A stretch of DNA of 51,743 bases from Pseudomonadota bacterium. GTDB taxonomy: Bacteria; Pseudomonadota; Alphaproteobacteria; ATCC43930; CGMCC-115725. The stretch's first letter is position 1. Each line of letters opens with the position of its first letter. Where the stretch lies: positions 1 through 51,743 of the forward strand of contig JBKOVT010000120.1 of assembly GCA_046724035.1 (NCBI GenBank), given 5' to 3'. A program made the translations under genes and the position numbers. Shown here one piece after another: positions 1 to 51,743 of this stretch. The notes beneath the pieces were generated by a model, which worked only from the letters and a program-made list of their open reading frames with translations, was not told the origin of the DNA and ran no database searches.

Positions 1-315
1 GAGGGGCTGCTGCCGCGCGAGCGCTTTGGCGAATTTCTCGCCGATGACACGCCAGCCTACATGCCGGAACTCGGCGAGGCGATCCATGTCTTCCTGGCGC
101 GCTCCCGGGCGCGGCTGGTGCTGGTACAGTTGGAGGACGCGATCGGCGAAGGCGAGCAGGCCAATCTGCCGGGGACAAGCGACAGCCACCCGAATTGGCA
201 GCGGCGCCTGGCGTCGCGGATCGAGGAGATCGTCGCCGGCGCCGCGATGACGCAGCTCGCCTCGCGGATCGGGGAGGCGCGCCGGCAGGCCGCGTCCGAC
301 ATGACATCGGAATGA
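1..315 (+). CDS. malQ: 4-alpha-glucanotransferase (amylomaltase), C-terminal end; 5' part lies left of the window
   Basis: Frame 1 is open from the window edge. The C-terminal peptide ...GEGEQANLPGTSDSHPNWQRRL... resembles the conserved GH77 C-terminus. Stop TGA 313-315 overlaps the treY ATG (ATGA). Confidence 0.7.
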   Translation, partial: EGLLPRERFGEFLADDTPAYMPELGEAIHVFLARSRARLVLVQLEDAIGEGEQANLPGTSDSHPNWQRRLASRIEEIVAGAAMTQLASRIGEARRQAASDMTSE

Positions 316-3068
316 GCGACCGCGAACCCGCTGTTCCAACCGTCCGCGCCACCTACCGGCTGCAATTTCACAAGGGCTTCACCTTTCGCGATGCCACCGC
401 GCTCGTGCCTTATCTGGCGCGGCTCGGGATCAGTCACATCTACGCCTCGCCGTTGATGGAGGCGCGGCCCGGGTCGACGCACGGCTACGACATCGTCAAT
501 CACAACCGCCTCAACCCGGAGATCGGGACCGAGGCGGAATTCGCCGCTCTGGTTGCCGCGCTCAAGACGCACGCCATGGGGCTCATTCTCGACATTGTGC
601 CAAACCATATGGCGGTCGGAGGCGCCGACAATGCGTGGTGGCTCGATGTTCTCGAATGGGGCGAAGCCTCACCCTATGCGGAGTATTTCGACATCAATTG
701 GGATCCTCTGCGCGAGGATTTGAAAGACCGCGTTCTGCTGCCGGTGCTCGGCGACCAGTACGGCGCGGTGCTCGAACGCGACGAAATCGAACTGCGCTTC
801 GATGCGACCGAAGGCAGCTTCAGCGCCTGGTATTACCAGCATCGTTTTCCACTGTCGCCGCCGAGCTATGCGATTGTCTTGCAGCGCGCCGGCGAGGCCG
901 CCGCGCGCCTCGCCGGCGAATTCGCGGCGCTGCACCGGCTCGATCCCGCCGAGGCGCGCCGGCGCGCCGGCGCGATGAAATCCCGGCTGGCCACGGCGGC
1001 GCATAGTGATGCCGCAGTCGCCGCGGCGATCGCGGCCGCGTTGCGCGATTTCACCGGGAGCCCTAGGCGGCCGACGCGTTTCCGCCGGCTGCACCGGCTG
1101 TTGGAAGCCCAGCACTATCGCATCGCCAATTGGCGGGTCGCCGCGGAGGAGATCAACTACCGGCGCTTTTTCAACATCAACGATCTCGCCGGACTACGCA
1201 TCGAATTGCCGGAGCTGTTCGAGGCGACGCACCGCATGGTCTTCACGATGATCGAGCGCGGCGACATAGAGGGATTGCGCATCGACCATATCGATGGGCT
1301 GTTCGATCCCGCCGACTATTGCGCCGCGCTGCGTCAAGAGGCGGGCGACGAGCTCTACATCGTCGTCGAGAAAATCCTGGCGCGCTACGAGCGGTTGCCC
1401 GATTGGCCGATCGCCGGCAGCACCGGGTATGATTTCGCGAACCAGGTGCTGGCGCTGTTTGTCGATCCCGCCGCGGAGGGGCCGATGACGCGCCTCTATC
1501 AGCGGCTCGCCGGCCGTGCCGAGGATTTCGACGCGGTGCTCTACGTGTCGAAAAAGCGGATCATGCAGGTCAATCTGGCGAGCGAGTTAAACGTGCTGGC
1601 GCGCCGCTTCCACCGGCTGGCTGCGAGCGAATGGCAGACCCGCGACTTTACGCTCAATGGCATGCTCTCGGCGCTCGAAGAGGTGATCGCCGCTTTCCCG
1701 GTTTATCGCACCTATGTCGGGCCGCAAGGCGCCAGCGCCGATGACCGCCGCTATATCGACTGGGCGATCGGGCTGGCGAAGACGCGCTGGGGTCCGAGCG
1801 AGACGACGATCCTCGATTTCATTCAAGGCGTCCTTCTCGCGGATCTGCCCGGGCATTCGCGGCCCGACGACGTGCTGCGAACCGCGATGCAGTTCCAGCA
1901 GGTGACCGGGCCGGTTATGGCGAAGGCATTCGAAGACACCGCCTTTTACCGCTATTTCCGCCTGCTGTCGCTGAACGAGGTCGGCGGCGATCCGCGCCGC
2001 TTTGGTATGTCATGCGCCGCGTTTCATCACCTGACGCAGGAGCGTGCGCGCCAATGGCCGCGCGCGATGCTGACGACCGCCACGCATGACACAAAGCGCG
2101 GCGAGGATGGACGGCTGCGCATCGCGCTTTTGTCGGAGCTGCCGCTGGTTTGGGGCCGCCGGGTCATGTTGTGGCTGCGGCTGAACCGCCGCCACCGCGC
2201 CGAGTTGCAGGGCGAGCCGGTGCCCGACCGCAATGTCGAATACTTGTTCTACCAGATGCTGGTCGGCGCCTGGCCGCCGGGGCTCGATCCAAGCGATACC
2301 GCCGGGACGACCGACCTCACCGAGCGCGTCGAGGCGGCGATGATCAAATCGGTGCGCGAGGGAAAGGAGCGGTCGAGCTGGAGCTACCCGAACCTCGAGT
2401 ACGAGGCCGGGCTCGTCCGCTTTGTGCGCGGCGTGCTCGATGCCGCGCGCCACAATCCCTTTCTCGCCGACTTCGCGGATTTTATCGGGTTGCTGGCGCG
2501 ACCGGCGGCGATCGCCTCCTTGGCGCAGCTCGTCTTGAAGCTGACCGTGCCGGGGGTGCCGGACATCTACCAGGGCGGCGAGCTCTGGGATTTCAATCTG
2601 GTGGATCCCGATAACCGGCGGCCGGTCGATTTTGGGCGGCGCCAGATGCTGCTCGACGAGATTTCCGATGCCGGGATTTTGGGCGTCTCGGAGCACTGGC
2701 AGGACGGGCGCGAGAAGCTGTTTGTCACCGCTCGTCTGCTCGCATTGCGGCGCGATCACCCCGAATTATTTGTCGCGGGCGATTACCAGCCGCTCGACAC
2801 CGGCGAAGGATGGGTGTCGAACCGGCTTTGCGCTTTTACCCGCCGCTACCGCGACGAGGCGCTCGTCGTCGTGGCGCCGCACCTGACCTACGGGCTCTAC
2901 CGTGACGGTGGCCCAGCCGATTTCGGGACCAAGATCGCGCTGCCCGCCGTAGGTGTTTGGCGCGAAATCCTTGGCGGCGCCAATTTCACTGGCCGCGCCC
3001 CCATCCGCGGCAGCGAGCTGTTCGCCGAATTCCCGGTGGCCGTGCTGTTAGGCCAGCAACTCCAATAG
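312..3068 (+). CDS. treY: maltooligosyl trehalose synthase
   Basis: Within ORF 195..3068. The ATG at 312 gives MSDREPAVPTVRATYRLQFHKGFTF...; GH13 TreY blocks are present (ISHIYASP, GLRIDHIDGL, long C-terminal domain). Stop TAG at 3066-3068. Confidence 0.9.
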   Translation: MSDREPAVPTVRATYRLQFHKGFTFRDATALVPYLARLGISHIYASPLMEARPGSTHGYDIVNHNRLNPEIGTEAEFAALVAALKTHAMGLILDIVPNHMAVGGADNAWWLDVLEWGEASPYAEYFDINWDPLREDLKDRVLLPVLGDQYGAVLERDEIELRFDATEGSFSAWYYQHRFPLSPPSYAIVLQRAGEAAARLAGEFAALHRLDPAEARRRAGAMKSRLATAAHSDAAVAAAIAAALRDFTGSPRRPTRFRRLHRLLEAQHYRIANWRVAAEEINYRRFFNINDLAGLRIELPELFEATHRMVFTMIERGDIEGLRIDHIDGLFDPADYCAALRQEAGDELYIVVEKILARYERLPDWPIAGSTGYDFANQVLALFVDPAAEGPMTRLYQRLAGRAEDFDAVLYVSKKRIMQVNLASELNVLARRFHRLAASEWQTRDFTLNGMLSALEEVIAAFPVYRTYVGPQGASADDRRYIDWAIGLAKTRWGPSETTILDFIQGVLLADLPGHSRPDDVLRTAMQFQQVTGPVMAKAFEDTAFYRYFRLLSLNEVGGDPRRFGMSCAAFHHLTQERARQWPRAMLTTATHDTKRGEDGRLRIALLSELPLVWGRRVMLWLRLNRRHRAELQGEPVPDRNVEYLFYQMLVGAWPPGLDPSDTAGTTDLTERVEAAMIKSVREGKERSSWSYPNLEYEAGLVRFVRGVLDAARHNPFLADFADFIGLLARPAAIASLAQLVLKLTVPGVPDIYQGGELWDFNLVDPDNRRPVDFGRRQMLLDEISDAGILGVSEHWQDGREKLFVTARLLALRRDHPELFVAGDYQPLDTGEGWVSNRLCAFTRRYRDEALVVVAPHLTYGLYRDGGPADFGTKIALPAVGVWREILGGANFTGRAPIRGSELFAEFPVAVLLGQQLQ

Positions 3069-3180
3069 CTTGCAACCCGGCGCCGATGGTACACCCGGAA
3101 CAAATGCCCGGGATCTGGCGGGCCAGCCCGTCCCCCGGCTAAAATCGCCCCCGGTCACCTGCCTTGCAAGGAGTTTTGGG

Positions 3181-5220
3181 ATGTCGCTCGAAGAGCGCGC
3201 CAGCGTCTGCACCTTCGATTGCCCCGATACGTGCAGTATCACGGTCACGATCGATGACGGCCGCGTCACGAAGGTGCGCGGCTCGCACGCGCTGCCCTAT
3301 ACGGCTGGGGTCATCTGCACAAAGGTGGCGCGCGACATGGAGGCCTTTGTGCACGGGCCGCAGCGGCTTTTGTATCCGCTGCGCCGGAGCGGGCCGAAAG
3401 GCTCAGCGCAATTCGAGCGCATCTCGTGGCAGGCCGCGCTCTACGAGATCCATGATCGGGTCGGCGAGGTTATCGGACGCTGGGGATCGCAGGCGGTGCT
3501 GCCGCTCAACTATGCCGGGCCGCACGGTCTTCTCGCCGGCGACAGCATGTCTCTGCGCTTCTTTCACCGGCTCGGCGCCAGCCAGCTCTACCGGCGCGCC
3601 TTGTGCGGCGGGGTGCGCAGCGAGGCCTGGGCCGGCACCTATGGCGCAGTACCAGGCTGCCCGCCCGATTTCGCCGAAGACGCCAAGCTCAACGTCGTCT
3701 GGGGCAACAACGCGACGGTGTCGAATGTACATCTCGTGCGAGCCATCCGGCGCGCGAAGCGGCGCGGTGGCAAACTCGCCGTCGTCGATCCGCTGCGCAC
3801 CAAGATCGCCGAGCAGGCCGACCTGCACCTGCAGATCCTGCCCGGCACCGACACACCCTTGGCTTGGTCGGTTGCGGCCGAGCTCGAGCGCGCCGGAAAA
3901 TTCGACAATGAGTTCATCGCGGCCAATGTGCTCGGCTTCGACGAGTTCATGGCGCGGGCTCGCGAATGGCCAGTCGCGCGCGCCGCTTCGGTCTGCGGCG
4001 TGCCCGAGGACCAGATCCGGGTTCTCGCCGAGTGGATCGCCGAAGCCGATCCGCTGGTCTTGGCGCCGGGGAATGGGCTCGAGCGGGGCCGGCACGGCGG
4101 CGGTGCGATTCGCGCGATCGTCGCGTTGCCGGCATTGCTCGGGAAACTCGGCCAGGGCAACGGCATCGTGCTCGGCGCCAGCAATGCCTTTCCGAAAACG
4201 CTCGCCAAATTGCAGCGCCCCGATCTCGCGCCGGCCGGCACTCGCACGCTGAACATTCTCGATATCGGCCGGCACCTCGCCGAGGACGATCTCGACCCGC
4301 CATTGCGCGCGGTCTTTATCTACAACCACAACCCGATCGTCGTGCATCCCGATCAGAACCGTATGCGCCGCGGCCTCGCGCGCGAGGACGTGTTCACGGT
4401 CGGAATCGATGTGGCGATGACCGAGAGCCTGGCGCATTGCGATGTCGTGTTGCCGGCCGCGACTCATTTCGAATACGCGGATCTCTACTCGTCCTACGGC
4501 CATCACTGGCTCCAGCGCGCCGAACCGGTCATCGCGCCGCTCGGCGAGTCGCTCCCGAATACCGAAATCTTTCGGCGGCTTGCGGTTCGTTTCGGCTTCG
4601 ACGAGCCGTGCTTCCGGGCGAGCGATGCGGAGTTGATGGACGATGCCGTCGATCCCGCAGATGCGCGCCTCAGCGGCGTGCGGCCCAGCCGCATCCCGGT
4701 CGATCGAGCGGTGCAGATGAGGGGCGCGGACGGCAAGCCGCTCGTGCTGTTCGAGAATGTCTTTCCGGCGACCCCATCGGGCAAAATCGAGCTCAAATCG
4801 GAAGCACTGGCAGCGCGCTGGGGCGCGCAGGCGCTGTTGCCGGAGTGGCGGGAGCGCGATGCCGATTATCCGCTGCGCCTGATTTCGCCCGCATCCGACA
4901 AGCGCATCTCCTCGACATTGGGCGGGCTGCCGGGCTCGCGGCGGGCGCCGCCCCTCTTGATGCACCCGGAGGATGCGGCGCGGCGCCAGCTCGCTTCGGG
5001 CAGCGAGGTCAAGGTGTGGAACGAGCGCGGCGAGGTCATCCTGCCGCTGAAGCTCACGGATGCCGTGCCGCGGGGGGTCGTCGCGAGCGAAAAGGGCGCG
5101 TGGCTCGCGACGAGCCGCACCGGGCAGACGATCTCCGCTCTTGTCTCGGCCGATATGCGAGCCGATGTCGCCGAAGGCGCCTGCTTCAACGACACGCGCG
5201 TCGAGGTCGCCGCGGTCTGA
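3181..5220 (+). CDS. molybdopterin-dependent oxidoreductase (substrate unknown)
   Basis: ORF 3070..5220. The ATG at 3181 precedes an N-terminal Cys cluster ([10 protein letters not shown]), followed by molybdopterin oxidoreductase and C-terminal dinucleotide-binding-like regions. About 680 aa. Confidence 0.8.
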
Positions 5221-5245
5221 GCCGGCGGACAGGCGCGAGGGTCGG

Positions 5246-6349
5246 GTGGACGAGATCGAAGCGGTCGTTATCGGCGCCGGGATCATCGGTCTCGCCGCGG
5301 CGCGCGCGCTGGCGCTCGCTGGGCATGAGGTCGTCATTCTCGAGCGCGCCTACACGATCGGGTTCGAGACCTCGTCGCGCAACAGCGAGGTCATCCATGG
5401 CGGGCTCTATTATCCCAAGGGGAGCCTGAAGGCGCGCAGCTGCGTCGAAGGCCGCGAACGGCTCTACGCCTATTGCCGGGAGCACGGCGTCCCGCATGCC
5501 CGGCTCGGCAAATTGATCGTCGCGACCAGCGACGACGAGATCCCCGGCGTCGAGAAGATCGAGGCCGCGGCGCGCGCCAATGGCGTCGACAATCTCGAAT
5601 GGCTCACGGCGTCAGAGGCGCAGCGCATGGAGCCCGAACTCAACTGCGTCGCGGCTTTGCTGTCGCCCTCGACCGGCATCATCGACAGCCATGCGCTGAT
5701 GCTCGCCTATCAGGGTGAGGCGGAAGCAGCCGGCGCATTCGTCGCGTTCCGCACGCCGGTGTTAGGCGGGCATGTGCGCGGCGACGGGTTCGAGCTGTCG
5801 GTCGGCGGCGACGAACCAACAACGATCCGCTGCCGGTATCTGATCAACGCGGCGGGGCTTTATGCGCCGACCGTGGCGGGCTCCATCGAGGGCATTCCGC
5901 GCCAGACGATCCCGCCGGCCTATTTCTGCCGCGGCGTCTATTTCACATTGAGTGGCAAGACACCGTTTCATCGGCTCATCTATCCCGTGCCGGTGCCAGG
6001 CGGGCTCGGCGTCCATATCACGCTGGATCTTGCGGGGCAGGCGCGGTTTGGCCCCGATGTCGAATGGATCGAGACGGTGGATTACGCGGTCGATCCGCGG
6101 CGCGGTGACAAATTCTACGATGCGGTGCGGCGCTATTGGCCGGGGTTGCGCGACGGCGCGCTGCAGCCGGGCTATGCCGGCATTCGGCCGAAGATCAGCG
6201 GCCCCGACGAGCCTGCCGCCGATTTTGTCGTGCAGGGGCCGGAAGCGCACGGCATTCCCGGCCTCGTTAATCTTTACGGGATCGAGTCGCCGGGGCTTAC
6301 TTCATCCCTGCCGCTGGCCGATGAGGCGGTGCGCCAACTCGGTGGCTAG
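5246..6349 (+). CDS. FAD-dependent oxidoreductase (L-2-hydroxyglutarate oxidase / DAO-like family)
   Basis: GTG at 5246 with GAGGG upstream. N-terminal dinucleotide fold [13 protein letters not shown], then [21 protein letters not shown], typical of the LhgO-like family. Confidence 0.8.
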
Positions 6350-6540
6350 AGAGCTCCGAAATTGCGGCAGAAGCGCCAGAGGGTCAGCGGCCAGGCGAGC
6401 ACCTCGGGAAGGCTTGTGCGGAAGACGCCGACTTGGCGGCGCCAGTTAAAATCGTCCGGAATCGCCGGGCTCGCGGGATGCGCAAAAAACGCGGCGCCGA
6501 TTGCGAGATAGCAAAGTACTGCCGTGACCAGAATTTCCAT
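6346..6540 (-). CDS. small hydrophobic hypothetical protein
   Basis: 64-aa ORF with GAGG 6 nt upstream of the ATG and a hydrophobic N-terminus. No recognisable family. Confidence 0.35.
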
Positions 6541-6672
6541 GACCTCGACCGGCTTTGGGGAACCGAATTCTGGCTACAGTGTTGCGGCGGGGCTGGCAAT
6601 CCCTAAATGTCGCAAAACAAATGATTCCTGCCGATGCGGTCGCGAGCCGCACCCGGCGCGAAAGGTCCTGCG

Positions 6673-7791
6673 ATGCTGATCGGCGTCCCAAAAGAGGTGA
6701 AGAGCCACGAATACCGGGTCGGCCTGGTCCCGGGCAGCGTGCGCGAGCTGGTGCATCACGGGCATAAGGTCGTCGTCGAGACTGGCGCCGGCGCCGGCAT
6801 CGGCTTTGATGACGGCGCTTACGAAGCGGCCGGGGCCGAGATCCTGATGCGCGGCGCCGATGTGTTCGCCGCGGCCGAGATGATCGTCAAAGTCAAGGAG
6901 CCGCAACCGGACGAGGTTCTCGCATTGCGCGAGGACCAGGTGCTGTTCACCTATCTGCATCTTGCCGCCGACCGTAAACTGACCGAAGCCTTGCTGCGCT
7001 CGGGCGCGGTCGGGATCGCCTATGAAACCGTGAGCGATCGCCAGGGCGGGCTGCCGCTCCTCGCACCGATGAGCGAAGTCGCGGGGCGCATGTCGGTGCA
7101 GGTCGGGGCGCATTGTCTCGAGAAGGAGCAGGGCGGGCTCGGCATCCTGCTGGGGGGCGTGCCGGGGGTCGCGGCGGCCAAGGTCGTCATTCTGGGCGGC
7201 GGTGTCTCGGGGACGAATGCGGCGCGCATGGCAATGGGGCTTGAGGCGCATGTCACGGTCATCGACCGCTCGCTGCCGCGCCTCTACGAGCTCGACATGC
7301 AGTTCGGCTCGCAGCTGCACACACTGTTCTCGACGGTCGAAAACATCGAGCGCGAGGTCGTCTCGGCCGATCTCCTGATCGGCGCGGTCTTGGTGCCGGG
7401 CGCTGCGGCGCCAAAGCTCGTCAGCCGCCAATTGGTACGTCAGATGAAGCCCGGTTCGGTCATCGTCGATATCTCCATCGACCAGGGCGGCTGCATCGAG
7501 ACGAGCCGGCCGACAACGCATGCCGACCCGACCTATATCGACGAAGGCGTCGTGCATTATTGCGTGACGAACATGCCGGGCGCGGTGGCGCGGACCTCGG
7601 CGGTGGCGCTCAACAACGCGACCTTGCCCTTTGTGCTGGCGATCGCCGATCGCGGTTGGCGGCGCGCGCTCTCCGACGACCCGCATCTGCGCAACGGCCT
7701 CAATACCTGCCGCGGGCAGCTGACCCATCCGGCGGTCGCGCATGATTTGGGGCTCACCCTGACCGCGCCCGAACGGGCGCTGGCCTCATGA
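6673..7791 (+). CDS. ald: alanine dehydrogenase
   Basis: MLIGVPKEVKSHEYRVGLVPGSVRELVHHGHKVVVE... is the canonical Ald N-terminus. NAD fold VVILGGGVSGTNAA. About 372 aa. Confidence 0.92.
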   Translation: MLIGVPKEVKSHEYRVGLVPGSVRELVHHGHKVVVETGAGAGIGFDDGAYEAAGAEILMRGADVFAAAEMIVKVKEPQPDEVLALREDQVLFTYLHLAADRKLTEALLRSGAVGIAYETVSDRQGGLPLLAPMSEVAGRMSVQVGAHCLEKEQGGLGILLGGVPGVAAAKVVILGGGVSGTNAARMAMGLEAHVTVIDRSLPRLYELDMQFGSQLHTLFSTVENIEREVVSADLLIGAVLVPGAAAPKLVSRQLVRQMKPGSVIVDISIDQGGCIETSRPTTHADPTYIDEGVVHYCVTNMPGAVARTSAVALNNATLPFVLAIADRGWRRALSDDPHLRNGLNTCRGQLTHPAVAHDLGLTLTAPERALAS

Positions 7792-7915
7792 ATGGGGCTG
7801 TCATGAAATCGCCGCAGGTACAAAGAAGCAGGGGTTCGCGCGAATGTTTTGTTTATGCCGGGCTTGCGCGTTCTAGTCTTGCGCGGATCGGCACGATCTC
7901 CTATGTCAGCCAGTG

Positions 7916-8575
7916 ATGGGTCGCAACGGCATCATGGCGTTCCTCCCCACGACCGTCCTTCCGGCGGTCGACCAGATACCTGACCCCATCTTCGCGCGCG
8001 AGGCGCCGGCGGGACGCATCGACGGGGCGGCGATCGCCGCAGTCACTGACCTTTATCGCGAAATGCTGCCACCGGGCGGCGCCATCCTCGACGTCATGTC
8101 CGGCTGGATCTCGCACCTGCCGCCCGAAGCGCCATTCCGCCGCGTCGTCGGCGTCGGCGTCGATCGCCGCGCGCTGGCCGAGAACCCATTCCTCGATGAA
8201 TGGCGCGCCCAGGATCTGAACCGCGACCCGGTGTTGCCATTCGCGAGTGGCGAATTCGACGGCGCGACCTTGTGTGGCGCGATCCAGTACCTCGCCCGGC
8301 CGGGCGAGGTCATCCGCGAAGTGGCGCGGGTCTTAAAGCCCGGGGCGCCGCTGATCGTGACGTTCTCGAACCGCTGTCTCGCGACCAAGGCGATCGCCTG
8401 CTGGTGCCTCCTCGACGAAGCGGGGCATCTCTGTCTGATCGCCCAGCATTTCGCCGAGGCCGGCAATTGGGCCGATGTGCGATGTCTCGATCGAACGCCG
8501 CCGGGCGGAGGTCAGCCGCTCTACGCGGTTATCGGGCATAGCCTCGGCGCGGGGCGCCCCGGCAGCAGCGACTAG
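7916..8575 (+). CDS. class I SAM-dependent methyltransferase
   Basis: ILDVMSG...DGATLCGAIQYLARPGEVIREVARVLKPGAPLIVTFSN resembles methyltransferase type-11 motifs I and post-I. Start is uncertain (7913 GTG / 7916 ATG / 7934 ATG). Confidence 0.7.
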   Translation: MGRNGIMAFLPTTVLPAVDQIPDPIFAREAPAGRIDGAAIAAVTDLYREMLPPGGAILDVMSGWISHLPPEAPFRRVVGVGVDRRALAENPFLDEWRAQDLNRDPVLPFASGEFDGATLCGAIQYLARPGEVIREVARVLKPGAPLIVTFSNRCLATKAIACWCLLDEAGHLCLIAQHFAEAGNWADVRCLDRTPPGGGQPLYAVIGHSLGAGRPGSSD

Positions 8576-8597
8576 CCACCCTTACGAATAGCCCGGC

Positions 8598-9005
8598 TCA
8601 CTTCAGCATTTGTTCGATCGCCGCGATCCGCCTGGACGCGGCTTTTTCATTGCCGGCTTCGCGTTCGTGCTGGGCGGCGGCGACGAGCCGATCGGCTTCC
8701 GCCATGCGGCGCTCGCCGGCCTGCACGCTGAGGCGCCGGCGATCGATTTTCTCGGACAGGGACGCCCTGATCTCCGCCTGCAAGCGGATCAGATCGGGAT
8801 GCGGCGCGGTGGGCAGCGCATAGGTCTCGATCGCCGCGTTCACGCAGCGGGCATGCGGCAGGTAATTGCCGAGGCGCGCGGGGTAGTCGCGGTTGCATGC
8901 TTCGCGCGCCGCCTTCAAATCGCCCATTGACGGTGGCGCCACGACGCACGCGGCGAGAGCGCCGGTCAAGAGGCTGGCGATTGTGATCCTGGTCGTGAAC
9001 GACAT
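8598..9005 (-). CDS. putative lipoprotein, unknown function
   Basis: Signal peptide with lipobox (LTGALAAC) followed by a helical, charged body. 135 aa. Confidence 0.55.
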   Translation of the reverse strand: MSFTTRITIASLLTGALAACVVAPPSMGDLKAAREACNRDYPARLGNYLPHARCVNAAIETYALPTAPHPDLIRLQAEIRASLSEKIDRRRLSVQAGERRMAEADRLVAAAQHEREAGNEKAASRRIAAIEQMLK

Positions 9006-9142
9006 CCGGCTTCCCCCAGCCCCTGTTTTTGTCCCCGAATTTTCGGGATCTTGAACACGTGGATGACCGGATCAGGCCCGGTCAAGAGACAGTTTTGGGA
9101 CATGACTTGAGAACTTGGCTCCGGCTGGGGACGCGGAGAAGT

Positions 9143-9166
9143 GGGGCCCGGTCTTCACCGGCCCCC
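9143..9166 (-). terminator. GC-rich hairpin downstream of the panE-like fragment
   Basis: GGGGCCCGGT-cttc-ACCGGCCCC, imperfect stem of about 9 bp. No clear U-tract, so only a weak terminator candidate. Confidence 0.25.
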
Positions 9167-9181
9167 CGTTCTCCGTGCGAG

Positions 9182-9682
9182 CTAAATCGCGTACAGATGC
9201 TCGGGCGAGGGCGGCGCCTGACCGAGCTCGACCTTTTTGACCGCGGCGATCAGCTTCTCATGCGTCGAGACCGGCTTGCCGATGCTTCGGCCGCGCTCGA
9301 CGATGACCCCGTTGATGAAGTCGATCTCGGTGCGGCGGCCCTTCAGCATATCCTGCCCCATCGACGGGCGCTGGTGCTCGCTGCGCTGCTGCGAGTTGCG
9401 CAGCGCCAGCATCAGCGACTCCACCTCGTCGAGGGCGGCGCGGTCGCCCTCAGAAGCGCGCGCCAGCTTTTCGGCGTCCTGGCCGGCGATGTCCTCGAGC
9501 TTGTAGCCGAGCGCCTGACCGACCCTGACGCCCTCGCCGCCGAGCTTGATGATGACACGGCGGATGCGCTCGTCCTGACGGATATCGTTGCCGGAGAGGC
9601 CGCTCGCCGCCGAGACGCCGTTATGCATGCCGTTGACCCTCGGGTTTGACAAAACACCCCTCCCGATACAGATGGTCACCAT
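9182..9682 (-). pseudogene. panE: 2-dehydropantoate 2-reductase (ketopantoate reductase), C-terminal ApbA_C half only
   Basis: NGMHNGVSAASGL...RPSMGQDMLKGRRTEIDFINGVIVERGRSIGKPVSTHEKL matches the C-terminal domain. The Rossmann N-terminal half is absent. The ORF runs into the 20 nt before the recombinase start. Confidence 0.75.
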
Positions 9683-9702
9683 AGTGATAGGAGCGCAAGT
9701 AT

Positions 9703-11577
9703 ATGAAACACAAGCATTTCCCCATCTATATCGTGTATGGCCGTCGTTCGAGCGATACCCAACGGGGGAATTCGTCGGAAGAACGGCAGTTGGACATCGA
9801 GCACTACCGGGGCCGGGCCGTAGAACTTGGTCTGCGCTTCCGGGAGGTTCCCTATTTCGATGACGCTAAAAGCGGCTTCTTTGGCGACAACCTGGAAGCT
9901 GAGCTTGGCAAGATTTTCGACGATGTCCAAACCGGTGCCTTGCCCAAAGGATCGATCATCGGCACCGAGTCGCATAGCCGCCTCGGTCGGTTGAAGCCGG
10001 GCGAGGCCCTGATGCAATACCTTCGGATCCTTGAACTCGGCATCAAGCTCGACATCAAGGGCAAAGCGCTGCGGAGTTGGGCATCGATCAACGGCTTGAT
10101 GGGGATCGGGATCCTGTCCGAAGACTTCATCGAAATGTATATGGCTTACAAGCACAGCGCCGATTTGCAGCGGGTCGAACGCGAGACGAACCGGATCAAG
10201 CGGAAGGCCGTGCGGGAGGGTCGGCAGGGCGGCACGATGAAAAAAGGCGGGGCCGGATGGTTCGTCGGCCATCGGTGTCCGGCATGGTTGGTGCCACGCG
10301 ACAGGCCGGAAATCTGGCGGGAAGACGGCAAGCCCTATCTATATGGGGTGGACGAGGAAATGGCCCGTATCATCCGCATGATCTTCGATTGGGCTGAGGC
10401 CGGGGTCGGCACGGTGCGGATTGAGCGGCGGCTCAACGATATGAAGTTTGCCCCGCTGGGCAACCACCACCGTAAGAACTCCGAAAAGATGATCGCCGGG
10501 TGGTCAGCCGGGATGGTCGGTGCGCTGTTGAAGAACATCGCGGTTATTGGATTGTGGCAGCCGCAGACCCGCATTCGCGAGCGCGAGATCGAGGACGCGA
10601 GTGGCGAGACGACTACCGAGCGCCTGCGCTATTCGATGAAGGTCAAGGACGGTGAGGCGATTCCCTATTACCCGCCGATCATCACACCGGGCCAATTCGC
10701 GCGCGTCGGCGACGGACTCCGCAAGCGGGACCGGGTGGATGACTCGAAAGCCTTTGCTCGCGGTGGCCGGACGGGTAGGGGTTTTGGCAACATTATCAAA
10801 GGGCTGGCGACTTGCGAGTGCTGCGGGGGCACCGTTACACTCTGGTCGCGCTCCGCCGACCCGAAGAACCCAAGAAGAGGCGGACCGATGAAATACCTGA
10901 GGTGCGACAACGCACGGCGGAGTGTCGTGCTACCGCACGGGTCGAAATGCCAGAACGTCCACGGCTACCGATACGCCGCGTTTGAGTCCGTACTGTTTGA
11001 TCAGTTGCTCTCCCCCAAGCTGATTCCGGTCTTACGCGACATGCTGCCGCACAGCCACGGTGACGATCTGTTGGACCGCCGTATCGCCGATGTTGAAGCC
11101 AAGATCGACGATGCGAATCAGCAAATTGAACGGCTGGTACGCCGAGCCATCAAGACCGACGACGATGACATCGCCGCCCAATACGAGCGCGAAGCCAAGA
11201 CGATCCGCGTGGGCCGTGACAAGGTTCTCAGCGAACGCGACCGGCTGTATGCGCAACGGATCAGCCAGAGCGAGCGCATTGAGGGTAAAATCGCGGAGAT
11301 TATCGCGCTGCTGCGGGAGACCACCGACATGCAGGCAAGAGAGGATGCCCGGACTAATTTGAACAGTTTGCTGGCCAGATATGCCAAGTTTGTCCTGACC
11401 GAAGACTACCGGATGAAGGTGCGGATCATTGGGCACAGCGGCTTGATGCCGGTAGAAGCGACGATGAGCGTCGCCGAAGGCTTGATCGGTATTAAGGTTC
11501 TCGACCGCGAGGGCGAGGTGCTGACCGACTATCAACGCGCCGGGCTCGCGTTGTTGGAGCCAATGGAAGCGGCTTAA
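9703..11577 (+). CDS. large serine recombinase (integrase)
   Basis: N-terminal resolvase catalytic domain (IVYGRRSSDTQ), a recombinase domain, a Cys-rich zinc ribbon (CECCGG...LRCDN...C) and a C-terminal coiled coil. 624 aa, intact. Confidence 0.9.
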   Translation: MKHKHFPIYIVYGRRSSDTQRGNSSEERQLDIEHYRGRAVELGLRFREVPYFDDAKSGFFGDNLEAELGKIFDDVQTGALPKGSIIGTESHSRLGRLKPGEALMQYLRILELGIKLDIKGKALRSWASINGLMGIGILSEDFIEMYMAYKHSADLQRVERETNRIKRKAVREGRQGGTMKKGGAGWFVGHRCPAWLVPRDRPEIWREDGKPYLYGVDEEMARIIRMIFDWAEAGVGTVRIERRLNDMKFAPLGNHHRKNSEKMIAGWSAGMVGALLKNIAVIGLWQPQTRIREREIEDASGETTTERLRYSMKVKDGEAIPYYPPIITPGQFARVGDGLRKRDRVDDSKAFARGGRTGRGFGNIIKGLATCECCGGTVTLWSRSADPKNPRRGGPMKYLRCDNARRSVVLPHGSKCQNVHGYRYAAFESVLFDQLLSPKLIPVLRDMLPHSHGDDLLDRRIADVEAKIDDANQQIERLVRRAIKTDDDDIAAQYEREAKTIRVGRDKVLSERDRLYAQRISQSERIEGKIAEIIALLRETTDMQAREDARTNLNSLLARYAKFVLTEDYRMKVRIIGHSGLMPVEATMSVAEGLIGIKVLDREGEVLTDYQRAGLALLEPMEAA

Positions 11578-11706
11578 CCGGCAAATAAGGCTACGGCGCT
11601 GCGCGCCTGGGCTTGTTGGTCAGCGCCCCACCGGGGGGGTGCGCACCCGCCGACGGTGGAGCAACGGGCCGCGCTCACTCAGACAAGCGCGTCTTGAGGT
11701 CCGCCT

Positions 11707-12300
11707 TCATGTCTCTAGTTTCGTCGTCATTCCCTTCGTATAACGCTCAATAATCTTCACACGCCGGGTAGGGTAAGGGTCGAGTACAACTTCTTCTTCG
11801 TCATAGGTTTCGCTTTTCTCTGGGAACAACAGAATCGCTTCCGATTGCGCGACGGCGACAAGCGCGACGCCGACGGAGCGAACTGCGGACGCGCTCGATC
11901 GCGAGCAAACCGCCGTGCAACCTCGATATCGCGCATCCGCGAGAAGCCATGGACACGCCACGTTTTGCGGTAGTTCGTGCCACGATAGCCCCTGATAGGC
12001 TCACCGATATAGTCGCATGGGAACAGGACGCGCAGTGCCCCGACGAGTGCCCGGTCATCGCCGATCTTCAACGCGAGATGCTTGTGGTCAATCGACGCGG
12101 TCAGAAATTCCGATTTGATCTCCACGCTGCAGTGCCGAGTGCCGCGATTTTTCGCATCGCCGGTGCCCAGTCGATGCTCACGTCAGAGTGTGGATATGCA
12201 AGCGATGGAACGTCTCGACATCGCTTGATGCGGCGGCTTTTGCGAGCGCGTCGGCTTGCGAGCGATGTAGCTTGCGCTCCAACCTTAATATCAACTGCAT
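11707..12300 (-). pseudogene. decayed ORF of unknown function downstream of the methyltransferase
   Basis: Three pieces in three frames: ATG 12300 (40 aa), ORF 11757..12125, ORF 11707..11961. The middle piece contains GDAKNRGTRHCSVEIKSE (a D...ExK-like spacing). Confidence 0.3.
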
Positions 12301-12335
12301 GCGCGTCAGTGACGGCTAGTCGTCAGCCGTATCAA

Positions 12336-13624
12336 TCATTTCTTTTTTTGGCGAAGGACGAATGCGGTGATCGGGCTGGGTGACGGGCACGGTTCACCCG
12401 TCTCAGCACCCAGCCACCAGACTCGGCCCAATGGGCGAGGCTCCGCGCCGGCTTCGAGCAACATGTTCACGTAGGACTGCGTAGGAAGCACCAGCACGGA
12501 GCCCTTGCCGTAGAGGCGGTGCTCCTCGATGGCCTTATGGACGAAGGCGGTCGGTCCTTTGCCGTGAAGCCCATCTTCCGGATGGAACGGTGGGTTCACG
12601 TAGTTGGAGTCGCCCCAAGGCACCTGTAGGCCGTCAAAACCGTCCGGGAGTGGGTACGGGCAGGGATCAAAATCAAAATTGAACTCGCGTTCGAGCCGCT
12701 CATAAATTTCCGGCGGCGTCCGCCAATACTGCGGTTTGCTCGGCGGTTCAGATATCACCTCTGGGTACTGCTGCATCGCGGGGCGCGCGATCCCATATCC
12801 CCAGGTCACCCAGCCCGGTATCTCGTGCCGGGCGAAGAGTTCGATACGCGGCCCCGGCGACGCGCGCTCGATCATCTTGCGCACTTCGTCGGGCTTTTCG
12901 GAGTGCCGACTGCGCGGGAACATGCCCCATGACGGCAACGCGTGGTCGTCGAACCGGTCTCGGTCGTGAAGGACAGCGGCCAAACAGACTTCGTGCCCAG
13001 CGCGGTGAAATTGGCCAGAGCCGAGGCCGTCTGGTTTGCACCAAGCGAATTCGCTGACCGGCCTAAAACCCCAATGCCTTACCAAACCGTACGCGATTTC
13101 GTCGATGCGCCCCGGCAACGTCCACAGATGCAAATGGCACCGCTCGGGGGGGCGAGTTCGTGGATCGGCAAGTCCATGATTTGTTGCACCGTCATCGTGG
13201 GATAGGGCAATGTCGTCCCCGGTATTTCCCACGGTGGGTCGAGATAGATAGTGCCGAAACGGCGTCCGACGCGGACAAGCTCGTACAGGTCATCGACGCG
13301 ACCGCCCGGCTGCGGCTCCAGGTTTTTTAGTCGCTGGAGGTGCGACTCGCATTGCAATAGGAACCAGCGCATCGTGATCTCGCGGCGCAGATCGACCGCG
13401 TCTTGGATCACCTTTTTCTTGAGCCACGTTGGAATGTTCGCCAGTCGCAGCGCACGGCTCACGATGTGGGGCATCAACCCAAAATCACAGCGCCTAGGCA
13501 AATCGATTCCATTGGAATCGATTTTCGGTCTCCCCACCCCTTGCCGCTCGGTATCGAGCAGGATCAAGCCGATGGCGGTCTCGGACGGTTTTCTCGTCCT
13601 TTGAGACGAGTTCCTTCTTCTCAC
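12336..13624 (-). pseudogene. bifunctional N6-adenine DNA methyltransferase (MT-A70 module + phage Dam-like module), frameshifted
   Basis: ORF 13079..13624 carries FGTIYLDPPWE. ORF 12336..13232 continues with ERCHLHLWT...HSEKPDEV...ELFAR (MT-A70), then YWRTPPEIYERLEREFNFDFDPCP...NYVNPPF (Dam-like). The two ORFs join if the C7 run had 8 (or 5) bases. Confidence 0.85.
13146..13152. repeat. G7/C7 homopolymer at the methyltransferase frameshift
   Basis: cgctcGGGGGGGcgag on the plus strand. On the coding strand: GCC CCC CCG AGC versus the required GCC CCC CCC GAG CGG TGC CAT. Confidence 0.9.
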
Positions 13625-13900
13625 GGACTTCCAGTTCCTGCGCTGGTTCTGCCATGTTCGCCTCCTATATCCTGCTCAGCTCTCAGTTGAATTGCTCTGG
13701 CTTTGTCGTGCTCGGCGCGCGGCATATACAAAGCCAGGATCCCGTCGAGGCATTCCGCTTTCACCTTGTCTGCATCGATCTCGACGGGGAGACATTCGAA
13801 TGCGTACGCCTGAACGCGCACTCTTGCCCCTAAGCCGCCCCCCGTCGCAGAAGACGCGGGCCGCCTCGGTCGACCGAAAAACCGTCATTCGATGAACTGT
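13621..13900 (-). pseudogene. Hsp20/alpha-crystallin family remnant
   Basis: AFECLPVEIDADKVKAECLDGILALYMPRAEHDKARAIQL resembles the Hsp20 C-terminal beta-strands. The N-terminal part is missing or scrambled, and a C6 run lies nearby. Confidence 0.4.
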
Positions 13901-13942
13901 CAGCGCGGGTGACGGCGGCCCGATTTGTACGGCGAGGCGTTG

Positions 13943-14281
13943 ATGACCCGCCCAGCTACACAAAAAGGCCGACTGCGAATGTCGAGTCCGCCGATCGGAC
14001 TGCCAAGCGACCTCGCAACCTCGCTCCAATATCTGGATGACGCGGACCTTCACCGGCTACAGGCCGCCGTCGAGGCGGAGATCGCTAGACGCAAACAGGG
14101 CACTTCGACGGGCAAAGCCAACAAGGCTCCGGCGCCTCCCGCGTCCAGACCAGTATCGAAACCCGCGGAGTTCGCCGAAATCCCGGAGGGAAAGGCAAAC
14201 CTTCTTCGGGCCTCATTGGACGCGGGTCTAAAGCCTCCGACCATCGCTCGAACGTTTTTGGTGTTTCGATTGCCGCCGTGA
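13943..14281 (+). CDS. hypothetical protein, probably 3'-frameshifted (HTH-like end in the next frame)
   Basis: ...IPEGKANLLRASLDAGLKPPTIARTF, then a T5 run at 14255-14259. One extra T would give FGVSIAAVNRINRTKK with a stop at 14305-14307. Confidence 0.5.
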   Translation: MTRPATQKGRLRMSSPPIGLPSDLATSLQYLDDADLHRLQAAVEAEIARRKQGTSTGKANKAPAPPASRPVSKPAEFAEIPEGKANLLRASLDAGLKPPTIARTFLVFRLPP

Positions 14282-14568
14282 ACCGCATCAACCGGACGAA
14301 GAAATGAAGCGAGCGATAGACCATCTTTGGCGTGGCGTCCTCCGACGCGCAGCAGGAACTTCTCCTTCGCCGCGAGGATCACCGCGACGGCCTGCTTCCC
14401 CGCATAGGCAGCAGTATGATCGGGATGCGCTCGCCGCCACGCTTCAACACCGGCTTGATAACACCGAGCAGTTGGCAACCCTGCCTGCATAGCGGCTTGG
14501 TACGCGGCGATGGCATTGGGGGCGGCGCGGTCTGATCTCGGATCAGCTTCCCTAGCGCGCCATACCAT
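14050..14568 (-). CDS. hypothetical protein (only the N-terminal ~90 aa is credible)
   Basis: AAYQAAMQAGLPTARCYQAGVEAWRRAHPDHTAAYAGKQAVAVILAA looks protein-like. The 3' half overlaps the convergent gene and is probably read-through. Confidence 0.3.
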   Translation of the reverse strand: MVWRAREADPRSDRAAPNAIAAYQAAMQAGLPTARCYQAGVEAWRRAHPDHTAAYAGKQAVAVILAAKEKFLLRVGGRHAKDGLSLASFLRPVDAVHGGNRNTKNVRAMVGGFRPASNEARRRFAFPSGISANSAGFDTGLDAGGAGALLALPVEVPCLRLAISASTAACSR

Positions 14569-14743
14569 CAGAGAACTCCGAAGCCGGCTCCTCGAAGCAG
14601 ATCAACAGCTGGAGAGAGGGCAGAGTTCGTTAATAGTCGGACTGGATCGCTTCCGCGCGCAATTCTTGGCGGCGCGAGCCGGGTCAACCTCAGCTTTGTT
14701 TGGCGAATGCAACTCAACGCTCTGCGGCTGGGTTCTTGTCAGC

Positions 14744-15568
14744 ATGGTACAAAATCGCCTCGCGGAAGCTCCGACTGTTCGGCAACCGGTCCTTACTGTC
14801 GTAGCACGGCTGGGATTTGCTGCGCGCGGCTTGCTCTATTGCTGGTCGGCGCGTTTGCTGTCGCCGCGGCTCTCGGGCTCGGGCAGCAGCCGCATGGCAT
14901 CATGGACGTATTGACCGCTCTGATGGATACGCGGCTGCAAACCGTCCTGGCGGCCAGCATCGGTTTGGGTTTGGCATGTCTGGCCGGCTACTTCGCGATC
15001 AGAGGATTGTCGCATTGCTGTCGTGGCAGCGGCGCTCGCTGCTGGCTGTTCGGTGCCGGGATGATTGCCGACGCACTTATCTACGGTGCCGTCATGATCT
15101 CGTTGTTGGGCATCGCTCTTGGCTGGCATCCCGATGGAGAGCGAGAGACACAGCTATGGACCGCCTGGGCCTTGTCGCAACCGTTTGGCCGCGGGGTCGT
15201 CGGCTTCGTCGGGCTTGTGATCCTGGGGTGCGGCATCGGGGTCATCGCATGGGTCATGACGACCGATGTCGATGATGACGTTGACTTGCCAGAGTCCGAA
15301 AAGCGGGTCATCTAACCCATTGCCCGTTATGGGCTCGCGGGGCGCGGCGTCGGGGCAGCATTGGTTGGGATTTACTGGATGTCCGCGGGAATCCACGGAG
15401 AGGCGTCAAGGGCACACGAACTCGGCGGTGCTTTGCAAACTGTCCAGCAGAACTCACGCGGCTGGCCTGCTACTGCTGCCGCTAGGGGTTGCGTTCGCGG
15501 CGTCGGCCGTGTTCGATTTCATCGAGGCGCTTTACCATCGACCTCAAGAGAATCTGACGAGGCGCTGA
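14744..15568 (+). pseudogene. DUF1206-like membrane protein, disrupted
   Basis: Three ARxGxAARGxxY-type repeats lie in three frames: VARLGFAARGLLY, shift near 14839, LLVGAFAVAAAL. In-frame TAA at 15313-15315 precedes PIARYGLAGRGV, and a further shift near 15465 precedes LLLLPLGVAFAAS. Confidence 0.7.
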
Positions 15569-15816
15569 TGGCAACAACCCATCGTGAGCCGCATAACGGC
15601 ATTGAGACGGCGATCCTTCACGAGTTGCGGTTGCTGCCTCGCTGGGCGCAAGAGGCGTATCTGGATGCTCTGACACGGCTTGCTGAGGGGCAACCCATCG
15701 AAGAATGTTTGGTGGAAGTGTTGACTGAGCTTGGCTACCGCCCGGCGGAGGTGCGCCAGCAGGTGCGAGCCGCGGTTGAGAGGAAAGGCTTCAACTGGCG
15801 CGAAGCTCTGAACTGA
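15568..15816 (+). CDS. hypothetical protein (82 aa)
   Basis: The ATG overlaps the preceding stop (TGATG). Helical, charged sequence; no family recognised. Confidence 0.4.
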   Translation: MATTHREPHNGIETAILHELRLLPRWAQEAYLDALTRLAEGQPIEECLVEVLTELGYRPAEVRQQVRAAVERKGFNWREALN

Positions 15817-15938
15817 CCAAAGCGCGCCGACCAGCATGTCGATAGCCCCGGCTGGGCTTACTCGGCATTTTTTGACGGACTCTAACCAGATTTGCCACGC
15901 CGCTGCACAGAGAGCAGCGGGTATCGTGTAGCGCTTGT

Positions 15939-16817
15939 CTAACCGGCCCGCCTCTCCCACACAAAAGCGCCACCTGAGTCAATCGCCCGCCCACCGGCCT
16001 TCAGTTCCGGATGAAACAGGTGCCAGACATGGACCATCTCGGGCCAGATCTGCAGATCGACATAAACATCGGCCGCCCCGGCCGCCTTCGCGAGAGCAAG
16101 CGCATCGTCCAGCAAGGTTTCGGACGCGCCGACCTGGATCAGCAAAGGTGCAAGCCCTCTCAGATCGGCATGGATGGGTGAGGCAAGCGGTGAGCGCGGG
16201 TCGGCGCCATTGAGATAGAGCCGCGCCATATCGAGAATGCCCGGCTTCTGCACCATCGGATCGGCGGCCGATCGGCTCGTCATCGTCTCGCCGGCTGCTT
16301 CCATGTCGACCCACGGCGAGATGCACCAGCCGCAACCACGCTGCGGCAGCCCGGCATCTCGGATCGCGACCATCGCAGCTACAACAAGTCCGCCGCCGCC
16401 GGCAATCGCAATGCGGTCTGGTTTGAGACGCCGACCCAAGAGATAGCGGTATCCAGCAACGGCATCCTCGAGCGCGGCGGGAAAGGGATGTTCGGGCGCA
16501 AGACGATAATCCAGCGCCAAGGCCCAGCAACCGGACGCCCGACCGGCCTCCGCGACGAGATGGCGATGGCTGTCCAGCGAGCCAATAACGTATCCGCCGC
16601 CGTGTAGGTACAGGAGCGCAGCATCGTCGGTAGCACCCGGCGTCGAGGACCATTCCGCCCGGACGCCGTTTGCGGTGACCGGCTCCACTTTCACATCCGG
16701 TTGCAATCCATAAGCCAGACCACGTTCATCGATATCTCGGCGGCGCTGCCGATAATCGTCGGAGCGCGGACGGTTGGTCAGCTTTTCTCGGAGCGCGACG
16801 ATTTCTGCGTCAGCCAT
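15939..16817 (-). CDS. alpha/beta hydrolase, HSL/esterase family, lacking the GDSAG nucleophile motif
   Basis: Oxyanion LYLHGGGY and DYRLAPEHPFPAALED are present. Where GDSAGG is expected the sequence reads IAIAGGGGLVV. A C-terminal His region is present. GAGGAG lies upstream of the ATG at 16817. Confidence 0.8.
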   Translation of the reverse strand: MADAEIVALREKLTNRPRSDDYRQRRRDIDERGLAYGLQPDVKVEPVTANGVRAEWSSTPGATDDAALLYLHGGGYVIGSLDSHRHLVAEAGRASGCWALALDYRLAPEHPFPAALEDAVAGYRYLLGRRLKPDRIAIAGGGGLVVAAMVAIRDAGLPQRGCGWCISPWVDMEAAGETMTSRSAADPMVQKPGILDMARLYLNGADPRSPLASPIHADLRGLAPLLIQVGASETLLDDALALAKAAGAADVYVDLQIWPEMVHVWHLFHPELKAGGRAIDSGGAFVWERRAG

Positions 16818-17001
16818 CGGTCTCTCCTCAACTCCCAAACGCAAAGCATACGCGCCGGCAACAATGATCGCTACAGCGGGCCACCGCCGCTCTGACCAGT
16901 AGGTAGGCTTTACAAGTAGCGAAGGCGATATCAGCTAAGATACTGAAAGAGTTACGAGGCTTCATGGAGGAGGTCGTGCCGGGTGAACGCGGTGTACGAC
17001 C

Positions 17002-17193
17002 ATGAAGACCTACAAGCGAGAGGTCGTGGTCCAACGGCTTGACGAGCGGCGCTATGCACTGGCCGTCGATGGCGTCGTGCGCTACGTCGGCACCGAAGAG
17101 GAATGCCGGCGGCGTCTTGCGATGCTGGTCCCGAAGAAGGAGCGCGCCGACCAGGACAAAGCCTTGGGACGGCTATGGCGCATTCTGCGCTGA
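17002..17193 (+). CDS. hypothetical small protein (63 aa)
   Basis: ORF only; charged, plausible composition. Confidence 0.35.
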   Translation: MKTYKREVVVQRLDERRYALAVDGVVRYVGTEEECRRRLAMLVPKKERADQDKALGRLWRILR

Positions 17194-17208
17194 CTTTGGA
17201 GCGCACCA

Positions 17209-17466
17209 ATGCGGATACATCAGTGGCAGCTACGCGGCCCCGACCGAACCGTGAAGGAGATCCTGCCGGAGACGCCGCCAACTGTCGTGGGACACGGCAT
17301 TCTCGGCGAAACCATGCTCTACCTGACAGCGCGCCGCGCCGAGGACGGGGAGTTGTTTCGCGTCTTCCTGACGCCCGAGGATCTTCGCCGGCTGGTCGGC
17401 CGCGCGATGGAGCAAGACGAGACTGCGGAGATCGTGCGGGAGGCAGCTATCGATGACCCGCCGTAA
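17209..17466 (+). CDS. hypothetical small protein (85 aa)
   Basis: ORF begins 16 nt after the previous one; plausible composition. Confidence 0.4.
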   Translation: MRIHQWQLRGPDRTVKEILPETPPTVVGHGILGETMLYLTARRAEDGELFRVFLTPEDLRRLVGRAMEQDETAEIVREAAIDDPP

Positions 17467-17470
17467 CTCT

Positions 17471-17692
17471 TCAGTTCATCGTCACGCGGCCGAACGAGCA
17501 GTAAAGCTCCCGCTGCTGTTCTTCCGTCAAATTCTGCTCAGCCCAGGCGTCGAGCAAGAAGAACAGAAGCTCGTCGTGGTTAAACCCGGTCCTCGCGATG
17601 GCACTGTCCACAATGGCCCGCGCATCGGGGTTCCTCGTTAAGAAGGTGCGCCAGTGGTCGTGGAGTTCAGATGGAGCGCTACTCGCCATCAT
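17471..17692 (-). CDS. hypothetical small protein (73 aa)
   Basis: Its start overlaps the upstream stop (ATGA at 17689-17692), suggesting translational coupling. Confidence 0.5.
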   Translation of the reverse strand: MMASSAPSELHDHWRTFLTRNPDARAIVDSAIARTGFNHDELLFFLLDAWAEQNLTEEQQRELYCSFGRVTMN

Positions 17693-18213
17693 CTTGCGTT
17701 GGTCACGTTTCGGCCGGTCGTCGCTACATAATGTCGTGGCGAGAAGCTCGTCGACAACGAAAAAGCAATAGCAGCATCGAAAGCGGCGACGACCTCGCTG
17801 TGGGTGCGTGTCTTATCATCGTTCCAATCGGGCACCGAGTCCCCAGTTTGCCGTTCCAGAGCCGCTTGGGCACCGTCAGCAGGCAGCCGAAGCTCGCGAG
17901 CCGCCCGCTTAATGGCGCCCAGCGCACAGAACCGACGAGCGTATCGCGATCCCGTGGTCACAGGAATGTCCAACCAAGTGACGGCGAAGGCTCGCTTACA
18001 CCACCGCTGCTCTTCGGAGATAAGATCGCGAGCGCGGGTCAGTACCGCGACAGCGGTATTGGTGCCACGTTGCTGCGGACTGACAAACCAGGTCGGGCTC
18101 GCTCGGGATCTGAGAGGCACCGCGGGTGAAAAGCCGCGGATGTCCAGAGTGTCGGCGGCGGCCGGGGATACTTGCCTGGGTGGATCGATGACGGGGATGC
18201 AGTCGAAGGGCAT
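17689..18213 (-). CDS. hypothetical protein
   Basis: GGGAGGAAGTGGC precedes the ATG at 18213. The C-terminal half (ARDLISEEQRWCKRAFA...FCALGAIKRAA...WNDDKTRTHSEVVAAFDAAI) looks like a conserved phage/plasmid small-protein fold. Confidence 0.55.
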   Translation of the reverse strand: MPFDCIPVIDPPRQVSPAAADTLDIRGFSPAVPLRSRASPTWFVSPQQRGTNTAVAVLTRARDLISEEQRWCKRAFAVTWLDIPVTTGSRYARRFCALGAIKRAARELRLPADGAQAALERQTGDSVPDWNDDKTRTHSEVVAAFDAAIAFSLSTSFSPRHYVATTGRNVTNAR

Positions 18214-18568
18214 GCCACTTCCTCCCTGCGCTACGCCGAACACTCTATCGCGCTGCGGCTCTCATACACCAGCAACATCGTAAGTCGATCGCCTACCGTT
18301 GTTTAGGAGGATCTCGAGACCGGACATCAGCCGGACCTTGTCCCGGTGTGTCCGACACGTCCGGGCAGTGCTTGCCGGGCAGACCCCGGACAGATACGCA
18401 CGCCACCCTAAGGGGTGTCCGTATCTCCGGGTGTCCGGCGCACGGTGACCGGCACAGCGGACGCGGAGCTCCCGCTGTCCAATGGTCTGCTGACGCACGC
18501 AGGTCGGGAAAAGTGGCACGGTGCAGGATGATGTGAAACACCAAAAATGCGCAGACCGGAGTTCGTAC

Positions 18569-18832
18569 ATGCCGATCGATGTTGATGACGCTATCGCGCT
18601 CTTTGTGGAAGAGTTGCGGAAAGCACTCCCCTTTCGACCCATTACAACGCAAACGCCCGAACTTCGTCTCGTGGCTGCGATATTCGGGTCGAAGATGTGT
18701 TGCGGATCTGGTGGTTTCGGGAGCATGGGAAAAAGAATCCAATGCCCGACCCTGGCGAAACGGATCTTGCGCCATTTCAAGATGCGGCATGGGAGCTCGC
18801 CGGACGAGGTTTTTTATCGCGCAGATGAATGA
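18569..18832 (+). CDS. hypothetical protein
   Basis: GGAG 9 nt upstream of the ATG; lower-GC stretch; no family recognised. Confidence 0.3.
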   Translation: MPIDVDDAIALFVEELRKALPFRPITTQTPELRLVAAIFGSKMCCGSGGFGSMGKRIQCPTLAKRILRHFKMRHGSSPDEVFYRADE

Positions 18833-19086
18833 GGAAGCCAGGTATTGAGAATCTACCTCGGTCGAGATGGACGGCGTCTTCTGATGAAGGAGATAAGTGT
18901 AGATTGGAAGCTACAGGCCAAGCAGGCGTGACCACGGCCCGGCGGAGCGTAAAAAAATAGAGCAGGCCGGGCGCACGCGACGTAAACCGCGCTTCACACA
19001 CCGGGACGGCCTGGTCACCCCGTTGATGCAGATCAGTGTACGCCGGTTTGTGAGCCGGTCCGATGACCCTGGGCTTCAGAGGCAAC

Positions 19087-19164
19087 GATGATCGACGATA
19101 TCGATTTCGGCTTTATCCTGCTGGTTGGTATGACCGCCATCTTCTTGGGCAGCTGTGTTTGGTA
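19087..19164 (+). CDS. possible 25-aa hydrophobic peptide
   Basis: MIDDIDFGFILLVGMTAIFLGSCVW with AGAGG upstream. Very short, so speculative. Confidence 0.2.
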
Positions 19165-19497
19165 GATGTTGAACTCCGTAGAATCAACTCGTAATCGCGA
19201 CGATTGAAGCAACAAATCAAGCCTCTTTGGCGCATTTTGGGTCTTCCGTCTCCTACGACGGTCGGCGATTTCTTTGCATCCCGCAGTGTGCTACCCGAAG
19301 AAATTCTCAATGACAAGATCGCGATCCTACATCTGGGCGAGTGGCGGTAGCCAGCAGTACCGGCGGGCTGGCCGCTGAGATGCGCAAGGGGATCACGACG
19401 GTTCGCAAGAGAGCACGCGGGCACAGCAAGCGGAATCTCGGCCATCTACTGCACGAGCTCTACGAGGGACAGAGCCGGCGTTCTTACCGTTTCCGGT

Positions 19498-20205
19498 ATG
19501 GCCTCCTATTCTTTGATGTCCTTGACTATCGTCTACGTGGTGGTGACCTCTTTCATCAGCGGCGATGTCGTCCTCGAAGTCGTTGACGCCCTCCTTGGCC
19601 TTCTCGTTCTGGCCGACTTTCTTGCTCGCTTGTCGTTCAGCCGGCACCGGCTCCGTGATCTCGCTCACCCCCTCGGGATCGCTGACATGCTGGTCATCAT
19701 ATCGTTTTTAGCGCCCGTTGGCGGGCAGGGGCTCGGGTTCCTTGGCGTGCTGCGTACTCTTCGCTTGTTTCGGTCCTACGCAATCGCGCGCCGGCTCAAA
19801 CGCGACTTTCCTTTTATCCGACATAACTACGACCGGGTGGTTGCAGTAGCTCATCTGGTCGTTTTCCTGTTCGTTATGACGGCGGTCGTTTATGAGACGC
19901 AGCACAGTCGCAATCCGCAGATCGCCAACTATGCCGACGCCCTGTATTTCACAGTTACAACCTTGACCACGACTGGATACGGCGACGTCACACTGAGGGC
20001 CACGACGGGGCGGTTGCTCGCCAGCGTCATGATGATCGTCGGTGTCAGCTTGTTCTTGAGGCTGGTCCAGGTTCTCTTCCGCACTGCGAGACTGCCCCAG
20101 AGGTGCGCGTCGTGTGGTCTCTCCGAGCATGAAACCGATGCTTCATTGCCGCCGCTGTGGAACGCTGTTGCAGCTGCCCACGACATCAATAGATCCTGCT
20201 CATGA
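19498..20205 (+). CDS. voltage-sensor-containing K+ channel (6TM-like), 3' end apparently frameshifted
   Basis: S4-like LRTLRLFRSYAIARRLKR and selectivity filter TTTGYGD. The C-terminal CASCG...HETDA continues as HCRRCGTLL in the +1 frame (TT at 20142-20143; alternative stop at 20288-20290). A possible N-terminal extension lies in the frame of ORF 19341..19586. Confidence 0.8.
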   Translation: MASYSLMSLTIVYVVVTSFISGDVVLEVVDALLGLLVLADFLARLSFSRHRLRDLAHPLGIADMLVIISFLAPVGGQGLGFLGVLRTLRLFRSYAIARRLKRDFPFIRHNYDRVVAVAHLVVFLFVMTAVVYETQHSRNPQIANYADALYFTVTTLTTTGYGDVTLRATTGRLLASVMMIVGVSLFLRLVQVLFRTARLPQRCASCGLSEHETDASLPPLWNAVAAAHDINRSCS

Positions 20206-20535
20206 CATTGGCTTATTGCGACCTCCCTGGGGCGCTGAAGCCGCTTGTGGGTGCAGCAGCCCCGCAGCAACGTCTGCCGCCGACCATTAACCAAGCAGGT
20301 AGAGAAAGACGCCGAAGCCTCCGCGCCGCGGCCGAGCTTCGCGCGGCTCGCTACACGAGCGCGCGCCCAAGCTCGCTGCCAATGAAAAACCGGACGTCGT
20401 GTTTCCATTGCAAGCCTAACAGACGGAACCCAGTGGCATTTATCAGTTTCCCGCCCCTAACAGCCACGCTTGATTCCAAATCAATTATCGCAAACAGCGA
20501 GACTGCAAACTCTACGTTTGCGACCGGAGGTCCAC

Positions 20536-20922
20536 ATGTTCGACCGGAGACTGATCGTTTGTATGGCTATGCTGATGTCGGTATTTACTTTGGTTTCTGG
20601 TCACGGTGAACGCCAGATACATATCGAACAAATTTCAGTGCGCTGCATCAATGATGAAACGAAAAAATTCGACGGTAAACCCTCTGCTTATTTCACTAAG
20701 AAATGCGAGAGCAAAAATAGATGCAGTGCCAACTGGTATTTCAAAGATCCGAAAATGGTGTGCCCTGACGAAAAAAAGAAGTTAGTAGCCACGGTTCGAT
20801 GCGGGTCTGACGAGAAAAGCATTTGTCCTTTGGCAGGCACAGTCTGGTTTGCACTGAACGACAATTCACGATTGACGGTAAGTGATTGGCAGTTCGCCGC
20901 TAACCCTGAGCCATTAGGCTAG
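20536..20922 (+). CDS. secreted cysteine-rich small protein, low-GC
   Basis: GGAGG precedes the ATG. Signal peptide MFDRRLIVCMAMLMSVFTLVSG; six Cys in the mature part, which is Lys-rich. GC is clearly lower than the surroundings. Confidence 0.6.
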   Translation: MFDRRLIVCMAMLMSVFTLVSGHGERQIHIEQISVRCINDETKKFDGKPSAYFTKKCESKNRCSANWYFKDPKMVCPDEKKKLVATVRCGSDEKSICPLAGTVWFALNDNSRLTVSDWQFAANPEPLG

Positions 20923-21196
20923 GCGGGCAAGATCAAGCTGCGCCGGTCGCGCAGCCGCACCACGGTCAGCGGCGGCCAACGCCGCGCCATGAAGCTGCGA
21001 ACGTCGGTATCGCATAACTCTTCGACAGGTCGAACGCTGAGGCGGACAGCGAGCCAGACATATCGCGGAGTGAAGCCGCCAACGACTGCGGCCGAGGTTT
21101 GTTAGGATGAACTGGCCAGGGCTGCGTCGAGCTATACGACAACTTGCAAAAGCTCTCGGACCGGAGCCGAAAGGTTCTGCTGCAAAGCCGTCCCTA

Positions 21197-21526
21197 TCAA
21201 ACAGCCGCAGAGCGTCGCGTCGTGCGCGTACCTGAAGATCGCGGCACCGCGAAGCGATCAGATCGAAGGTATAGACTGGAAAGCCGCGCCTTCACGCAGG
21301 CTGCAACATGGGCGTCGGCGTCCAACACCTCGCCATCGGAGCTGGCGGCGAACATCAGCGCATCGCCCCGCTTCCTGAACTGCACGCGGAAGCGCGTCTC
21401 ACGGCCGGGCAGAAATCCGATCTCGAACAGAACAGGCTCGATAGCCTGGTTATCGAGCCAAGTCCGCATTTGGGCCATGGCGGTGGCCAACTCGGCGTTC
21501 CGGCGCCGAACCTCGATAATGTGCAT
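21197..21526 (-). CDS. small conserved hypothetical, paralog family A (copy 1)
   Basis: MHIIEVRRRNAELATAMAQMRTWLDNQAIEPVLFEI... aligns with the ORFs at 37805 and 38022 (M..hE...., M..hR.WLD, P..F). Confidence 0.6.
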   Translation of the reverse strand: MHIIEVRRRNAELATAMAQMRTWLDNQAIEPVLFEIGFLPGRETRFRVQFRKRGDALMFAASSDGEVLDADAHVAACVKARLSSLYLRSDRFAVPRSSGTRTTRRSAAV

Positions 21527-21736
21527 TGATGCGCCTCGGCAAAGTTATGATCTAGCCGAGTAAATGGGGAACCGCGCTGCGGTTAGAATGAGCTTTTTTG
21601 CCGCAATCCGGGCAGCGGCGGCTACCTGTCCTGGTTTAAGTAGTAAGGAAATGCGGTACACTTTCGCAGTACTTGCGAGAGAAGAACAACAATAACAGGC
21701 AATGACAGGAAGCAACTATTCCCGCGAATAGGAAAC

Positions 21737-22150
21737 ATGATTTGCGACCGGATGAGTAATGGCGAAAGCCTGCGCGCGATTTGTCGCGATCCTGACATGC
21801 CCAGCGAAGGCGGAGTGAGAGGATGGGTAGTGAGAAACGTCGACGGTTTCGGCGACCGCTACCGCGCCGCGCGCTTGCCGCTGATGGAATACTGGGCGGA
21901 TGAGATAGTGGACATCGCCGATGACGGCGAACTTGATCCGCGTGACCGCCAGATCCGGACGAGCGTTCGACAATGGAGCATGTCGAAGGTTTCGCGGCAT
22001 TACGCCGACAAGGTCCAGATCGGTGGCGACCCGGAGAGCCCGCTGCAGAATATGCACCGTGAGATATCAGTTGAAGACCTGTCGGACGAAGCTCTGGATG
22101 CGCTGCAACGCTCCACGCACGCGCTAATCCGGAACACGGCAGAGCAATAA
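21737..22150 (+). CDS. phage terminase small-subunit-like protein
   Basis: ICDRMSNGESLRAICRDPDMPSEGGVRGW...YRAARLPLMEYWADEIVDIADDG...RQWSMSKVSRHYADK matches the common terS/HTH family pattern. Confidence 0.65.
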   Translation: MICDRMSNGESLRAICRDPDMPSEGGVRGWVVRNVDGFGDRYRAARLPLMEYWADEIVDIADDGELDPRDRQIRTSVRQWSMSKVSRHYADKVQIGGDPESPLQNMHREISVEDLSDEALDALQRSTHALIRNTAEQ

Positions 22151-22582
22151 ATGTGGTTCGAGATGGCGCACTCGATGCGCGCGCTTTCGCCTTTTCATGT
22201 TGCACTTCGCGAAGCGCGGCGCATGGCGCGTCATTATCGTCATTTCGAGGAAGGCGGGACCGTTCCAACGGAAGGCCGGGTAGAGGACCAGCACAATGAA
22301 CAGGAGTACGAGTTGCCGCGCGACATAGACCCGATGCTTGTCGCACTCGCTATCGACGAGAAGCTACGCGAAGGCCAAACCGCGCCCGGCATCGGCGACG
22401 ATCCGACGATGCTACTCGAACGCAGAGCGGGCGGGCGGATCGTGGTCGCCGGTCATCATCTCCTTCGCCTCGGCGACGGAAATTTCGCGAAGGGTAAGCG
22501 GTTCATGCACAGCTTGATCGCTCGATTCGACACCGCCAATAAATTTTATCGTGGCGCCTCTGAGCGCGCCGGTTCAGTTTGA
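22151..22582 (+). CDS. hypothetical protein
   Basis: The ATG directly follows the upstream TAA. No family recognised. Confidence 0.35.
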   Translation: MWFEMAHSMRALSPFHVALREARRMARHYRHFEEGGTVPTEGRVEDQHNEQEYELPRDIDPMLVALAIDEKLREGQTAPGIGDDPTMLLERRAGGRIVVAGHHLLRLGDGNFAKGKRFMHSLIARFDTANKFYRGASERAGSV

Positions 22583-22623
22583 TATCCCCAGTCGCGTCCA
22601 CAGAGCGCAGGGAGAGGGACACG

Positions 22624-23140
22624 ATGGTCGGAAAGCGGCTATTCATCGCTGCCGTGGCTGCAACTGCCCTGATATTCACGGCTTTGGCGACATCCTCGGC
22701 TGACGAGGAGTTTTGGGCAGCCGTGATGCGGGAGTTGCCATAGGCCCACGTGTCCCTGGATCAAGCTCTGCGGACCAGCGAACAAGAGAGGAAACCTATC
22801 TCCGCGGAGTATGACGTTGAAAACGGCGACTTTCAGATCTCGGTCTATGTAGAAAAGGACGATAATTTTAGAGAGGTAATCGTCGATCCAAATCGGGGAC
22901 GATCCATGCGACCAAACCGATCACGGTTGCCCAGGAGGTGGACGAAGCTCGGGCGCAGAGCGCCGCATTTGAGAAAGGCAACATTATCGCTAACTTGCCG
23001 CTCTCGCAACCGGGGTGGACTCAAATAGCGGCTATCGAGCCGTCAGCATTATCCCGTTACCCGGGGAAGACGAGACGGTTGCAGCTATCACCCTGATGAA
23101 GGGCGAGGCCATCAAGCAGGTCGCGCAGAAATTAGAGTGA
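22624..23140 (+). pseudogene. PepSY-domain secreted protein, disrupted
   Basis: Good RBS and signal peptide MVGKRLFIAAVAATALIFTALATSSA. In-frame TAG at 22741-22743, then VSLDQALRTSEQE...FQISVYVEKDDNFREVIVDPN. At least two later frameshifts; the end reads ...AITLMKGEAIKQVAQKLE. Confidence 0.6.
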
Positions 23141-23565
23141 ATGGAGCCTACTGGCGTACCGCCGTGACGCAAGAAATACCGGACCGGAACTGCTCCGGTC
23201 CGGCTATCTCGGCCCGCAGCGCGGCGATCAAGTTTCAACTACCAACTAAAATGGCGGACCTGGTTTCAGACCTTCCCCAGCACCCACTCGATGTAAATGA
23301 CTGTCGACGCGGTCATTCACCCGACTTCGGTTGCCGTGAAGCCGTCTTCGTTCTTCAGAAGCCAAACAAGAACCTCCAACATTGGTTTGACTCGGTGACT
23401 TCTCATCGGGGAAATCGAGATCATTACGATGCTGTTGGGGTTAATTGGTCGTTGATCCTAACAGACACCAAAAAAGGTCACAGGCGAAAGATAAATCGCC
23501 GCGCTGCCGTAAACGGCGCTTAACCATGCCCGTCCACGCTCACTCCATACGTCAGGGAGAGGGGA

Positions 23566-24067
23566 ATGCGTCAGATCGAGCTCACCGGGTCTCAAAAAGG
23601 TGTTGTTCGGCGTTTATGTTGAAATGTGGCGGCGTTGGCGTCCCGGCATTCGCAGCTTCGCCGAACTGGAAAGGGACATCGAGAAGGGCTCAAAAGTTCT
23701 TGTCGACGGAATAACTGTCGACGACCGGGCGGAGCTCCCGGTCATCGTCGCTGATGCGGGGGATCATAAATTTTACGCTGCCATTTTCGACGATGATGAT
23801 GATGCAGTCGACGATATGACGAGCGAGGAATTAGACCAGCTTCGTCGATACGTCCTTTTTGGCAATGGTATCGTGCTCGTCCGCAAATGGCGGCGTCCAA
23901 GATCGACAATTGGTGCGGCTGTGGTCGGCGTCCCTTTCGCAGCGCAGGCGTCTCATGCCCAAGATCGAATTAGACAAGACGGCACAGGCCGGCCATGTGC
24001 TGTTTCGCTACATGCGTGCGGGCCATCGGTTCAAGAACAAGGTCGAGCCACCGTTGCCGGCGCATGA
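23566..24067 (+). pseudogene. hypothetical protein, frameshifted at an A5 run
   Basis: Strong RBS GGGAGAGGGGA precedes the ATG at 23566 (MRQIELTGSQK). The frame is lost at A5 23594-23598 and continues as ORF 23600..24067. The 3' limit is uncertain. Confidence 0.4.
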
Positions 24068-24300
24068 ACTGGCCCAATTGATCGGCGGCGGCAAAGAAGA
24101 ATTTGACGAGATCTACATCGAAGCGGCGGCCAGTCCGCCGGTCGTCTTTGATGGAAAAGGCCGACGACGTATTCGAGGTCATAATCAAGAAAAAATATCG
24201 CGCGATTGCGTTCTGGGACCCGCAGCTGGTAGCGGCCTGGCGGCATTACATTATCAGCGACGGGCCTCTACCGCCAAGACCGGAGCCGCGGAATCCATGA
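23955..24300 (+). pseudogene. small conserved hypothetical, paralog family B (copy 1), frameshifted
   Basis: MPKIELDKTAQAGHVLFRYMRAGHRFKNKVEPPLPAHELAQLI...VVFDGK, shift at GG 24159-24160, then ADDVFEVIIKKKYRAIAFWDPQLVAAWRHY. Collinear with the intact copy at 40350. Confidence 0.6.
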
Positions 24301-24349
24301 TCCGGCGTATCTGGCGCAGCATATAGGTCAGCCTGGTTCACACTGGATA

Positions 24350-24538
24350 ATGGCTGAGTTTAGCGAGGATGAGCGGGCCGCCTTGATCGACCTCCTTGTC
24401 GCGGTCATCGAAAAGGATCCGTTCCCACTATCGCAGCGCATTCAGCGGCTGCGAGGGATTCTGGCAAAGATCAGACCCATACCGGAGTTGCCGCCGGAAG
24501 AGCCAGACGACATAGATGATGAACCGCCGGTTCTCTGA
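24350..24538 (+). CDS. hypothetical small acidic protein (62 aa)
   Basis: MAEFSEDERAALIDLLVAVIEKDPFPLSQRIQRLRGILAKI... looks protein-like; unknown family. Confidence 0.45.
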   Translation: MAEFSEDERAALIDLLVAVIEKDPFPLSQRIQRLRGILAKIRPIPELPPEEPDDIDDEPPVL

Positions 24539-24733
24539 GAGCCACTGCCGCCAGTCATCGCCGTCCGGCGAGCCTGAAATTGAATTGCCGGCCGTGCATT
24601 CGCTTCACCATCCGGATCGCACGGTTCCATCGGACCATCGGTGGTAAACCCATGCAATCGGCGCAGATGAGGCTAATCATCATCTGCTGTTTGTTTCCCT
24701 TTTTCGTGCGCCGGTCCCGCACAGCCAATGTGG

Positions 24734-24913
24734 CTAGGCGTCCCTGTTTCTCGATCTCGGCACCGCATAAAAACAAAAACACTCGAAGGGGCCGGCGTAT
24801 TCCGACCAAAGCTCCTGAAACCACCTCTCTGCTGCTTCATCGCCCGCCCATGCCAGGCGGTGCATGCGGTCTGGAAGGTCGCTGGGGATGTTTAAGATGA
24901 CGAGCTCGGCCAT
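24734..24913 (-). pseudogene. possible ribbon-helix-helix (FitA/VapB-like) antitoxin remnant
   Basis: MAELVILNIPSDLPDRMHRLA resembles RHH antitoxin N-termini. The remainder and any downstream PIN toxin are scrambled. Confidence 0.25.
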
Positions 24914-25051
24914 GAATTTCAGCGGCAAATCAAGCGATCATCGTTGCGCAGGGAGGGGCAGAGCGCGACGTACTAAATCTCTGAAAAGCTGTGGAAAAAA
25001 CCGGCTTTTCATGACAGTTTGAGACCTGTTCCCCCGCATGGAGCCGACGAG

Positions 25052-25270
25052 ATGAAGGTGGAGATGACAATGGTGCCCGGCACTTTTGTTGAAGGTAAAT
25101 TGGACCGCATCATCTCGGAACATTACGGGGACGAGGCTCATGTCGTGCTGGAGATGAGTATTATGGGCGGCGGAACCGCGGCGCGGGTTACCCTCAGTCC
25201 GATGGATCTCGCGAGGCTTGTTCGACTTAGCGGAACTGCAGCAGCCGAACGAGTACGGGATTCGATTTAG
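25052..25270 (+). CDS. hypothetical protein (72 aa)
   Basis: ORF only; weak RBS. Confidence 0.3.
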   Translation: MKVEMTMVPGTFVEGKLDRIISEHYGDEAHVVLEMSIMGGGTAARVTLSPMDLARLVRLSGTAAAERVRDSI

Positions 25271-25346
25271 CAGGACTTTCCACCGCGGCTGTCGAATTGC
25301 CCAGTCCCCTAGGCCGGCTATAATCCCCGGCAGGGAGGCAGCGCCA

Positions 25347-25538
25347 ATGCCGGAGGAGCGGGTAGAACGCAAGCTGGCTGCAATCCTCGCTGCCGACGTG
25401 GCCGGCTATAGCAGGTTGGTGGGGCTGGCGAACGAAGTGATCCTGCGCCACTGCCGATGGGGGCGCTGGCGGCCGCGGGGAAGGGGTTGCAATCAGGGGA
25501 CGGTGGTTGTGGCTCCCTGTCGGATGCAACAGACCTGA
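25347..25538 (+). pseudogene. class III adenylate/guanylate cyclase, N-terminal fragment only
   Basis: GGAGG RBS, then MPEERVERKLAAILAADVAGYSRLVG, the typical start of Rhizobiales cyclase-domain proteins. The sequence degenerates after about 30 aa. Confidence 0.5.
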
Positions 25539-25569
25539 CAGCGGCGCGGCCGGAGATGATCCAGCCGGC

Positions 25570-25626
25570 TTACGCCCGGATCGGCACCACGTTGCCGGCC
25601 ATCGGCGTCGACGTGTCGAGAAGCGC
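25570..25626. repeat. 57-nt direct repeat, copy A
   Basis: ttacgcccggatcggcaccacgttgccggccatcggcgtcgacgtgtcgagaagcgc, 55/57 identical to 26748-26804. Confidence 0.9.
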
Positions 25627-25627
25627 A

Positions 25628-26425
25628 TCAGCGGTGCCCGCCGTGACCACCACCGCCGGCATGAAAACCAACACCAAAGAGACCACCGTGAACCCCCCCA
25701 CCACGGAAAGCTCGGTGGAAACCACCCGGATGGAAGTGGTGATTATGGAAAAAACGTGACCAGAGCTCTACCGGAACGCTGTAGGCGTAGTACGGCAATG
25801 AGTAGTCGTCGTGGCTGTATGGCGCGTAATCGTAATAGTCCTGAACGGGAGCCGGTGCTGGGATCGCGGCAATGAGTGTCGCTGGCGTTGGCCTCGGCAG
25901 ACCAGCCGGCGCGGGAAACCATTGGAAAGGCCGATTTAGGAACCTGGGCGGTGCGCCAGGCTGGGGCTGACTAGCCGGGCTCGCAGAAGGCGCGGCTGGT
26001 CGAACCAGAGTTGCGTCGGACTTGGGCTTCAGCGTCATGGTGCCGGATGGACCGCTGAGCGAAACTTGTTGCGCTGAGATGCTGTCGACTCGCCAGTCAT
26101 TCAGTGCCTCGCCCTCCAACAGTGCTACCGACTTCGCGCCGGTCACGGCGAAAATCGCGATGCGCCGGTCCGGTTCGATCACGATACCGCTCAGCCTCAC
26201 ATTGGACGGTCGGAGGTCGCCGGCATGGTCCGTGGATGCGGCTTCCGGAGCGCGTTGCGTTGCGCCGGGTTCGGCTATCTCCCGCGCCTGCGCTCCGGTT
26301 TCCGTCGTCGGCGGGCTTCGCTCCAATAACGTGCTGTCGTGGGTGATAAAACCGCGTCCCAGGAGGATCACGGCTGTAGAGACCACGCACCCGGCGAGGA
26401 GCAAAGCTGGCAAGCGAGTCATCAT
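25628..26425 (-). CDS. membrane-anchored/secreted protein with Pro-rich linker and Gly/His-rich C-terminal tail
   Basis: Internal start MMTRLPALLLAGCVVSTAVILL at 26425. The central block VRLSGIVIEPDRRIAIFAVTGAKSVALLEGEALNDWRVDSISAQQVSLSG is reminiscent of GspC-type beta domains. Tail: HNHHFHPGGFHRAFRGGGVHGGLFGVGFHAGGGGHGGHR. The upstream part of ORF 25628..26914 is judged non-coding. Confidence 0.55.
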   Translation of the reverse strand: MMTRLPALLLAGCVVSTAVILLGRGFITHDSTLLERSPPTTETGAQAREIAEPGATQRAPEAASTDHAGDLRPSNVRLSGIVIEPDRRIAIFAVTGAKSVALLEGEALNDWRVDSISAQQVSLSGPSGTMTLKPKSDATLVRPAAPSASPASQPQPGAPPRFLNRPFQWFPAPAGLPRPTPATLIAAIPAPAPVQDYYDYAPYSHDDYSLPYYAYSVPVELWSRFFHNHHFHPGGFHRAFRGGGVHGGLFGVGFHAGGGGHGGHR

Positions 26426-26639
26426 GTCCGCACAATCGGTGTAGCCGGGACGAGCCTTGGGCGTTCGGGCACCTGCGAGCGGAATAAGTATAGCACAGCT
26501 TGGCGGTGACGCGGCTGGCGGCGGCGCTGCAGGCGGTGGAAGAGGGCCGCGCGGTCCAAGCCGTCGCGCGCTGAACGGGGTGGACCTATCAGGCCACCTT
26601 CGCCTGACGACGACGGAAAGCCACGATTTTCGGCGCGTC

Positions 26640-26810
26640 CCCTGTACCAGGTTCGGCCTACCTCGCCGCAGAACGTCGCCCACGCTTCTGACAGAAGCCG
26701 CCGCTTCTGGAAGCCGTCGCCGAGAGGGGATGTGCCCAGCGCTGGCGTTACGCCCGGATCGGCACGACGTTGCCGGCCATCGGCGTCGACGTGTCGAGGA
26801 GCGCGGCGCG
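26640..26810 (-). pseudogene. tyrosine integrase remnant (C-terminal ~55 aa, scrambled)
   Basis: The minus strand reads ...STPMAGNVVPIR (a box-II-like FRDWAGN region, equal to repeat copy B), then GDGFQKRRLLSEAWATFCGE, a typical P4-type integrase C-terminus. Confidence 0.4.
26748..26804. repeat. 57-nt direct repeat, copy B
   Basis: See copy A. It lies between the stop of the integrase pseudogene (26836) and the second integrase tail. Confidence 0.9.
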
Positions 26811-26835
26811 ATGTGGCTACCATCATGCCGCTGCC

Positions 26836-28040
26836 TTACGCTGCAGCCGCAGATGCACGACCATCTCTCCATCCCCACGCTTCGGCTTGGCTTCGCCGCA
26901 AAACGCCGCCCCATTCGTCAGCAAGCAAGCGCCGCTTCTCGAAGCCATCACCACGTCGATACGCCGCCTCAACCTTGTCGCCCAACGTGTGCGCCAGCGC
27001 GATTTCAGCGACCTCATGCGGGAAGTTGGTCTGCTCTGCCGCCCGGCGGAACGTGCTGCGGAGCCATGTGCCGTCAGTCCGCCGCGCCCATGCGCCGAAG
27101 CGTCATGAGGAGTGACATGTTGGAGAGTGGGCTGCCACGCCACGCTCCCGGAAACACGAATTGATCCGGCTTACCGGCTCGTCCGAGTAATGCGAGTGTG
27201 CGACATCCGAAAGTGGCACTCGATGCCCACGCTCGCCGCCTTCATTCGTTCAGCGGGAATAATCCACCCCCGCTCGGCCAGATTGATCTCTGACCAGCGC
27301 GCGCCCAGCACCTCCCCCGTCCGCGCCGCCGTCAAGATGGCGAACTCTAGGGCCCGCGCAGCTATACCGTAGTGCTGACGAAGCTCCGCCATGAACTCCC
27401 CGATTTGACCGTATGGCAGCGCGGCATGTGCTCCAACTTCCGCACCTTGGCTCGCGCCGGGATGGTGTGCGCCAGATTGCGTTTCCACTGAGCCGGGTGT
27501 CGGTCCCGCACGAAAGCCTCGCACGGCTGCGTAATTGAGCACCGCTTCGATACGTCCGCGCACTCGCGTCGCTCTTTCGGGCTTCATGTTGCAGATCCGG
27601 ATCGAGCACTTGCGCGACGAGCCGCGTGTCAATGGCTGAGACCGGCAAATTTCTGATGATGTGATAGGCGTATGTCTCAAGGGTCGCGATTCCATTGAGC
27701 GCGGTGCTTCGGATTGCGCCATCCCGCCTCGTTTCTCTTGATGTACTCGTGAGCGGCGTTTCTTTTCGCGTTCGCGACAGGCACACCTGAACGTTAGCGC
27801 CGACAGCGGCCATTCTCTAGTTTAAGCTGGGGTGCGAGAACTCGTCTGCCGCGCCCAATTCTGATCCGCGGAAATGCGTGTGGTTTGCCTGGCGCTCACT
27901 CGTCCCGGGGAATGCGCCAGGTAGCGGACGGGTTCTCCATCGCTACACCGCCGGGTTAGGGTTCCTTGGCCGGCAGAAACAGGCCGGCAATTGCGGATAG
28001 TAAATGGCGCACCGCTTATGAACCGCTGTTGACCGCGCAT
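26836..28040 (-). pseudogene. P4-type tyrosine integrase, multiply frameshifted
   Basis: Pieces in all three minus frames: FTIRNCRP...DGEPVRYL (N-terminal), AGWRNPKHRAQWN, LETYAYHIIRNLPVSAIDT, KPERATRVRGRIEAVLNYA, ALEFAILTAARTGEVLGARWSEINL, VFPGAWRGSPLSNMSLLMTLRRMG, LTAHG..., FPHEVAEIALAHTLGDKVEAAYRRGDGFEKRR. Confidence 0.75.
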
Positions 28041-28288
28041 GCTGGCAGTCGCCTGGCGCTCTCCCACAAATCCGGCAGCCCGGTATCGGCAGGTGCTCGT
28101 CGATCAGCCGCGCGAGACTGACCCCGACCGAGTGGCAGGCGACTTCGAGCAATCACCGCTAAAGAATGACTGCTCTTGGCGCTTAGCAGACGCTTAGGCT
28201 GGAGATCGCTCGCTTCCGGTTTTGCTCCAAACCGGACCTCCACGAAGGATACGAAGACACCTGCCCCCCGCGAGGATGCTGCGTCGTC

Positions 28289-29269
28289 TCATTCGATAAC
28301 CTCATCGGCGCGCGCGAGGAGCGGTTCCGGCACGCGTAGGCCGATCGCCTTCGCGGTCTGCTGGTTTATCACCAGCTCAAACTTGGTGGGCTGTTCAATC
28401 GGTAAATCGGCGGGACTGGCGCCGCGCAGCAGCGTGTCGACAAGCACCGGCGGCGCGCTCGAAATTGTAGCGGATTATTGGTCCATAGGAGAGCAATCCC
28501 CCGGCTTCTACGTACTCGCGCATCGGGTAGACTGTGGGCACTCGGTAATGGATGGCCAGGCGGTGATACGCTGCCGCTTTCGAATGTTAAAGCTCCGAAC
28601 TGCACGACCACCGCGCCGTCCCCGTCCGCAGCCGCTGCTGCGAAGGTCTCGCCCAGCTCTGCGGGACGGCTGGCATGGCGGATAATGATTTTCAGCCCGA
28701 GCTCTGTGGATATAGAGGTCGGGGGCCTGACGTAGCCAGGATTTCGCGCTCACCGATCACCGATACGCGGATGGCTTCGGGGACCAACTCGTGTGCTAAC
28801 TCGATCAGCTTCGGCTGGAGTTCGCCGGTTATGGAAGTGGTCCCGGTTACGTTGCCTCCCGGGCGGGCAAGACTTGCCGCTCCGCTCCCGTCGAGAGCTG
28901 CGTTGTCAATGAGATCAGCAACATCAGCGCAACGAGCGGCAGTAGCCGTCGTATTCTCGCGCCTGTGCAGCAGATGCTTCTCACTCGACCACCTCGTCGG
29001 CACGGGCGACCACGCCGCTCCTACTGCGGCGTCCCAAAATCGCCGTGCTGTTTCAAGCGCCGGCGGAATAACGCCAAGTTCTGCCGTTGCCAACCTGCTT
29101 GACCGCCCGCCGCGCTTCCAATTGACCGAGCGCATAACGGATTGACCGGAATGAAAGTAAGACGCCCTTTTCCATTAGTGCGCTGCGTATGCCCGCTTAC
29201 CGCTCTGCGGGCCGCACCTCGTCGGCAGCAGGCAGCGTGATCAGCCCAGGCCGGTGCTGCGTGGCTCAA
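28289..29269 (-). pseudogene. ABC transporter substrate-binding protein (ABC_sub_bind family), frameshifted
   Basis: The minus strand gives ...SLARPGGNVTGTTSITGELQPKLIELAHELVPEA... and the canonical end [41 protein letters not shown], stopping at 28289-28291. The frame is broken several times in between. Confidence 0.75.
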
Positions 29270-29486
29270 CCAGGCGCTCGCTCCGGCTGAGCGTCACGCG
29301 GCCGTAACGCTCTCAGGTGAGGGTGATTTTTGGGTCCGAGCGGCGGATTATTCGAGCTCTGGAGAATTATTGTGGAAGCGGGGCCATTTTTCCGCATGGC
29401 AGGGTTCGAAGGATTTCCTGCATTTTAAGGTTAATACGCCATTAAGATTGAGACGCTACGCATCTCTCGCAACGAGGCGAGGGCAG

Positions 29487-29939
29487 ATGAGCGACCACTA
29501 TCTTCAAGTGATCTCGTTGGTCGAGCGGCTTCATCGGCAATTTCTTGAAGTCGTGAAACTTGAGCTCGACGCGCTAAGAATTCACGAGGTGAACAACGTG
29601 CAAGCACTAATGCTGTTCAACATGGGCGACGCTGAGATATCGGTCGGCGAGTTAACATTGCGCGGTTATTATCTCGGCTCAAACGTATCCTATAACGTTA
29701 AGAAGTTGTCCGAGACGGGTTACCTCGTGGCCGAGCGCTCGGCGCATGATCGCCGCTCGATCCGCGTTCGGCTGACGTCAAAGGGGCGCAACTTGCGGAT
29801 TCGGCTCTCCGAAATGCTTAACCGGCACATCGACATGCTGGCTGAAAGTCAGATCAAGGATAAGGATCTCCAAATCGCGGTTGCGACCCTTCAGCGGCTT
29901 GAGCGGTTCTGGCTGCGGCCCGGCGCCCCCAGCGCTTAG
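29487..29939 (+). CDS. MarR-family winged-helix transcriptional regulator
   Basis: VGELTLRGYYLGSNVSYNVKKLSETGYLVAERSAHDRRSIRVRLTSKGRNL is a typical MarR wHTH plus wing. Lower-GC gene. Confidence 0.75.
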   Translation: MSDHYLQVISLVERLHRQFLEVVKLELDALRIHEVNNVQALMLFNMGDAEISVGELTLRGYYLGSNVSYNVKKLSETGYLVAERSAHDRRSIRVRLTSKGRNLRIRLSEMLNRHIDMLAESQIKDKDLQIAVATLQRLERFWLRPGAPSA

Positions 29940-30139
29940 CCTTCAAGAAGGCGCCATTCCCCAGAGGCCTGGAACTCCGCAGCGCTGCCAGTGAAGGTGT
30001 CGACTTCATTTCCTTGATCGTCCGTTATCAGGACCGAACCCGACATCCCATCCTCGGAAATTTCTATTACTTCGCCGATGAATGTCCCGAAGAGGGCATC
30101 TGCCATAATCCACTTCTGTCCCAGGACAAATTCTTGCAT
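29936..30139 (-). CDS. hypothetical small acidic protein (67 aa)
   Basis: Internal ATG of ORF 29936..30280; low GC; convergent with the MarR gene (4-nt overlap). Confidence 0.35.
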   Translation of the reverse strand: MQEFVLGQKWIMADALFGTFIGEVIEISEDGMSGSVLITDDQGNEVDTFTGSAAEFQASGEWRLLEG

Positions 30140-30438
30140 TAACTTTGCCGACAATGCCTCGGACTCTTGGGGACGAGGCGGATGATTATGGCCGGTTGAG
30201 AGCGTTACCAACGAATTCGTGCAAAAGCATTCAAATTTTGCGTTAATTTTTATCGACGCGCAAAGTCGGCCGGGTTTCAAAGCCGGGTGGGGTCGTCTTC
30301 GTTTACAGGATTCGCCTTGATAATCGCTCCGTCCCGTACCGCCAAAGGCCCGGGCTGCTACTGCCAGCTAGGTTTTTCTCGTTTCGTCACCACCGCACCG
30401 CCTGCAGAGATAGGTAATCTGTCGAAAGTGAGACTTGG

Positions 30439-30582
30439 CTAACGATCCCATGTTTGTTTTGTAATCTCGAATTCTACGTGCTGCTGTGCCGGCTTGTATT
30501 GCAGCATGGCGGCACCGGCCAGAATGCACCCGCTGATGAAAACGCTCACGATGCTGACGGTGATAATAAGAGCTCTGCGCAT
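30439..30582 (-). CDS. possible small lipoprotein (47 aa)
   Basis: GGAGGTGAGCAC precedes the ATG. MRRALIITVSIVSVFISGC carries a lipobox-like ISGC. Below the ORF-track size cut-off. Confidence 0.4.
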   Translation of the reverse strand: MRRALIITVSIVSVFISGCILAGAAMLQYKPAQQHVEFEITKQTWDR

Positions 30583-30730
30583 GTGCTCACCTCCGCGCCG
30601 GCCCCTAACACGGTGATCGTTAACGAGCGGTAAGGCTGGATAGCGCGTTTTCGCTACGGCAGGCGCGCCTATACTCCTAATCAGGAAATGAGGTATGTAT
30701 CGCTACGCACTCCACCGCACGAGGATCATC

Positions 30731-31246
30731 ATGCCGAGAGGCCGTCCGCCGGGAAGACCGGGCAAGACAGCAGCGCGCAAAACAGCAGCGCGGAGAGGCA
30801 CGGCTCGCAAGGCGCCAGCGCGAAGAACCGCAGCCCGGAAGACGACAGCGCGTAAAACGGCAGCGCGCAAAACAGCAACCCGCCGGAATACCGGCGCCCG
30901 AAAAACCGCAGCCCGCCGAACCACAGTTCGAAAGACCGCAGCCCGCAAGGCGCCGGCGCGCAGAACCGCAGCTCGGAAGACCGCAACGCGTAGACCAGCA
31001 ACGCGGCGCACCGCAGCTCGGAAGACTACCGTCCGCAAGACACCAACGCGGCGCACCGCAGCTCGGAAGACCGCAACGCGGAAGCCCGCACGTCGCAACA
31101 CAACAGCGCGCAAGTCTCCCCTGACAAGGCGGCGTAGAACGCCGAAAATCAGCCCGCCGGAACTGCTTCCCACCGAACGATCGCAGGACGAGGAGCAGCG
31201 ATCGGAGCTGACGCCTCGAGAAGAGCTACCGCCCGAGGAGACCTGA
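30731..31246 (+). CDS. histone-H1-like / AlgP-like basic repeat protein
   Basis: GAGGA RBS. MPRGRPPGRPGK is followed by about 25 degenerate (T)AARK(T)/AARR units and an acidic C-terminal tail. The antisense ORF 30703..31386 is a shadow. Confidence 0.75.
   Translation: MPRGRPPGRPGKTAARKTAARRGTARKAPARRTAARKTTARKTAARKTATRRNTGARKTAARRTTVRKTAARKAPARRTAARKTATRRPATRRTAARKTTVRKTPTRRTAARKTATRKPARRNTTARKSPLTRRRRTPKISPPELLPTERSQDEEQRSELTPREELPPEET
30757..31128 (+). repeat. degenerate 15-nt-period coding tandem repeats (AARKT units)
   Basis: Repeated gcagc(g/c)cg(c/g)aa(a/g)ac-type units are visible throughout the gene body. Confidence 0.7.
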
Positions 31247-31659
31247 GCGCGCGGCTTTTTGATGCCCCGCTCCTTACCGTCGCCGCTTCTTCGCCAGATC
31301 AACACGCGCGCGAAATTAGCCCAGCAAATTTGCTGCGTCGTTCGCATGCGACCAGGCGCTTCACCGCCGGTGTACCGAGAAGACAACGATGCCCAGAATG
31401 ACGGGGATCGTGATCATCGCGTTACCCAGTCCATCACCCCCGAAGCCAGCAGCGGGACCGTGGCGCGTCGCTGTGGGCGACGGCGCGTATTCTTTCGGTT
31501 AATCCATTGCAGCGGTAGAGTGCGGTGCCCGGACGCTTCGGTCTCCCTTTGTGTGCTGGGCTCTGTAGTGACCTTGGCCGGGCGAGCTAACCTCAGCAGT
31601 TCGCCCGGTCCATTTTTGCGGATAGCACAACCTTAACTTCTGCCCCGTACGTTCAAGGT

Positions 31660-31941
31660 ATGGCGCTCCTACGCACCATGACGGAAGACCTGGCATTGAA
31701 GATGCTCAAACGCGAGGGCATAGCCGCGATTTGGCGGCTTCATTTGGCGGCAGCCGCGGCACACCGGGAAGGGTATTCGGGTTCTGCGGCTTCCATTGCC
31801 CAAATCGCTGAAGCCGCTGAGGAGGCGTGGTTACGCGCCGAGGAGGCGCGACAAACTGGCCGGCCTGTTGGTTGCGCCGCTCCGAAAATACCTCCTGAGC
31901 CGTGCGGTTATCGGGCTGCCAATATTGCCGGTAGCCTATAA
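31660..31941 (+). CDS. small conserved hypothetical, paralog family C (copy 1)
   Basis: GIAAIWRLHLAAAAAHREGYSGSAASIAQIAEAAEEAWLRAE aligns with GISGIWRLHVAAADAHRTGHPQSAGIVLEIAEVAEEVWMKAE at 49165..49452. Confidence 0.5.
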   Translation: MALLRTMTEDLALKMLKREGIAAIWRLHLAAAAAHREGYSGSAASIAQIAEAAEEAWLRAEEARQTGRPVGCAAPKIPPEPCGYRAANIAGSL

Positions 31942-32375
31942 AACCCGGCGCGGCCTGAAAGTAGCCGAAGGGCTGATCCCTCGAAATTGCGGGATAAAGC
32001 TCGCGGTCTCCGGACTGCCGATGGTGAACATTTGAGATCAACAAGCCCGAAGGTCGGCATCGAGCAAAACTGCCGCACGCGCCTAAACCGGACCGGGACA
32101 GTAATGTGATCCGACAAAAATGAGTAGCCGGGCGTGATGCGTTGGGGGGATGCACGCCCGGCCAATTTCGCCCGGAGAGGATGAGGGATCCTCGGGGCAG
32201 CGCTTGCGTGCGGCTCAAGCCTCCGCTTAATTCACACTCATTCAGAGCATGATTATCGCTGTTCCGGCATGATGTAGATCAGAGGGCGCGAAATGCCAGC
32301 CCCAGCATGCGTCAGGTGCCCGCAATCGCCCGCGCCACTGACGGCAATGCAAAAGCTATCTATTACACAGGCCAA

Positions 32376-33035
32376 CTAGGCAGTCGCAACCTTCCGGGCG
32401 GATGCGCTCCTTCTCGCCGCCCGGATGGAAGACTTCCGAGACCGATTGCTGGCCGTCTTCGCGCTCGTTCTGAGACTCGTTCTGGTATTGCTTTTGCGAC
32501 CAGAATTTGCGGGGCCGGTCTTCCTCGCGCTGGTTCTGCCTTTAGCTTTCTTGGCAATGGATCCAGTCTTCCTCGCGCCGATAGTGCTGCGCCGTGGAGA
32601 CGATTTCTCGGGTTTCGTTACGGATAGCGCTCCGGGTCTTGCCCCCTGGGGTGAGCGTTTGCGACCAAGCCCTGTCGATTTGGCGAGTTGGGAGCGCCGC
32701 TCGGAATAGTTGGGAGCGGTCATCGGATAGTCTGAAAGCAGTCTCCAGCGACTTCTATATTCGGCGACCGACAGCCCATGCCTGGACTGCAAGTGCTTTT
32801 TGAGCATTTGGCCCCTGTATCCGCATTCGATGCAGATGATGTGGTCAGGCCGAACAGAGCGTCGCACCGACACTGCCGGAACACGAGATAGTTCTTCTAC
32901 AACCTCCTTGCCGAGACCCGTAAGTGTCGAATGGACAGCATTGATCAGGCCGGAGATCTGGTCGGTTGCAATTGGGTTGTGCCGGACGTAAGCCGCCACG
33001 ATCTCAGTCGTGAGATGTTGCTTTTCGGCAATCAT
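32376..33035 (-). CDS. mucR: MucR/Ros-family zinc-finger regulator with a long basic C-terminal extension
   Basis: MIAEKQHLTTEIVAAYVRHNPIATDQISGLINAVHSTL...PAVSVRRSVRPDHIICIECGYRGQMLKKHLQSRHGLSVAEYRSRWRLLSDYPMTAPNYSERRSQLAK, then a tail of about 85 aa rich in K/R/S/T. Confidence 0.85.
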   Translation of the reverse strand: MIAEKQHLTTEIVAAYVRHNPIATDQISGLINAVHSTLTGLGKEVVEELSRVPAVSVRRSVRPDHIICIECGYRGQMLKKHLQSRHGLSVAEYRSRWRLLSDYPMTAPNYSERRSQLAKSTGLGRKRSPQGARPGALSVTKPEKSSPRRSTIGARKTGSIAKKAKGRTSARKTGPANSGRKSNTRTSLRTSAKTASNRSRKSSIRAARRSASARKVATA

Positions 33036-33193
33036 GGCGGAAATTCCTCTTAGGACTTGCTGGTCGTGCAATCTTGAAGCATGTCCGCCGATATGAGCGG
33101 GGTCGGTTGGAAAATCAACCTCCGCTGAATACTCAAAATGTTCCAGGCTGGCATTTAGTCGGCATGCTACGTCTCGGAGAAAGGAGGAATTCA
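33036..33193. promoter_or_regulatory. divergent promoter region between the two MucR genes
   Basis: 158-bp lower-GC intergenic spacer between divergent starts. A strong AAGGAGG RBS precedes 33194. No motif could be verified by eye. Confidence 0.25.
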
Positions 33194-33618
33194 ATGGCTG
33201 ACGCGCAATCGACTGCATCGGTCAATCGGGAACTCGCCGCAAGAATTGTGGCTGCATATGTCGGCGCAATCAGGTGCGTTCCGAGCAGATCCCCGTCTTA
33301 ATTTTGACGGTTCATCAGGCACTCGCCGGTCTAGCGAAACCCGAACCTGAAGATGTCGGTCCCAGGACACCCGCAGTCTCGATCCGCCAATCTGTTCGAC
33401 CTGATTACCTTGTGTGCCTTGAATGCGGACGACGCTCTAAAATGCTGCGTCGACATTTAGTAGACGCCCACGGGCTGAGCACGGACGAATATCGGACGTG
33501 TTGGAAACTACGAAGTGATTACCCAATGGTTGCTCCTGCATACAGCGAGCACCGGTCTGGATTGGCAAAGCAGTTTGGTCTGAGCCGCGGTGGACGAAAA
33601 TCGGCCACCATCTGTTAA
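33194..33618 (+). pseudogene. MucR/Ros-family regulator, second copy, frameshifted
   Basis: MADAQSTASVNRELAARIVAAYVGA, frame lost at AA 33268-33269, then VRSEQIPVLILTVHQALAGL...PAVSIRQSVRPDYLVCLECGRRSKMLRRHLVDAHGLSTDEYRTCWKLRSDYPMVAPAYSEHRS. Confidence 0.8.
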
Positions 33619-33695
33619 GGCGGAGCAGACTGCGGCGTCCGAGCAACCAATGAGTCGACGCAACTGTCCGCGATCAATTGGCGCGTCGAATTAGA

Positions 33696-34866
33696 CTACT
33701 GAGCAGACCCCTCGATTCGAACACGTTCTCGGGGCGGTAAATTGACCGGACGATACGACGGGTCTGCGTCAAAGCGCTCGAATACCGAGTAATGCACGCG
33801 GGAGCCGTCGTCGATCCGTCGTGGCTCGCAAAGCGGCAGATACAATCCCAATAGGGAAGGACGCCGCGGCCAGTCGCGCCACTTCACCCGCTTCGGTATG
33901 ATCTCCAGCCGCTTCCAGCCGATGGTCATCGAGTTGTGCAGCTTCGCCGTAAAGCTCGGCGTGACATAGGTCCGTGTGCTGCCCTGTCGCTCCTGCCCGA
34001 GCACAAGATGATTATACATTGATCGGTTGATTTGAAGGCCGTGCTCGACCGCTTCCTCGATCAACCATCCCAGGGGATATTTGGCGGGGCCGCTCTCAGT
34101 CTCGGAGTAGCCGCCTCCGATGTCGGCGTGCACACCTGCGAACCATACTTGTTTGATGTCCTGCGGGCGCACATTGATATTGTCGAACGCGTTTGGTTGA
34201 TAATTTTGCGGCTCGGCCCAACGATTGATCCGAAACATTCTGCGCCGCTCGTCGATGGCGATTGCTTGCCGAAAAATTTCCACGCGGGTTTGTGCGCGTG
34301 TAGGGGAGCGCTTGTAGGCTTGGGAGGTATAGGCGGTCAGGGCGAGGGACAATCACGGAACTTACGGTATGCCAGACGCCTATAAGCTTGATCGGCACAC
34401 GCCGGGTCCCAATGACTCGTTCGAACCCCCATGCAATCTCGAACTCCCCTTCCTGGGCAGCCCGCTTGTAGGCGGTCAAGGCGTAGGAGGCGAGATCGCG
34501 TTGCGGACGCTCCAGCAGGCCGATGAGGTATAGGAAACCCGCAAGAACGCGCATCGTGTATGCGCCGCGGCTGAAGCCGAAAAGATAAACTTGGTCGCCT
34601 TCTGCATACGTGTCGATCAGGAAACGATATGCGCAGAGAACGTCCTCATCCAGGCCATAGCCAGTAAGTAGTCCCCAGACGCCGAGCGCATCGCTTTTCA
34701 AGCGGGACCACGCCTCGCTGTCGCTGATTGTGCCGACACCCGGATGGTAGAAGACCACTTGGTCCTCATTCTTGCGGACGATCCGGTATAGCTTCAGGAC
34801 ATTCGACAGGTTGGCCTCGACCTCATTCCCGGTGCCGTCGCAGCAGATGACGATGTTCTTGGGCAT
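33696..34866 (-). pseudogene. DUF2235 (Tle1-like) alpha/beta hydrolase, frameshifted
   Basis: MPKNIVICCDGTGN, LFGFSRGAYT, GVWHTVSSV, then a frame change near 34281-34290 into VEIFRQAIAIDERRRMF...WFAGVHADIGGGY...PLGWLIEEA. Confidence 0.8.
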
Positions 34867-35014
34867 CAGCAGGACCCGTCAGAACGACGAAGAGACTTCG
34901 TATTCTAAACTCGCGGTCCCTTCGGACGATGATCCAAATGATGAAGGCGGCAATCACGACGGCAATAAACAGGGCGACAAAAGGCAGTCCATCCGTTGCG
35001 GGACCGATAGGCAC
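34823..35014 (-). CDS. possible small membrane protein upstream of the DUF2235 gene
   Basis: One TM helix (LPFVALFIAVVIAAFIIWIIV). Overlaps the DUF2235 start by 44 nt. ORF evidence only. Confidence 0.2.
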   Translation of the reverse strand: MPIGPATDGLPFVALFIAVVIAAFIIWIIVRRDREFRIRSLFVVLTGPADAQEHRHLLRRHRE

Positions 35015-35229
35015 CGGCAGAGCAGTATTTGGTCGCCTCAGCGGGTTAAGCGGGTGTCATGCACCAATTGCGACAGCGATTTTTTATCCAACTGATGCAG
35101 GCAGTCGGACAGCTTCGCGTCCGCGCGTGTGGAACCGCCGACCGGGAATGCCCGACTGTGGCAGGCCTACGGCATGTGATAGCACCGAGTCACCGCGGCG
35201 TTCGGAGTGAGTAGTGCGGCTCACCTGTA

Positions 35230-35512
35230 TGAATGGGGACGACCAGCAAGGTTGACGCTGGTTTAGGAGCGCGAACGGGCGTCGCGGGCCAGTTATCCCC
35301 ATCCCCGCGATTCACAGGGGATAGATGGCCGGTCATCCTTTCCGCAGGTGGAAATCCAACGTGGCAAATCCCACCTTCGGCTTATCGGCGGTGCCGAACT
35401 CGTTGAGATGATCTTCAAGCATTACGAGAAGTTTGAGCCGGCGATAAAGACGCTGCTGTCGTTGAAGAACAGCTACATACCAGCCGCCATAATGGGCGCG
35501 GCGGCTGGTTGA
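35230..35512 (+). pseudogene. Mrr-like restriction endonuclease remnant
   Basis: ...PRDSQGIDG... fused to ...HLRLIGGAELVEMIFKHYEKFEPAIKTLLSLKNSY, a typical Mrr_cat C-terminal end. The core between the two is deleted. Confidence 0.4.
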
Positions 35513-35579
35513 ATTCGCGCCATCCGACTATGCAGTTTCGTGGCACATTGGATTATGGAAAGCGCCCCGCGACGATTCT

Positions 35580-35833
35580 AGGTTCGGCGGTACTGTAGAT
35601 CGGCCGCTTACTGAAGCGCTGAAGGCTCTCCTCGGGTGCACTACCGCGCTCGACTGGCGTTGGGAAAAGACTCCGCGCGGAGTCTTGATCGTGGGCCAGA
35701 TAGGCCGGATCGGGTCAAGCGAAGCTTCCTTTGGGCACCCCTCACTTACGGCGATCGCTCAGTGCGCCCGGGGTCCACCGGCTCGCCTCGAATGCCCTGG
35801 GATAGAGCAGCCCCGGCCCAGAGAAGGTTCCTT
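35580..35833 (+). repeat. ~255-nt non-coding element, copy 1 (candidate structured RNA or MITE-like repeat)
   Basis: Collinear with 39571-39831 from aggttcggcggtactgtagatc to gagaaggttcctt. Indels are not multiples of 3 and no ORF is shared. Internal hairpins are described in the findings. Confidence 0.6.
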
Positions 35834-36158
35834 ATGGCCCCCCCACCCTCCACTTACGGCAGCGTGCTGGCGCACCCGGGTCCCGGCTGCTCAGCCCGCG
35901 CATAAGCCGACGAGCAACACGGCGATAATCAGTAAGCAACCGCGGGTGATCAACCTCGGTGATCCGGTTGCGCCCTCGCGCTTACTACTACCACCTAGCC
36001 CGCTCACCACCAGACCTGTTAACGCTGAAATAACAACAAAGCTCTGCCGGTTCTCGACGCTACGTTGTAGGATTTAGACAAGCTCTGCGGCGCGAGACGC
36101 AGCAGTAGTAAGCAACAATTCATTGACGCCCTTAAGGGCTGCTCCGGGGAGGTGCCGC

Positions 36159-36254
36159 ATGTCATTGCTCGACATCGCAGTGATCGGCTTCATGTCCTTC
36201 ATCGCGCTCACCGCGGTCGGACTGATTTCCCTTCTTACCGTCTATCGTCATTAA
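36159..36254 (+). CDS. possible 31-aa membrane peptide
   Basis: GGGGAGG precedes the ATG. MSLLDIAVIGFMSFIALTAVGLISLLTVYRH. Confidence 0.35.
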   Translation: MSLLDIAVIGFMSFIALTAVGLISLLTVYRH

Positions 36255-36854
36255 GGATGCCCCCGCTCACCACGTAATCGGCTCCCGCGCGCCGCATTCC
36301 GTACAGCGCAGCAGCCGCGTCCCTGGCGCAAAAGCCCCGAGTGTGTTGCTGCGGCTCGTATTTAGTGCAACGGCCCGCTCGGCGGCGCTTGTAGAGTCGC
36401 TATCGCCAGCCGGACACGAAGCATCAGAAGCACGCGGTCGGCATCCCGCCGATCCAGCGCCCGATCAGGTGTCGGCTGAGTGGCCTCCTGTAGCGCTTAC
36501 ATAAAATTACAATTCCTGACGCGCCGCCCGTCCGCCCATCCCTTCGCGAAGCACCTGTGCGGTTTGGGGGCAGTCCAAGCCGCCCGGTGCCGCCGTCTAG
36601 CCAGCGGGATTTTGGACACCGAAGTGGCGCGCCGGCTTTTGGAGCTGGCGGTCGAGTTTGATGATCGGGCAGTTGCGGAGGAAGCGCGGTCGCCATTGCT
36701 GTCCTAGGGCAGGCATGGCGCTAGCCGCCATGCGTTGAGTCGGGACCCGGCCGGAAGCGCCGCAGCGGGCGGGCCGGCTTCGAGATCGTGCGGCCGTCAG
36801 AACGAGCTTCGGGCTAGAGTAAACTACCGAGATCGCGAGGCGAGATCGCGACGA

Positions 36855-36974
36855 ATGACTTGGACGAAAGCCGTGATCTTTGCCGTCCTGATTGTGACCG
36901 CGATCATCGTAGTAACCTACTACCGCAAGCTTCGTAGGACGCGCGGTCAGCGAAGCTCAGCCGAGCGACGCTAG
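36855..36974 (+). CDS. possible 39-aa membrane peptide
   Basis: MTWTKAVIFAVLIVTAIIVVTYYRKLRRTRG...; internal ATG of ORF 36735..36974. Confidence 0.3.
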   Translation: MTWTKAVIFAVLIVTAIIVVTYYRKLRRTRGQRSSAERR

Positions 36975-37056
36975 TCGGATATGAGAACCGGCCGCTCGCG
37001 ATTAGGAGACCATCGCCAGACCTTTTTACTTTCCAGAAACAACGAGGACATCCATC

Positions 37057-37378
37057 ATGGTACAGAGCGCAACCCAGCAGCCGCCGCCATTGGTGGAAGA
37101 CGTAACTGTTAAGGATGCCTTTTCGGACTTCTATATCGGGATTTCGTTAGTTGGCACGAACTTACACATGACCTTTGGCTCCGTAACCGCGGATCACACC
37201 AAACCCACGGCCCCACCCACAAGAGTCGTTTCCGCTAAGATTGGTGCTTGCTTTGCCAGGCGCAGTCGAATTGCGAGACCTGCTCGCGCAGATTATCGAC
37301 TCAGCGGCAAAGCAAGGGTTAATCCGAGCCGCCCCCGTGCCAACTATCGTTCCGCCGCCGGGCGGCACGTCCCATTGA
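37057..37378 (+). pseudogene. hypothetical protein, frameshifted
   Basis: MVQSATQQPPPLVEDVTVKDAFSDFYIGISLVGTNLHMTFGSV...RVVSAKI, shift at GG 37243-37244, then VLALPGAVELRDLLAQIIDSAAKQGLIRAAPVP..., stop at 37376-37378. Confidence 0.5.
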
Positions 37379-37390
37379 TCCGCTGACTAA

Positions 37391-37534
37391 CACACCGATC
37401 ACCGGGCCCGATCTGGCCTTCAGGAGGCGCAGCACGACTCGGGCATGCCCATTCCGGGTTGCGCGCGGGCGTTGCGCTGTACCGAATGTTGCTCACGGGA
37501 TGCCGATTTTGTCGTGACCGGGCAGGGGCGCTAG
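37391..37534 (+). pseudogene. zinc-ribbon small protein, paralog family D, C-terminal fragment
   Basis: DHRARSGLQEAQHDSGMPIPGCARALRCTECCSRDADFVVTGQGR aligns with the C-terminus of 50987..51190. The N-terminus is missing. Confidence 0.5.
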
Positions 37535-37553
37535 CACTGTCGTTGACTAAGAG

Positions 37554-37736
37554 GTGGAGAGTGTCGTGCAAAACTACTCGGCTGATCGGGGCATGGCTTG
37601 GATCCGCGCCACACGCCGATTTGACGATATTGACGATTCGATTTTGATGGGTCCTGCGACGTTCTGGCTTGCTCCGCGATCCATATGCGGCGCGCGGGAT
37701 GCGGATTATGCCGTCAGTGGTGCGAACGCTGACTAG
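37554..37736 (+). pseudogene. family D-like degenerate copy
   Basis: It ends ...ICGARDADYAVSGANAD. The upstream part is split over two frames (TTRLIGAW / GMAWIRATRRFD). Confidence 0.35.
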
Positions 37737-37804
37737 GGACCAAACCAAGGCAATCTGGCGTTTGTGAATTGAAAAAGGAGCATTCCCCGGAGTACCGGCT
37801 GGCC

Positions 37805-37996
37805 ATGTACGAGGTTGAAGTACATCTCCAAATGAAGTTGGCCGATGCGATGGGCGAGTTGCGAGTGTGGCTCGACCACAACGACTATGTGCCTGTGAGT
37901 TTCGAGATCAGCAAGAAGACAGAGGGCGTACTGGTTCGAATGGTCTTTGCCGAGGACCGTGCGGCTAGAGAGTTTAAGCGCAGTTTCGCGCGCTGA
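37805..37996 (+). CDS. paralog family A (copy 2)
   Basis: MYEVEVHLQMKLADAMGELRVWLDHNDYVPVSFEISKKTEGVLVRMVFAEDRAAREFKRSFAR. Confidence 0.6.
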   Translation: MYEVEVHLQMKLADAMGELRVWLDHNDYVPVSFEISKKTEGVLVRMVFAEDRAAREFKRSFAR

Positions 37997-38021
37997 GGAT
38001 CTGACCCGCTATATACGATCG

Positions 38022-38252
38022 CTATTGGACCCGGTTATCCCCTACCGGCCTCAGCTCTCCACCAAATGCTTCCGCACAGGCTATGGCCTCGCTCTCGACC
38101 TTGAATTCCAAGCGGCATGTGACGCGCTCGTCCTCCGTGGCGCAGCGGAAGGCATCGGGTTCAAAACGCTGCGCGTCCAGCCATTCTCTAATACGCGCCA
38201 TGATTGCAGAGAGCTGTTCGGGCTCACGGTGAATTTCGACCACGTACAACAT
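38022..38252 (-). CDS. paralog family A (copy 3)
   Basis: MLYVVEIHREPEQLSAIMARIREWLDAQRFEPDAFRCATEDERVTCRLEFKVESEAIACAEAFGGEL. Convergent with copy 2, 25 nt apart. Confidence 0.65.
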   Translation of the reverse strand: MLYVVEIHREPEQLSAIMARIREWLDAQRFEPDAFRCATEDERVTCRLEFKVESEAIACAEAFGGELRPVGDNRVQ

Positions 38253-38642
38253 GCGCGTGCTTTACTCCACATTCGTTTAGCTGAAAGTTAAATAGCCGCT
38301 GTCCAATGGAACAGTGACAACGGATGGCCGCTGCTACTAATCCCGAGGAGCGACTACTCTCAGGAGCATTTTAGGAAGTCGGGCCGCAAACATCCCCGCC
38401 TCATGCCTCGAATCAGAAACGCGTCTGCGTTGCCGGGAATGGGATCCGCGCGGCAAGGCTGTCGTGTCGATCAGTTGGGGTAACTCGCCCGCTACGAGAC
38501 TACGACCACAGGAGACGCGCGATTGCAATGGGCCGCTTAAAGATAAATTTCGTTGAAAATACTGGATACCTTATGAAACGCTCAACTGTCGTTTCCCATC
38601 CGGCGGCATTCGCTGCCGTTCTCCTGCCGAAGAAATTCATTG

Positions 38643-39044
38643 ATGGTTGGCGATCCGCCGGAAGCTGCGCCAAAGACGGTCCTTGTTGTCGAGGATAACG
38701 AGCTTAATCTGAAGCTGCTGAACGATCTGCTTGAGTTCAGGGGATATACAGTGATTGCAACGCGCTTGGGGGAGCCGGCACTTGAACTGGCCCGACAATA
38801 CAAGCCCGCTTTGATCCTAATGGACGTTCAACTTCCTGATATTTCTGGAATGGAAGCTACTCGACGGCTCAAGAGCGACCAGGAAACGCGCGCCATCCCC
38901 ATTATTGCGGTAACTGCGTTTGCCATGTCTGGCGATGAGGCGAGAATACTCGCGAGCGGATGCGATGCTTACGTTTCTAAGCCATTCAATGTAATCGATT
39001 TCCTAAAGTTGGTTGAGCACTGGACAAGGGGGGCCAGCTCATAG
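38643..39044 (+). CDS. single-domain response regulator (CheY/DivK-like receiver)
   Basis: VLVVEDNELNLKLLNDLL...LILMDVQLPDISGMEATRRLK...PIIAVTAFAMSGDEARILASGCDAYVSKPF. Confidence 0.9.
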   Translation: MVGDPPEAAPKTVLVVEDNELNLKLLNDLLEFRGYTVIATRLGEPALELARQYKPALILMDVQLPDISGMEATRRLKSDQETRAIPIIAVTAFAMSGDEARILASGCDAYVSKPFNVIDFLKLVEHWTRGASS

Positions 39045-39049
39045 CTGCG

Positions 39050-39442
39050 TTACGCCGCGGCATTGGGCACGATCTCAACGGGAACGTCGAAGCATCGGCG
39101 CAGCGCCGCAGCAAAGGATGCAGGGCCACTACCGCTCGCCTTCAAAATCACGTCGACCGCTCCATAGATCATCCATTCGCCCGTGTTCAGTACGAAGACA
39201 AAGCATCGGTTCTCATTCTCGCGAACGGCCGTAAAGCCTAAATCACTTTGGTAAGGGACAATACTCAGCCCGGCATCCCTGGCCACTTGGCGCATTTCGT
39301 CCGATAGCATGTGCTGCCTTAAATCAGAATTATAGCAAACGTCATACTCGTTACCCTTTACTTTCGCAAGCACGTTCCTGCCGGTGTTCTTGCCGCTGTA
39401 CAGTATCCTGTAGACAAAATCACCCAGTGACTGTAGCGGCAC
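39050..39442 (-). CDS. hypothetical protein (130 aa)
   Basis: Lower-GC ORF, convergent with the receiver gene and 5 nt from it. No family recognised. Confidence 0.45.
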   Translation of the reverse strand: MPLQSLGDFVYRILYSGKNTGRNVLAKVKGNEYDVCYNSDLRQHMLSDEMRQVARDAGLSIVPYQSDLGFTAVRENENRCFVFVLNTGEWMIYGAVDVILKASGSGPASFAAALRRCFDVPVEIVPNAAA

Positions 39443-39570
39443 CCGTACAGGATAGCCGTATTAACCATGAACTTCTTTGCATGGTGGGGGCTTTAGGGAG
39501 CGCTGTAACGCGCGAGGGAGGTGAGCGGTCACTCCACCTCGGCCGAGTTGTAGCGAGCCTGCCGCGGGTG

Positions 39571-39831
39571 AGGTTCGGCGGTACTGTAGATCAGCCGCTT
39601 GCTGAAGCGCTGAAGGCGTTCGCTCCGTACACTACCGCGCCTCGACTCGCGCAGTTAGGAAAAGACTCCGCGCGGGGTCTTGATCGTGGGCCAGATAGGC
39701 CGGGTCGGGATCGAGCGAAGGTTCCTACTGACCCACCCACCACTTACGGCGATCGCTTGGTGCGCCCCGGGTCCACCGGCTCGGCTCGAATGCCCTGGAT
39801 AGAGCAGCCCCGGACCCCGAGAAGGTTCCTT
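39571..39831 (+). repeat. ~255-nt non-coding element, copy 2
   Basis: See 35580-35833. Same orientation, 3,991 bp downstream. Confidence 0.6.
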
Positions 39832-40349
39832 GACCTACCCCGCCATTAATGGCTGCCCGTTGGGGAACTCGGTCCCCTTCATACCTGTCACGCTGCGTGA
39901 TGCCACGCGCGAGGCTGGTTGTTAAACAACGCGACTACCGTAAGCCTTTACCCGACGACATTCGTCGACGGGGTACGGTAGCCGCGATCAGCGCCATCTA
40001 TTCCCGACGGCTCCGCACGGAGTCTTTGCATCGGCAAATCGCGCCTGCACCAAAATTTGGAACCAGGCGTCAGACCGAGTCGCGACCAAAAGCCGGCGGT
40101 GTCGACGAAGGACCAGTTGTTCAGGGGGACGACCGCTTACGGTGTGCTGAGCGGAAGTTCGCTTCAGACTTCGTCAGCTTCCGGTTTTGCCCCTAAGCCG
40201 ACCTTCAATTTGCCGACGCAACCCTGCCCGACATCCTGTTCGGTCGGGTAGATGGATGGGCCGCAGCGGAGCCTGCCCGGTGCCCGCACCATTATAACCG
40301 CACATTAATATGGCCGCTGTATGTTTCGAATTCCACGCTGAGGTGCCCG

Positions 40350-40730
40350 ATGCTGAAGCTTGATGCGGAGAAAGCCGCGAAGATCGGCTATGTCCTGTTC
40401 CGCTACATGCGCGCGCGACCTCGCTTCAAGCATGAGTTGGTTGAACGGCCACTCCCGGCTCACGAGTTGGCCGAGCTGATCTGCGCCGGCAGATATGATT
40501 TTGACGAAGTTTACATAGACCCTGCCGCCAACCCGGCGATCGCGTTGGATGGGAAAGCGGATGAAGTATTCGAGGCACTGATCAAAAAGAAGTACCACGC
40601 CATCCCGTTCTGGGACCCGATGCTGGTCGCCGCATGGCGTCACTACGTCATCGTGACGGTCCGCTACCTCAACGGCCAAGTCCGAGCCGCAGTCGCCTTG
40701 GCGTCTAGCGGGCGAGCGGTTTCTGCCTAG
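40350..40730 (+). CDS. paralog family B (copy 2, intact)
   Basis: MLKLDAEKAAKIGYVLFRYMRARPRFKHELVERPLPAHELAELI...DGKADEVFEALIKKKYHAIPFWDPMLVAAWRHY. Confidence 0.6.
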   Translation: MLKLDAEKAAKIGYVLFRYMRARPRFKHELVERPLPAHELAELICAGRYDFDEVYIDPAANPAIALDGKADEVFEALIKKKYHAIPFWDPMLVAAWRHYVIVTVRYLNGQVRAAVALASSGRAVSA

Positions 40731-40818
40731 CCGCCTCGAGTTTTTGCGGGTCGCCCGGAACGGATCTTCGCACGCAACTGCGAGCGGCGTTCACCTCGCA
40801 ATGCGAGCCACGGCGCAA

Positions 40819-41367
40819 TCACAATAGGACGTGCACGATCTCCTTAAACGGCCGAGGCTCGAGAAAGTGCCGTCGCCGCATATCGTGGTCGATGTGCAGA
40901 AATACCTGTGCCACCAAGATCTGGTTCACCCGTTCGCCGTCGTCGGACAACGGCATGAATAAGACCTTGATATGGCGCTCCGGTCCCCGATGCTGGGGCG
41001 AGATGAACAGACATTCGGAAAAGAGGGCGCGATGTAGGCGCACGCATTCGTCATAGAGGGCCAGGACATGGGTCTTGTACTCCGGCCCAGGCAATACCTC
41101 ATCGAGATATCGGCCTGTTGCGTTCATGCCAAACGCATCGGCATTCTCAGTCCCGATCAGGCGATAGCGATAACGGCCCGGTGGCAGCACTTCGACGAGC
41201 ATCAGGATCGGGAGAAGCTTCGGGATATCGACCGGATCAATGTCGCGGCGTCGAGGCAGCCGCCCGTCGATCGATTGGAGCACCCAGTATTCGAACGCCG
41301 CCATCAGGCGAGCATCGGTGATTGGCGACAGGGTATTTGCCGCATCGAGAGTGGCGGTGAGGGGCAT
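40819..41367 (-). CDS. PAS-like (PAS_5/DUF1457-type) domain protein
   Basis: FEYWVLQSIDGRLPRRRDIDPVDIPKLLPILMLVEVLPPGRYRYRLIGTENADAFGMNATGRYLDEV... is the typical pattern of this Rhizobiales PAS family. Confidence 0.65.
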   Translation of the reverse strand: MPLTATLDAANTLSPITDARLMAAFEYWVLQSIDGRLPRRRDIDPVDIPKLLPILMLVEVLPPGRYRYRLIGTENADAFGMNATGRYLDEVLPGPEYKTHVLALYDECVRLHRALFSECLFISPQHRGPERHIKVLFMPLSDDGERVNQILVAQVFLHIDHDMRRRHFLEPRPFKEIVHVLL

Positions 41368-41525
41368 CCACGAAGCTTACGGCGGTTTTCACCAAGATTG
41401 TATGAACCCTGTGCAGTACCACCGCAAGCGATCCTCCCCGAGCGTTGATCCACCAGACGCGGATTACCACACATAAAATTTTAATCCATTGTTGCTAGAT
41501 TGCTGCCGATCATTAGAGGTGATGC

Positions 41526-42101
41526 ATGGAATTTGACCCCCGGTCCGAGCTGATCAGCATATCGAATGATGATGCCGCGGCATGTGTGCTCGATCTGGAA
41601 AAGGGTCTTGTGCTTCTCATTAAGGCGATCGAGGCCTGCAGGCGCCGCAACGAGGGTCGCCCACGATCGGCAGCCTTATTGGCCGTCTCGATCGACAATA
41701 TGCAATCGGTCACTGACCTTTTTGGACCCCATGTCACCGAGCCGGTGTTCACCGGGCTAGCATCCCGCATCAAGGAATGCCTGCGAAGCAGCGACCTCAT
41801 CGCTCGCCTGAGCAAGAATCAGTTGGGCGTGGTGCTGCCGTATTTCCGCTTCAATGGAGCTGCAGTCGTGATTAAGAGAATCCTCGCGCTCCGGGCCAAA
41901 CCGACCCTCGCGACGCATTTTGGCACCGTCGATCTGAAATTCTCCGTCGGAAGCGTCTTCTTTCCCGATCCGAACTTGGGGACGGCCGACATCATTATCC
42001 GGGCCCAAGCTGCGGTTGGCTATGAACGGACGGCAAATCAACGGGCTGTGGAATTGACGCGCTCCGTTCGTGAGCAGGTTAATACTTTGAGATCAGCATA
42101 A
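41526..42101 (+). CDS. degenerate GGDEF-like domain protein
   Basis: ALLAVSIDNMQSVTDLFGPHVTEPVFTGLASRIKECLRSSDLIARLSKNQLGVVLP...FSVGSVFFP...ADIIIRAQAAV has GGDEF-fold spacing, but the signature reads SKNQL. Confidence 0.6.
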   Translation: MEFDPRSELISISNDDAAACVLDLEKGLVLLIKAIEACRRRNEGRPRSAALLAVSIDNMQSVTDLFGPHVTEPVFTGLASRIKECLRSSDLIARLSKNQLGVVLPYFRFNGAAVVIKRILALRAKPTLATHFGTVDLKFSVGSVFFPDPNLGTADIIIRAQAAVGYERTANQRAVELTRSVREQVNTLRSA

Positions 42102-42284
42102 GCCCGTTGAAATGGTAAGCGGAAAATCTCAGATACCGACATTCAGCCCGGGCATATTTCCCTTCAAGCGCGGGATCGCCAACACGCGCGATCCGGTATC
42201 GATCTCATCCCACCAGCAGACGGCAAATTCCCGTCGCGCTAGCACGCGTTTGGCACGGTAATCGCGCAGTGACTCAGGCCCGAA

Positions 42285-42809
42285 ATGCTTGACGCAGCAC
42301 CGCAGTCTGATCGCCGGGACGGCTCCCGCCAACGAGTGCTGAAGAAAGCTCTTATTGTTTTCAACAATGGGCATTCAACTGTCGGCTGTCACATCCTCGA
42401 CATCTCGGAAGTCGGTGCGAAGCTCCTGCCAACCGATGTTGCGTCCTGCCCGCGTGAATTTGCGCTAAAGTCCCTGACCGGCGAACCGCGCCAGTGCGAG
42501 GTAATTTGGTGCAGAGGCGGTGCATTGGGTGTCCGCTTTCTGGATCTAGATCAGTCGGAGAAAACCGCTGAGGATCGCCGTCGGCATACCCGGCGCCGTG
42601 CCTTGCAGCCGGCGCTCATTGTCTGCAACAGGGGGCTCTCTACGATGGTTTGCCAAGTCATCGACATCTCGGAAATGGGAGCAAAGCTGATCCTGGCCGA
42701 TGCCTTTGCATGCCCGAGAGAGTTCGTGCTCAAGCCCAGGAATGGTGGACCTCGCCACTGCGCTGTTCTTTGGCGCAGAGGCACCGCCATGGGCGTCCGG
42801 TTTTTCTGA
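42285..42809 (+). CDS. tandem PilZ-domain protein
   Basis: Two repeats of RR..R-x-(A/K)ALIV.N.G.ST..C.+.DISE.GAKL......CPREF.LK......R.C.V.W.RG.A+GVRF. Confidence 0.8.
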   Translation: MLDAAPQSDRRDGSRQRVLKKALIVFNNGHSTVGCHILDISEVGAKLLPTDVASCPREFALKSLTGEPRQCEVIWCRGGALGVRFLDLDQSEKTAEDRRRHTRRRALQPALIVCNRGLSTMVCQVIDISEMGAKLILADAFACPREFVLKPRNGGPRHCAVLWRRGTAMGVRFF

Positions 42810-42927
42810 TCACAGAGAGCGGTGATTGGTACGCGGGGGCGTCCTAAAATCGGATGTTCATCTATCGGCCCGAGGCGTGACTGAGCCTATTAAAGGGTTG
42901 CTGTCCCACTCCGCTCTGGCTTTGCAG

Positions 42928-43641
42928 TCACCCGTGGGACGCTTTCGAGCGTTCAAGAACCTCCGCCAATTTGTTCGCGAAGCTTGGGTCATTTCCGGGA
43001 TTTGAGTTGAACGACGAATGCACAATCCTGACTGGATCTTCGGTGTGGTACCGCCCTTCGGCATACGTCATGTACAGTTCCTTGGTGACTCCCGTTCCAA
43101 CGAGTACCGCTCTGCACTGATGTCCCTGCTTTGATAGCCAGGTAATCATTGCGGTTGTCATGTAGCTAAAGATTTTAGGTGACCCGAAAGCAGAAATTCC
43201 ATGAAACCGTTGGCCGTCCGAACCCCAGATCGTGTACTCCGTTCCGGAATGGCCGGAGAGTTCCCATAACGACTTCTTGACGAAATTGATATCGGAGAAG
43301 TCGTTTCGATAGATCGTTGCATCCGGAACGCCGCCTGAATAACCGGCCCAGGCCCATTCCGGGCACCCTGGGTTCTGCGTTTTGTGAGCCTCGTAAACGG
43401 CTAAATCGCTGCCGTAAAATGCGCCATGTGATACACCATCTTTGATCAGATCATAGGCTGTGTTGATGAGCTGTGCAGTATCGAGGTCGCCGCCTCGGTC
43501 GGGATGATGTCGATGCAGCAACTCCCGGCGCGCAACCTTGATGGCCTCGCGGCTCATCCCGGTAACATCGACGCCCAACCGTCGAAAGAGCATGATCGCG
43601 TCCTGAGCGCGAGCGGGCACGATAAATTCGGTTTTGGGCAT
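42928..43641 (-). CDS. J-domain protein with uncharacterised C-terminal domain
   Basis: REAIKVARRELLHRHHPDRGGDLDTAQLINTAYDLI carries the HPD tripeptide. The following ~165 aa is unrecognised and aromatic/Gly-rich. Confidence 0.75.
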   Translation of the reverse strand: MPKTEFIVPARAQDAIMLFRRLGVDVTGMSREAIKVARRELLHRHHPDRGGDLDTAQLINTAYDLIKDGVSHGAFYGSDLAVYEAHKTQNPGCPEWAWAGYSGGVPDATIYRNDFSDINFVKKSLWELSGHSGTEYTIWGSDGQRFHGISAFGSPKIFSYMTTAMITWLSKQGHQCRAVLVGTGVTKELYMTYAEGRYHTEDPVRIVHSSFNSNPGNDPSFANKLAEVLERSKASHG

Positions 43642-44047
43642 TCTTGCTGATTGAGAATCGGATGGACAATAGTCAATCCAGCGTACAAAAAAATGGTTAC
43701 TCCTGAATAAATCGACCGCTTCCGCACCCTACGTTGCGATCGCGATAGCTAAGACCAAGCACCCGCAGCGGCACGCGGTAGTCAGATGCGCTTGCACCCC
43801 CTCAACGAGGGCCCCATCAACTCGTTGACGCACACGATTATCGTCTTCGACGAGCGAGCCCGCCGCGTTTGCGGGGCCTTCTCGTAGCTAATCGAAAATT
43901 AAGCGTAAGCTGAAGTAAATTATCAAGATTATCTCATTTACTGTATCGGCCGACACGCGAGGCAGATGAGATCGCGCTCCTCGGCGGAGCGAGCTCTGAC
44001 GGCTTTCGCCAACATCGCTTATGGCGGCTGCTCGGGTACGAGGAAAC

Positions 44048-44398
44048 ATGCAGGTCGACGGGACAGATGCGGACGGTGTGATTGACGCTCTAGACCGAGT
44101 ACCGGAAATGCCGCGGCCTGGGCAGCGCTGGTCGGTGCGGTGGAAGGCGGCCGTTATTGAAGCCGTGCGTGGCGGCTGGGCAATCGAAGAGGTGTGCCAG
44201 CTTTACAACATCTCCATCGACGAGTTTGTAGCTTGGGAACGGGATCTTGACCGCAACGGAATCCCCGGCCTGCGGTCTACTCGTTACCAGATTTACCGCG
44301 ATACTGAGATACAGGGGCCTAGATGTCAGCCGAACCGAGAACCGGTTACTGCATCGCCGGATCGAGCTGTCCCATCGCATTTGCGAGGGAATACGTAA
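44048..44398 (+). CDS. DUF1153-like HTH protein with C-terminal extension
   Basis: RWSVRWKAAVIEAVRGGWAIEEVCQLYNISIDEFVAWERDLDRNGIPGLRSTRYQIYR. Confidence 0.6.
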   Translation: MQVDGTDADGVIDALDRVPEMPRPGQRWSVRWKAAVIEAVRGGWAIEEVCQLYNISIDEFVAWERDLDRNGIPGLRSTRYQIYRDTEIQGPRCQPNREPVTASPDRAVPSHLRGNT

Positions 44399-44454
44399 AT
44401 CGAATCGGCTAGACCCACGTTATCCATCCTAGCCAATCAGGGACAGGGAGCTAT

Positions 44455-46068
44455 ATGCGTCCCTCGGCTTTCGAGACCAATTCGTTGGCGCCGGTCCGCA
44501 TTCAACCGCAGCCATACGCTGCGGTCGATGTCGGTGGTCAGCTCGGCAGTCTCATAGATGCCATCGAAGATTCCGCTCAGCCGGTCTGCATTTATAGAGC
44601 GAAGCGGTATCTCTACGTGAATCGAGCCTACGCGACGATGCTGGGCTTTAATGCGACTGACGAGCTCCTACAACTTTCGGATATTATCTCACTTGTCCAT
44701 CCAGACGATCGCCCGATGGCAGGAACGGCGACGCGCGCAAGGCTAGCGGGCGAGCACGCATCCACTCGCCACGAATTCCAAATGTTGCGACGAGAGGGGT
44801 CGGTGATCTGGGTCGAGACCGTCGGATCACACATTCGCTGGGAGGGTCAGTCAGCGGCGCTGGTGTTTGCCAACAACATAACCGACCGAAAGCTCATCGA
44901 AGAGGCTCTGCAGCAATCCGAGCGGCTCTTCTCGAAGATGTTCCACTCCTCGCCCGACGTGATGATCCTGAGTACCGTAGCCGATGGGCGTCTTGTCGAG
45001 GTCAATGACACGTTCCTGAAGCTACGTCAGCTCAAACGCGAAGACGTGATCGGCCGCACGGGCGCTGAACTAGGGCTTTGGCACGATGGCGCGGAGCGTG
45101 AACGGGTCATCGAGGCGGTTCGCATAGATGGCATGGCGCGCAATATCCCCAGCGCTCACCAATCCCTCGATCCCGAGAAAGGTCTGCGCCATTACGCCGC
45201 TTCGGCCGAACTTGTTCGGCTCGGAGAGGACGAACTGCTCCTATGGGTGGCCCGCGACATTACCGATCTGCGCCGAACCGAAGAGGAGCTGCGCCGCAGC
45301 AAACGAGGTGCTGAGGAGGCTTCGCGGGCCAAGAGTGAATTTCTGGCTCATATGAGCCACGAGCTGCGGACACCGCTTAATGCCATTCTCGGTTTTTCGG
45401 AAGTCATTCGCGACAGAGTCTACGGGCCGGATGCATCGTCGAAGTACACGGAATACGCTGAATGCATTTATAGCGCGGGTGAACATCTCCTGCAGATCAT
45501 CAACGACGTACTTGCGCTTTCAAAGGTGGAACACGGAAAGCTCACGTTGCAGGAGAGCGACTTTTCCGCTGAGGAGCTTATCAATGACTGTCTGCGCATG
45601 GTGCGCCAAGCAGCCAAAAAAGCTGGTCTTCAGCTAAACGCAAGTCCTGTCGATCCGAAGCTCGTTATCCGCGCTGACGAGCGCCTGATGCGACAAGTCC
45701 TGCTCAATTTGCTCTCTAACGCGATTAAATTCACTCCGCCGCAAGGGAGAGTATCTCTGTCAATCGAGGTCCTTCGTCCAACGAATGGTGCACGCATCAT
45801 CGTTTCTGACACCGGTATCGGGATGAGTGAGGCGGATATTGCGATCGCGCTGACCCCGTTCGGACAGATCGAGGGCGGATTAACTCGCCGCCACGAAGGC
45901 ACCGGCCTTGGGCTTCCATTGACCCGGTCACTGGTTGAATTGCATGGCGGCGAGTTGAAAGTCCGCAGTGAGCCGAACGTTGGGACGACGGTGGCAATCA
46001 CGCTGCCGACCGAGCGAACGGTCTCGTCTTCGTCGATTGATAAGCCCACGGAAATGCCCGTTCGATGA
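44455..46068 (+). CDS. PAS-PAS sensor histidine kinase
   Basis: Two PAS-like regions, H-box EFLAHMSHELRTPLNAILGFSE, N box LLNLLSNAIKFT, G boxes DTGIGM and GTGLGLPLTRSLVELHGG. 537 aa, intact. Confidence 0.92.
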   Translation: MRPSAFETNSLAPVRIQPQPYAAVDVGGQLGSLIDAIEDSAQPVCIYRAKRYLYVNRAYATMLGFNATDELLQLSDIISLVHPDDRPMAGTATRARLAGEHASTRHEFQMLRREGSVIWVETVGSHIRWEGQSAALVFANNITDRKLIEEALQQSERLFSKMFHSSPDVMILSTVADGRLVEVNDTFLKLRQLKREDVIGRTGAELGLWHDGAERERVIEAVRIDGMARNIPSAHQSLDPEKGLRHYAASAELVRLGEDELLLWVARDITDLRRTEEELRRSKRGAEEASRAKSEFLAHMSHELRTPLNAILGFSEVIRDRVYGPDASSKYTEYAECIYSAGEHLLQIINDVLALSKVEHGKLTLQESDFSAEELINDCLRMVRQAAKKAGLQLNASPVDPKLVIRADERLMRQVLLNLLSNAIKFTPPQGRVSLSIEVLRPTNGARIIVSDTGIGMSEADIAIALTPFGQIEGGLTRRHEGTGLGLPLTRSLVELHGGELKVRSEPNVGTTVAITLPTERTVSSSSIDKPTEMPVR

Positions 46069-46167
46069 AGCCCGTCTTGCGCATGGGAATGGCAAGCGCC
46101 CTAGCAAAATCCGCTGCTGGGGCAGATACCGGACCTAGGAAGATTTAACGCGAGCTGCCGATCGCGA

Positions 46168-46590
46168 CTACGGTCGAAGGTTCGACCAATCCGGGCGATC
46201 AAAAGCCGCACGCACCTTTTCGGCAACATAGCTCGGCGCCAATGTCCATAGTGCTTTTCGACCATGCGGGTATCGGCGTGGCGGACCGGGACGGTGGGTC
46301 GGATTTAAGCAAAATGCTCTGCGCGCCAGCTATTCTGCTGGCGAGTGTATCCTCCCCATGTTGGCCCCTCCCGAAATAACCTGGGGGTCGTTCTCTGCCA
46401 AGATGGAAGCACCTTTCGAGACAGAGTTCCTTATTCCGCGCATCGGCCAATTGTAGACACAGGCGGCCGATCTCCCGGAACGAAGCGCGGCGCAAGCGCA
46501 GATCGAGGAACTCGCTTGCAAGCTGTCCGACTACGTCTCGGGGCTTTACCAGAAACAACCAAAGGGCGGAAGCGCGTCGCCGACGCAAAT
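46168..46590 (-). pseudogene. tyrosine recombinase remnant (C-terminal part)
   Basis: The minus strand reads RHADTRMVEKHYGH, shift, then LAPSYVAEKVRAAFD..., stop at 46168-46170. Upstream pieces are weakly catalytic-domain-like. Confidence 0.55.
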
Positions 46591-46694
46591 CGGTGTTTGT
46601 GAACGAGAGGCCGATCCTGACCCGATAAGCGTTGTGGCGATCTCAGGAAAATTCAGAGACCGGTTACGGATCCGTAAAAGATCGGCGGCAGTTT

Positions 46695-47369
46695 ATGCTG
46701 GGCCGGGTAATGTCTCGGAAGGCCATACAGATCATACAACCGTGCTCGTGGGTGGACCCGCCGGACGTCGTCGCTGCCGAAATGGCGGCTGAAGGAGCCA
46801 GCGATCGGATTGTTGCCGAGCGGCTGGGGATCGATCGGATGGCGGCACGCCGGCATCGGATAAATCACGTCGTCGCTCCCGCAAAGGCTTTGGCCGCAGC
46901 TGCCAACAAGGGGGCCGACGTGCGCGAACAGAGCGAGCAGGCGCTAGCTCTCGCCGAACAAGGCGACCCTTCAGCCTTCCTCGCCCTGGCAGGCATCGTG
47001 AACGACCTGAAGAAGGTCCACGATCGCCTGGAGCGCACCGCCGACGCGGCGGAGCAGGACAACCAGCGCCTCGCGGGCGCGAGCCTGTCGAGCCAGCAGC
47101 TCCGCGCCGCTGAGGTGCGAGCGAAGATCGGCGGTGTCGGTGCTTATTCGCCTCAGAAGCAGAGCGGTAGCGGCGAGGCGCCCACATTCAGCATCACGAT
47201 GATTTTCGGCGACAGAGCGGAGCGCCTCGATATGACGGCCGCGGAGCCCGCGCTGGGAACGACGATCGATATGCCGCCGGGTCAGCCAGCCACTACGCTA
47301 GTAGAAATCCCGGATATGCGGCCTGACACGAGTGGTGAAGCAGACGCGGTGTTCGACGAGGATCTTTGA
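46695..47369 (+). CDS. hypothetical protein with HTH-like N-terminus and coiled-coil
   Basis: ASDRIVAERLGIDRMAARRHRINHV, then a helical region and an acidic C-terminus. Start uncertain (46695 or 46710). Confidence 0.45.
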   Translation: MLGRVMSRKAIQIIQPCSWVDPPDVVAAEMAAEGASDRIVAERLGIDRMAARRHRINHVVAPAKALAAAANKGADVREQSEQALALAEQGDPSAFLALAGIVNDLKKVHDRLERTADAAEQDNQRLAGASLSSQQLRAAEVRAKIGGVGAYSPQKQSGSGEAPTFSITMIFGDRAERLDMTAAEPALGTTIDMPPGQPATTLVEIPDMRPDTSGEADAVFDEDL

Positions 47370-47383
47370 CGCTAGGTGCCGCG

Positions 47384-47683
47384 CTAATCCTGCGGTTTGT
47401 GCTCGCGCATTGTATGAGCTGAGAATCGGCGGTTTAGCACGGTGATGGCGCTAGGCTCCATGCGCGAACGCCGCTCTGACCCGATATATTCGCTGTGAAA
47501 TATCCAATCGCTGCCCGGCACCGGGTTCCGCAAGCGGTAGGCTGTTATCCTCTGATCTTCGGCTGTATTGACGAGGAAAACGGCATTTGCCTGCACAACT
47601 GCTTCAACGTCGTCCGGCGCGTCGAAAGTCCGGCCGACCAATACACGCTCGCCTCGAAAGAGATCCATTACATAGCGTGGCAC
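47384..47683 (-). CDS. hypothetical protein (99 aa)
   Basis: ORF with plausible composition; no family recognised. Confidence 0.4.
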   Translation of the reverse strand: MPRYVMDLFRGERVLVGRTFDAPDDVEAVVQANAVFLVNTAEDQRITAYRLRNPVPGSDWIFHSEYIGSERRSRMEPSAITVLNRRFSAHTMREHKPQD

Positions 47684-47754
47684 AGCACCCCCTTCGGATT
47701 TCCAGCAGCATAGGAGGGGATGGTTGCGAGTGATAGCCGTTTTTCACTGTTTGC

Positions 47755-48393
47755 CTAGGCGGCAAATTCGTCTTGGGGTAGCCGATAGCACTTCGTTTCG
47801 GCCCCCTCGCCGACTAGCTTCAATCGCCCGTCCACTGCCATAGCCCGCATGTTGATGGCGACCTGTTCGGCAGGAGCAAATCCTTCCAGCCTCGACGCCA
47901 TCTCGGTGTTAGTAAGCGGGCGCGGGTCTAAATCGTGCATGACCGCAAGTATCTTGCTCTGAACTTCGTTAGCCGACTTGCCGTGCCGGTGATGATTGCC
48001 CGTACAGGAGTCGGTCTCGTGAGTTTGCCGCACTTGGTTCAAAAGCTCTGACACCGCCTCGATAAGAGCATCGAACTCAAAGGGCTTCCGCAGCACGGCA
48101 TCGGCGCCAAGCTCGCGCGCGACATGCAGGTAAAGGTCATTCCCCGCGACCCCCGACACGGCGAGGATCGCTATGTGAGGTTCTTTCTGCCGCAGTTCCA
48201 TAATGACCTCGACGCCTTCCTTCTCCGGCATCATGAGATCTGTCACCACGACAGCCGGCTGATATTTTCGAGCCAGAGCGATACCGTTCGCGCCGTTCTC
48301 AGCTTCTCGGACGCGATGACCAGCGGTTTCCAGCGTCGCGGTCATGACCTCACGGCTGACCGCGTCATCATCAATAACAAGTACGTCCGCCAT
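47755..48393 (-). CDS. response regulator: receiver domain plus C-terminal winged-helix-like domain
   Basis: VLVIDDDAVSREVM...VVVTDLMMPEKEGVEVIMELR...ILAVSG...ADAVLRKPF, then ~80 aa (SKILAVMHDLDPRPLTNTEMASRL...RLKLVGEG). Confidence 0.85.
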   Translation of the reverse strand: MADVLVIDDDAVSREVMTATLETAGHRVREAENGANGIALARKYQPAVVVTDLMMPEKEGVEVIMELRQKEPHIAILAVSGVAGNDLYLHVARELGADAVLRKPFEFDALIEAVSELLNQVRQTHETDSCTGNHHRHGKSANEVQSKILAVMHDLDPRPLTNTEMASRLEGFAPAEQVAINMRAMAVDGRLKLVGEGAETKCYRLPQDEFAA

Positions 48394-48654
48394 TCGACAA
48401 CCCGTGAACTAGGTCCGATTTGAACGAGTTACAAAACGCTGCCATAACGGTGACTCGTTCGTTCTTTATTTACAGTTAATACGAGCCCGCGCCACGGGCG
48501 CGGATTTGCTGGATCATGACGCTTTTTGCCGGGGGATTCGGTTCACCACTCCACAAATAAAAACCTCTGGAAGTGATCTCCCTCACATTGCTTCAATGTT
48601 GGAAGAAGGTAATTGTGCCTGCACACACCGGAGCCATGGCCGCGGCCAACGGAC

Positions 48655-48972
48655 ATGAAGCGAGAAAACGAACCTAGTGACGAAGCTGTCGAGCATGGGC
48701 CGGTGTACCTCGCGATAGAGCGCGCGCTTTGGGTGCTCGGTCCGGCTCTGATACTGCTTACGTTGCTGAATGTTCCGGGGATGCACGCTGCGCGAGAGCA
48801 GACCGAAGCGCAGCTTGCCGCAGATGTCAGCGCAGAGAACCTAGAGTATTGCGCGAGATGGGGGATGCCCGCTGGAACCGCTCAATACCTAGACTGCATT
48901 CGGGATCTCGTCGCGATTCGGGCGAGAGCTGAGCAGCGCCTTCGGGACAGTATCGCCGCCTCTGATCTTTAA
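48655..48972 (+). CDS. hypothetical membrane protein
   Basis: One TM helix (LWVLGPALILLTLLNV) and a C-terminal YCARWGMPAGTAQYLDCIRDL motif. Start uncertain. Confidence 0.4.
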   Translation: MKRENEPSDEAVEHGPVYLAIERALWVLGPALILLTLLNVPGMHAAREQTEAQLAADVSAENLEYCARWGMPAGTAQYLDCIRDLVAIRARAEQRLRDSIAASDL

Positions 48973-49164
48973 CGGCTGCGGTTCATGCTGGGTCCGCCCG
49001 CATAAAAGCTTTCTTGATAAGCTGCGGCGCAGCCTCCGTGCCGCTGGCTCACGCCAACGGCCAGTAAGCTAGCGCGGACAGGCACCCCGCCGTTCTCTCA
49101 ATGCGGCGAGGTGTTTGCCCTCAATATGCGATACCGCTTCCGAGGTAGATGGCGCGCCGGTTGT

Positions 49165-49452
49165 TTAGAGCGCGAAAGATCGCATAACTTCGGCTTTCAT
49201 CCAAACCTCCTCAGCGACCTCGGCGATCTCCAGCACAATGCCTGCGGATTGCGGGTGCCCCGTTCGGTGAGCGTCGGCCGCAGCGACGTGTAGTCGCCAG
49301 ATTCCTGAGATACCGTTGCGAGCCAGAACTGACCGGGCAATTTTCTCGATCGTGGTGCGCGGCACGGTTACGGTCATCATTGCCTCGTCCTCTATTGCCG
49401 CAGAAATCCACAGCGCCAGGGCTATTACGCCGACGAGAAATACGGCGGTCAT
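49165..49452 (-). CDS. paralog family C (copy 2)
   Basis: See 31660..31941. An alternative start at 49380 (GAGGACGAGGCA, then ATGATG) would remove the N-terminal TM helix. Confidence 0.55.
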   Translation of the reverse strand: MTAVFLVGVIALALWISAAIEDEAMMTVTVPRTTIEKIARSVLARNGISGIWRLHVAAADAHRTGHPQSAGIVLEIAEVAEEVWMKAEVMRSFAL

Positions 49453-49625
49453 TCCAAGGGCGATTACCGACGCGCTTGGTCCGGCGTCATCGAGTTCATT
49501 GCCGGATTGTCGCGAAGAAGAATTAAAAGAACCTTCAATTTTTGAATTAATTCGAGCTTATCCGCCAGATCGCGTTTTTCAAGTAACGACGCAGCCGCAT
49601 CGGCTACGGTCTGCGCCGGCTACGG

Positions 49626-50570
49626 TTAACCGGGTCGCCGGATTTCACGCGCTGGCTTGTCCTCGCGCACGCCCTTATAGATGACCTGGCGCATCAAGCC
49701 CTGATCGGTCCAGGCGAGATAATTCACCTGCACGACCAGCTCGGGCCGTACCCAGTGTACCCGCGACAGCTCGAGCGGCGCGCCGAAATGGCTCGTGCGC
49801 GGCGGCGCTTCGGCTAGCGGCATCTTTTTTACCGCGAGGGGCTGTAGCCGACGATACAGCCTTTCGAGTTCGGCATCGGCAATGCCCGAGCCAGCGCGGC
49901 CGGCGTAATGCAGCCAGCCGGCGTCGTCGTAATAACCGAGGAGCAATGAGCCGAGATACGGCCGGCTGCCCTCCGGCTCGCTCCAACCGACGACAATGAA
50001 CTCATCGGTATTGAGGCACTTTGTCTTTTGCCAAAGGCCGCGGTCGCCGGGCACGTAAGGCGCATCGACGCGCTTCGATACGATGCCTTCCAGCCCGCCG
50101 CGCTCGCACGCCACTTTGAAAAACTCCGGCCCGCGACCCTGTTGATGATCGCTGTATTGCAGCTCGCCGCCGGCGCCCGTCAGCAGCTCGGCAAGGTGCG
50201 CCTTGCGCCCGGTAAGCGGTTGGCCGCTCAGATCTTCGCCATCGAGAAACAACAGGTCGAAGAGGAAGAAGACCAGCGCCGCGTCGCGGTGGAACTGGTG
50301 CGCGGTCTGAACCAGGTCAAAGGATATCGTGCCATCCGGCCGCACGCCGCAGAGTTCGCCATCGAGGTATGCTTGCGACGCCGGCAGCTCTTTCACGGCG
50401 GCGGCGATCGTCGGGTATTTGCGGGTCCAATCGAGCCCGGTGCGCGTCAGCAGCTGCACGTCGCCGTGATCGAGGCGCGCGTGCATTCGGTAGCCGTCGA
50501 ACTTGATCTCGTGCAGCCACTCCGCGCCGGCCGGCGGCTCTTTGACGAGTTTACTGAGCTGCGGCTTCAC
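49626..50570 (-). CDS. ATP-dependent DNA ligase (LigD ligase-domain-only type)
   Basis: Motif I EIKFDGYR, then LDGELC, FDLLFLDGEDL, EGIVSKR, WQKTK; OB-fold C-terminus. 314 aa. No polymerase or phosphoesterase domain is attached. Confidence 0.9.
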   Translation of the reverse strand: MKPQLSKLVKEPPAGAEWLHEIKFDGYRMHARLDHGDVQLLTRTGLDWTRKYPTIAAAVKELPASQAYLDGELCGVRPDGTISFDLVQTAHQFHRDAALVFFLFDLLFLDGEDLSGQPLTGRKAHLAELLTGAGGELQYSDHQQGRGPEFFKVACERGGLEGIVSKRVDAPYVPGDRGLWQKTKCLNTDEFIVVGWSEPEGSRPYLGSLLLGYYDDAGWLHYAGRAGSGIADAELERLYRRLQPLAVKKMPLAEAPPRTSHFGAPLELSRVHWVRPELVVQVNYLAWTDQGLMRQVIYKGVREDKPAREIRRPG

Positions 50571-50639
50571 GAAGCCCGGCAGGACCGCGGACGGCGAGCG
50601 GTGGCGGGGGCGCGCTGTGAGCTCGTTGGCACCGGATGC

Positions 50640-50870
50640 TCAGCGCAAATCGGCTAACCGCACCCGGTAGACGCGTTCGGCGCTTACGACCTCGGCGTGC
50701 ACATCATCGCCGACGTAACGGCGGAACACGCCTGTCCGCGCCTGCCAACGCACCTAATCGCCAGGCTTCCAAACCGGCGCTACTTGTTTCGGGAGTGCTG
50801 CGGCGCGCCGGGTGTTGCGCTGGCTTGCTTTCCGCGGCTCGCCGCCGCGTAGCCGCGCTCTACCGGACAT
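50640..50870 (-). pseudogene. small ORF interrupted by an in-frame TAG
   Basis: MSGRARLRGGEPRK...VAPVWKPGD, TAG at 50754-50756, then VRWQARTGVFRRYVGDDVHAEVVSAERVYRVRLADLR. Family not recognised. Confidence 0.3.
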
Positions 50871-50986
50871 GGGCGATCCCTTCAGGGCGCGCGACGGGCA
50901 CTTCAGCGTATTCTTCGGCGGTAAGATCTGGCAGGGGCATTGACCCGAATATGGTAACGCCGCGCGGCAAAGGCGAGTCGGAGCCG

Positions 50987-51190
50987 ATGACGCTTGGCCA
51001 AGCGCTCGCCGCGCATGTCCGGCTGATCGTGTGGTGCCAGGGCTGTAATCACCGGGGTGAGCCCGATCTCGCCACCCAGGTCGCCCAGCAGGGCTCGGGA
51101 ATGCCCGTTCCTGAATGGGCGCGGCTGTTGCGGTGTACGGAATGCGGCGGGCGGGATGCGGATTTTGTCGTCAGCGGTGCGAAACGCTAG
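50987..51190 (+). CDS. zinc-ribbon small protein, paralog family D (intact copy)
   Basis: GGAG RBS. MTLGQALAAHVRLIVWCQGCNHRGEPDLATQVAQQGSGMPVPEWARLLRCTECGGRDADFVVSGAKR (CxxC...CxxC). Confidence 0.6.
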   Translation: MTLGQALAAHVRLIVWCQGCNHRGEPDLATQVAQQGSGMPVPEWARLLRCTECGGRDADFVVSGAKR

Positions 51191-51450
51191 CGGCGCCGTC
51201 GCCTTTTGAACCGCGCCCGATAGAACTCCACGATTAAGACGCGGATCGCCGCACTCAAATTCAGGTCGTGCGGACGTTCGCGGCTAAGCTCCAGGATAAT
51301 GTCATCAACCGTCTTGTCCTGATCCTGAGCGATATCGGCAAGGGCCTCCCACATGACAGCTTCCTACCGTAAGCTAGTCCTGCGGGGGCCGAGATAGATG
51401 TTGCGCGGCGCGACGCGCCCACCACTAAAAAGTTTGCTCCTCCGCCTCAT
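51187..51450 (-). pseudogene. ribbon-helix-helix (RHH_7-like) protein with an in-frame TAG
   Basis: MRRRSKLFSGGRVAPRNIYLGPRRTSLR, TAG at 51364-51366, then EAVMWEALADIAQDQDKTVDDIILELSRERPHDLNLSAAIRVLIVEFYR. Homologs read TS(L/I)RLE..FW.AL at this point. Confidence 0.55.
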
Positions 51451-51743
51451 GAACCGAGCGTACCGCGATCCGATAATAGTGCCTGTTACAATTTGGCTTT
51501 TCTGTCGATTACGATGGTATGCGGGGTCGGCGAACGAATCGCTAACATCCATTGCGCGGGCGTGTCTTTCCGTGCGGGTTAGCCTCAGCGGACGGACGCC
51601 GTACCGAAGATGGCCGGAGCGGGCATCGAGGAGATCCGCCCCGGCCAAATTTGCGTTGTCGCTAAAGGAGACCCGGGCGGGCACCCAGAGAAGGTAATCG
51701 GCCCGCCCGGCCTGCGTCGGCCCTCGCGGTGGGGTGACGCGAG

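What the first reader, a model, noticed from the sequence alone, without database searches (positions are those of the whole stretch)
29487..33618. Island-borne nucleoid-protein cluster: MarR + histone-H1-like repeat protein + two divergent MucR/Ros genes
Four DNA-binding genes sit within 4 kb of comparatively low-GC DNA. They are a MarR wHTH regulator, a 171-aa KTAAR-repeat basic protein with an acidic tail, a MucR with a basic tail, and a second MucR transcribed divergently from a 158-bp spacer. In alphaproteobacteria MucR/Ros proteins act as H-NS-like silencers of AT-rich acquired DNA. A horizontally acquired element carrying its own MucR paralogs plus an H1-like protein resembles the stealth strategy of plasmid-encoded H-NS homologs. 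The heavy pseudogenisation of the rest of the island fits long-term silencing. I am not aware of this combination being described as a module.
Basis: inference. Interest (0 to 1): 0.65.

Follow-up and report, generated by a model that had tools for sequence, protein, structure and literature searches.

The report
Accessory MucR pair beside unrelated DNA-binders
Four DNA-binding genes do sit together in low-GC accessory DNA of an uncultured soil alphaproteobacterium, but only the back-to-back pair of MucR "gene-silencer" paralogs recurs in other genomes, so the proposed four-gene module is a local juxtaposition of a kind of island-borne silencer copy that is already described.

Summary
All four genes are at the stated coordinates: an LdtR-like MarR (29487-29939), a 171-aa AT-hook/KTAAR-repeat protein with an acidic tail (30731-31246), a 219-aa long-tailed MucR (32376-33035, minus strand) and a second MucR 158 bp away on the other strand. 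In this window the second MucR carries a 1-bp deletion. Sibling contigs have it intact at 141 aa.

The four-gene "module" does not hold up. It occurs only in a 97-100 % identical soil population. In more distant relatives the cluster splits into three independent units.
- The divergent short and long-tail MucR pair keeps a conserved ~158-bp spacer in 16 loci (55-76 % MucR1 identity).
- MarR travels with a convergent 114-aa ORF, without MucR or the H1-like gene.
- The H1-like gene has orthologues of the same architecture at 49-57 % identity, with other neighbours.

Metatranscriptome contigs cover the H1-like gene and the MucR1 5' half in 7 of 8 runs, so these two genes are probably expressed.

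Island-, plasmid- and phage-borne MucR paralogs, frameshifted copies, MucRs with extra domains and the co-transfer idea are already published (PMC7710501). This is a modest new variant of a known kind.

The parts
29487..29939 (+). LdtR-like MarR-family winged-helix regulator, 150 aa
   Evidence: Pfam MarR_2 1.2e-10 and HTH_27. NCBIfam LdtR NF047395 scores 168 bits, below the 250 cutoff. More than 7900 homologues, mostly 149 aa.
29936..30280 (-). orf114, conserved convergent partner of the MarR; function unknown
   Evidence: No Pfam, NCBIfam or PADLOC hit. Lies immediately downstream of MarR relatives in L014-L020 at 54-63 % identity.
30442..30582 (-). 47-aa small ORF with a lipobox-like ISGC motif and a GGAGGTG Shine-Dalgarno
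   Evidence: Read from the sequence. Called as a gene in sibling contigs. Identical in siblings.
30731..31246 (+). HMGA/H1-like protein, 171 aa: N-terminal RGRP/PGRP AT-hook-like motif, about 23 KTAAR-type pentapeptides, an RRRR run and an acidic Pro/Glu tail
   Evidence: Pfam HC2 59.5 bits. NCBIfam Hc2 and Burkholderia H1-like models score below cutoff. Orthologues with the same architecture at 49-57 % identity. Population SNPs split 16 synonymous to 15 non-synonymous, with no indels. Metatranscriptome contigs in 7 of 8 runs.
31660..31941 (+). orf93, small ORF convergent with MucR1; weak homologues recur near MucR1 relatives
   Evidence: tblastn hits at 36-53 % in L010, L012, L013, L146 and L157, plus a paralog at window 49150-49359. 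No family hit.
32376..33035 (-). MucR1: long-tailed Ros/MucR zinc-finger protein, 219 aa (core 1-125, basic Ser/Thr/Lys/Arg/Ala tail 126-219)
   Evidence: ROS_MUCR 2.6e-40 covering profile positions 4-123 of 123. Residues 51-128 align to Ros87 (2JSP), E 1.7e-24. C68, C71, H81 and H86 are invariant in 21 relatives. More than 100 homologue clusters of 200-235 aa. RNA contigs over the 5' half in 7 of 8 runs.
33036..33193 (.). 158-bp divergent regulatory spacer, GC about 0.50, with a conserved TTGACTT-N17-CATATC promoter-like element facing MucR1
   Evidence: Spacer length is 153-160 bp in 12 of the 16 relative loci, and the sequence blocks are conserved. Local GC 0.495.
33194..33618 (+). MucR2: short Ros/MucR paralog, frameshifted in this window by a 1-bp deletion between 33262 and 33263; intact 141 aa in sibling contigs
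   Evidence: Alignment A2. ORFs 33074-33301 and 33274-33618 lie in different frames. ROS_MUCR 2.5e-35 for the 3' frame. An intact 141-aa gene is called in L001 and L006-L009.
33696..34866 (-). Tle1-like phospholipase (DUF2235) pseudogene, inserted between the MucR pair and its usual response-regulator neighbours
   Evidence: Two overlapping ORFs each hit PF09994. Intact at 390 aa in L008.
38025..39044 (.). 76-aa gene (38025-38252, -) and single-domain response regulator (38643-39044, +), which accompany the MucR pair in distant relatives
   Evidence: Response regulator at 74-77 % identity next to the pair in L010/L122 and L012/L138. Window coordinates. Pfam Response_reg.

Best explanation
The 4-kb stretch is a lineage-specific juxtaposition of three independently inherited DNA-binding units. 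It lies inside a decaying, probably immobile, low-GC accessory region of an uncultured soil or rhizosphere alphaproteobacterium.

Unit 1 is the only part that behaves as a module. It is a divergently transcribed pair of accessory Ros-type (Cys2His2) MucR paralogs: a 141-aa short form and a 219-aa form carrying a ~95-aa H1-like basic tail. They share a conserved ~158-bp spacer of about 50 % GC that holds their promoters.

Inferred mechanism for unit 1:
- Like characterised MucR/Ros proteins, both bind AT-rich DNA through the zinc-finger domain and self-associate through the conserved N-terminal domain.
- They auto- and cross-regulate at the shared spacer.
- The tail of MucR1 adds sequence-independent DNA affinity.
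- They therefore act as element-borne nucleoid-associated or silencer-type proteins that tune expression of the surrounding AT-richer accessory genes.

In this haplotype MucR2 is knocked out by a frameshift, so MucR1 acts alone.

Unit 2 is an LdtR-like MarR with its convergent 114-aa partner. It is a separate two-gene cassette.

Unit 3 is an HMGA-like protein: an AT-hook, KTAAR repeats and an acidic tail. It belongs to a small family of its own and is expressed in situ. It probably binds the minor groove of AT-rich DNA.

Shown here: gene identities, the frameshift, the conservation patterns and the presence in RNA libraries. Inferred: every statement about DNA binding, silencing and regulation.
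For: Identities. The Zn ligands C-x2-C-x9-H-x4-H are present and invariant.

Conserved MucR pair: 15 loci in the metagenome scan plus L198 show MucR2 divergent from MucR1. The spacer is 153-160 bp in 12 of them and 435 bp in 4. The spacer sequence is conserved, with a promoter-like TTGACTT-N17-CATATC.

Independence of the units: MarR with orf114 is conserved without MucR or HC2 in L014-L020. H1-like orthologues sit next to Ku or other small genes, with no MucR or MarR. No HC2 or MarR lies downstream of MucR1 relatives.

Accessory, decaying context: low GC. A 5'-truncated ApbA fragment abuts a serine recombinase that lacks its catalytic N-terminus. Only integrase fragments remain. No close copy exists in 185,579 species-representative genomes.

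Functional state: MucR1 is 100 % conserved in the population. The H1-like gene shows a third-position excess of SNPs and no frame-breaking variant. RNA contigs cover the H1-like gene and the MucR1 5' half in 7 of 8 metatranscriptomes, and cover MucR2 only once, as a variant contig in X27.

The silencer role of MucR and the existence of island copies are established in PMC9410896, PMC8857273, PMC10746212 and PMC7710501.
Against: - No binding, silencing or interaction data exist for these proteins.
- The neighbourhood samples are small: 8, 3 and 2 informative loci, mostly short metagenome contigs.
- In only 10 of 39 MucR1 relatives with at least 600 bp of upstream DNA is the pair present, so even the pair is restricted to a subclade.
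- The host's chromosomal MucR was not seen.
- Metatranscriptome contigs can contain DNA and carry no strand information.
- In 19 of 80 named-genome loci a true LdtR lies downstream of the core mucR in the same convergent geometry. The MucR-MarR proximity here may therefore not be accidental.
Confidence: 0.55

Rival explanations
1. The four genes form a co-adapted 'stealth' chromatin module that travels with a mobile island. It coats the island so that the host silencer pool is not titrated, as plasmid H-NS paralogs do.
For: All four are DNA-binding proteins in low-GC DNA. The order is identical across the 97-100 % identical population from many soils. Co-transfer of MucR with AT-rich DNA has been proposed (PMC7710501).
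Against: There is no co-occurrence outside the near-identical population. No conjugation or transfer genes were seen, and both recombinases look degenerate. MucR2 is already a pseudogene in this haplotype.
Confidence: 0.1
2. The MucR pair is an ordinary local transcription-factor pair and not a nucleoid silencer. It would control a few nearby accessory genes: the single-domain response regulator with its 76-aa partner, exopolysaccharide genes or c-di-GMP genes. This matches the classical Ros/MucR role in EPS regulation.
For: The pair keeps company with the 133-134-aa response regulator and the 75-76-aa gene in L010 and L012 at 58-74 % identity. In L012, glycosyltransferase and Bac_transf genes follow MucR1 directly. 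GGDEF, PilZ and PAS genes lie 8-10 kb away in the window. S. meliloti MucR2 and MucR3 bind DNA without bridging it.
Against: Neighbours other than the response regulator vary widely. The long basic tail and the conserved N-terminal oligomerisation region fit architectural binding better.
Confidence: 0.2
3. The island proteins are anti-silencers or decoys. The H1/HMGA-like protein, the LdtR-like MarR or the MucR paralogs would compete with or hetero-oligomerise with the host MucR to keep island genes on. The analogues are EnrR, H-NST, or SlyA acting against H-NS.
For: A genomic-island-encoded nucleoid protein that counteracts H-NS is documented (EnrR, PMC9023278). MarR-family counter-silencers are established knowledge. 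A true LdtR neighbours the core mucR in 19 of 80 alphaproteobacterial loci. The H1-like gene and MucR1 are the best-represented parts in RNA libraries.
Against: There is no direct evidence. The MarR cassette and the MucR pair travel separately in closer relatives. The MarR appears in only 1 of 8 RNA runs.
Confidence: 0.1
4. The cluster is functionless debris: regulator genes that happen to lie together in a decaying island.
For: Several frameshifted genes, including MucR2. Regulators are common in accessory DNA, and the chance estimate is not extreme (inference).
Against: MucR1, MarR and the H1-like gene are intact in every contig. The spacer and the Zn ligands are conserved across 55-90 % relatives. 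The H1-like gene has a synonymous excess. There is an RNA signal.
Confidence: 0.05

Closest known systems
MucR1 and the frameshifted second MucR copy (mucR2) of Sinorhizobium fredii CCBAU45436 (PMC7710501, PMC8857273, PMC9410896)
   Same: A Ros/MucR zinc-finger silencer family with an extra copy on AT-richer accessory DNA. The second copy carries a frameshift. N-terminal oligomerisation domain plus C-terminal DNA-binding domain.
   Different: Here both copies sit head-to-head on one island with a conserved spacer. One has a ~95-aa basic tail. Zn coordination is Ros-type C-x2-C, whereas the canonical core MucRs from named genomes aligned have C-x2-D. The chromosomal copy of this host is unknown.
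Island-borne MucR copies of Methylobacterium sp. 4-46 and 'MucR carrying additional domains' (PMC7710501)
   Same: MucR paralogs located in AT-rich genomic islands, some with extra C-terminal parts. The review explicitly proposes co-transfer with AT-rich targets.
   Different: The review does not describe a conserved divergent short and long pair, nor this tail (as far as the text I read shows).
Plasmid- or island-encoded H-NS paralogs (Sfh, H-NS-R27, Pmr): the 'stealth' model
   Same: A paralog of the lineage's xenogeneic silencer encoded on acquired DNA.
   Different: A different protein family. Transmissibility, titration relief and the presence of a host paralog are all untested here, and the element looks immobile.
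Chlamydial Hc2 / bacterial histone H1-like repeat proteins (PF07382, NF038052, NF038053)
   Same: Lys/Arg/Ala/Thr pentapeptide repeats and extreme basicity. The Pfam HC2 score is above the gathering score.
   Different: Scores lie far below both NCBIfam cutoffs. The protein has its own conserved N-terminal PGRP motif and an acidic tail. The similarity is compositional, not orthology.
Eukaryotic HMGA, and the HMGA-like / H1-like domain of Myxococcus CarD (PMC8156234)
   Same: An AT-hook (RGRP) combined with a basic region and an acidic C-terminal stretch.
   Different: One or two hooks at the extreme N-terminus, followed by a long H1-like repeat. It is a stand-alone 171-aa protein. No homology is demonstrated.
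LdtR of Liberibacter and Sinorhizobium (PMC3999280, NF047395)
   Same: The best-matching family. A MarR fold aligned over residues 3-142.
   Different: 168 bits against the 250 cutoff, and 149-150 aa instead of about 166-170. It is paired with orf114 and not with an L,D-transpeptidase, and it lies in an accessory context.

Membership tests
Ros/MucR (PF05443) | Full-length match to the family profile above the curated score | tested here: met
   MucR1 scores 137.7 bits over profile positions 4-123 of 123. The 3' frame of MucR2 scores 121.6 bits over positions 19-122 (cutoff 25.4).
Ros/MucR (PF05443) | Zinc-coordinating residues of the prokaryotic zinc finger (Ros: C-x2-C-x9-H-x4-H) | tested here: met
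   MucR1 has C68, C71, H81 and H86, invariant in 21 relatives and aligned to Ros87, 2JSP. MucR2 has CLEC...H...H.
Ros/MucR (PF05443) | Conserved N-terminal oligomerisation region | tested here: met
   MucR1, and the intact MucR2 allele from L001, align with seven canonical MucRs through the TxxIVAAYV...LI..VH..L block. In the window allele of MucR2 this region is cut by the frameshift.
Ros/MucR (PF05443) | Binding and bridging of AT-rich DNA, with silencing | not testable with these tools
   Needs EMSA, a bridging assay and ChIP-seq.
'Stealth' silencer paralog of a mobile element (Sfh / H-NS-R27 type) | Encoded on a transmissible element | tested here: inconclusive
   Low GC and recombinase genes are present. 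However, the serine recombinase lacks the Resolvase domain and the first ~90 positions of the integrase profile. The tyrosine integrase is fragmented. No transfer genes appeared among the ORFs scanned. No empty-site contig was found.
'Stealth' silencer paralog of a mobile element (Sfh / H-NS-R27 type) | The host has a chromosomal orthologue whose pool would otherwise be titrated | not testable with these tools
   Only 51.7 kb of the host is available. No close genome exists among the species representatives.
Proposed MarR + H1-like + MucR + MucR module | Conserved co-occurrence in other genomes | tested here: not met
   Found only in contigs at least 97 % identical to the window. Absent from 8 MucR1-relative, 3 MarR-relative and 2 H1-like-relative informative loci.
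Hc2 / histone H1-like (PF07382; NF038052, NF038053) | Score above the curated cutoffs | tested here: inconclusive
   Pfam: 59.5 against 40, met. NCBIfam: 56.7 against 135 and 47.9 against 80, not met. The similarity is driven by the repeats.
AT-hook / HMGA-like | A G-R-P core flanked by basic residues, plus an acidic tail | tested here: met
   RGRP at residues 3-6 and PGRP at 7-10. P-G-R-P is conserved in four of the five orthologues (the fifth has P-R-G-P), and all have an acidic Pro/Glu tail. This is motif-level evidence only; minor-groove binding is untested.
LdtR (NF047395 equivalog) | Score of at least 250 bits, and adjacency to an L,D-transpeptidase or the core glyA/hemB context | tested here: not met
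   168 bits. The neighbour orf114 has no YkuD or other domain. True LdtRs in L097 and L055 score 253 and 247 bits; L097 has the core glyA/hemB context, while L055 lies among other metabolic genes.

The most novel reading that the evidence does not exclude
MucR-type silencers and LdtR-type MarR regulators may be an ancient functional couple, silencer and counter-silencer, analogous to H-NS and SlyA. The core genes are neighbours (glyA-mucR-ldtR-hemB; a true LdtR lies 0.2-7 kb downstream of and convergent to mucR in 19 of 80 loci from several alphaproteobacterial orders). This island would carry accessory paralogs of both in the same geometry. It would also carry a MucR fused to an H1-like tail and an HMGA-like protein, making a portable chromatin toolkit for accessory DNA.
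Probability: 0.12. Interest if true: 0.7.

Novelty: new variant of a known kind. Interest (0 to 1): 0.35.

Why it matters
MucR is the alphaproteobacterial counterpart of H-NS. How its many paralogs divide labour is an open question (PMC7710501, PMC13297338).

Three things found here give concrete, testable material for that question:
- a conserved head-to-head pair of a short and a long-tailed MucR with a conserved control region;
- evidence that the long-tailed copy is expressed in rhizosphere soils;
- an uncharacterised HMGA-like protein family, also seen in those RNA libraries.

The tests are whether a built-in H1-like tail replaces oligomer-based bridging, and whether short and long forms make heteromers. 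The specific claim of a four-gene module should not be carried forward.

Tried and rejected
- Near-identical DNA in the plasmid collection: none.
- Single-protein scan of species-representative genomes: no relative. The alignment-based scan gave only generic MucRs at 57 % identity or less, so the host taxon stays unresolved. It is an alphaproteobacterium by gene content.
- tRNA genes: none. Rfam families: none. These give no att-site or RNA lead.
- I looked for the missing ApbA N-terminal half at the right GC boundary to delimit the island. It was not found, so the right end is defined by GC only.
- Direct repeats give no convincing island-flanking att pair.
- No empty-site contig turned up. 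Several sibling contigs simply stop near 9.6-9.8 kb.
- PADLOC and PHROGs: no defence or phage family for the cluster genes.
- IMG/VR holds only generic MucRs at 40-48 % identity.
- A sigma-54-like TGGCAT-N5-CGGCA motif in the spacer is not conserved in relatives and was dropped.
- Synonymous versus non-synonymous counts cannot tell the H1-like ORF from its antisense ORF (30703-31386), because the wobble positions coincide. The strand rests on the Shine-Dalgarno, the start codon, the Pfam hit and the orthologue architecture.
- A crude scan for basic ORFs in high-GC loci was too noisy to use.
- The consensus promoter and terminator scan was not above the shuffled expectation.

Full report
**Observation**

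The window has about 66 % GC at 1-9 kb and beyond 50 kb, and 54-62 % in between.

- The MarR (29487-29939, +) hits Pfam MarR_2 and HTH_27. Its best NCBIfam match is LdtR, at 168 bits against a cutoff of 250.
- The 171-aa basic protein (30731-31246, +) has a GAGGA Shine-Dalgarno 5 nt upstream of the ATG. Its Pfam HC2 score is 59.5 bits, but both NCBIfam H1-like models score below their cutoffs.
- That protein has RGRP and PGRP at residues 3-10 and 23 pentapeptides ending in two basic residues. Net charge is +54 over residues 1-138, and the last 33 residues are acidic.
- MucR1 (32376-33035, -) matches ROS_MUCR over the whole profile and Ros87 (2JSP) at E 1.7e-24. It carries a 94-aa tail of net charge +27.
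- The second MucR starts 158 bp away on the other strand.

**Correction**

MucR2 is broken in this window. Alignment with sibling contigs shows one C missing between 33262 and 33263. The ATG frame stops at 33301, and the MucR frame resumes only at GTG 33274.

L001 and L006-L009 carry an intact 141-aa gene. L002-L005 do not. L004 is 99.975 % identical to the window over 11.9 kb without a gap. The frameshift is therefore a real, polymorphic allele.

**Context**

The left flank holds core metabolic genes. At about 9.7 kb a 5'-truncated ketopantoate-reductase fragment abuts a large serine recombinase. That recombinase lacks the Resolvase domain and aligns to the phage integrase profile only from position 90.

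Other decay in the region:
- Tyrosine-integrase fragments lie at 27.2-27.8 kb.
- The Tle1-like gene next to MucR2 is split here and intact (390 aa) in L008.
- MT-A70 is frameshifted relative to L101.
- Two small ORFs are frameshifted relative to L002.

The region is therefore accessory and decaying. The breaks are polymorphic within a population that is about 99 % identical, so the decay is recent. I found no empty-site contig, no tRNA gene and no att-like repeat.

The stretch occurs in at least 20 soil, rhizosphere and root metagenome runs. No close copy exists in 185,579 species-representative genomes or in the plasmid collection.

**Test of the module**

The exact MucR1 protein lies on many soil contigs with the same gene order, but these are the same population. 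Beyond that population the cluster falls apart into three units.

(a) The MucR pair. MucR1 belongs to a subfamily of 200-235-aa MucRs with a basic Ser/Thr/Lys/Arg/Ala tail ending in SARRVATA.
- Among 73 relatives below 95 % identity from the metagenome scan, 15 show a MucR2-type gene divergent from MucR1. L198 adds a sixteenth.
- The spacer is 153-160 bp in 12 of the 16 and 435 bp in the other 4.
- The spacer sequence is conserved, including a TTGACTT-N17-CATATC element facing MucR1, and has about 50 % GC.
- The pair is present in only 10 of 39 relatives with enough upstream sequence, so it marks a subclade.
- In L010 and L012 the pair keeps a single-domain response regulator and a 75-76-aa gene beside it. 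In the window these now lie about 5 kb away, beyond the Tle1-like insertion.
- Eight relatives have at least 2.5 kb downstream of MucR1: L011, L012/L138, L013, L123, L139, L165, L180 and L198. None has an H1-like gene. Only L011 has a MarR, as a fragment 7 kb away.

(b) The MarR cassette. The MarR has more than 7900 homologues.
- In L014-L020 (77-85 % identity) it is always followed by a convergent homologue of orf114 (54-63 % identity).
- No MucR or H1-like gene lies within the 3-8 kb available.

(c) The H1-like gene. It has true orthologues at 49-57 % identity with the same architecture: an N-terminal PGRP motif, a variable number of KTAAR repeats, an RRRR run and an acidic Pro/Glu tail.
- Their two available contexts (Ku and small ORFs) contain no MucR or MarR.

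The samples are small, and I say so.

**Unexpected counter-observation**

In 19 of 80 MucR loci from named genomes, an LdtR-type MarR lies 0.2-7 kb downstream of mucR on the opposite strand. The genomes include Micropepsaceae, Parvibaculum, Rhodobiaceae, Parvularculaceae, Caulobacterales and others. This is the same geometry as in the window.

These are true LdtRs, at 253 and 247 bits. In L097 the setting is a core glyA-mucR-ldtR-hemB context. The window's MarR clade is a shorter paralog scoring 168-181 bits.

Closer relatives of each island gene travel separately, so I treat the resemblance as a lead and not as evidence for a module.

**Are the genes alive?**

- MucR1 is invariant in the population, and its Zn ligands are invariant across 55-90 % relatives.
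- The H1-like gene is up to 3 % divergent among siblings, while its neighbours are about 0 % divergent. Its 31 SNPs split 16 synonymous to 15 non-synonymous, with no indel. One RNA contig carries an in-frame 90-nt repeat deletion.
- In eight metatranscriptomes, assembled contigs cover the H1-like gene in 7 and the 5' half of MucR1 in 7. Most of the MucR1 contigs end 20-30 nt upstream of the ATG.
- MucR2 is covered only once, as a variant contig in X27, and the MarR only once.

This uneven, reproducible pattern argues for real transcripts. Contigs carry no strand information and can include DNA.

**Comparison with what is known**

MucR is an established H-NS-like bridger and silencer of AT-rich DNA (PMC9410896, PMC8857273, PMC10746212). 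The 2020 review (PMC7710501) already reports:
- multiple paralogs;
- 15 of 31 copies in AT-rich islands of Methylobacterium sp. 4-46;
- plasmid- and phage-borne copies;
- a frameshifted non-functional second copy in S. fredii;
- MucRs with additional domains;
- the hypothesis that MucR and its AT-rich targets are co-transferred, with the explicit parallel to island- and plasmid-borne H-NS, MvaT, Rok and Lsr2.

Basic C-terminal extensions are also common. 29 of the 150 nearest 50 %-cluster representatives align into the MucR1 tail beyond residue 160. Some core MucRs end in an AT-hook-like KRGRGRPRK.

What appears to be new is narrower:
- the conserved divergent short and long-tail pair with its conserved control region;
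- the Ros-type Cys2His2 site in both copies, whereas the canonical core MucRs from named genomes that I aligned have C-x2-D;
- the HMGA-like family.

**Verdict**

The module interpretation is not supported. The biology is a modest variant of a published theme. All mechanistic statements about binding and silencing are inference.

Noticed in passing
window 30442-30582 (-): A 47-aa ORF (MRRALIITVSIVSVFISGC...) with a lipobox-like ISGC and a strong Shine-Dalgarno, between orf114 and the H1-like gene. It is conserved in sibling contigs. A 78 % partial match lies near a MucR1 relative in L163.
   Followed up: partly
L021-L100, e.g. L097 8310-12262 and L055 9890-12246: The core mucR is followed by a convergent true LdtR (253 and 247 bits) in 19 of 80 named-genome loci. 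In L097 the order is glyA-mucR-ldtR-hemB. This looks like a conserved core synteny across several alphaproteobacterial orders.
   Followed up: partly
window 9182-11577: A 5'-truncated ApbA/PanE fragment directly abuts a large serine recombinase. The recombinase lacks the Resolvase catalytic domain and the first ~90 positions of the integrase profile. This suggests a deletion across the island's left junction and an immobilised element.
   Followed up: partly
window 35580-35833 and 39571-39831: A direct repeat of about 260 nt (86-95 % identity), 4 kb apart, flanking the response regulator and small-ORF block.
   Followed up: no
window 25282-26610: A 1.33-kb segment that is absent from sibling contig L005, so it is a polymorphic indel. 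57-nt direct repeats lie at 25570-25626 and 26748-26804 around a 428-aa ORF with no family hit.
   Followed up: no
window 12336-13624 (-): The MT-A70 DNA methyltransferase is split into two overlapping ORFs here. It is an intact 429-aa gene in L101 and L102, which differ from the window by a single indel.
   Followed up: partly
window 40819-48393: A signalling block on the same island: PAS_5, GGDEF, PilZ, a PAS histidine kinase and a response regulator. c-di-GMP is a published anti-silencing signal for MucR (PMC12560781).
   Followed up: no
L190 329-2313; window 49626-50570 and ~17002-17193: An orthologue of the H1-like gene sits next to Ku. The window's island ends near an ATP-dependent DNA ligase. 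The 77- and 82-aa neighbours of the H1-like orthologues in L190 and L191 are homologous to a small ORF at about 17.0-17.2 kb in the window.
   Followed up: partly
window 30731-31246; RNA run X31: The H1-like gene is far more variable among sibling contigs (up to 3 %) than its neighbours (about 0 %). One metatranscriptome contig carries an in-frame 90-nt (six-repeat) deletion from 30769 to 30860.
   Followed up: partly
window 31660-31941 and 49150-49359: orf93 has a 50 % identical paralog near the right end of the island. It also has weak homologues near MucR1 relatives in L010, L012, L013, L146 and L157.
   Followed up: partly
L097 and L040 (MucR C-termini): Some canonical chromosomal MucRs end in short Lys-rich, AT-hook-like tails (KRGRGRPRKSA, EKKRGRRPKQA). 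Basic or AT-hook extensions on MucR are therefore recurrent.
   Followed up: no

Follow-up and report, generated by a model that had tools for sequence, protein, structure and literature searches.

A sequence of about 255 nt that occurs twice on one stretch of bacterial DNA, with no reading frame in common, raises the question of what has been kept in it, i.e., a structured RNA or a MITE, the two possibilities put forward in the initial annotation, or something else. The stretch analysed, hereafter the window, is 51,743 nt long. Within it, the two copies lie where the initial annotation had placed them, namely copy 1 at 35580-35833 and copy 2 at 39571-39831, both on the + strand and hence equally oriented, their starts being separated by 3,991 bp, and they are indeed collinear from AGGTTCGGCGGTACTGTAGATC through GAGAAGGTTCCTT. 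Their identity reaches 87.1% over 263 aligned nt (BLASTN, E = 2e-82), and the longest perfect runs between them are of 27 nt, about what a 13% neutral divergence is calculated to predict. Copy 2 is recovered by BLASTN as well as by a profile built from the two copies, with which nhmmer found no third copy in the 51.7-kb window. Copy 1 sits within a 646-nt gap between a short called ORF upstream (35348-35512), which has no Pfam match, and a 31-aa hydrophobic ORF downstream, and copy 2 within a divergent intergenic region of ~1 kb between an 85-aa gene (called as 130-aa) and a 126-aa gene.

Copy 2 is spanned by one 140-aa ORF, copy 1 is split between two frames, and the copies share no reading frame; when copy 2 was translated in six frames, none of 5.8 billion protein sequences matched at E <= 10. 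Since the indels between the copies (1, 1, 2, 3-4, 1 and 1 nt) are not multiples of three, the open frames differ and no protein matches, the conservation is not coding, as had already been claimed, and does not correspond to a recognisable pseudogene; the repeat is non-coding. The initial annotation could place the element in no RNA family, and the search with Rfam 15 covariance models agrees, with no gathering-level match in the whole window, no match overlapping either copy at E <= 10 and none overlapping the copies found in the related contigs L021, L037 or L028 at E <= 1. ARAGORN detected no tRNA or tmRNA, and a tRNA-like appearance of the 3' part (GGCUCGAAUGCC, GAUAGAGCA) was discarded as a resemblance that neither ARAGORN nor Rfam supports. 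Plasmid and phage sequences yielded no BLASTN match, pattern scans of viral contigs gave none either, a 20-mer from the best conserved block (Block A, see below) met only three chance 20-nt matches in 185,579 species-representative genomes, and a literature search on the literal motifs returned nothing relevant.

Homologs were found only in soil-metagenome contigs. Those sharing the flanking genes represent strains 98.6-100% identical, and copy 1 itself is 99.7-100% identical in the strain-level contigs L004-L006, L029, L030, L032-L036 and L038. Further away, a short ENA contig carries a diverged ortholog of copy 2 (L021:121-395(-)), recovered by the two-copy profile with 199.6 bits (E = 5e-60) and 79.8% identical to copy 1 by BLASTN. 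A metagenome scan with a pattern from the 3' core returned 13 contigs, 10 of them the same locus, and added only L037 and L028 to the two copies in 51.7 kb, giving 2-3 copies per genome as judged from contigs, an estimate that is biased, like the range of truncations, because a search anchored in the 3' core of one metagenome collection detects only the copies that keep this core. A reading of the truncated copies as nested 3' fragments of an integration target was dropped as unusable, the search pattern itself lying in the 3' core. The L037 copy lacks the first ~60 nt, contains an extra palindrome and has flanks unrelated to the window even at the protein level, and L028 retains only ~100 nt of the element, i.e., the 3' core and the duplicate M2 described below, again between unrelated flanks.

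The lookup of homologs by the adjacent 85/130-aa gene gave one informative ortholog (L021), one more near-identical strain (L039) and six loci devoid of the element, namely L022-L025, L040 and the L013-L020 group. As the next-closest relatives of the 85-aa gene (79-87% amino-acid identity), L022-L025 keep this gene, together with the response regulator in L023-L025, and the element is missing upstream of it; their homology to the window ends at 39314 and does not resume, and L023 joins the region of the 85-aa gene to ~30.1 kb of the window. The downstream (3') flanks of copy 1, copy 2 and the L021 copy are unrelated to one another, which, with the homology ending at 39314, places the element at seams of a mosaic region. 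In L013-L020, which represent another soil lineage and are free of the repeat, two serine resolvase genes flank a gene distantly homologous to the 85-aa gene (56% identity), so the 85-aa gene travels with mobile DNA.

Comparison of these copies shows that the repeat is a composite, made of a 5' arm, Block A, a fast-changing middle, a 3' core of ~65 nt and a partial tandem duplicate. The length of about 255 nt first proposed needs correction, since weak homology among the copies and their relatives runs ~45-55 nt beyond the proposed 3' end, to ~35888 and ~39875, across a C-rich tract and a CCAYTWAYGGC motif, so that the repeat unit is of ~300 nt. In copy 1, this extension (35834-35888, +) comprises the C-rich tract and M2, a partial tandem duplicate of M1, and is common to L037 and, more weakly, to copy 2, L021 and L028; in copy 2, it (39832-39875, +) holds a diverged M2, and a 3'-module profile from five lineages aligns through 39867. 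The internal half-duplication reported for copy 1 is real, as local alignment of M1 (35736-35783) with M2 (35844-35888) gives z = 6.3 and none of 500 shuffles scores as high. A further arrangement suggested by MAFFT alignment, i.e., three tandem units each beginning with AGGTTC, was abandoned because the similarity between U1 and U2 (z 0.0-1.2) is not above that of shuffles; only the M1/M2 duplication stands, and the similarity between U2 and U3, in the 3' extension of copy 2, is marginal (z = 2.2).

Block A is composed of a palindrome, the heptamer TGATCGT and the motif GGCC-AGATA-GGCC, with 4-5 variable columns in 53. The palindrome (35667-35686; halves AAGACTCCGC and GCGGAGTCTT) is perfect over 20 bp, where ~0.05 would be expected in 52 kb, and its stems are invariant in all lineages carrying it, only the central 2 nt varying (GCGC or GCAC). 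In copy 2 (39662-39681), one arm base is changed from A to G in the window (GGGGTC), and the palindrome is perfect in the strains L007, L008, L036 and L039. Its 16-bp core contains two GANTC sites, GANTC being the recognition sequence of the alphaproteobacterial CcrM methylase. The second palindrome of the block, GGCC-AGATA-GGCC (35694-35706, and 39689-39701 in copy 2), is invariant in copy 1, copy 2, L021 and L037. An isolated palindrome core (GGCTCCGCACGGAGTC) is also present at 40009-40024, 345 nt to the 3' side of the copy 2 palindrome, so that GACTCCGNNCGGAGTC with <=2 mismatches has 3 matches in the window against 0.38 expected, with >=3 matches in 0/100 shuffles, and L037 bears a second palindrome 108 nt upstream of the element's own. 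The 3' core (GGGGTCCACCGGCTCGSCTCGAATGCCCTGGATAGAGCAGCC...GAGAAGGTTCCTT; 35770-35833, +; 39769-39831 in copy 2) is, M2 aside, the sole part of the element present in L028.

When four lineages are compared, the degree of conservation differs significantly along the element (chi-square 52.3, 11 df, p = 2e-7), most of it falling in Block A and the ~65-nt 3' core. The middle segment exists in two clearly distinct forms, type I (both window copies) and type II (L021 and L037). Identity of the window to L021 within the element is of 87% in the 5' half, 66% in the middle and 92% in the 3' core; taken as a whole, the element diverges about like the neighbouring spacer (87% against 85-88%), the genes being at 94-99% (98.8% for the response-regulator gene and 94.3% for the 85-aa gene). 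Both strain-level polymorphisms seen in copy 2 change the base to that of copy 1, a pattern that suggests gene conversion between the copies.

The proposal of a structured RNA had been drawn from four helices described as kept in both copies. All four can be drawn in the two window copies, but two of them break in L021 and L037, the CACT/AGTG helix being unpaired in 2/7 rows carrying it (L021 and L037) and the CCGGGG/CCCCGG helix having 75% paired cells. Helix 1 is 95.8% paired, and its two unpaired cells are both in the L021 row upon inspection of the alignment. Only the AAGACTCC-GCGC-GGAGTCTT hairpin is kept everywhere, with stems that never vary, and is as such silent on whether RNA or DNA is conserved, since invariance is equally expected of a DNA palindrome. 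Minimum free energies were no better than those of dinucleotide shuffles, copy 1 giving z = +1.15 on the + strand and +1.16 on the - strand, and copy 2 giving 0.00 and +1.12, respectively. For covariation, L021, L037 and L028 were added to the window copies in an alignment of 8 sequences from 5 lineages, on which RNAalifold predicted 59 pairs, 1 of them compensatory, with an unfavourable covariation term. The covariation of the consensus structure (0.061) was close to that of shuffles (0.057; 117/500 as high) with most pairs never varying and hence low power, and that of the four helices was 0.051 against 0.055 (414/500 as high), again at the low power of five lineages; given so little variation among them, these results are compatible with an RNA as well. 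Hairpins can form on both strands, and three one-sided changes are G-U-compatible only on the + strand against one only on the - strand, a weak hint in favour of a + strand RNA (roughly p ~0.1-0.3). In consensus scans of either strand, neither a sigma-70-like promoter nor an intrinsic terminator was recognised at the copies, nor was any conserved across lineages; the alphaproteobacterial promoter form CTTGAC-N17-CTATAT gave nothing conserved on either strand, and none of the resemblances to sigma-54, ECF-type, SOS-box or MOBQ nic-site sequences seen by eye is conserved. On this comparison of sequences, a discrete structured RNA is not supported, the covariation in five lineages being, at low power, no better than in shuffles and the folding z between 0 and +1.2. 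The initial annotation had counted missing covariation support as a refutation, and by this standard the RNA proposal fails, at the little power that five lineages afford.

The features of a mobile element were looked for likewise. No terminal inverted repeats pair the two ends, although AGGTTC occurs near both in direct orientation, and there are no target-site duplications at the borders of copy 1, copy 2 or the L021 copy, where the bases flanking the 5' border differ (TTCT, GGTG and GGCG) and no matching duplication is present at the 3' side. No reverse transcriptase, TnpB/IscB, TnpA or transposase is encoded next to the copies or elsewhere in the window, in line with what had been noticed for the adjacent genes, and the MITE alternative finds no support in these ends nor in the very low copy number. 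An IS200/IS605-derived element or a TnpB/IscB guide RNA was rejected, as there is no tnpB, iscB or tnpA in the window and the left flanks differ. Integron attC sites possess RYYYAAC ... GTTRRRY core sites, measure 57-141 bp and go with an IntI integrase and a cassette array; the element is ~300 nt long, shows no such core sites at its ends on inspection, and no integron integrase is among the annotated genes, so this class was rejected too. Tblastn with the two resolvases of L013 found no serine resolvase or invertase in the window, whose sole serine recombinase is 26 kb from the repeat.

The explanation we prefer, to which we would give a little less than an even chance, is that of a composite intergenic repeat of low copy number, which duplication and recombination would have carried around a mosaic island and whose conserved blocks would act in cis. 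The copies would be paralogous pieces of intergenic DNA, disseminated passively by segmental duplication and by recombination between island modules, with some gene conversion and no transposition of their own. The conserved blocks would function in cis in long gene-poor intergenic regions, either as protein-binding palindromes or as transcript hairpins, and the repeat as a whole would not be a discrete, highly structured RNA. A side effect of the copies would be to provide portable homology at which island segments could be exchanged or deleted. The mosaic synteny, the separable modules, the low copy number and the uneven conservation fit this reading, as do the G+C shift, the broken genes and the internal paralogs and repeats of the island and, as a hint of gene conversion, the polymorphisms of copy 2. 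Against it, no protein partner is at hand for the palindromes, and the neighbourhood of both copies is devoid of resolvase, transposase and relaxase genes; moreover, the unrelated flanks of L037 and L028 could be compatible with active mobility as well, and the uneven conservation could stem from a mosaic ancestry of the middle segment (type I/II) rather than from selection.

Other explanations have to be weighed against this composite repeat. About one chance in four, in our estimate, goes to a functionless relic, i.e., a single duplication of intergenic DNA in the island followed by neutral drift, the helices being chance pairing in DNA of 60% G+C. The overall divergence equal to that of the neighbouring spacer, the folding no better than that of shuffles, the 27-nt runs expected from neutral divergence and surroundings full of pseudogenes and other duplications would all be accounted for, but a single duplication sits uneasily with homologs in two further unrelated contexts (L037 and L028), and neutral drift with a conservation significantly heterogeneous across four lineages and with a perfect 20-bp palindrome, of which ~0.05 are expected in 52 kb, kept in all lineages and recurring alone. 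Rather unlikely, in our view, is a new lineage-restricted non-coding RNA (ncRNA) gene or leader, present as two paralogous copies on the + strand with several hairpins, or else an sRNA of the - strand whose end would be formed by the palindrome and the UUUU after it. Such an RNA would explain why type I and type II, different as their loops are, both keep the Block A hairpins and a GGCG...CGCC stem, why the one-sided changes in shared hairpins are mostly G-U-compatible on the + strand, and why Block A and the 3' core are better conserved than the spacer; the location of the copies in long gene-free intergenic regions and the UUUUCC that comes after the palindrome on the - strand in all lineages would suit it too. 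It is opposed by the MFE z of 0 to +1.2 on both strands, by 1/59 pairs compensatory, an unfavourable RNAalifold covariation term and a score equal to that of shuffles (in five lineages), by the breakage of two of the four helices in L021 and L037, by a strain-level polymorphism that is not reduced within the element, and by the lack of any Rfam match at E <= 10 or of a conserved promoter or terminator consensus. At its strongest, and with a similarly low probability, the RNA would be a ~250-300-nt ncRNA new to description, from an uncultured soil alphaproteobacterial lineage, with Block A and the T-loop-like 3' core as functional centre and a structure hidden by the near absence of variation in five close lineages.

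Two explanations that call upon dedicated recombination enzymes appear less probable still. For a non-autonomous mobile element (MITE or IS200/IS605-type PATE) mobilised in trans, which we judge improbable, one could invoke the sharp 5' border at AGGTTCGG in copy 1, copy 2 and L021, the four different genomic contexts and the presence or absence among relatives at the locus beside the 85-aa gene; yet the ends are not inverted repeats, no flank duplication matches, a genome has 2-3 copies, of which those other than the full-length ones are truncated or mosaic, no clean empty site is available as homology does not resume in the relatives without the element, and neither transposase nor TnpA or TnpB is present in the window. 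A multi-site res-like recombination locus, at which the intervening 3.7-kb segment could be excised through the direct copies, is more improbable again. The occurrence of several palindromes within ~250 bp, the two copies in direct orientation, the mosaic nature of the island and the distant homolog of the 85-aa gene between two resolvase genes in L013-L020 speak for it, but no resolvase or invertase is found in the window, no contig carries a recombined single hybrid copy, and the regions flanking the resolvases of L013 share no motif with the element.

Several known systems resemble the composite repeat in part. The BIMEs and REPs of Escherichia coli and the RIMEs of Rhizobium occur in tens to hundreds of copies per genome, with units of 20-150 nt. 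Like them, the present element is non-coding, intergenic and built from separable modules with hairpin-forming palindromes that occur alone or in varied combinations, and neither has terminal inverted repeats or target duplications; unlike them, it is ~300 nt long, amounts to 2-3 copies, was encountered in only a few lineages of soil metagenomes and resembles no described repeat in sequence. With MITEs it shares being small, non-coding, repeated and present or absent between relatives, but it lacks the terminal inverted repeats, the target-site duplication, the many near-identical copies and the related transposase. Paralogous sRNA genes of islands and plasmids, e.g., multi-copy alphaproteobacterial Rfam families, are comparable for the duplicate intergenic copies in the same orientation, the accessory region, the C-rich tracts and the hairpins, whereas the element has no Rfam match (E <= 10), no recognisable promoter or terminator and no thermodynamic or covariation signal. 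Boundary or linker sequences of mosaic phages and islands are likewise conserved non-coding sequences where synteny changes, and for this reason could serve as homology for module exchange; those at module junctions are usually short, in contrast to the present element, at which exchange is hypothetical. The repeat is therefore best read as an unclassified dispersed intergenic repeat, outside every described family, and not as a new kind of system. If so, it would be another low-copy intergenic repeat marking the seams of mosaic islands, in itself not surprising, and would bear on how islands are reshuffled and on why metagenome assemblies break there; it would gain greater weight should a new RNA, or binding sites for a regulator encoded on the island, be recognised in the palindrome block and the 3' core.

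As for the surroundings of the repeat, the window, a metagenome-assembled contig, shares its DNA with JGI contig Ga0683306_0000141 and with numerous contigs from soil and rhizosphere, JGI 3300086679, 3300014497 and 3300061856 being among the samples in which the organism occurs. Its gene families include Ros/MucR, PAS_5 and DUF1153, with best plasmid-borne relatives in Rhizobiales and Rhodospirillales, which points to an uncultured soil bacterium that is probably an alphaproteobacterium. At ~9 kb, the G+C content falls from ~66% to 55-62% beside a gene for a 624-aa large serine recombinase (9703-11577, +), which is probably the edge of an integrated island holding everything downstream, the repeat included. 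The island contains MarR (29370-29939), Ros/MucR (32376-33218 and 33274-33618), histone-H1-like and two-component / c-di-GMP signalling genes and many small ORFs without known function, as well as several internal paralogs and a second repeat family. The latter, also non-coding, has ATGCGGCGSGCGGGATGCGGATTWTGYCGTCAG as its core and is present at 36262-36322 (-), 37398-37521 (+), 37685-37730 (+) and 51048-51188 (+); two of its copies (36283-36319 and 37464-37500) are inverted (78%) and bracket ~1.1 kb. The homology of other strains to the window breaks exactly at 36281-36283 (L026 and L010 on one side, L032 on the other), which suggests a hot spot of insertion or recombination at this second family. 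In addition, a 31-nt hairpin motif (GCTTCCGGTTTTGCYCC.AA.C.GACCT.CA) is 84% shared between 28212-28242 and 40177-40207, without convincing similarity beyond ~35 nt; an integrase fragment is ~400 nt away from one site, and the other follows copy 2 at a distance of 345 nt. The integrase fragment (27171-27813, -) consists of two overlapping ORFs with weak matches to the central domain of phage integrases and is probably a broken tyrosine integrase, a sign of past integration inside the island.

Several genes near the repeat deserve description. The 31-aa ORF downstream of copy 1 (36159-36254, +; MSLLDIAVIGFMSFIALTAVGLISLLTVYRH) is strongly hydrophobic, has a GGAGG ribosome-binding site 6 nt upstream and is annotated as a gene in all of the related contigs; its product may be a small membrane peptide, possibly toxin-like, and unrelated 31-aa hydrophobic ORFs occur in L013 and L022. 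A role of the repeat as the leader of a type I toxin-antitoxin system was rejected, since the hydrophobic ORF lies downstream of copy 1 only, with none near copy 2 or the L037, L028 and L021 copies. Upstream of copy 1, a Tle1-like gene (DUF2235, T6SS phospholipase effector family; 33696-34866, -) is broken up into a 218-aa and a 256-aa ORF that overlap, and looks frameshifted, as a related metagenome contig has a 390-aa version. Between the copies, two convergent ORFs of ~75 aa (37769-37996, +, and 38022-38252, -) both contain WLD and look alike by eye; they belong to no Pfam family and gave no mutual match by tblastn. The 126-aa gene downstream of copy 2 (40350-40730) has a paralog 16 kb upstream (23955-24289; 57-73% amino-acid identity), which is apparently frameshifted and has no copy of the repeat next to it. 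Farther upstream in the island, direct repeats at 25570-25626 and 26748-26804, 96% identical and 1,178 bp apart, are found around a 428-aa ORF of unknown family (25628-26914, -), and this version may hold an internal duplication since 265 aa is the length of most others in its 90% cluster. Finally, a 15-nt periodic array at 30746-31108 lies inside the ORF 30695-31246, the product of which is lysine/alanine-rich, of nucleoid type, and matches the histone H1-like HC2 family.
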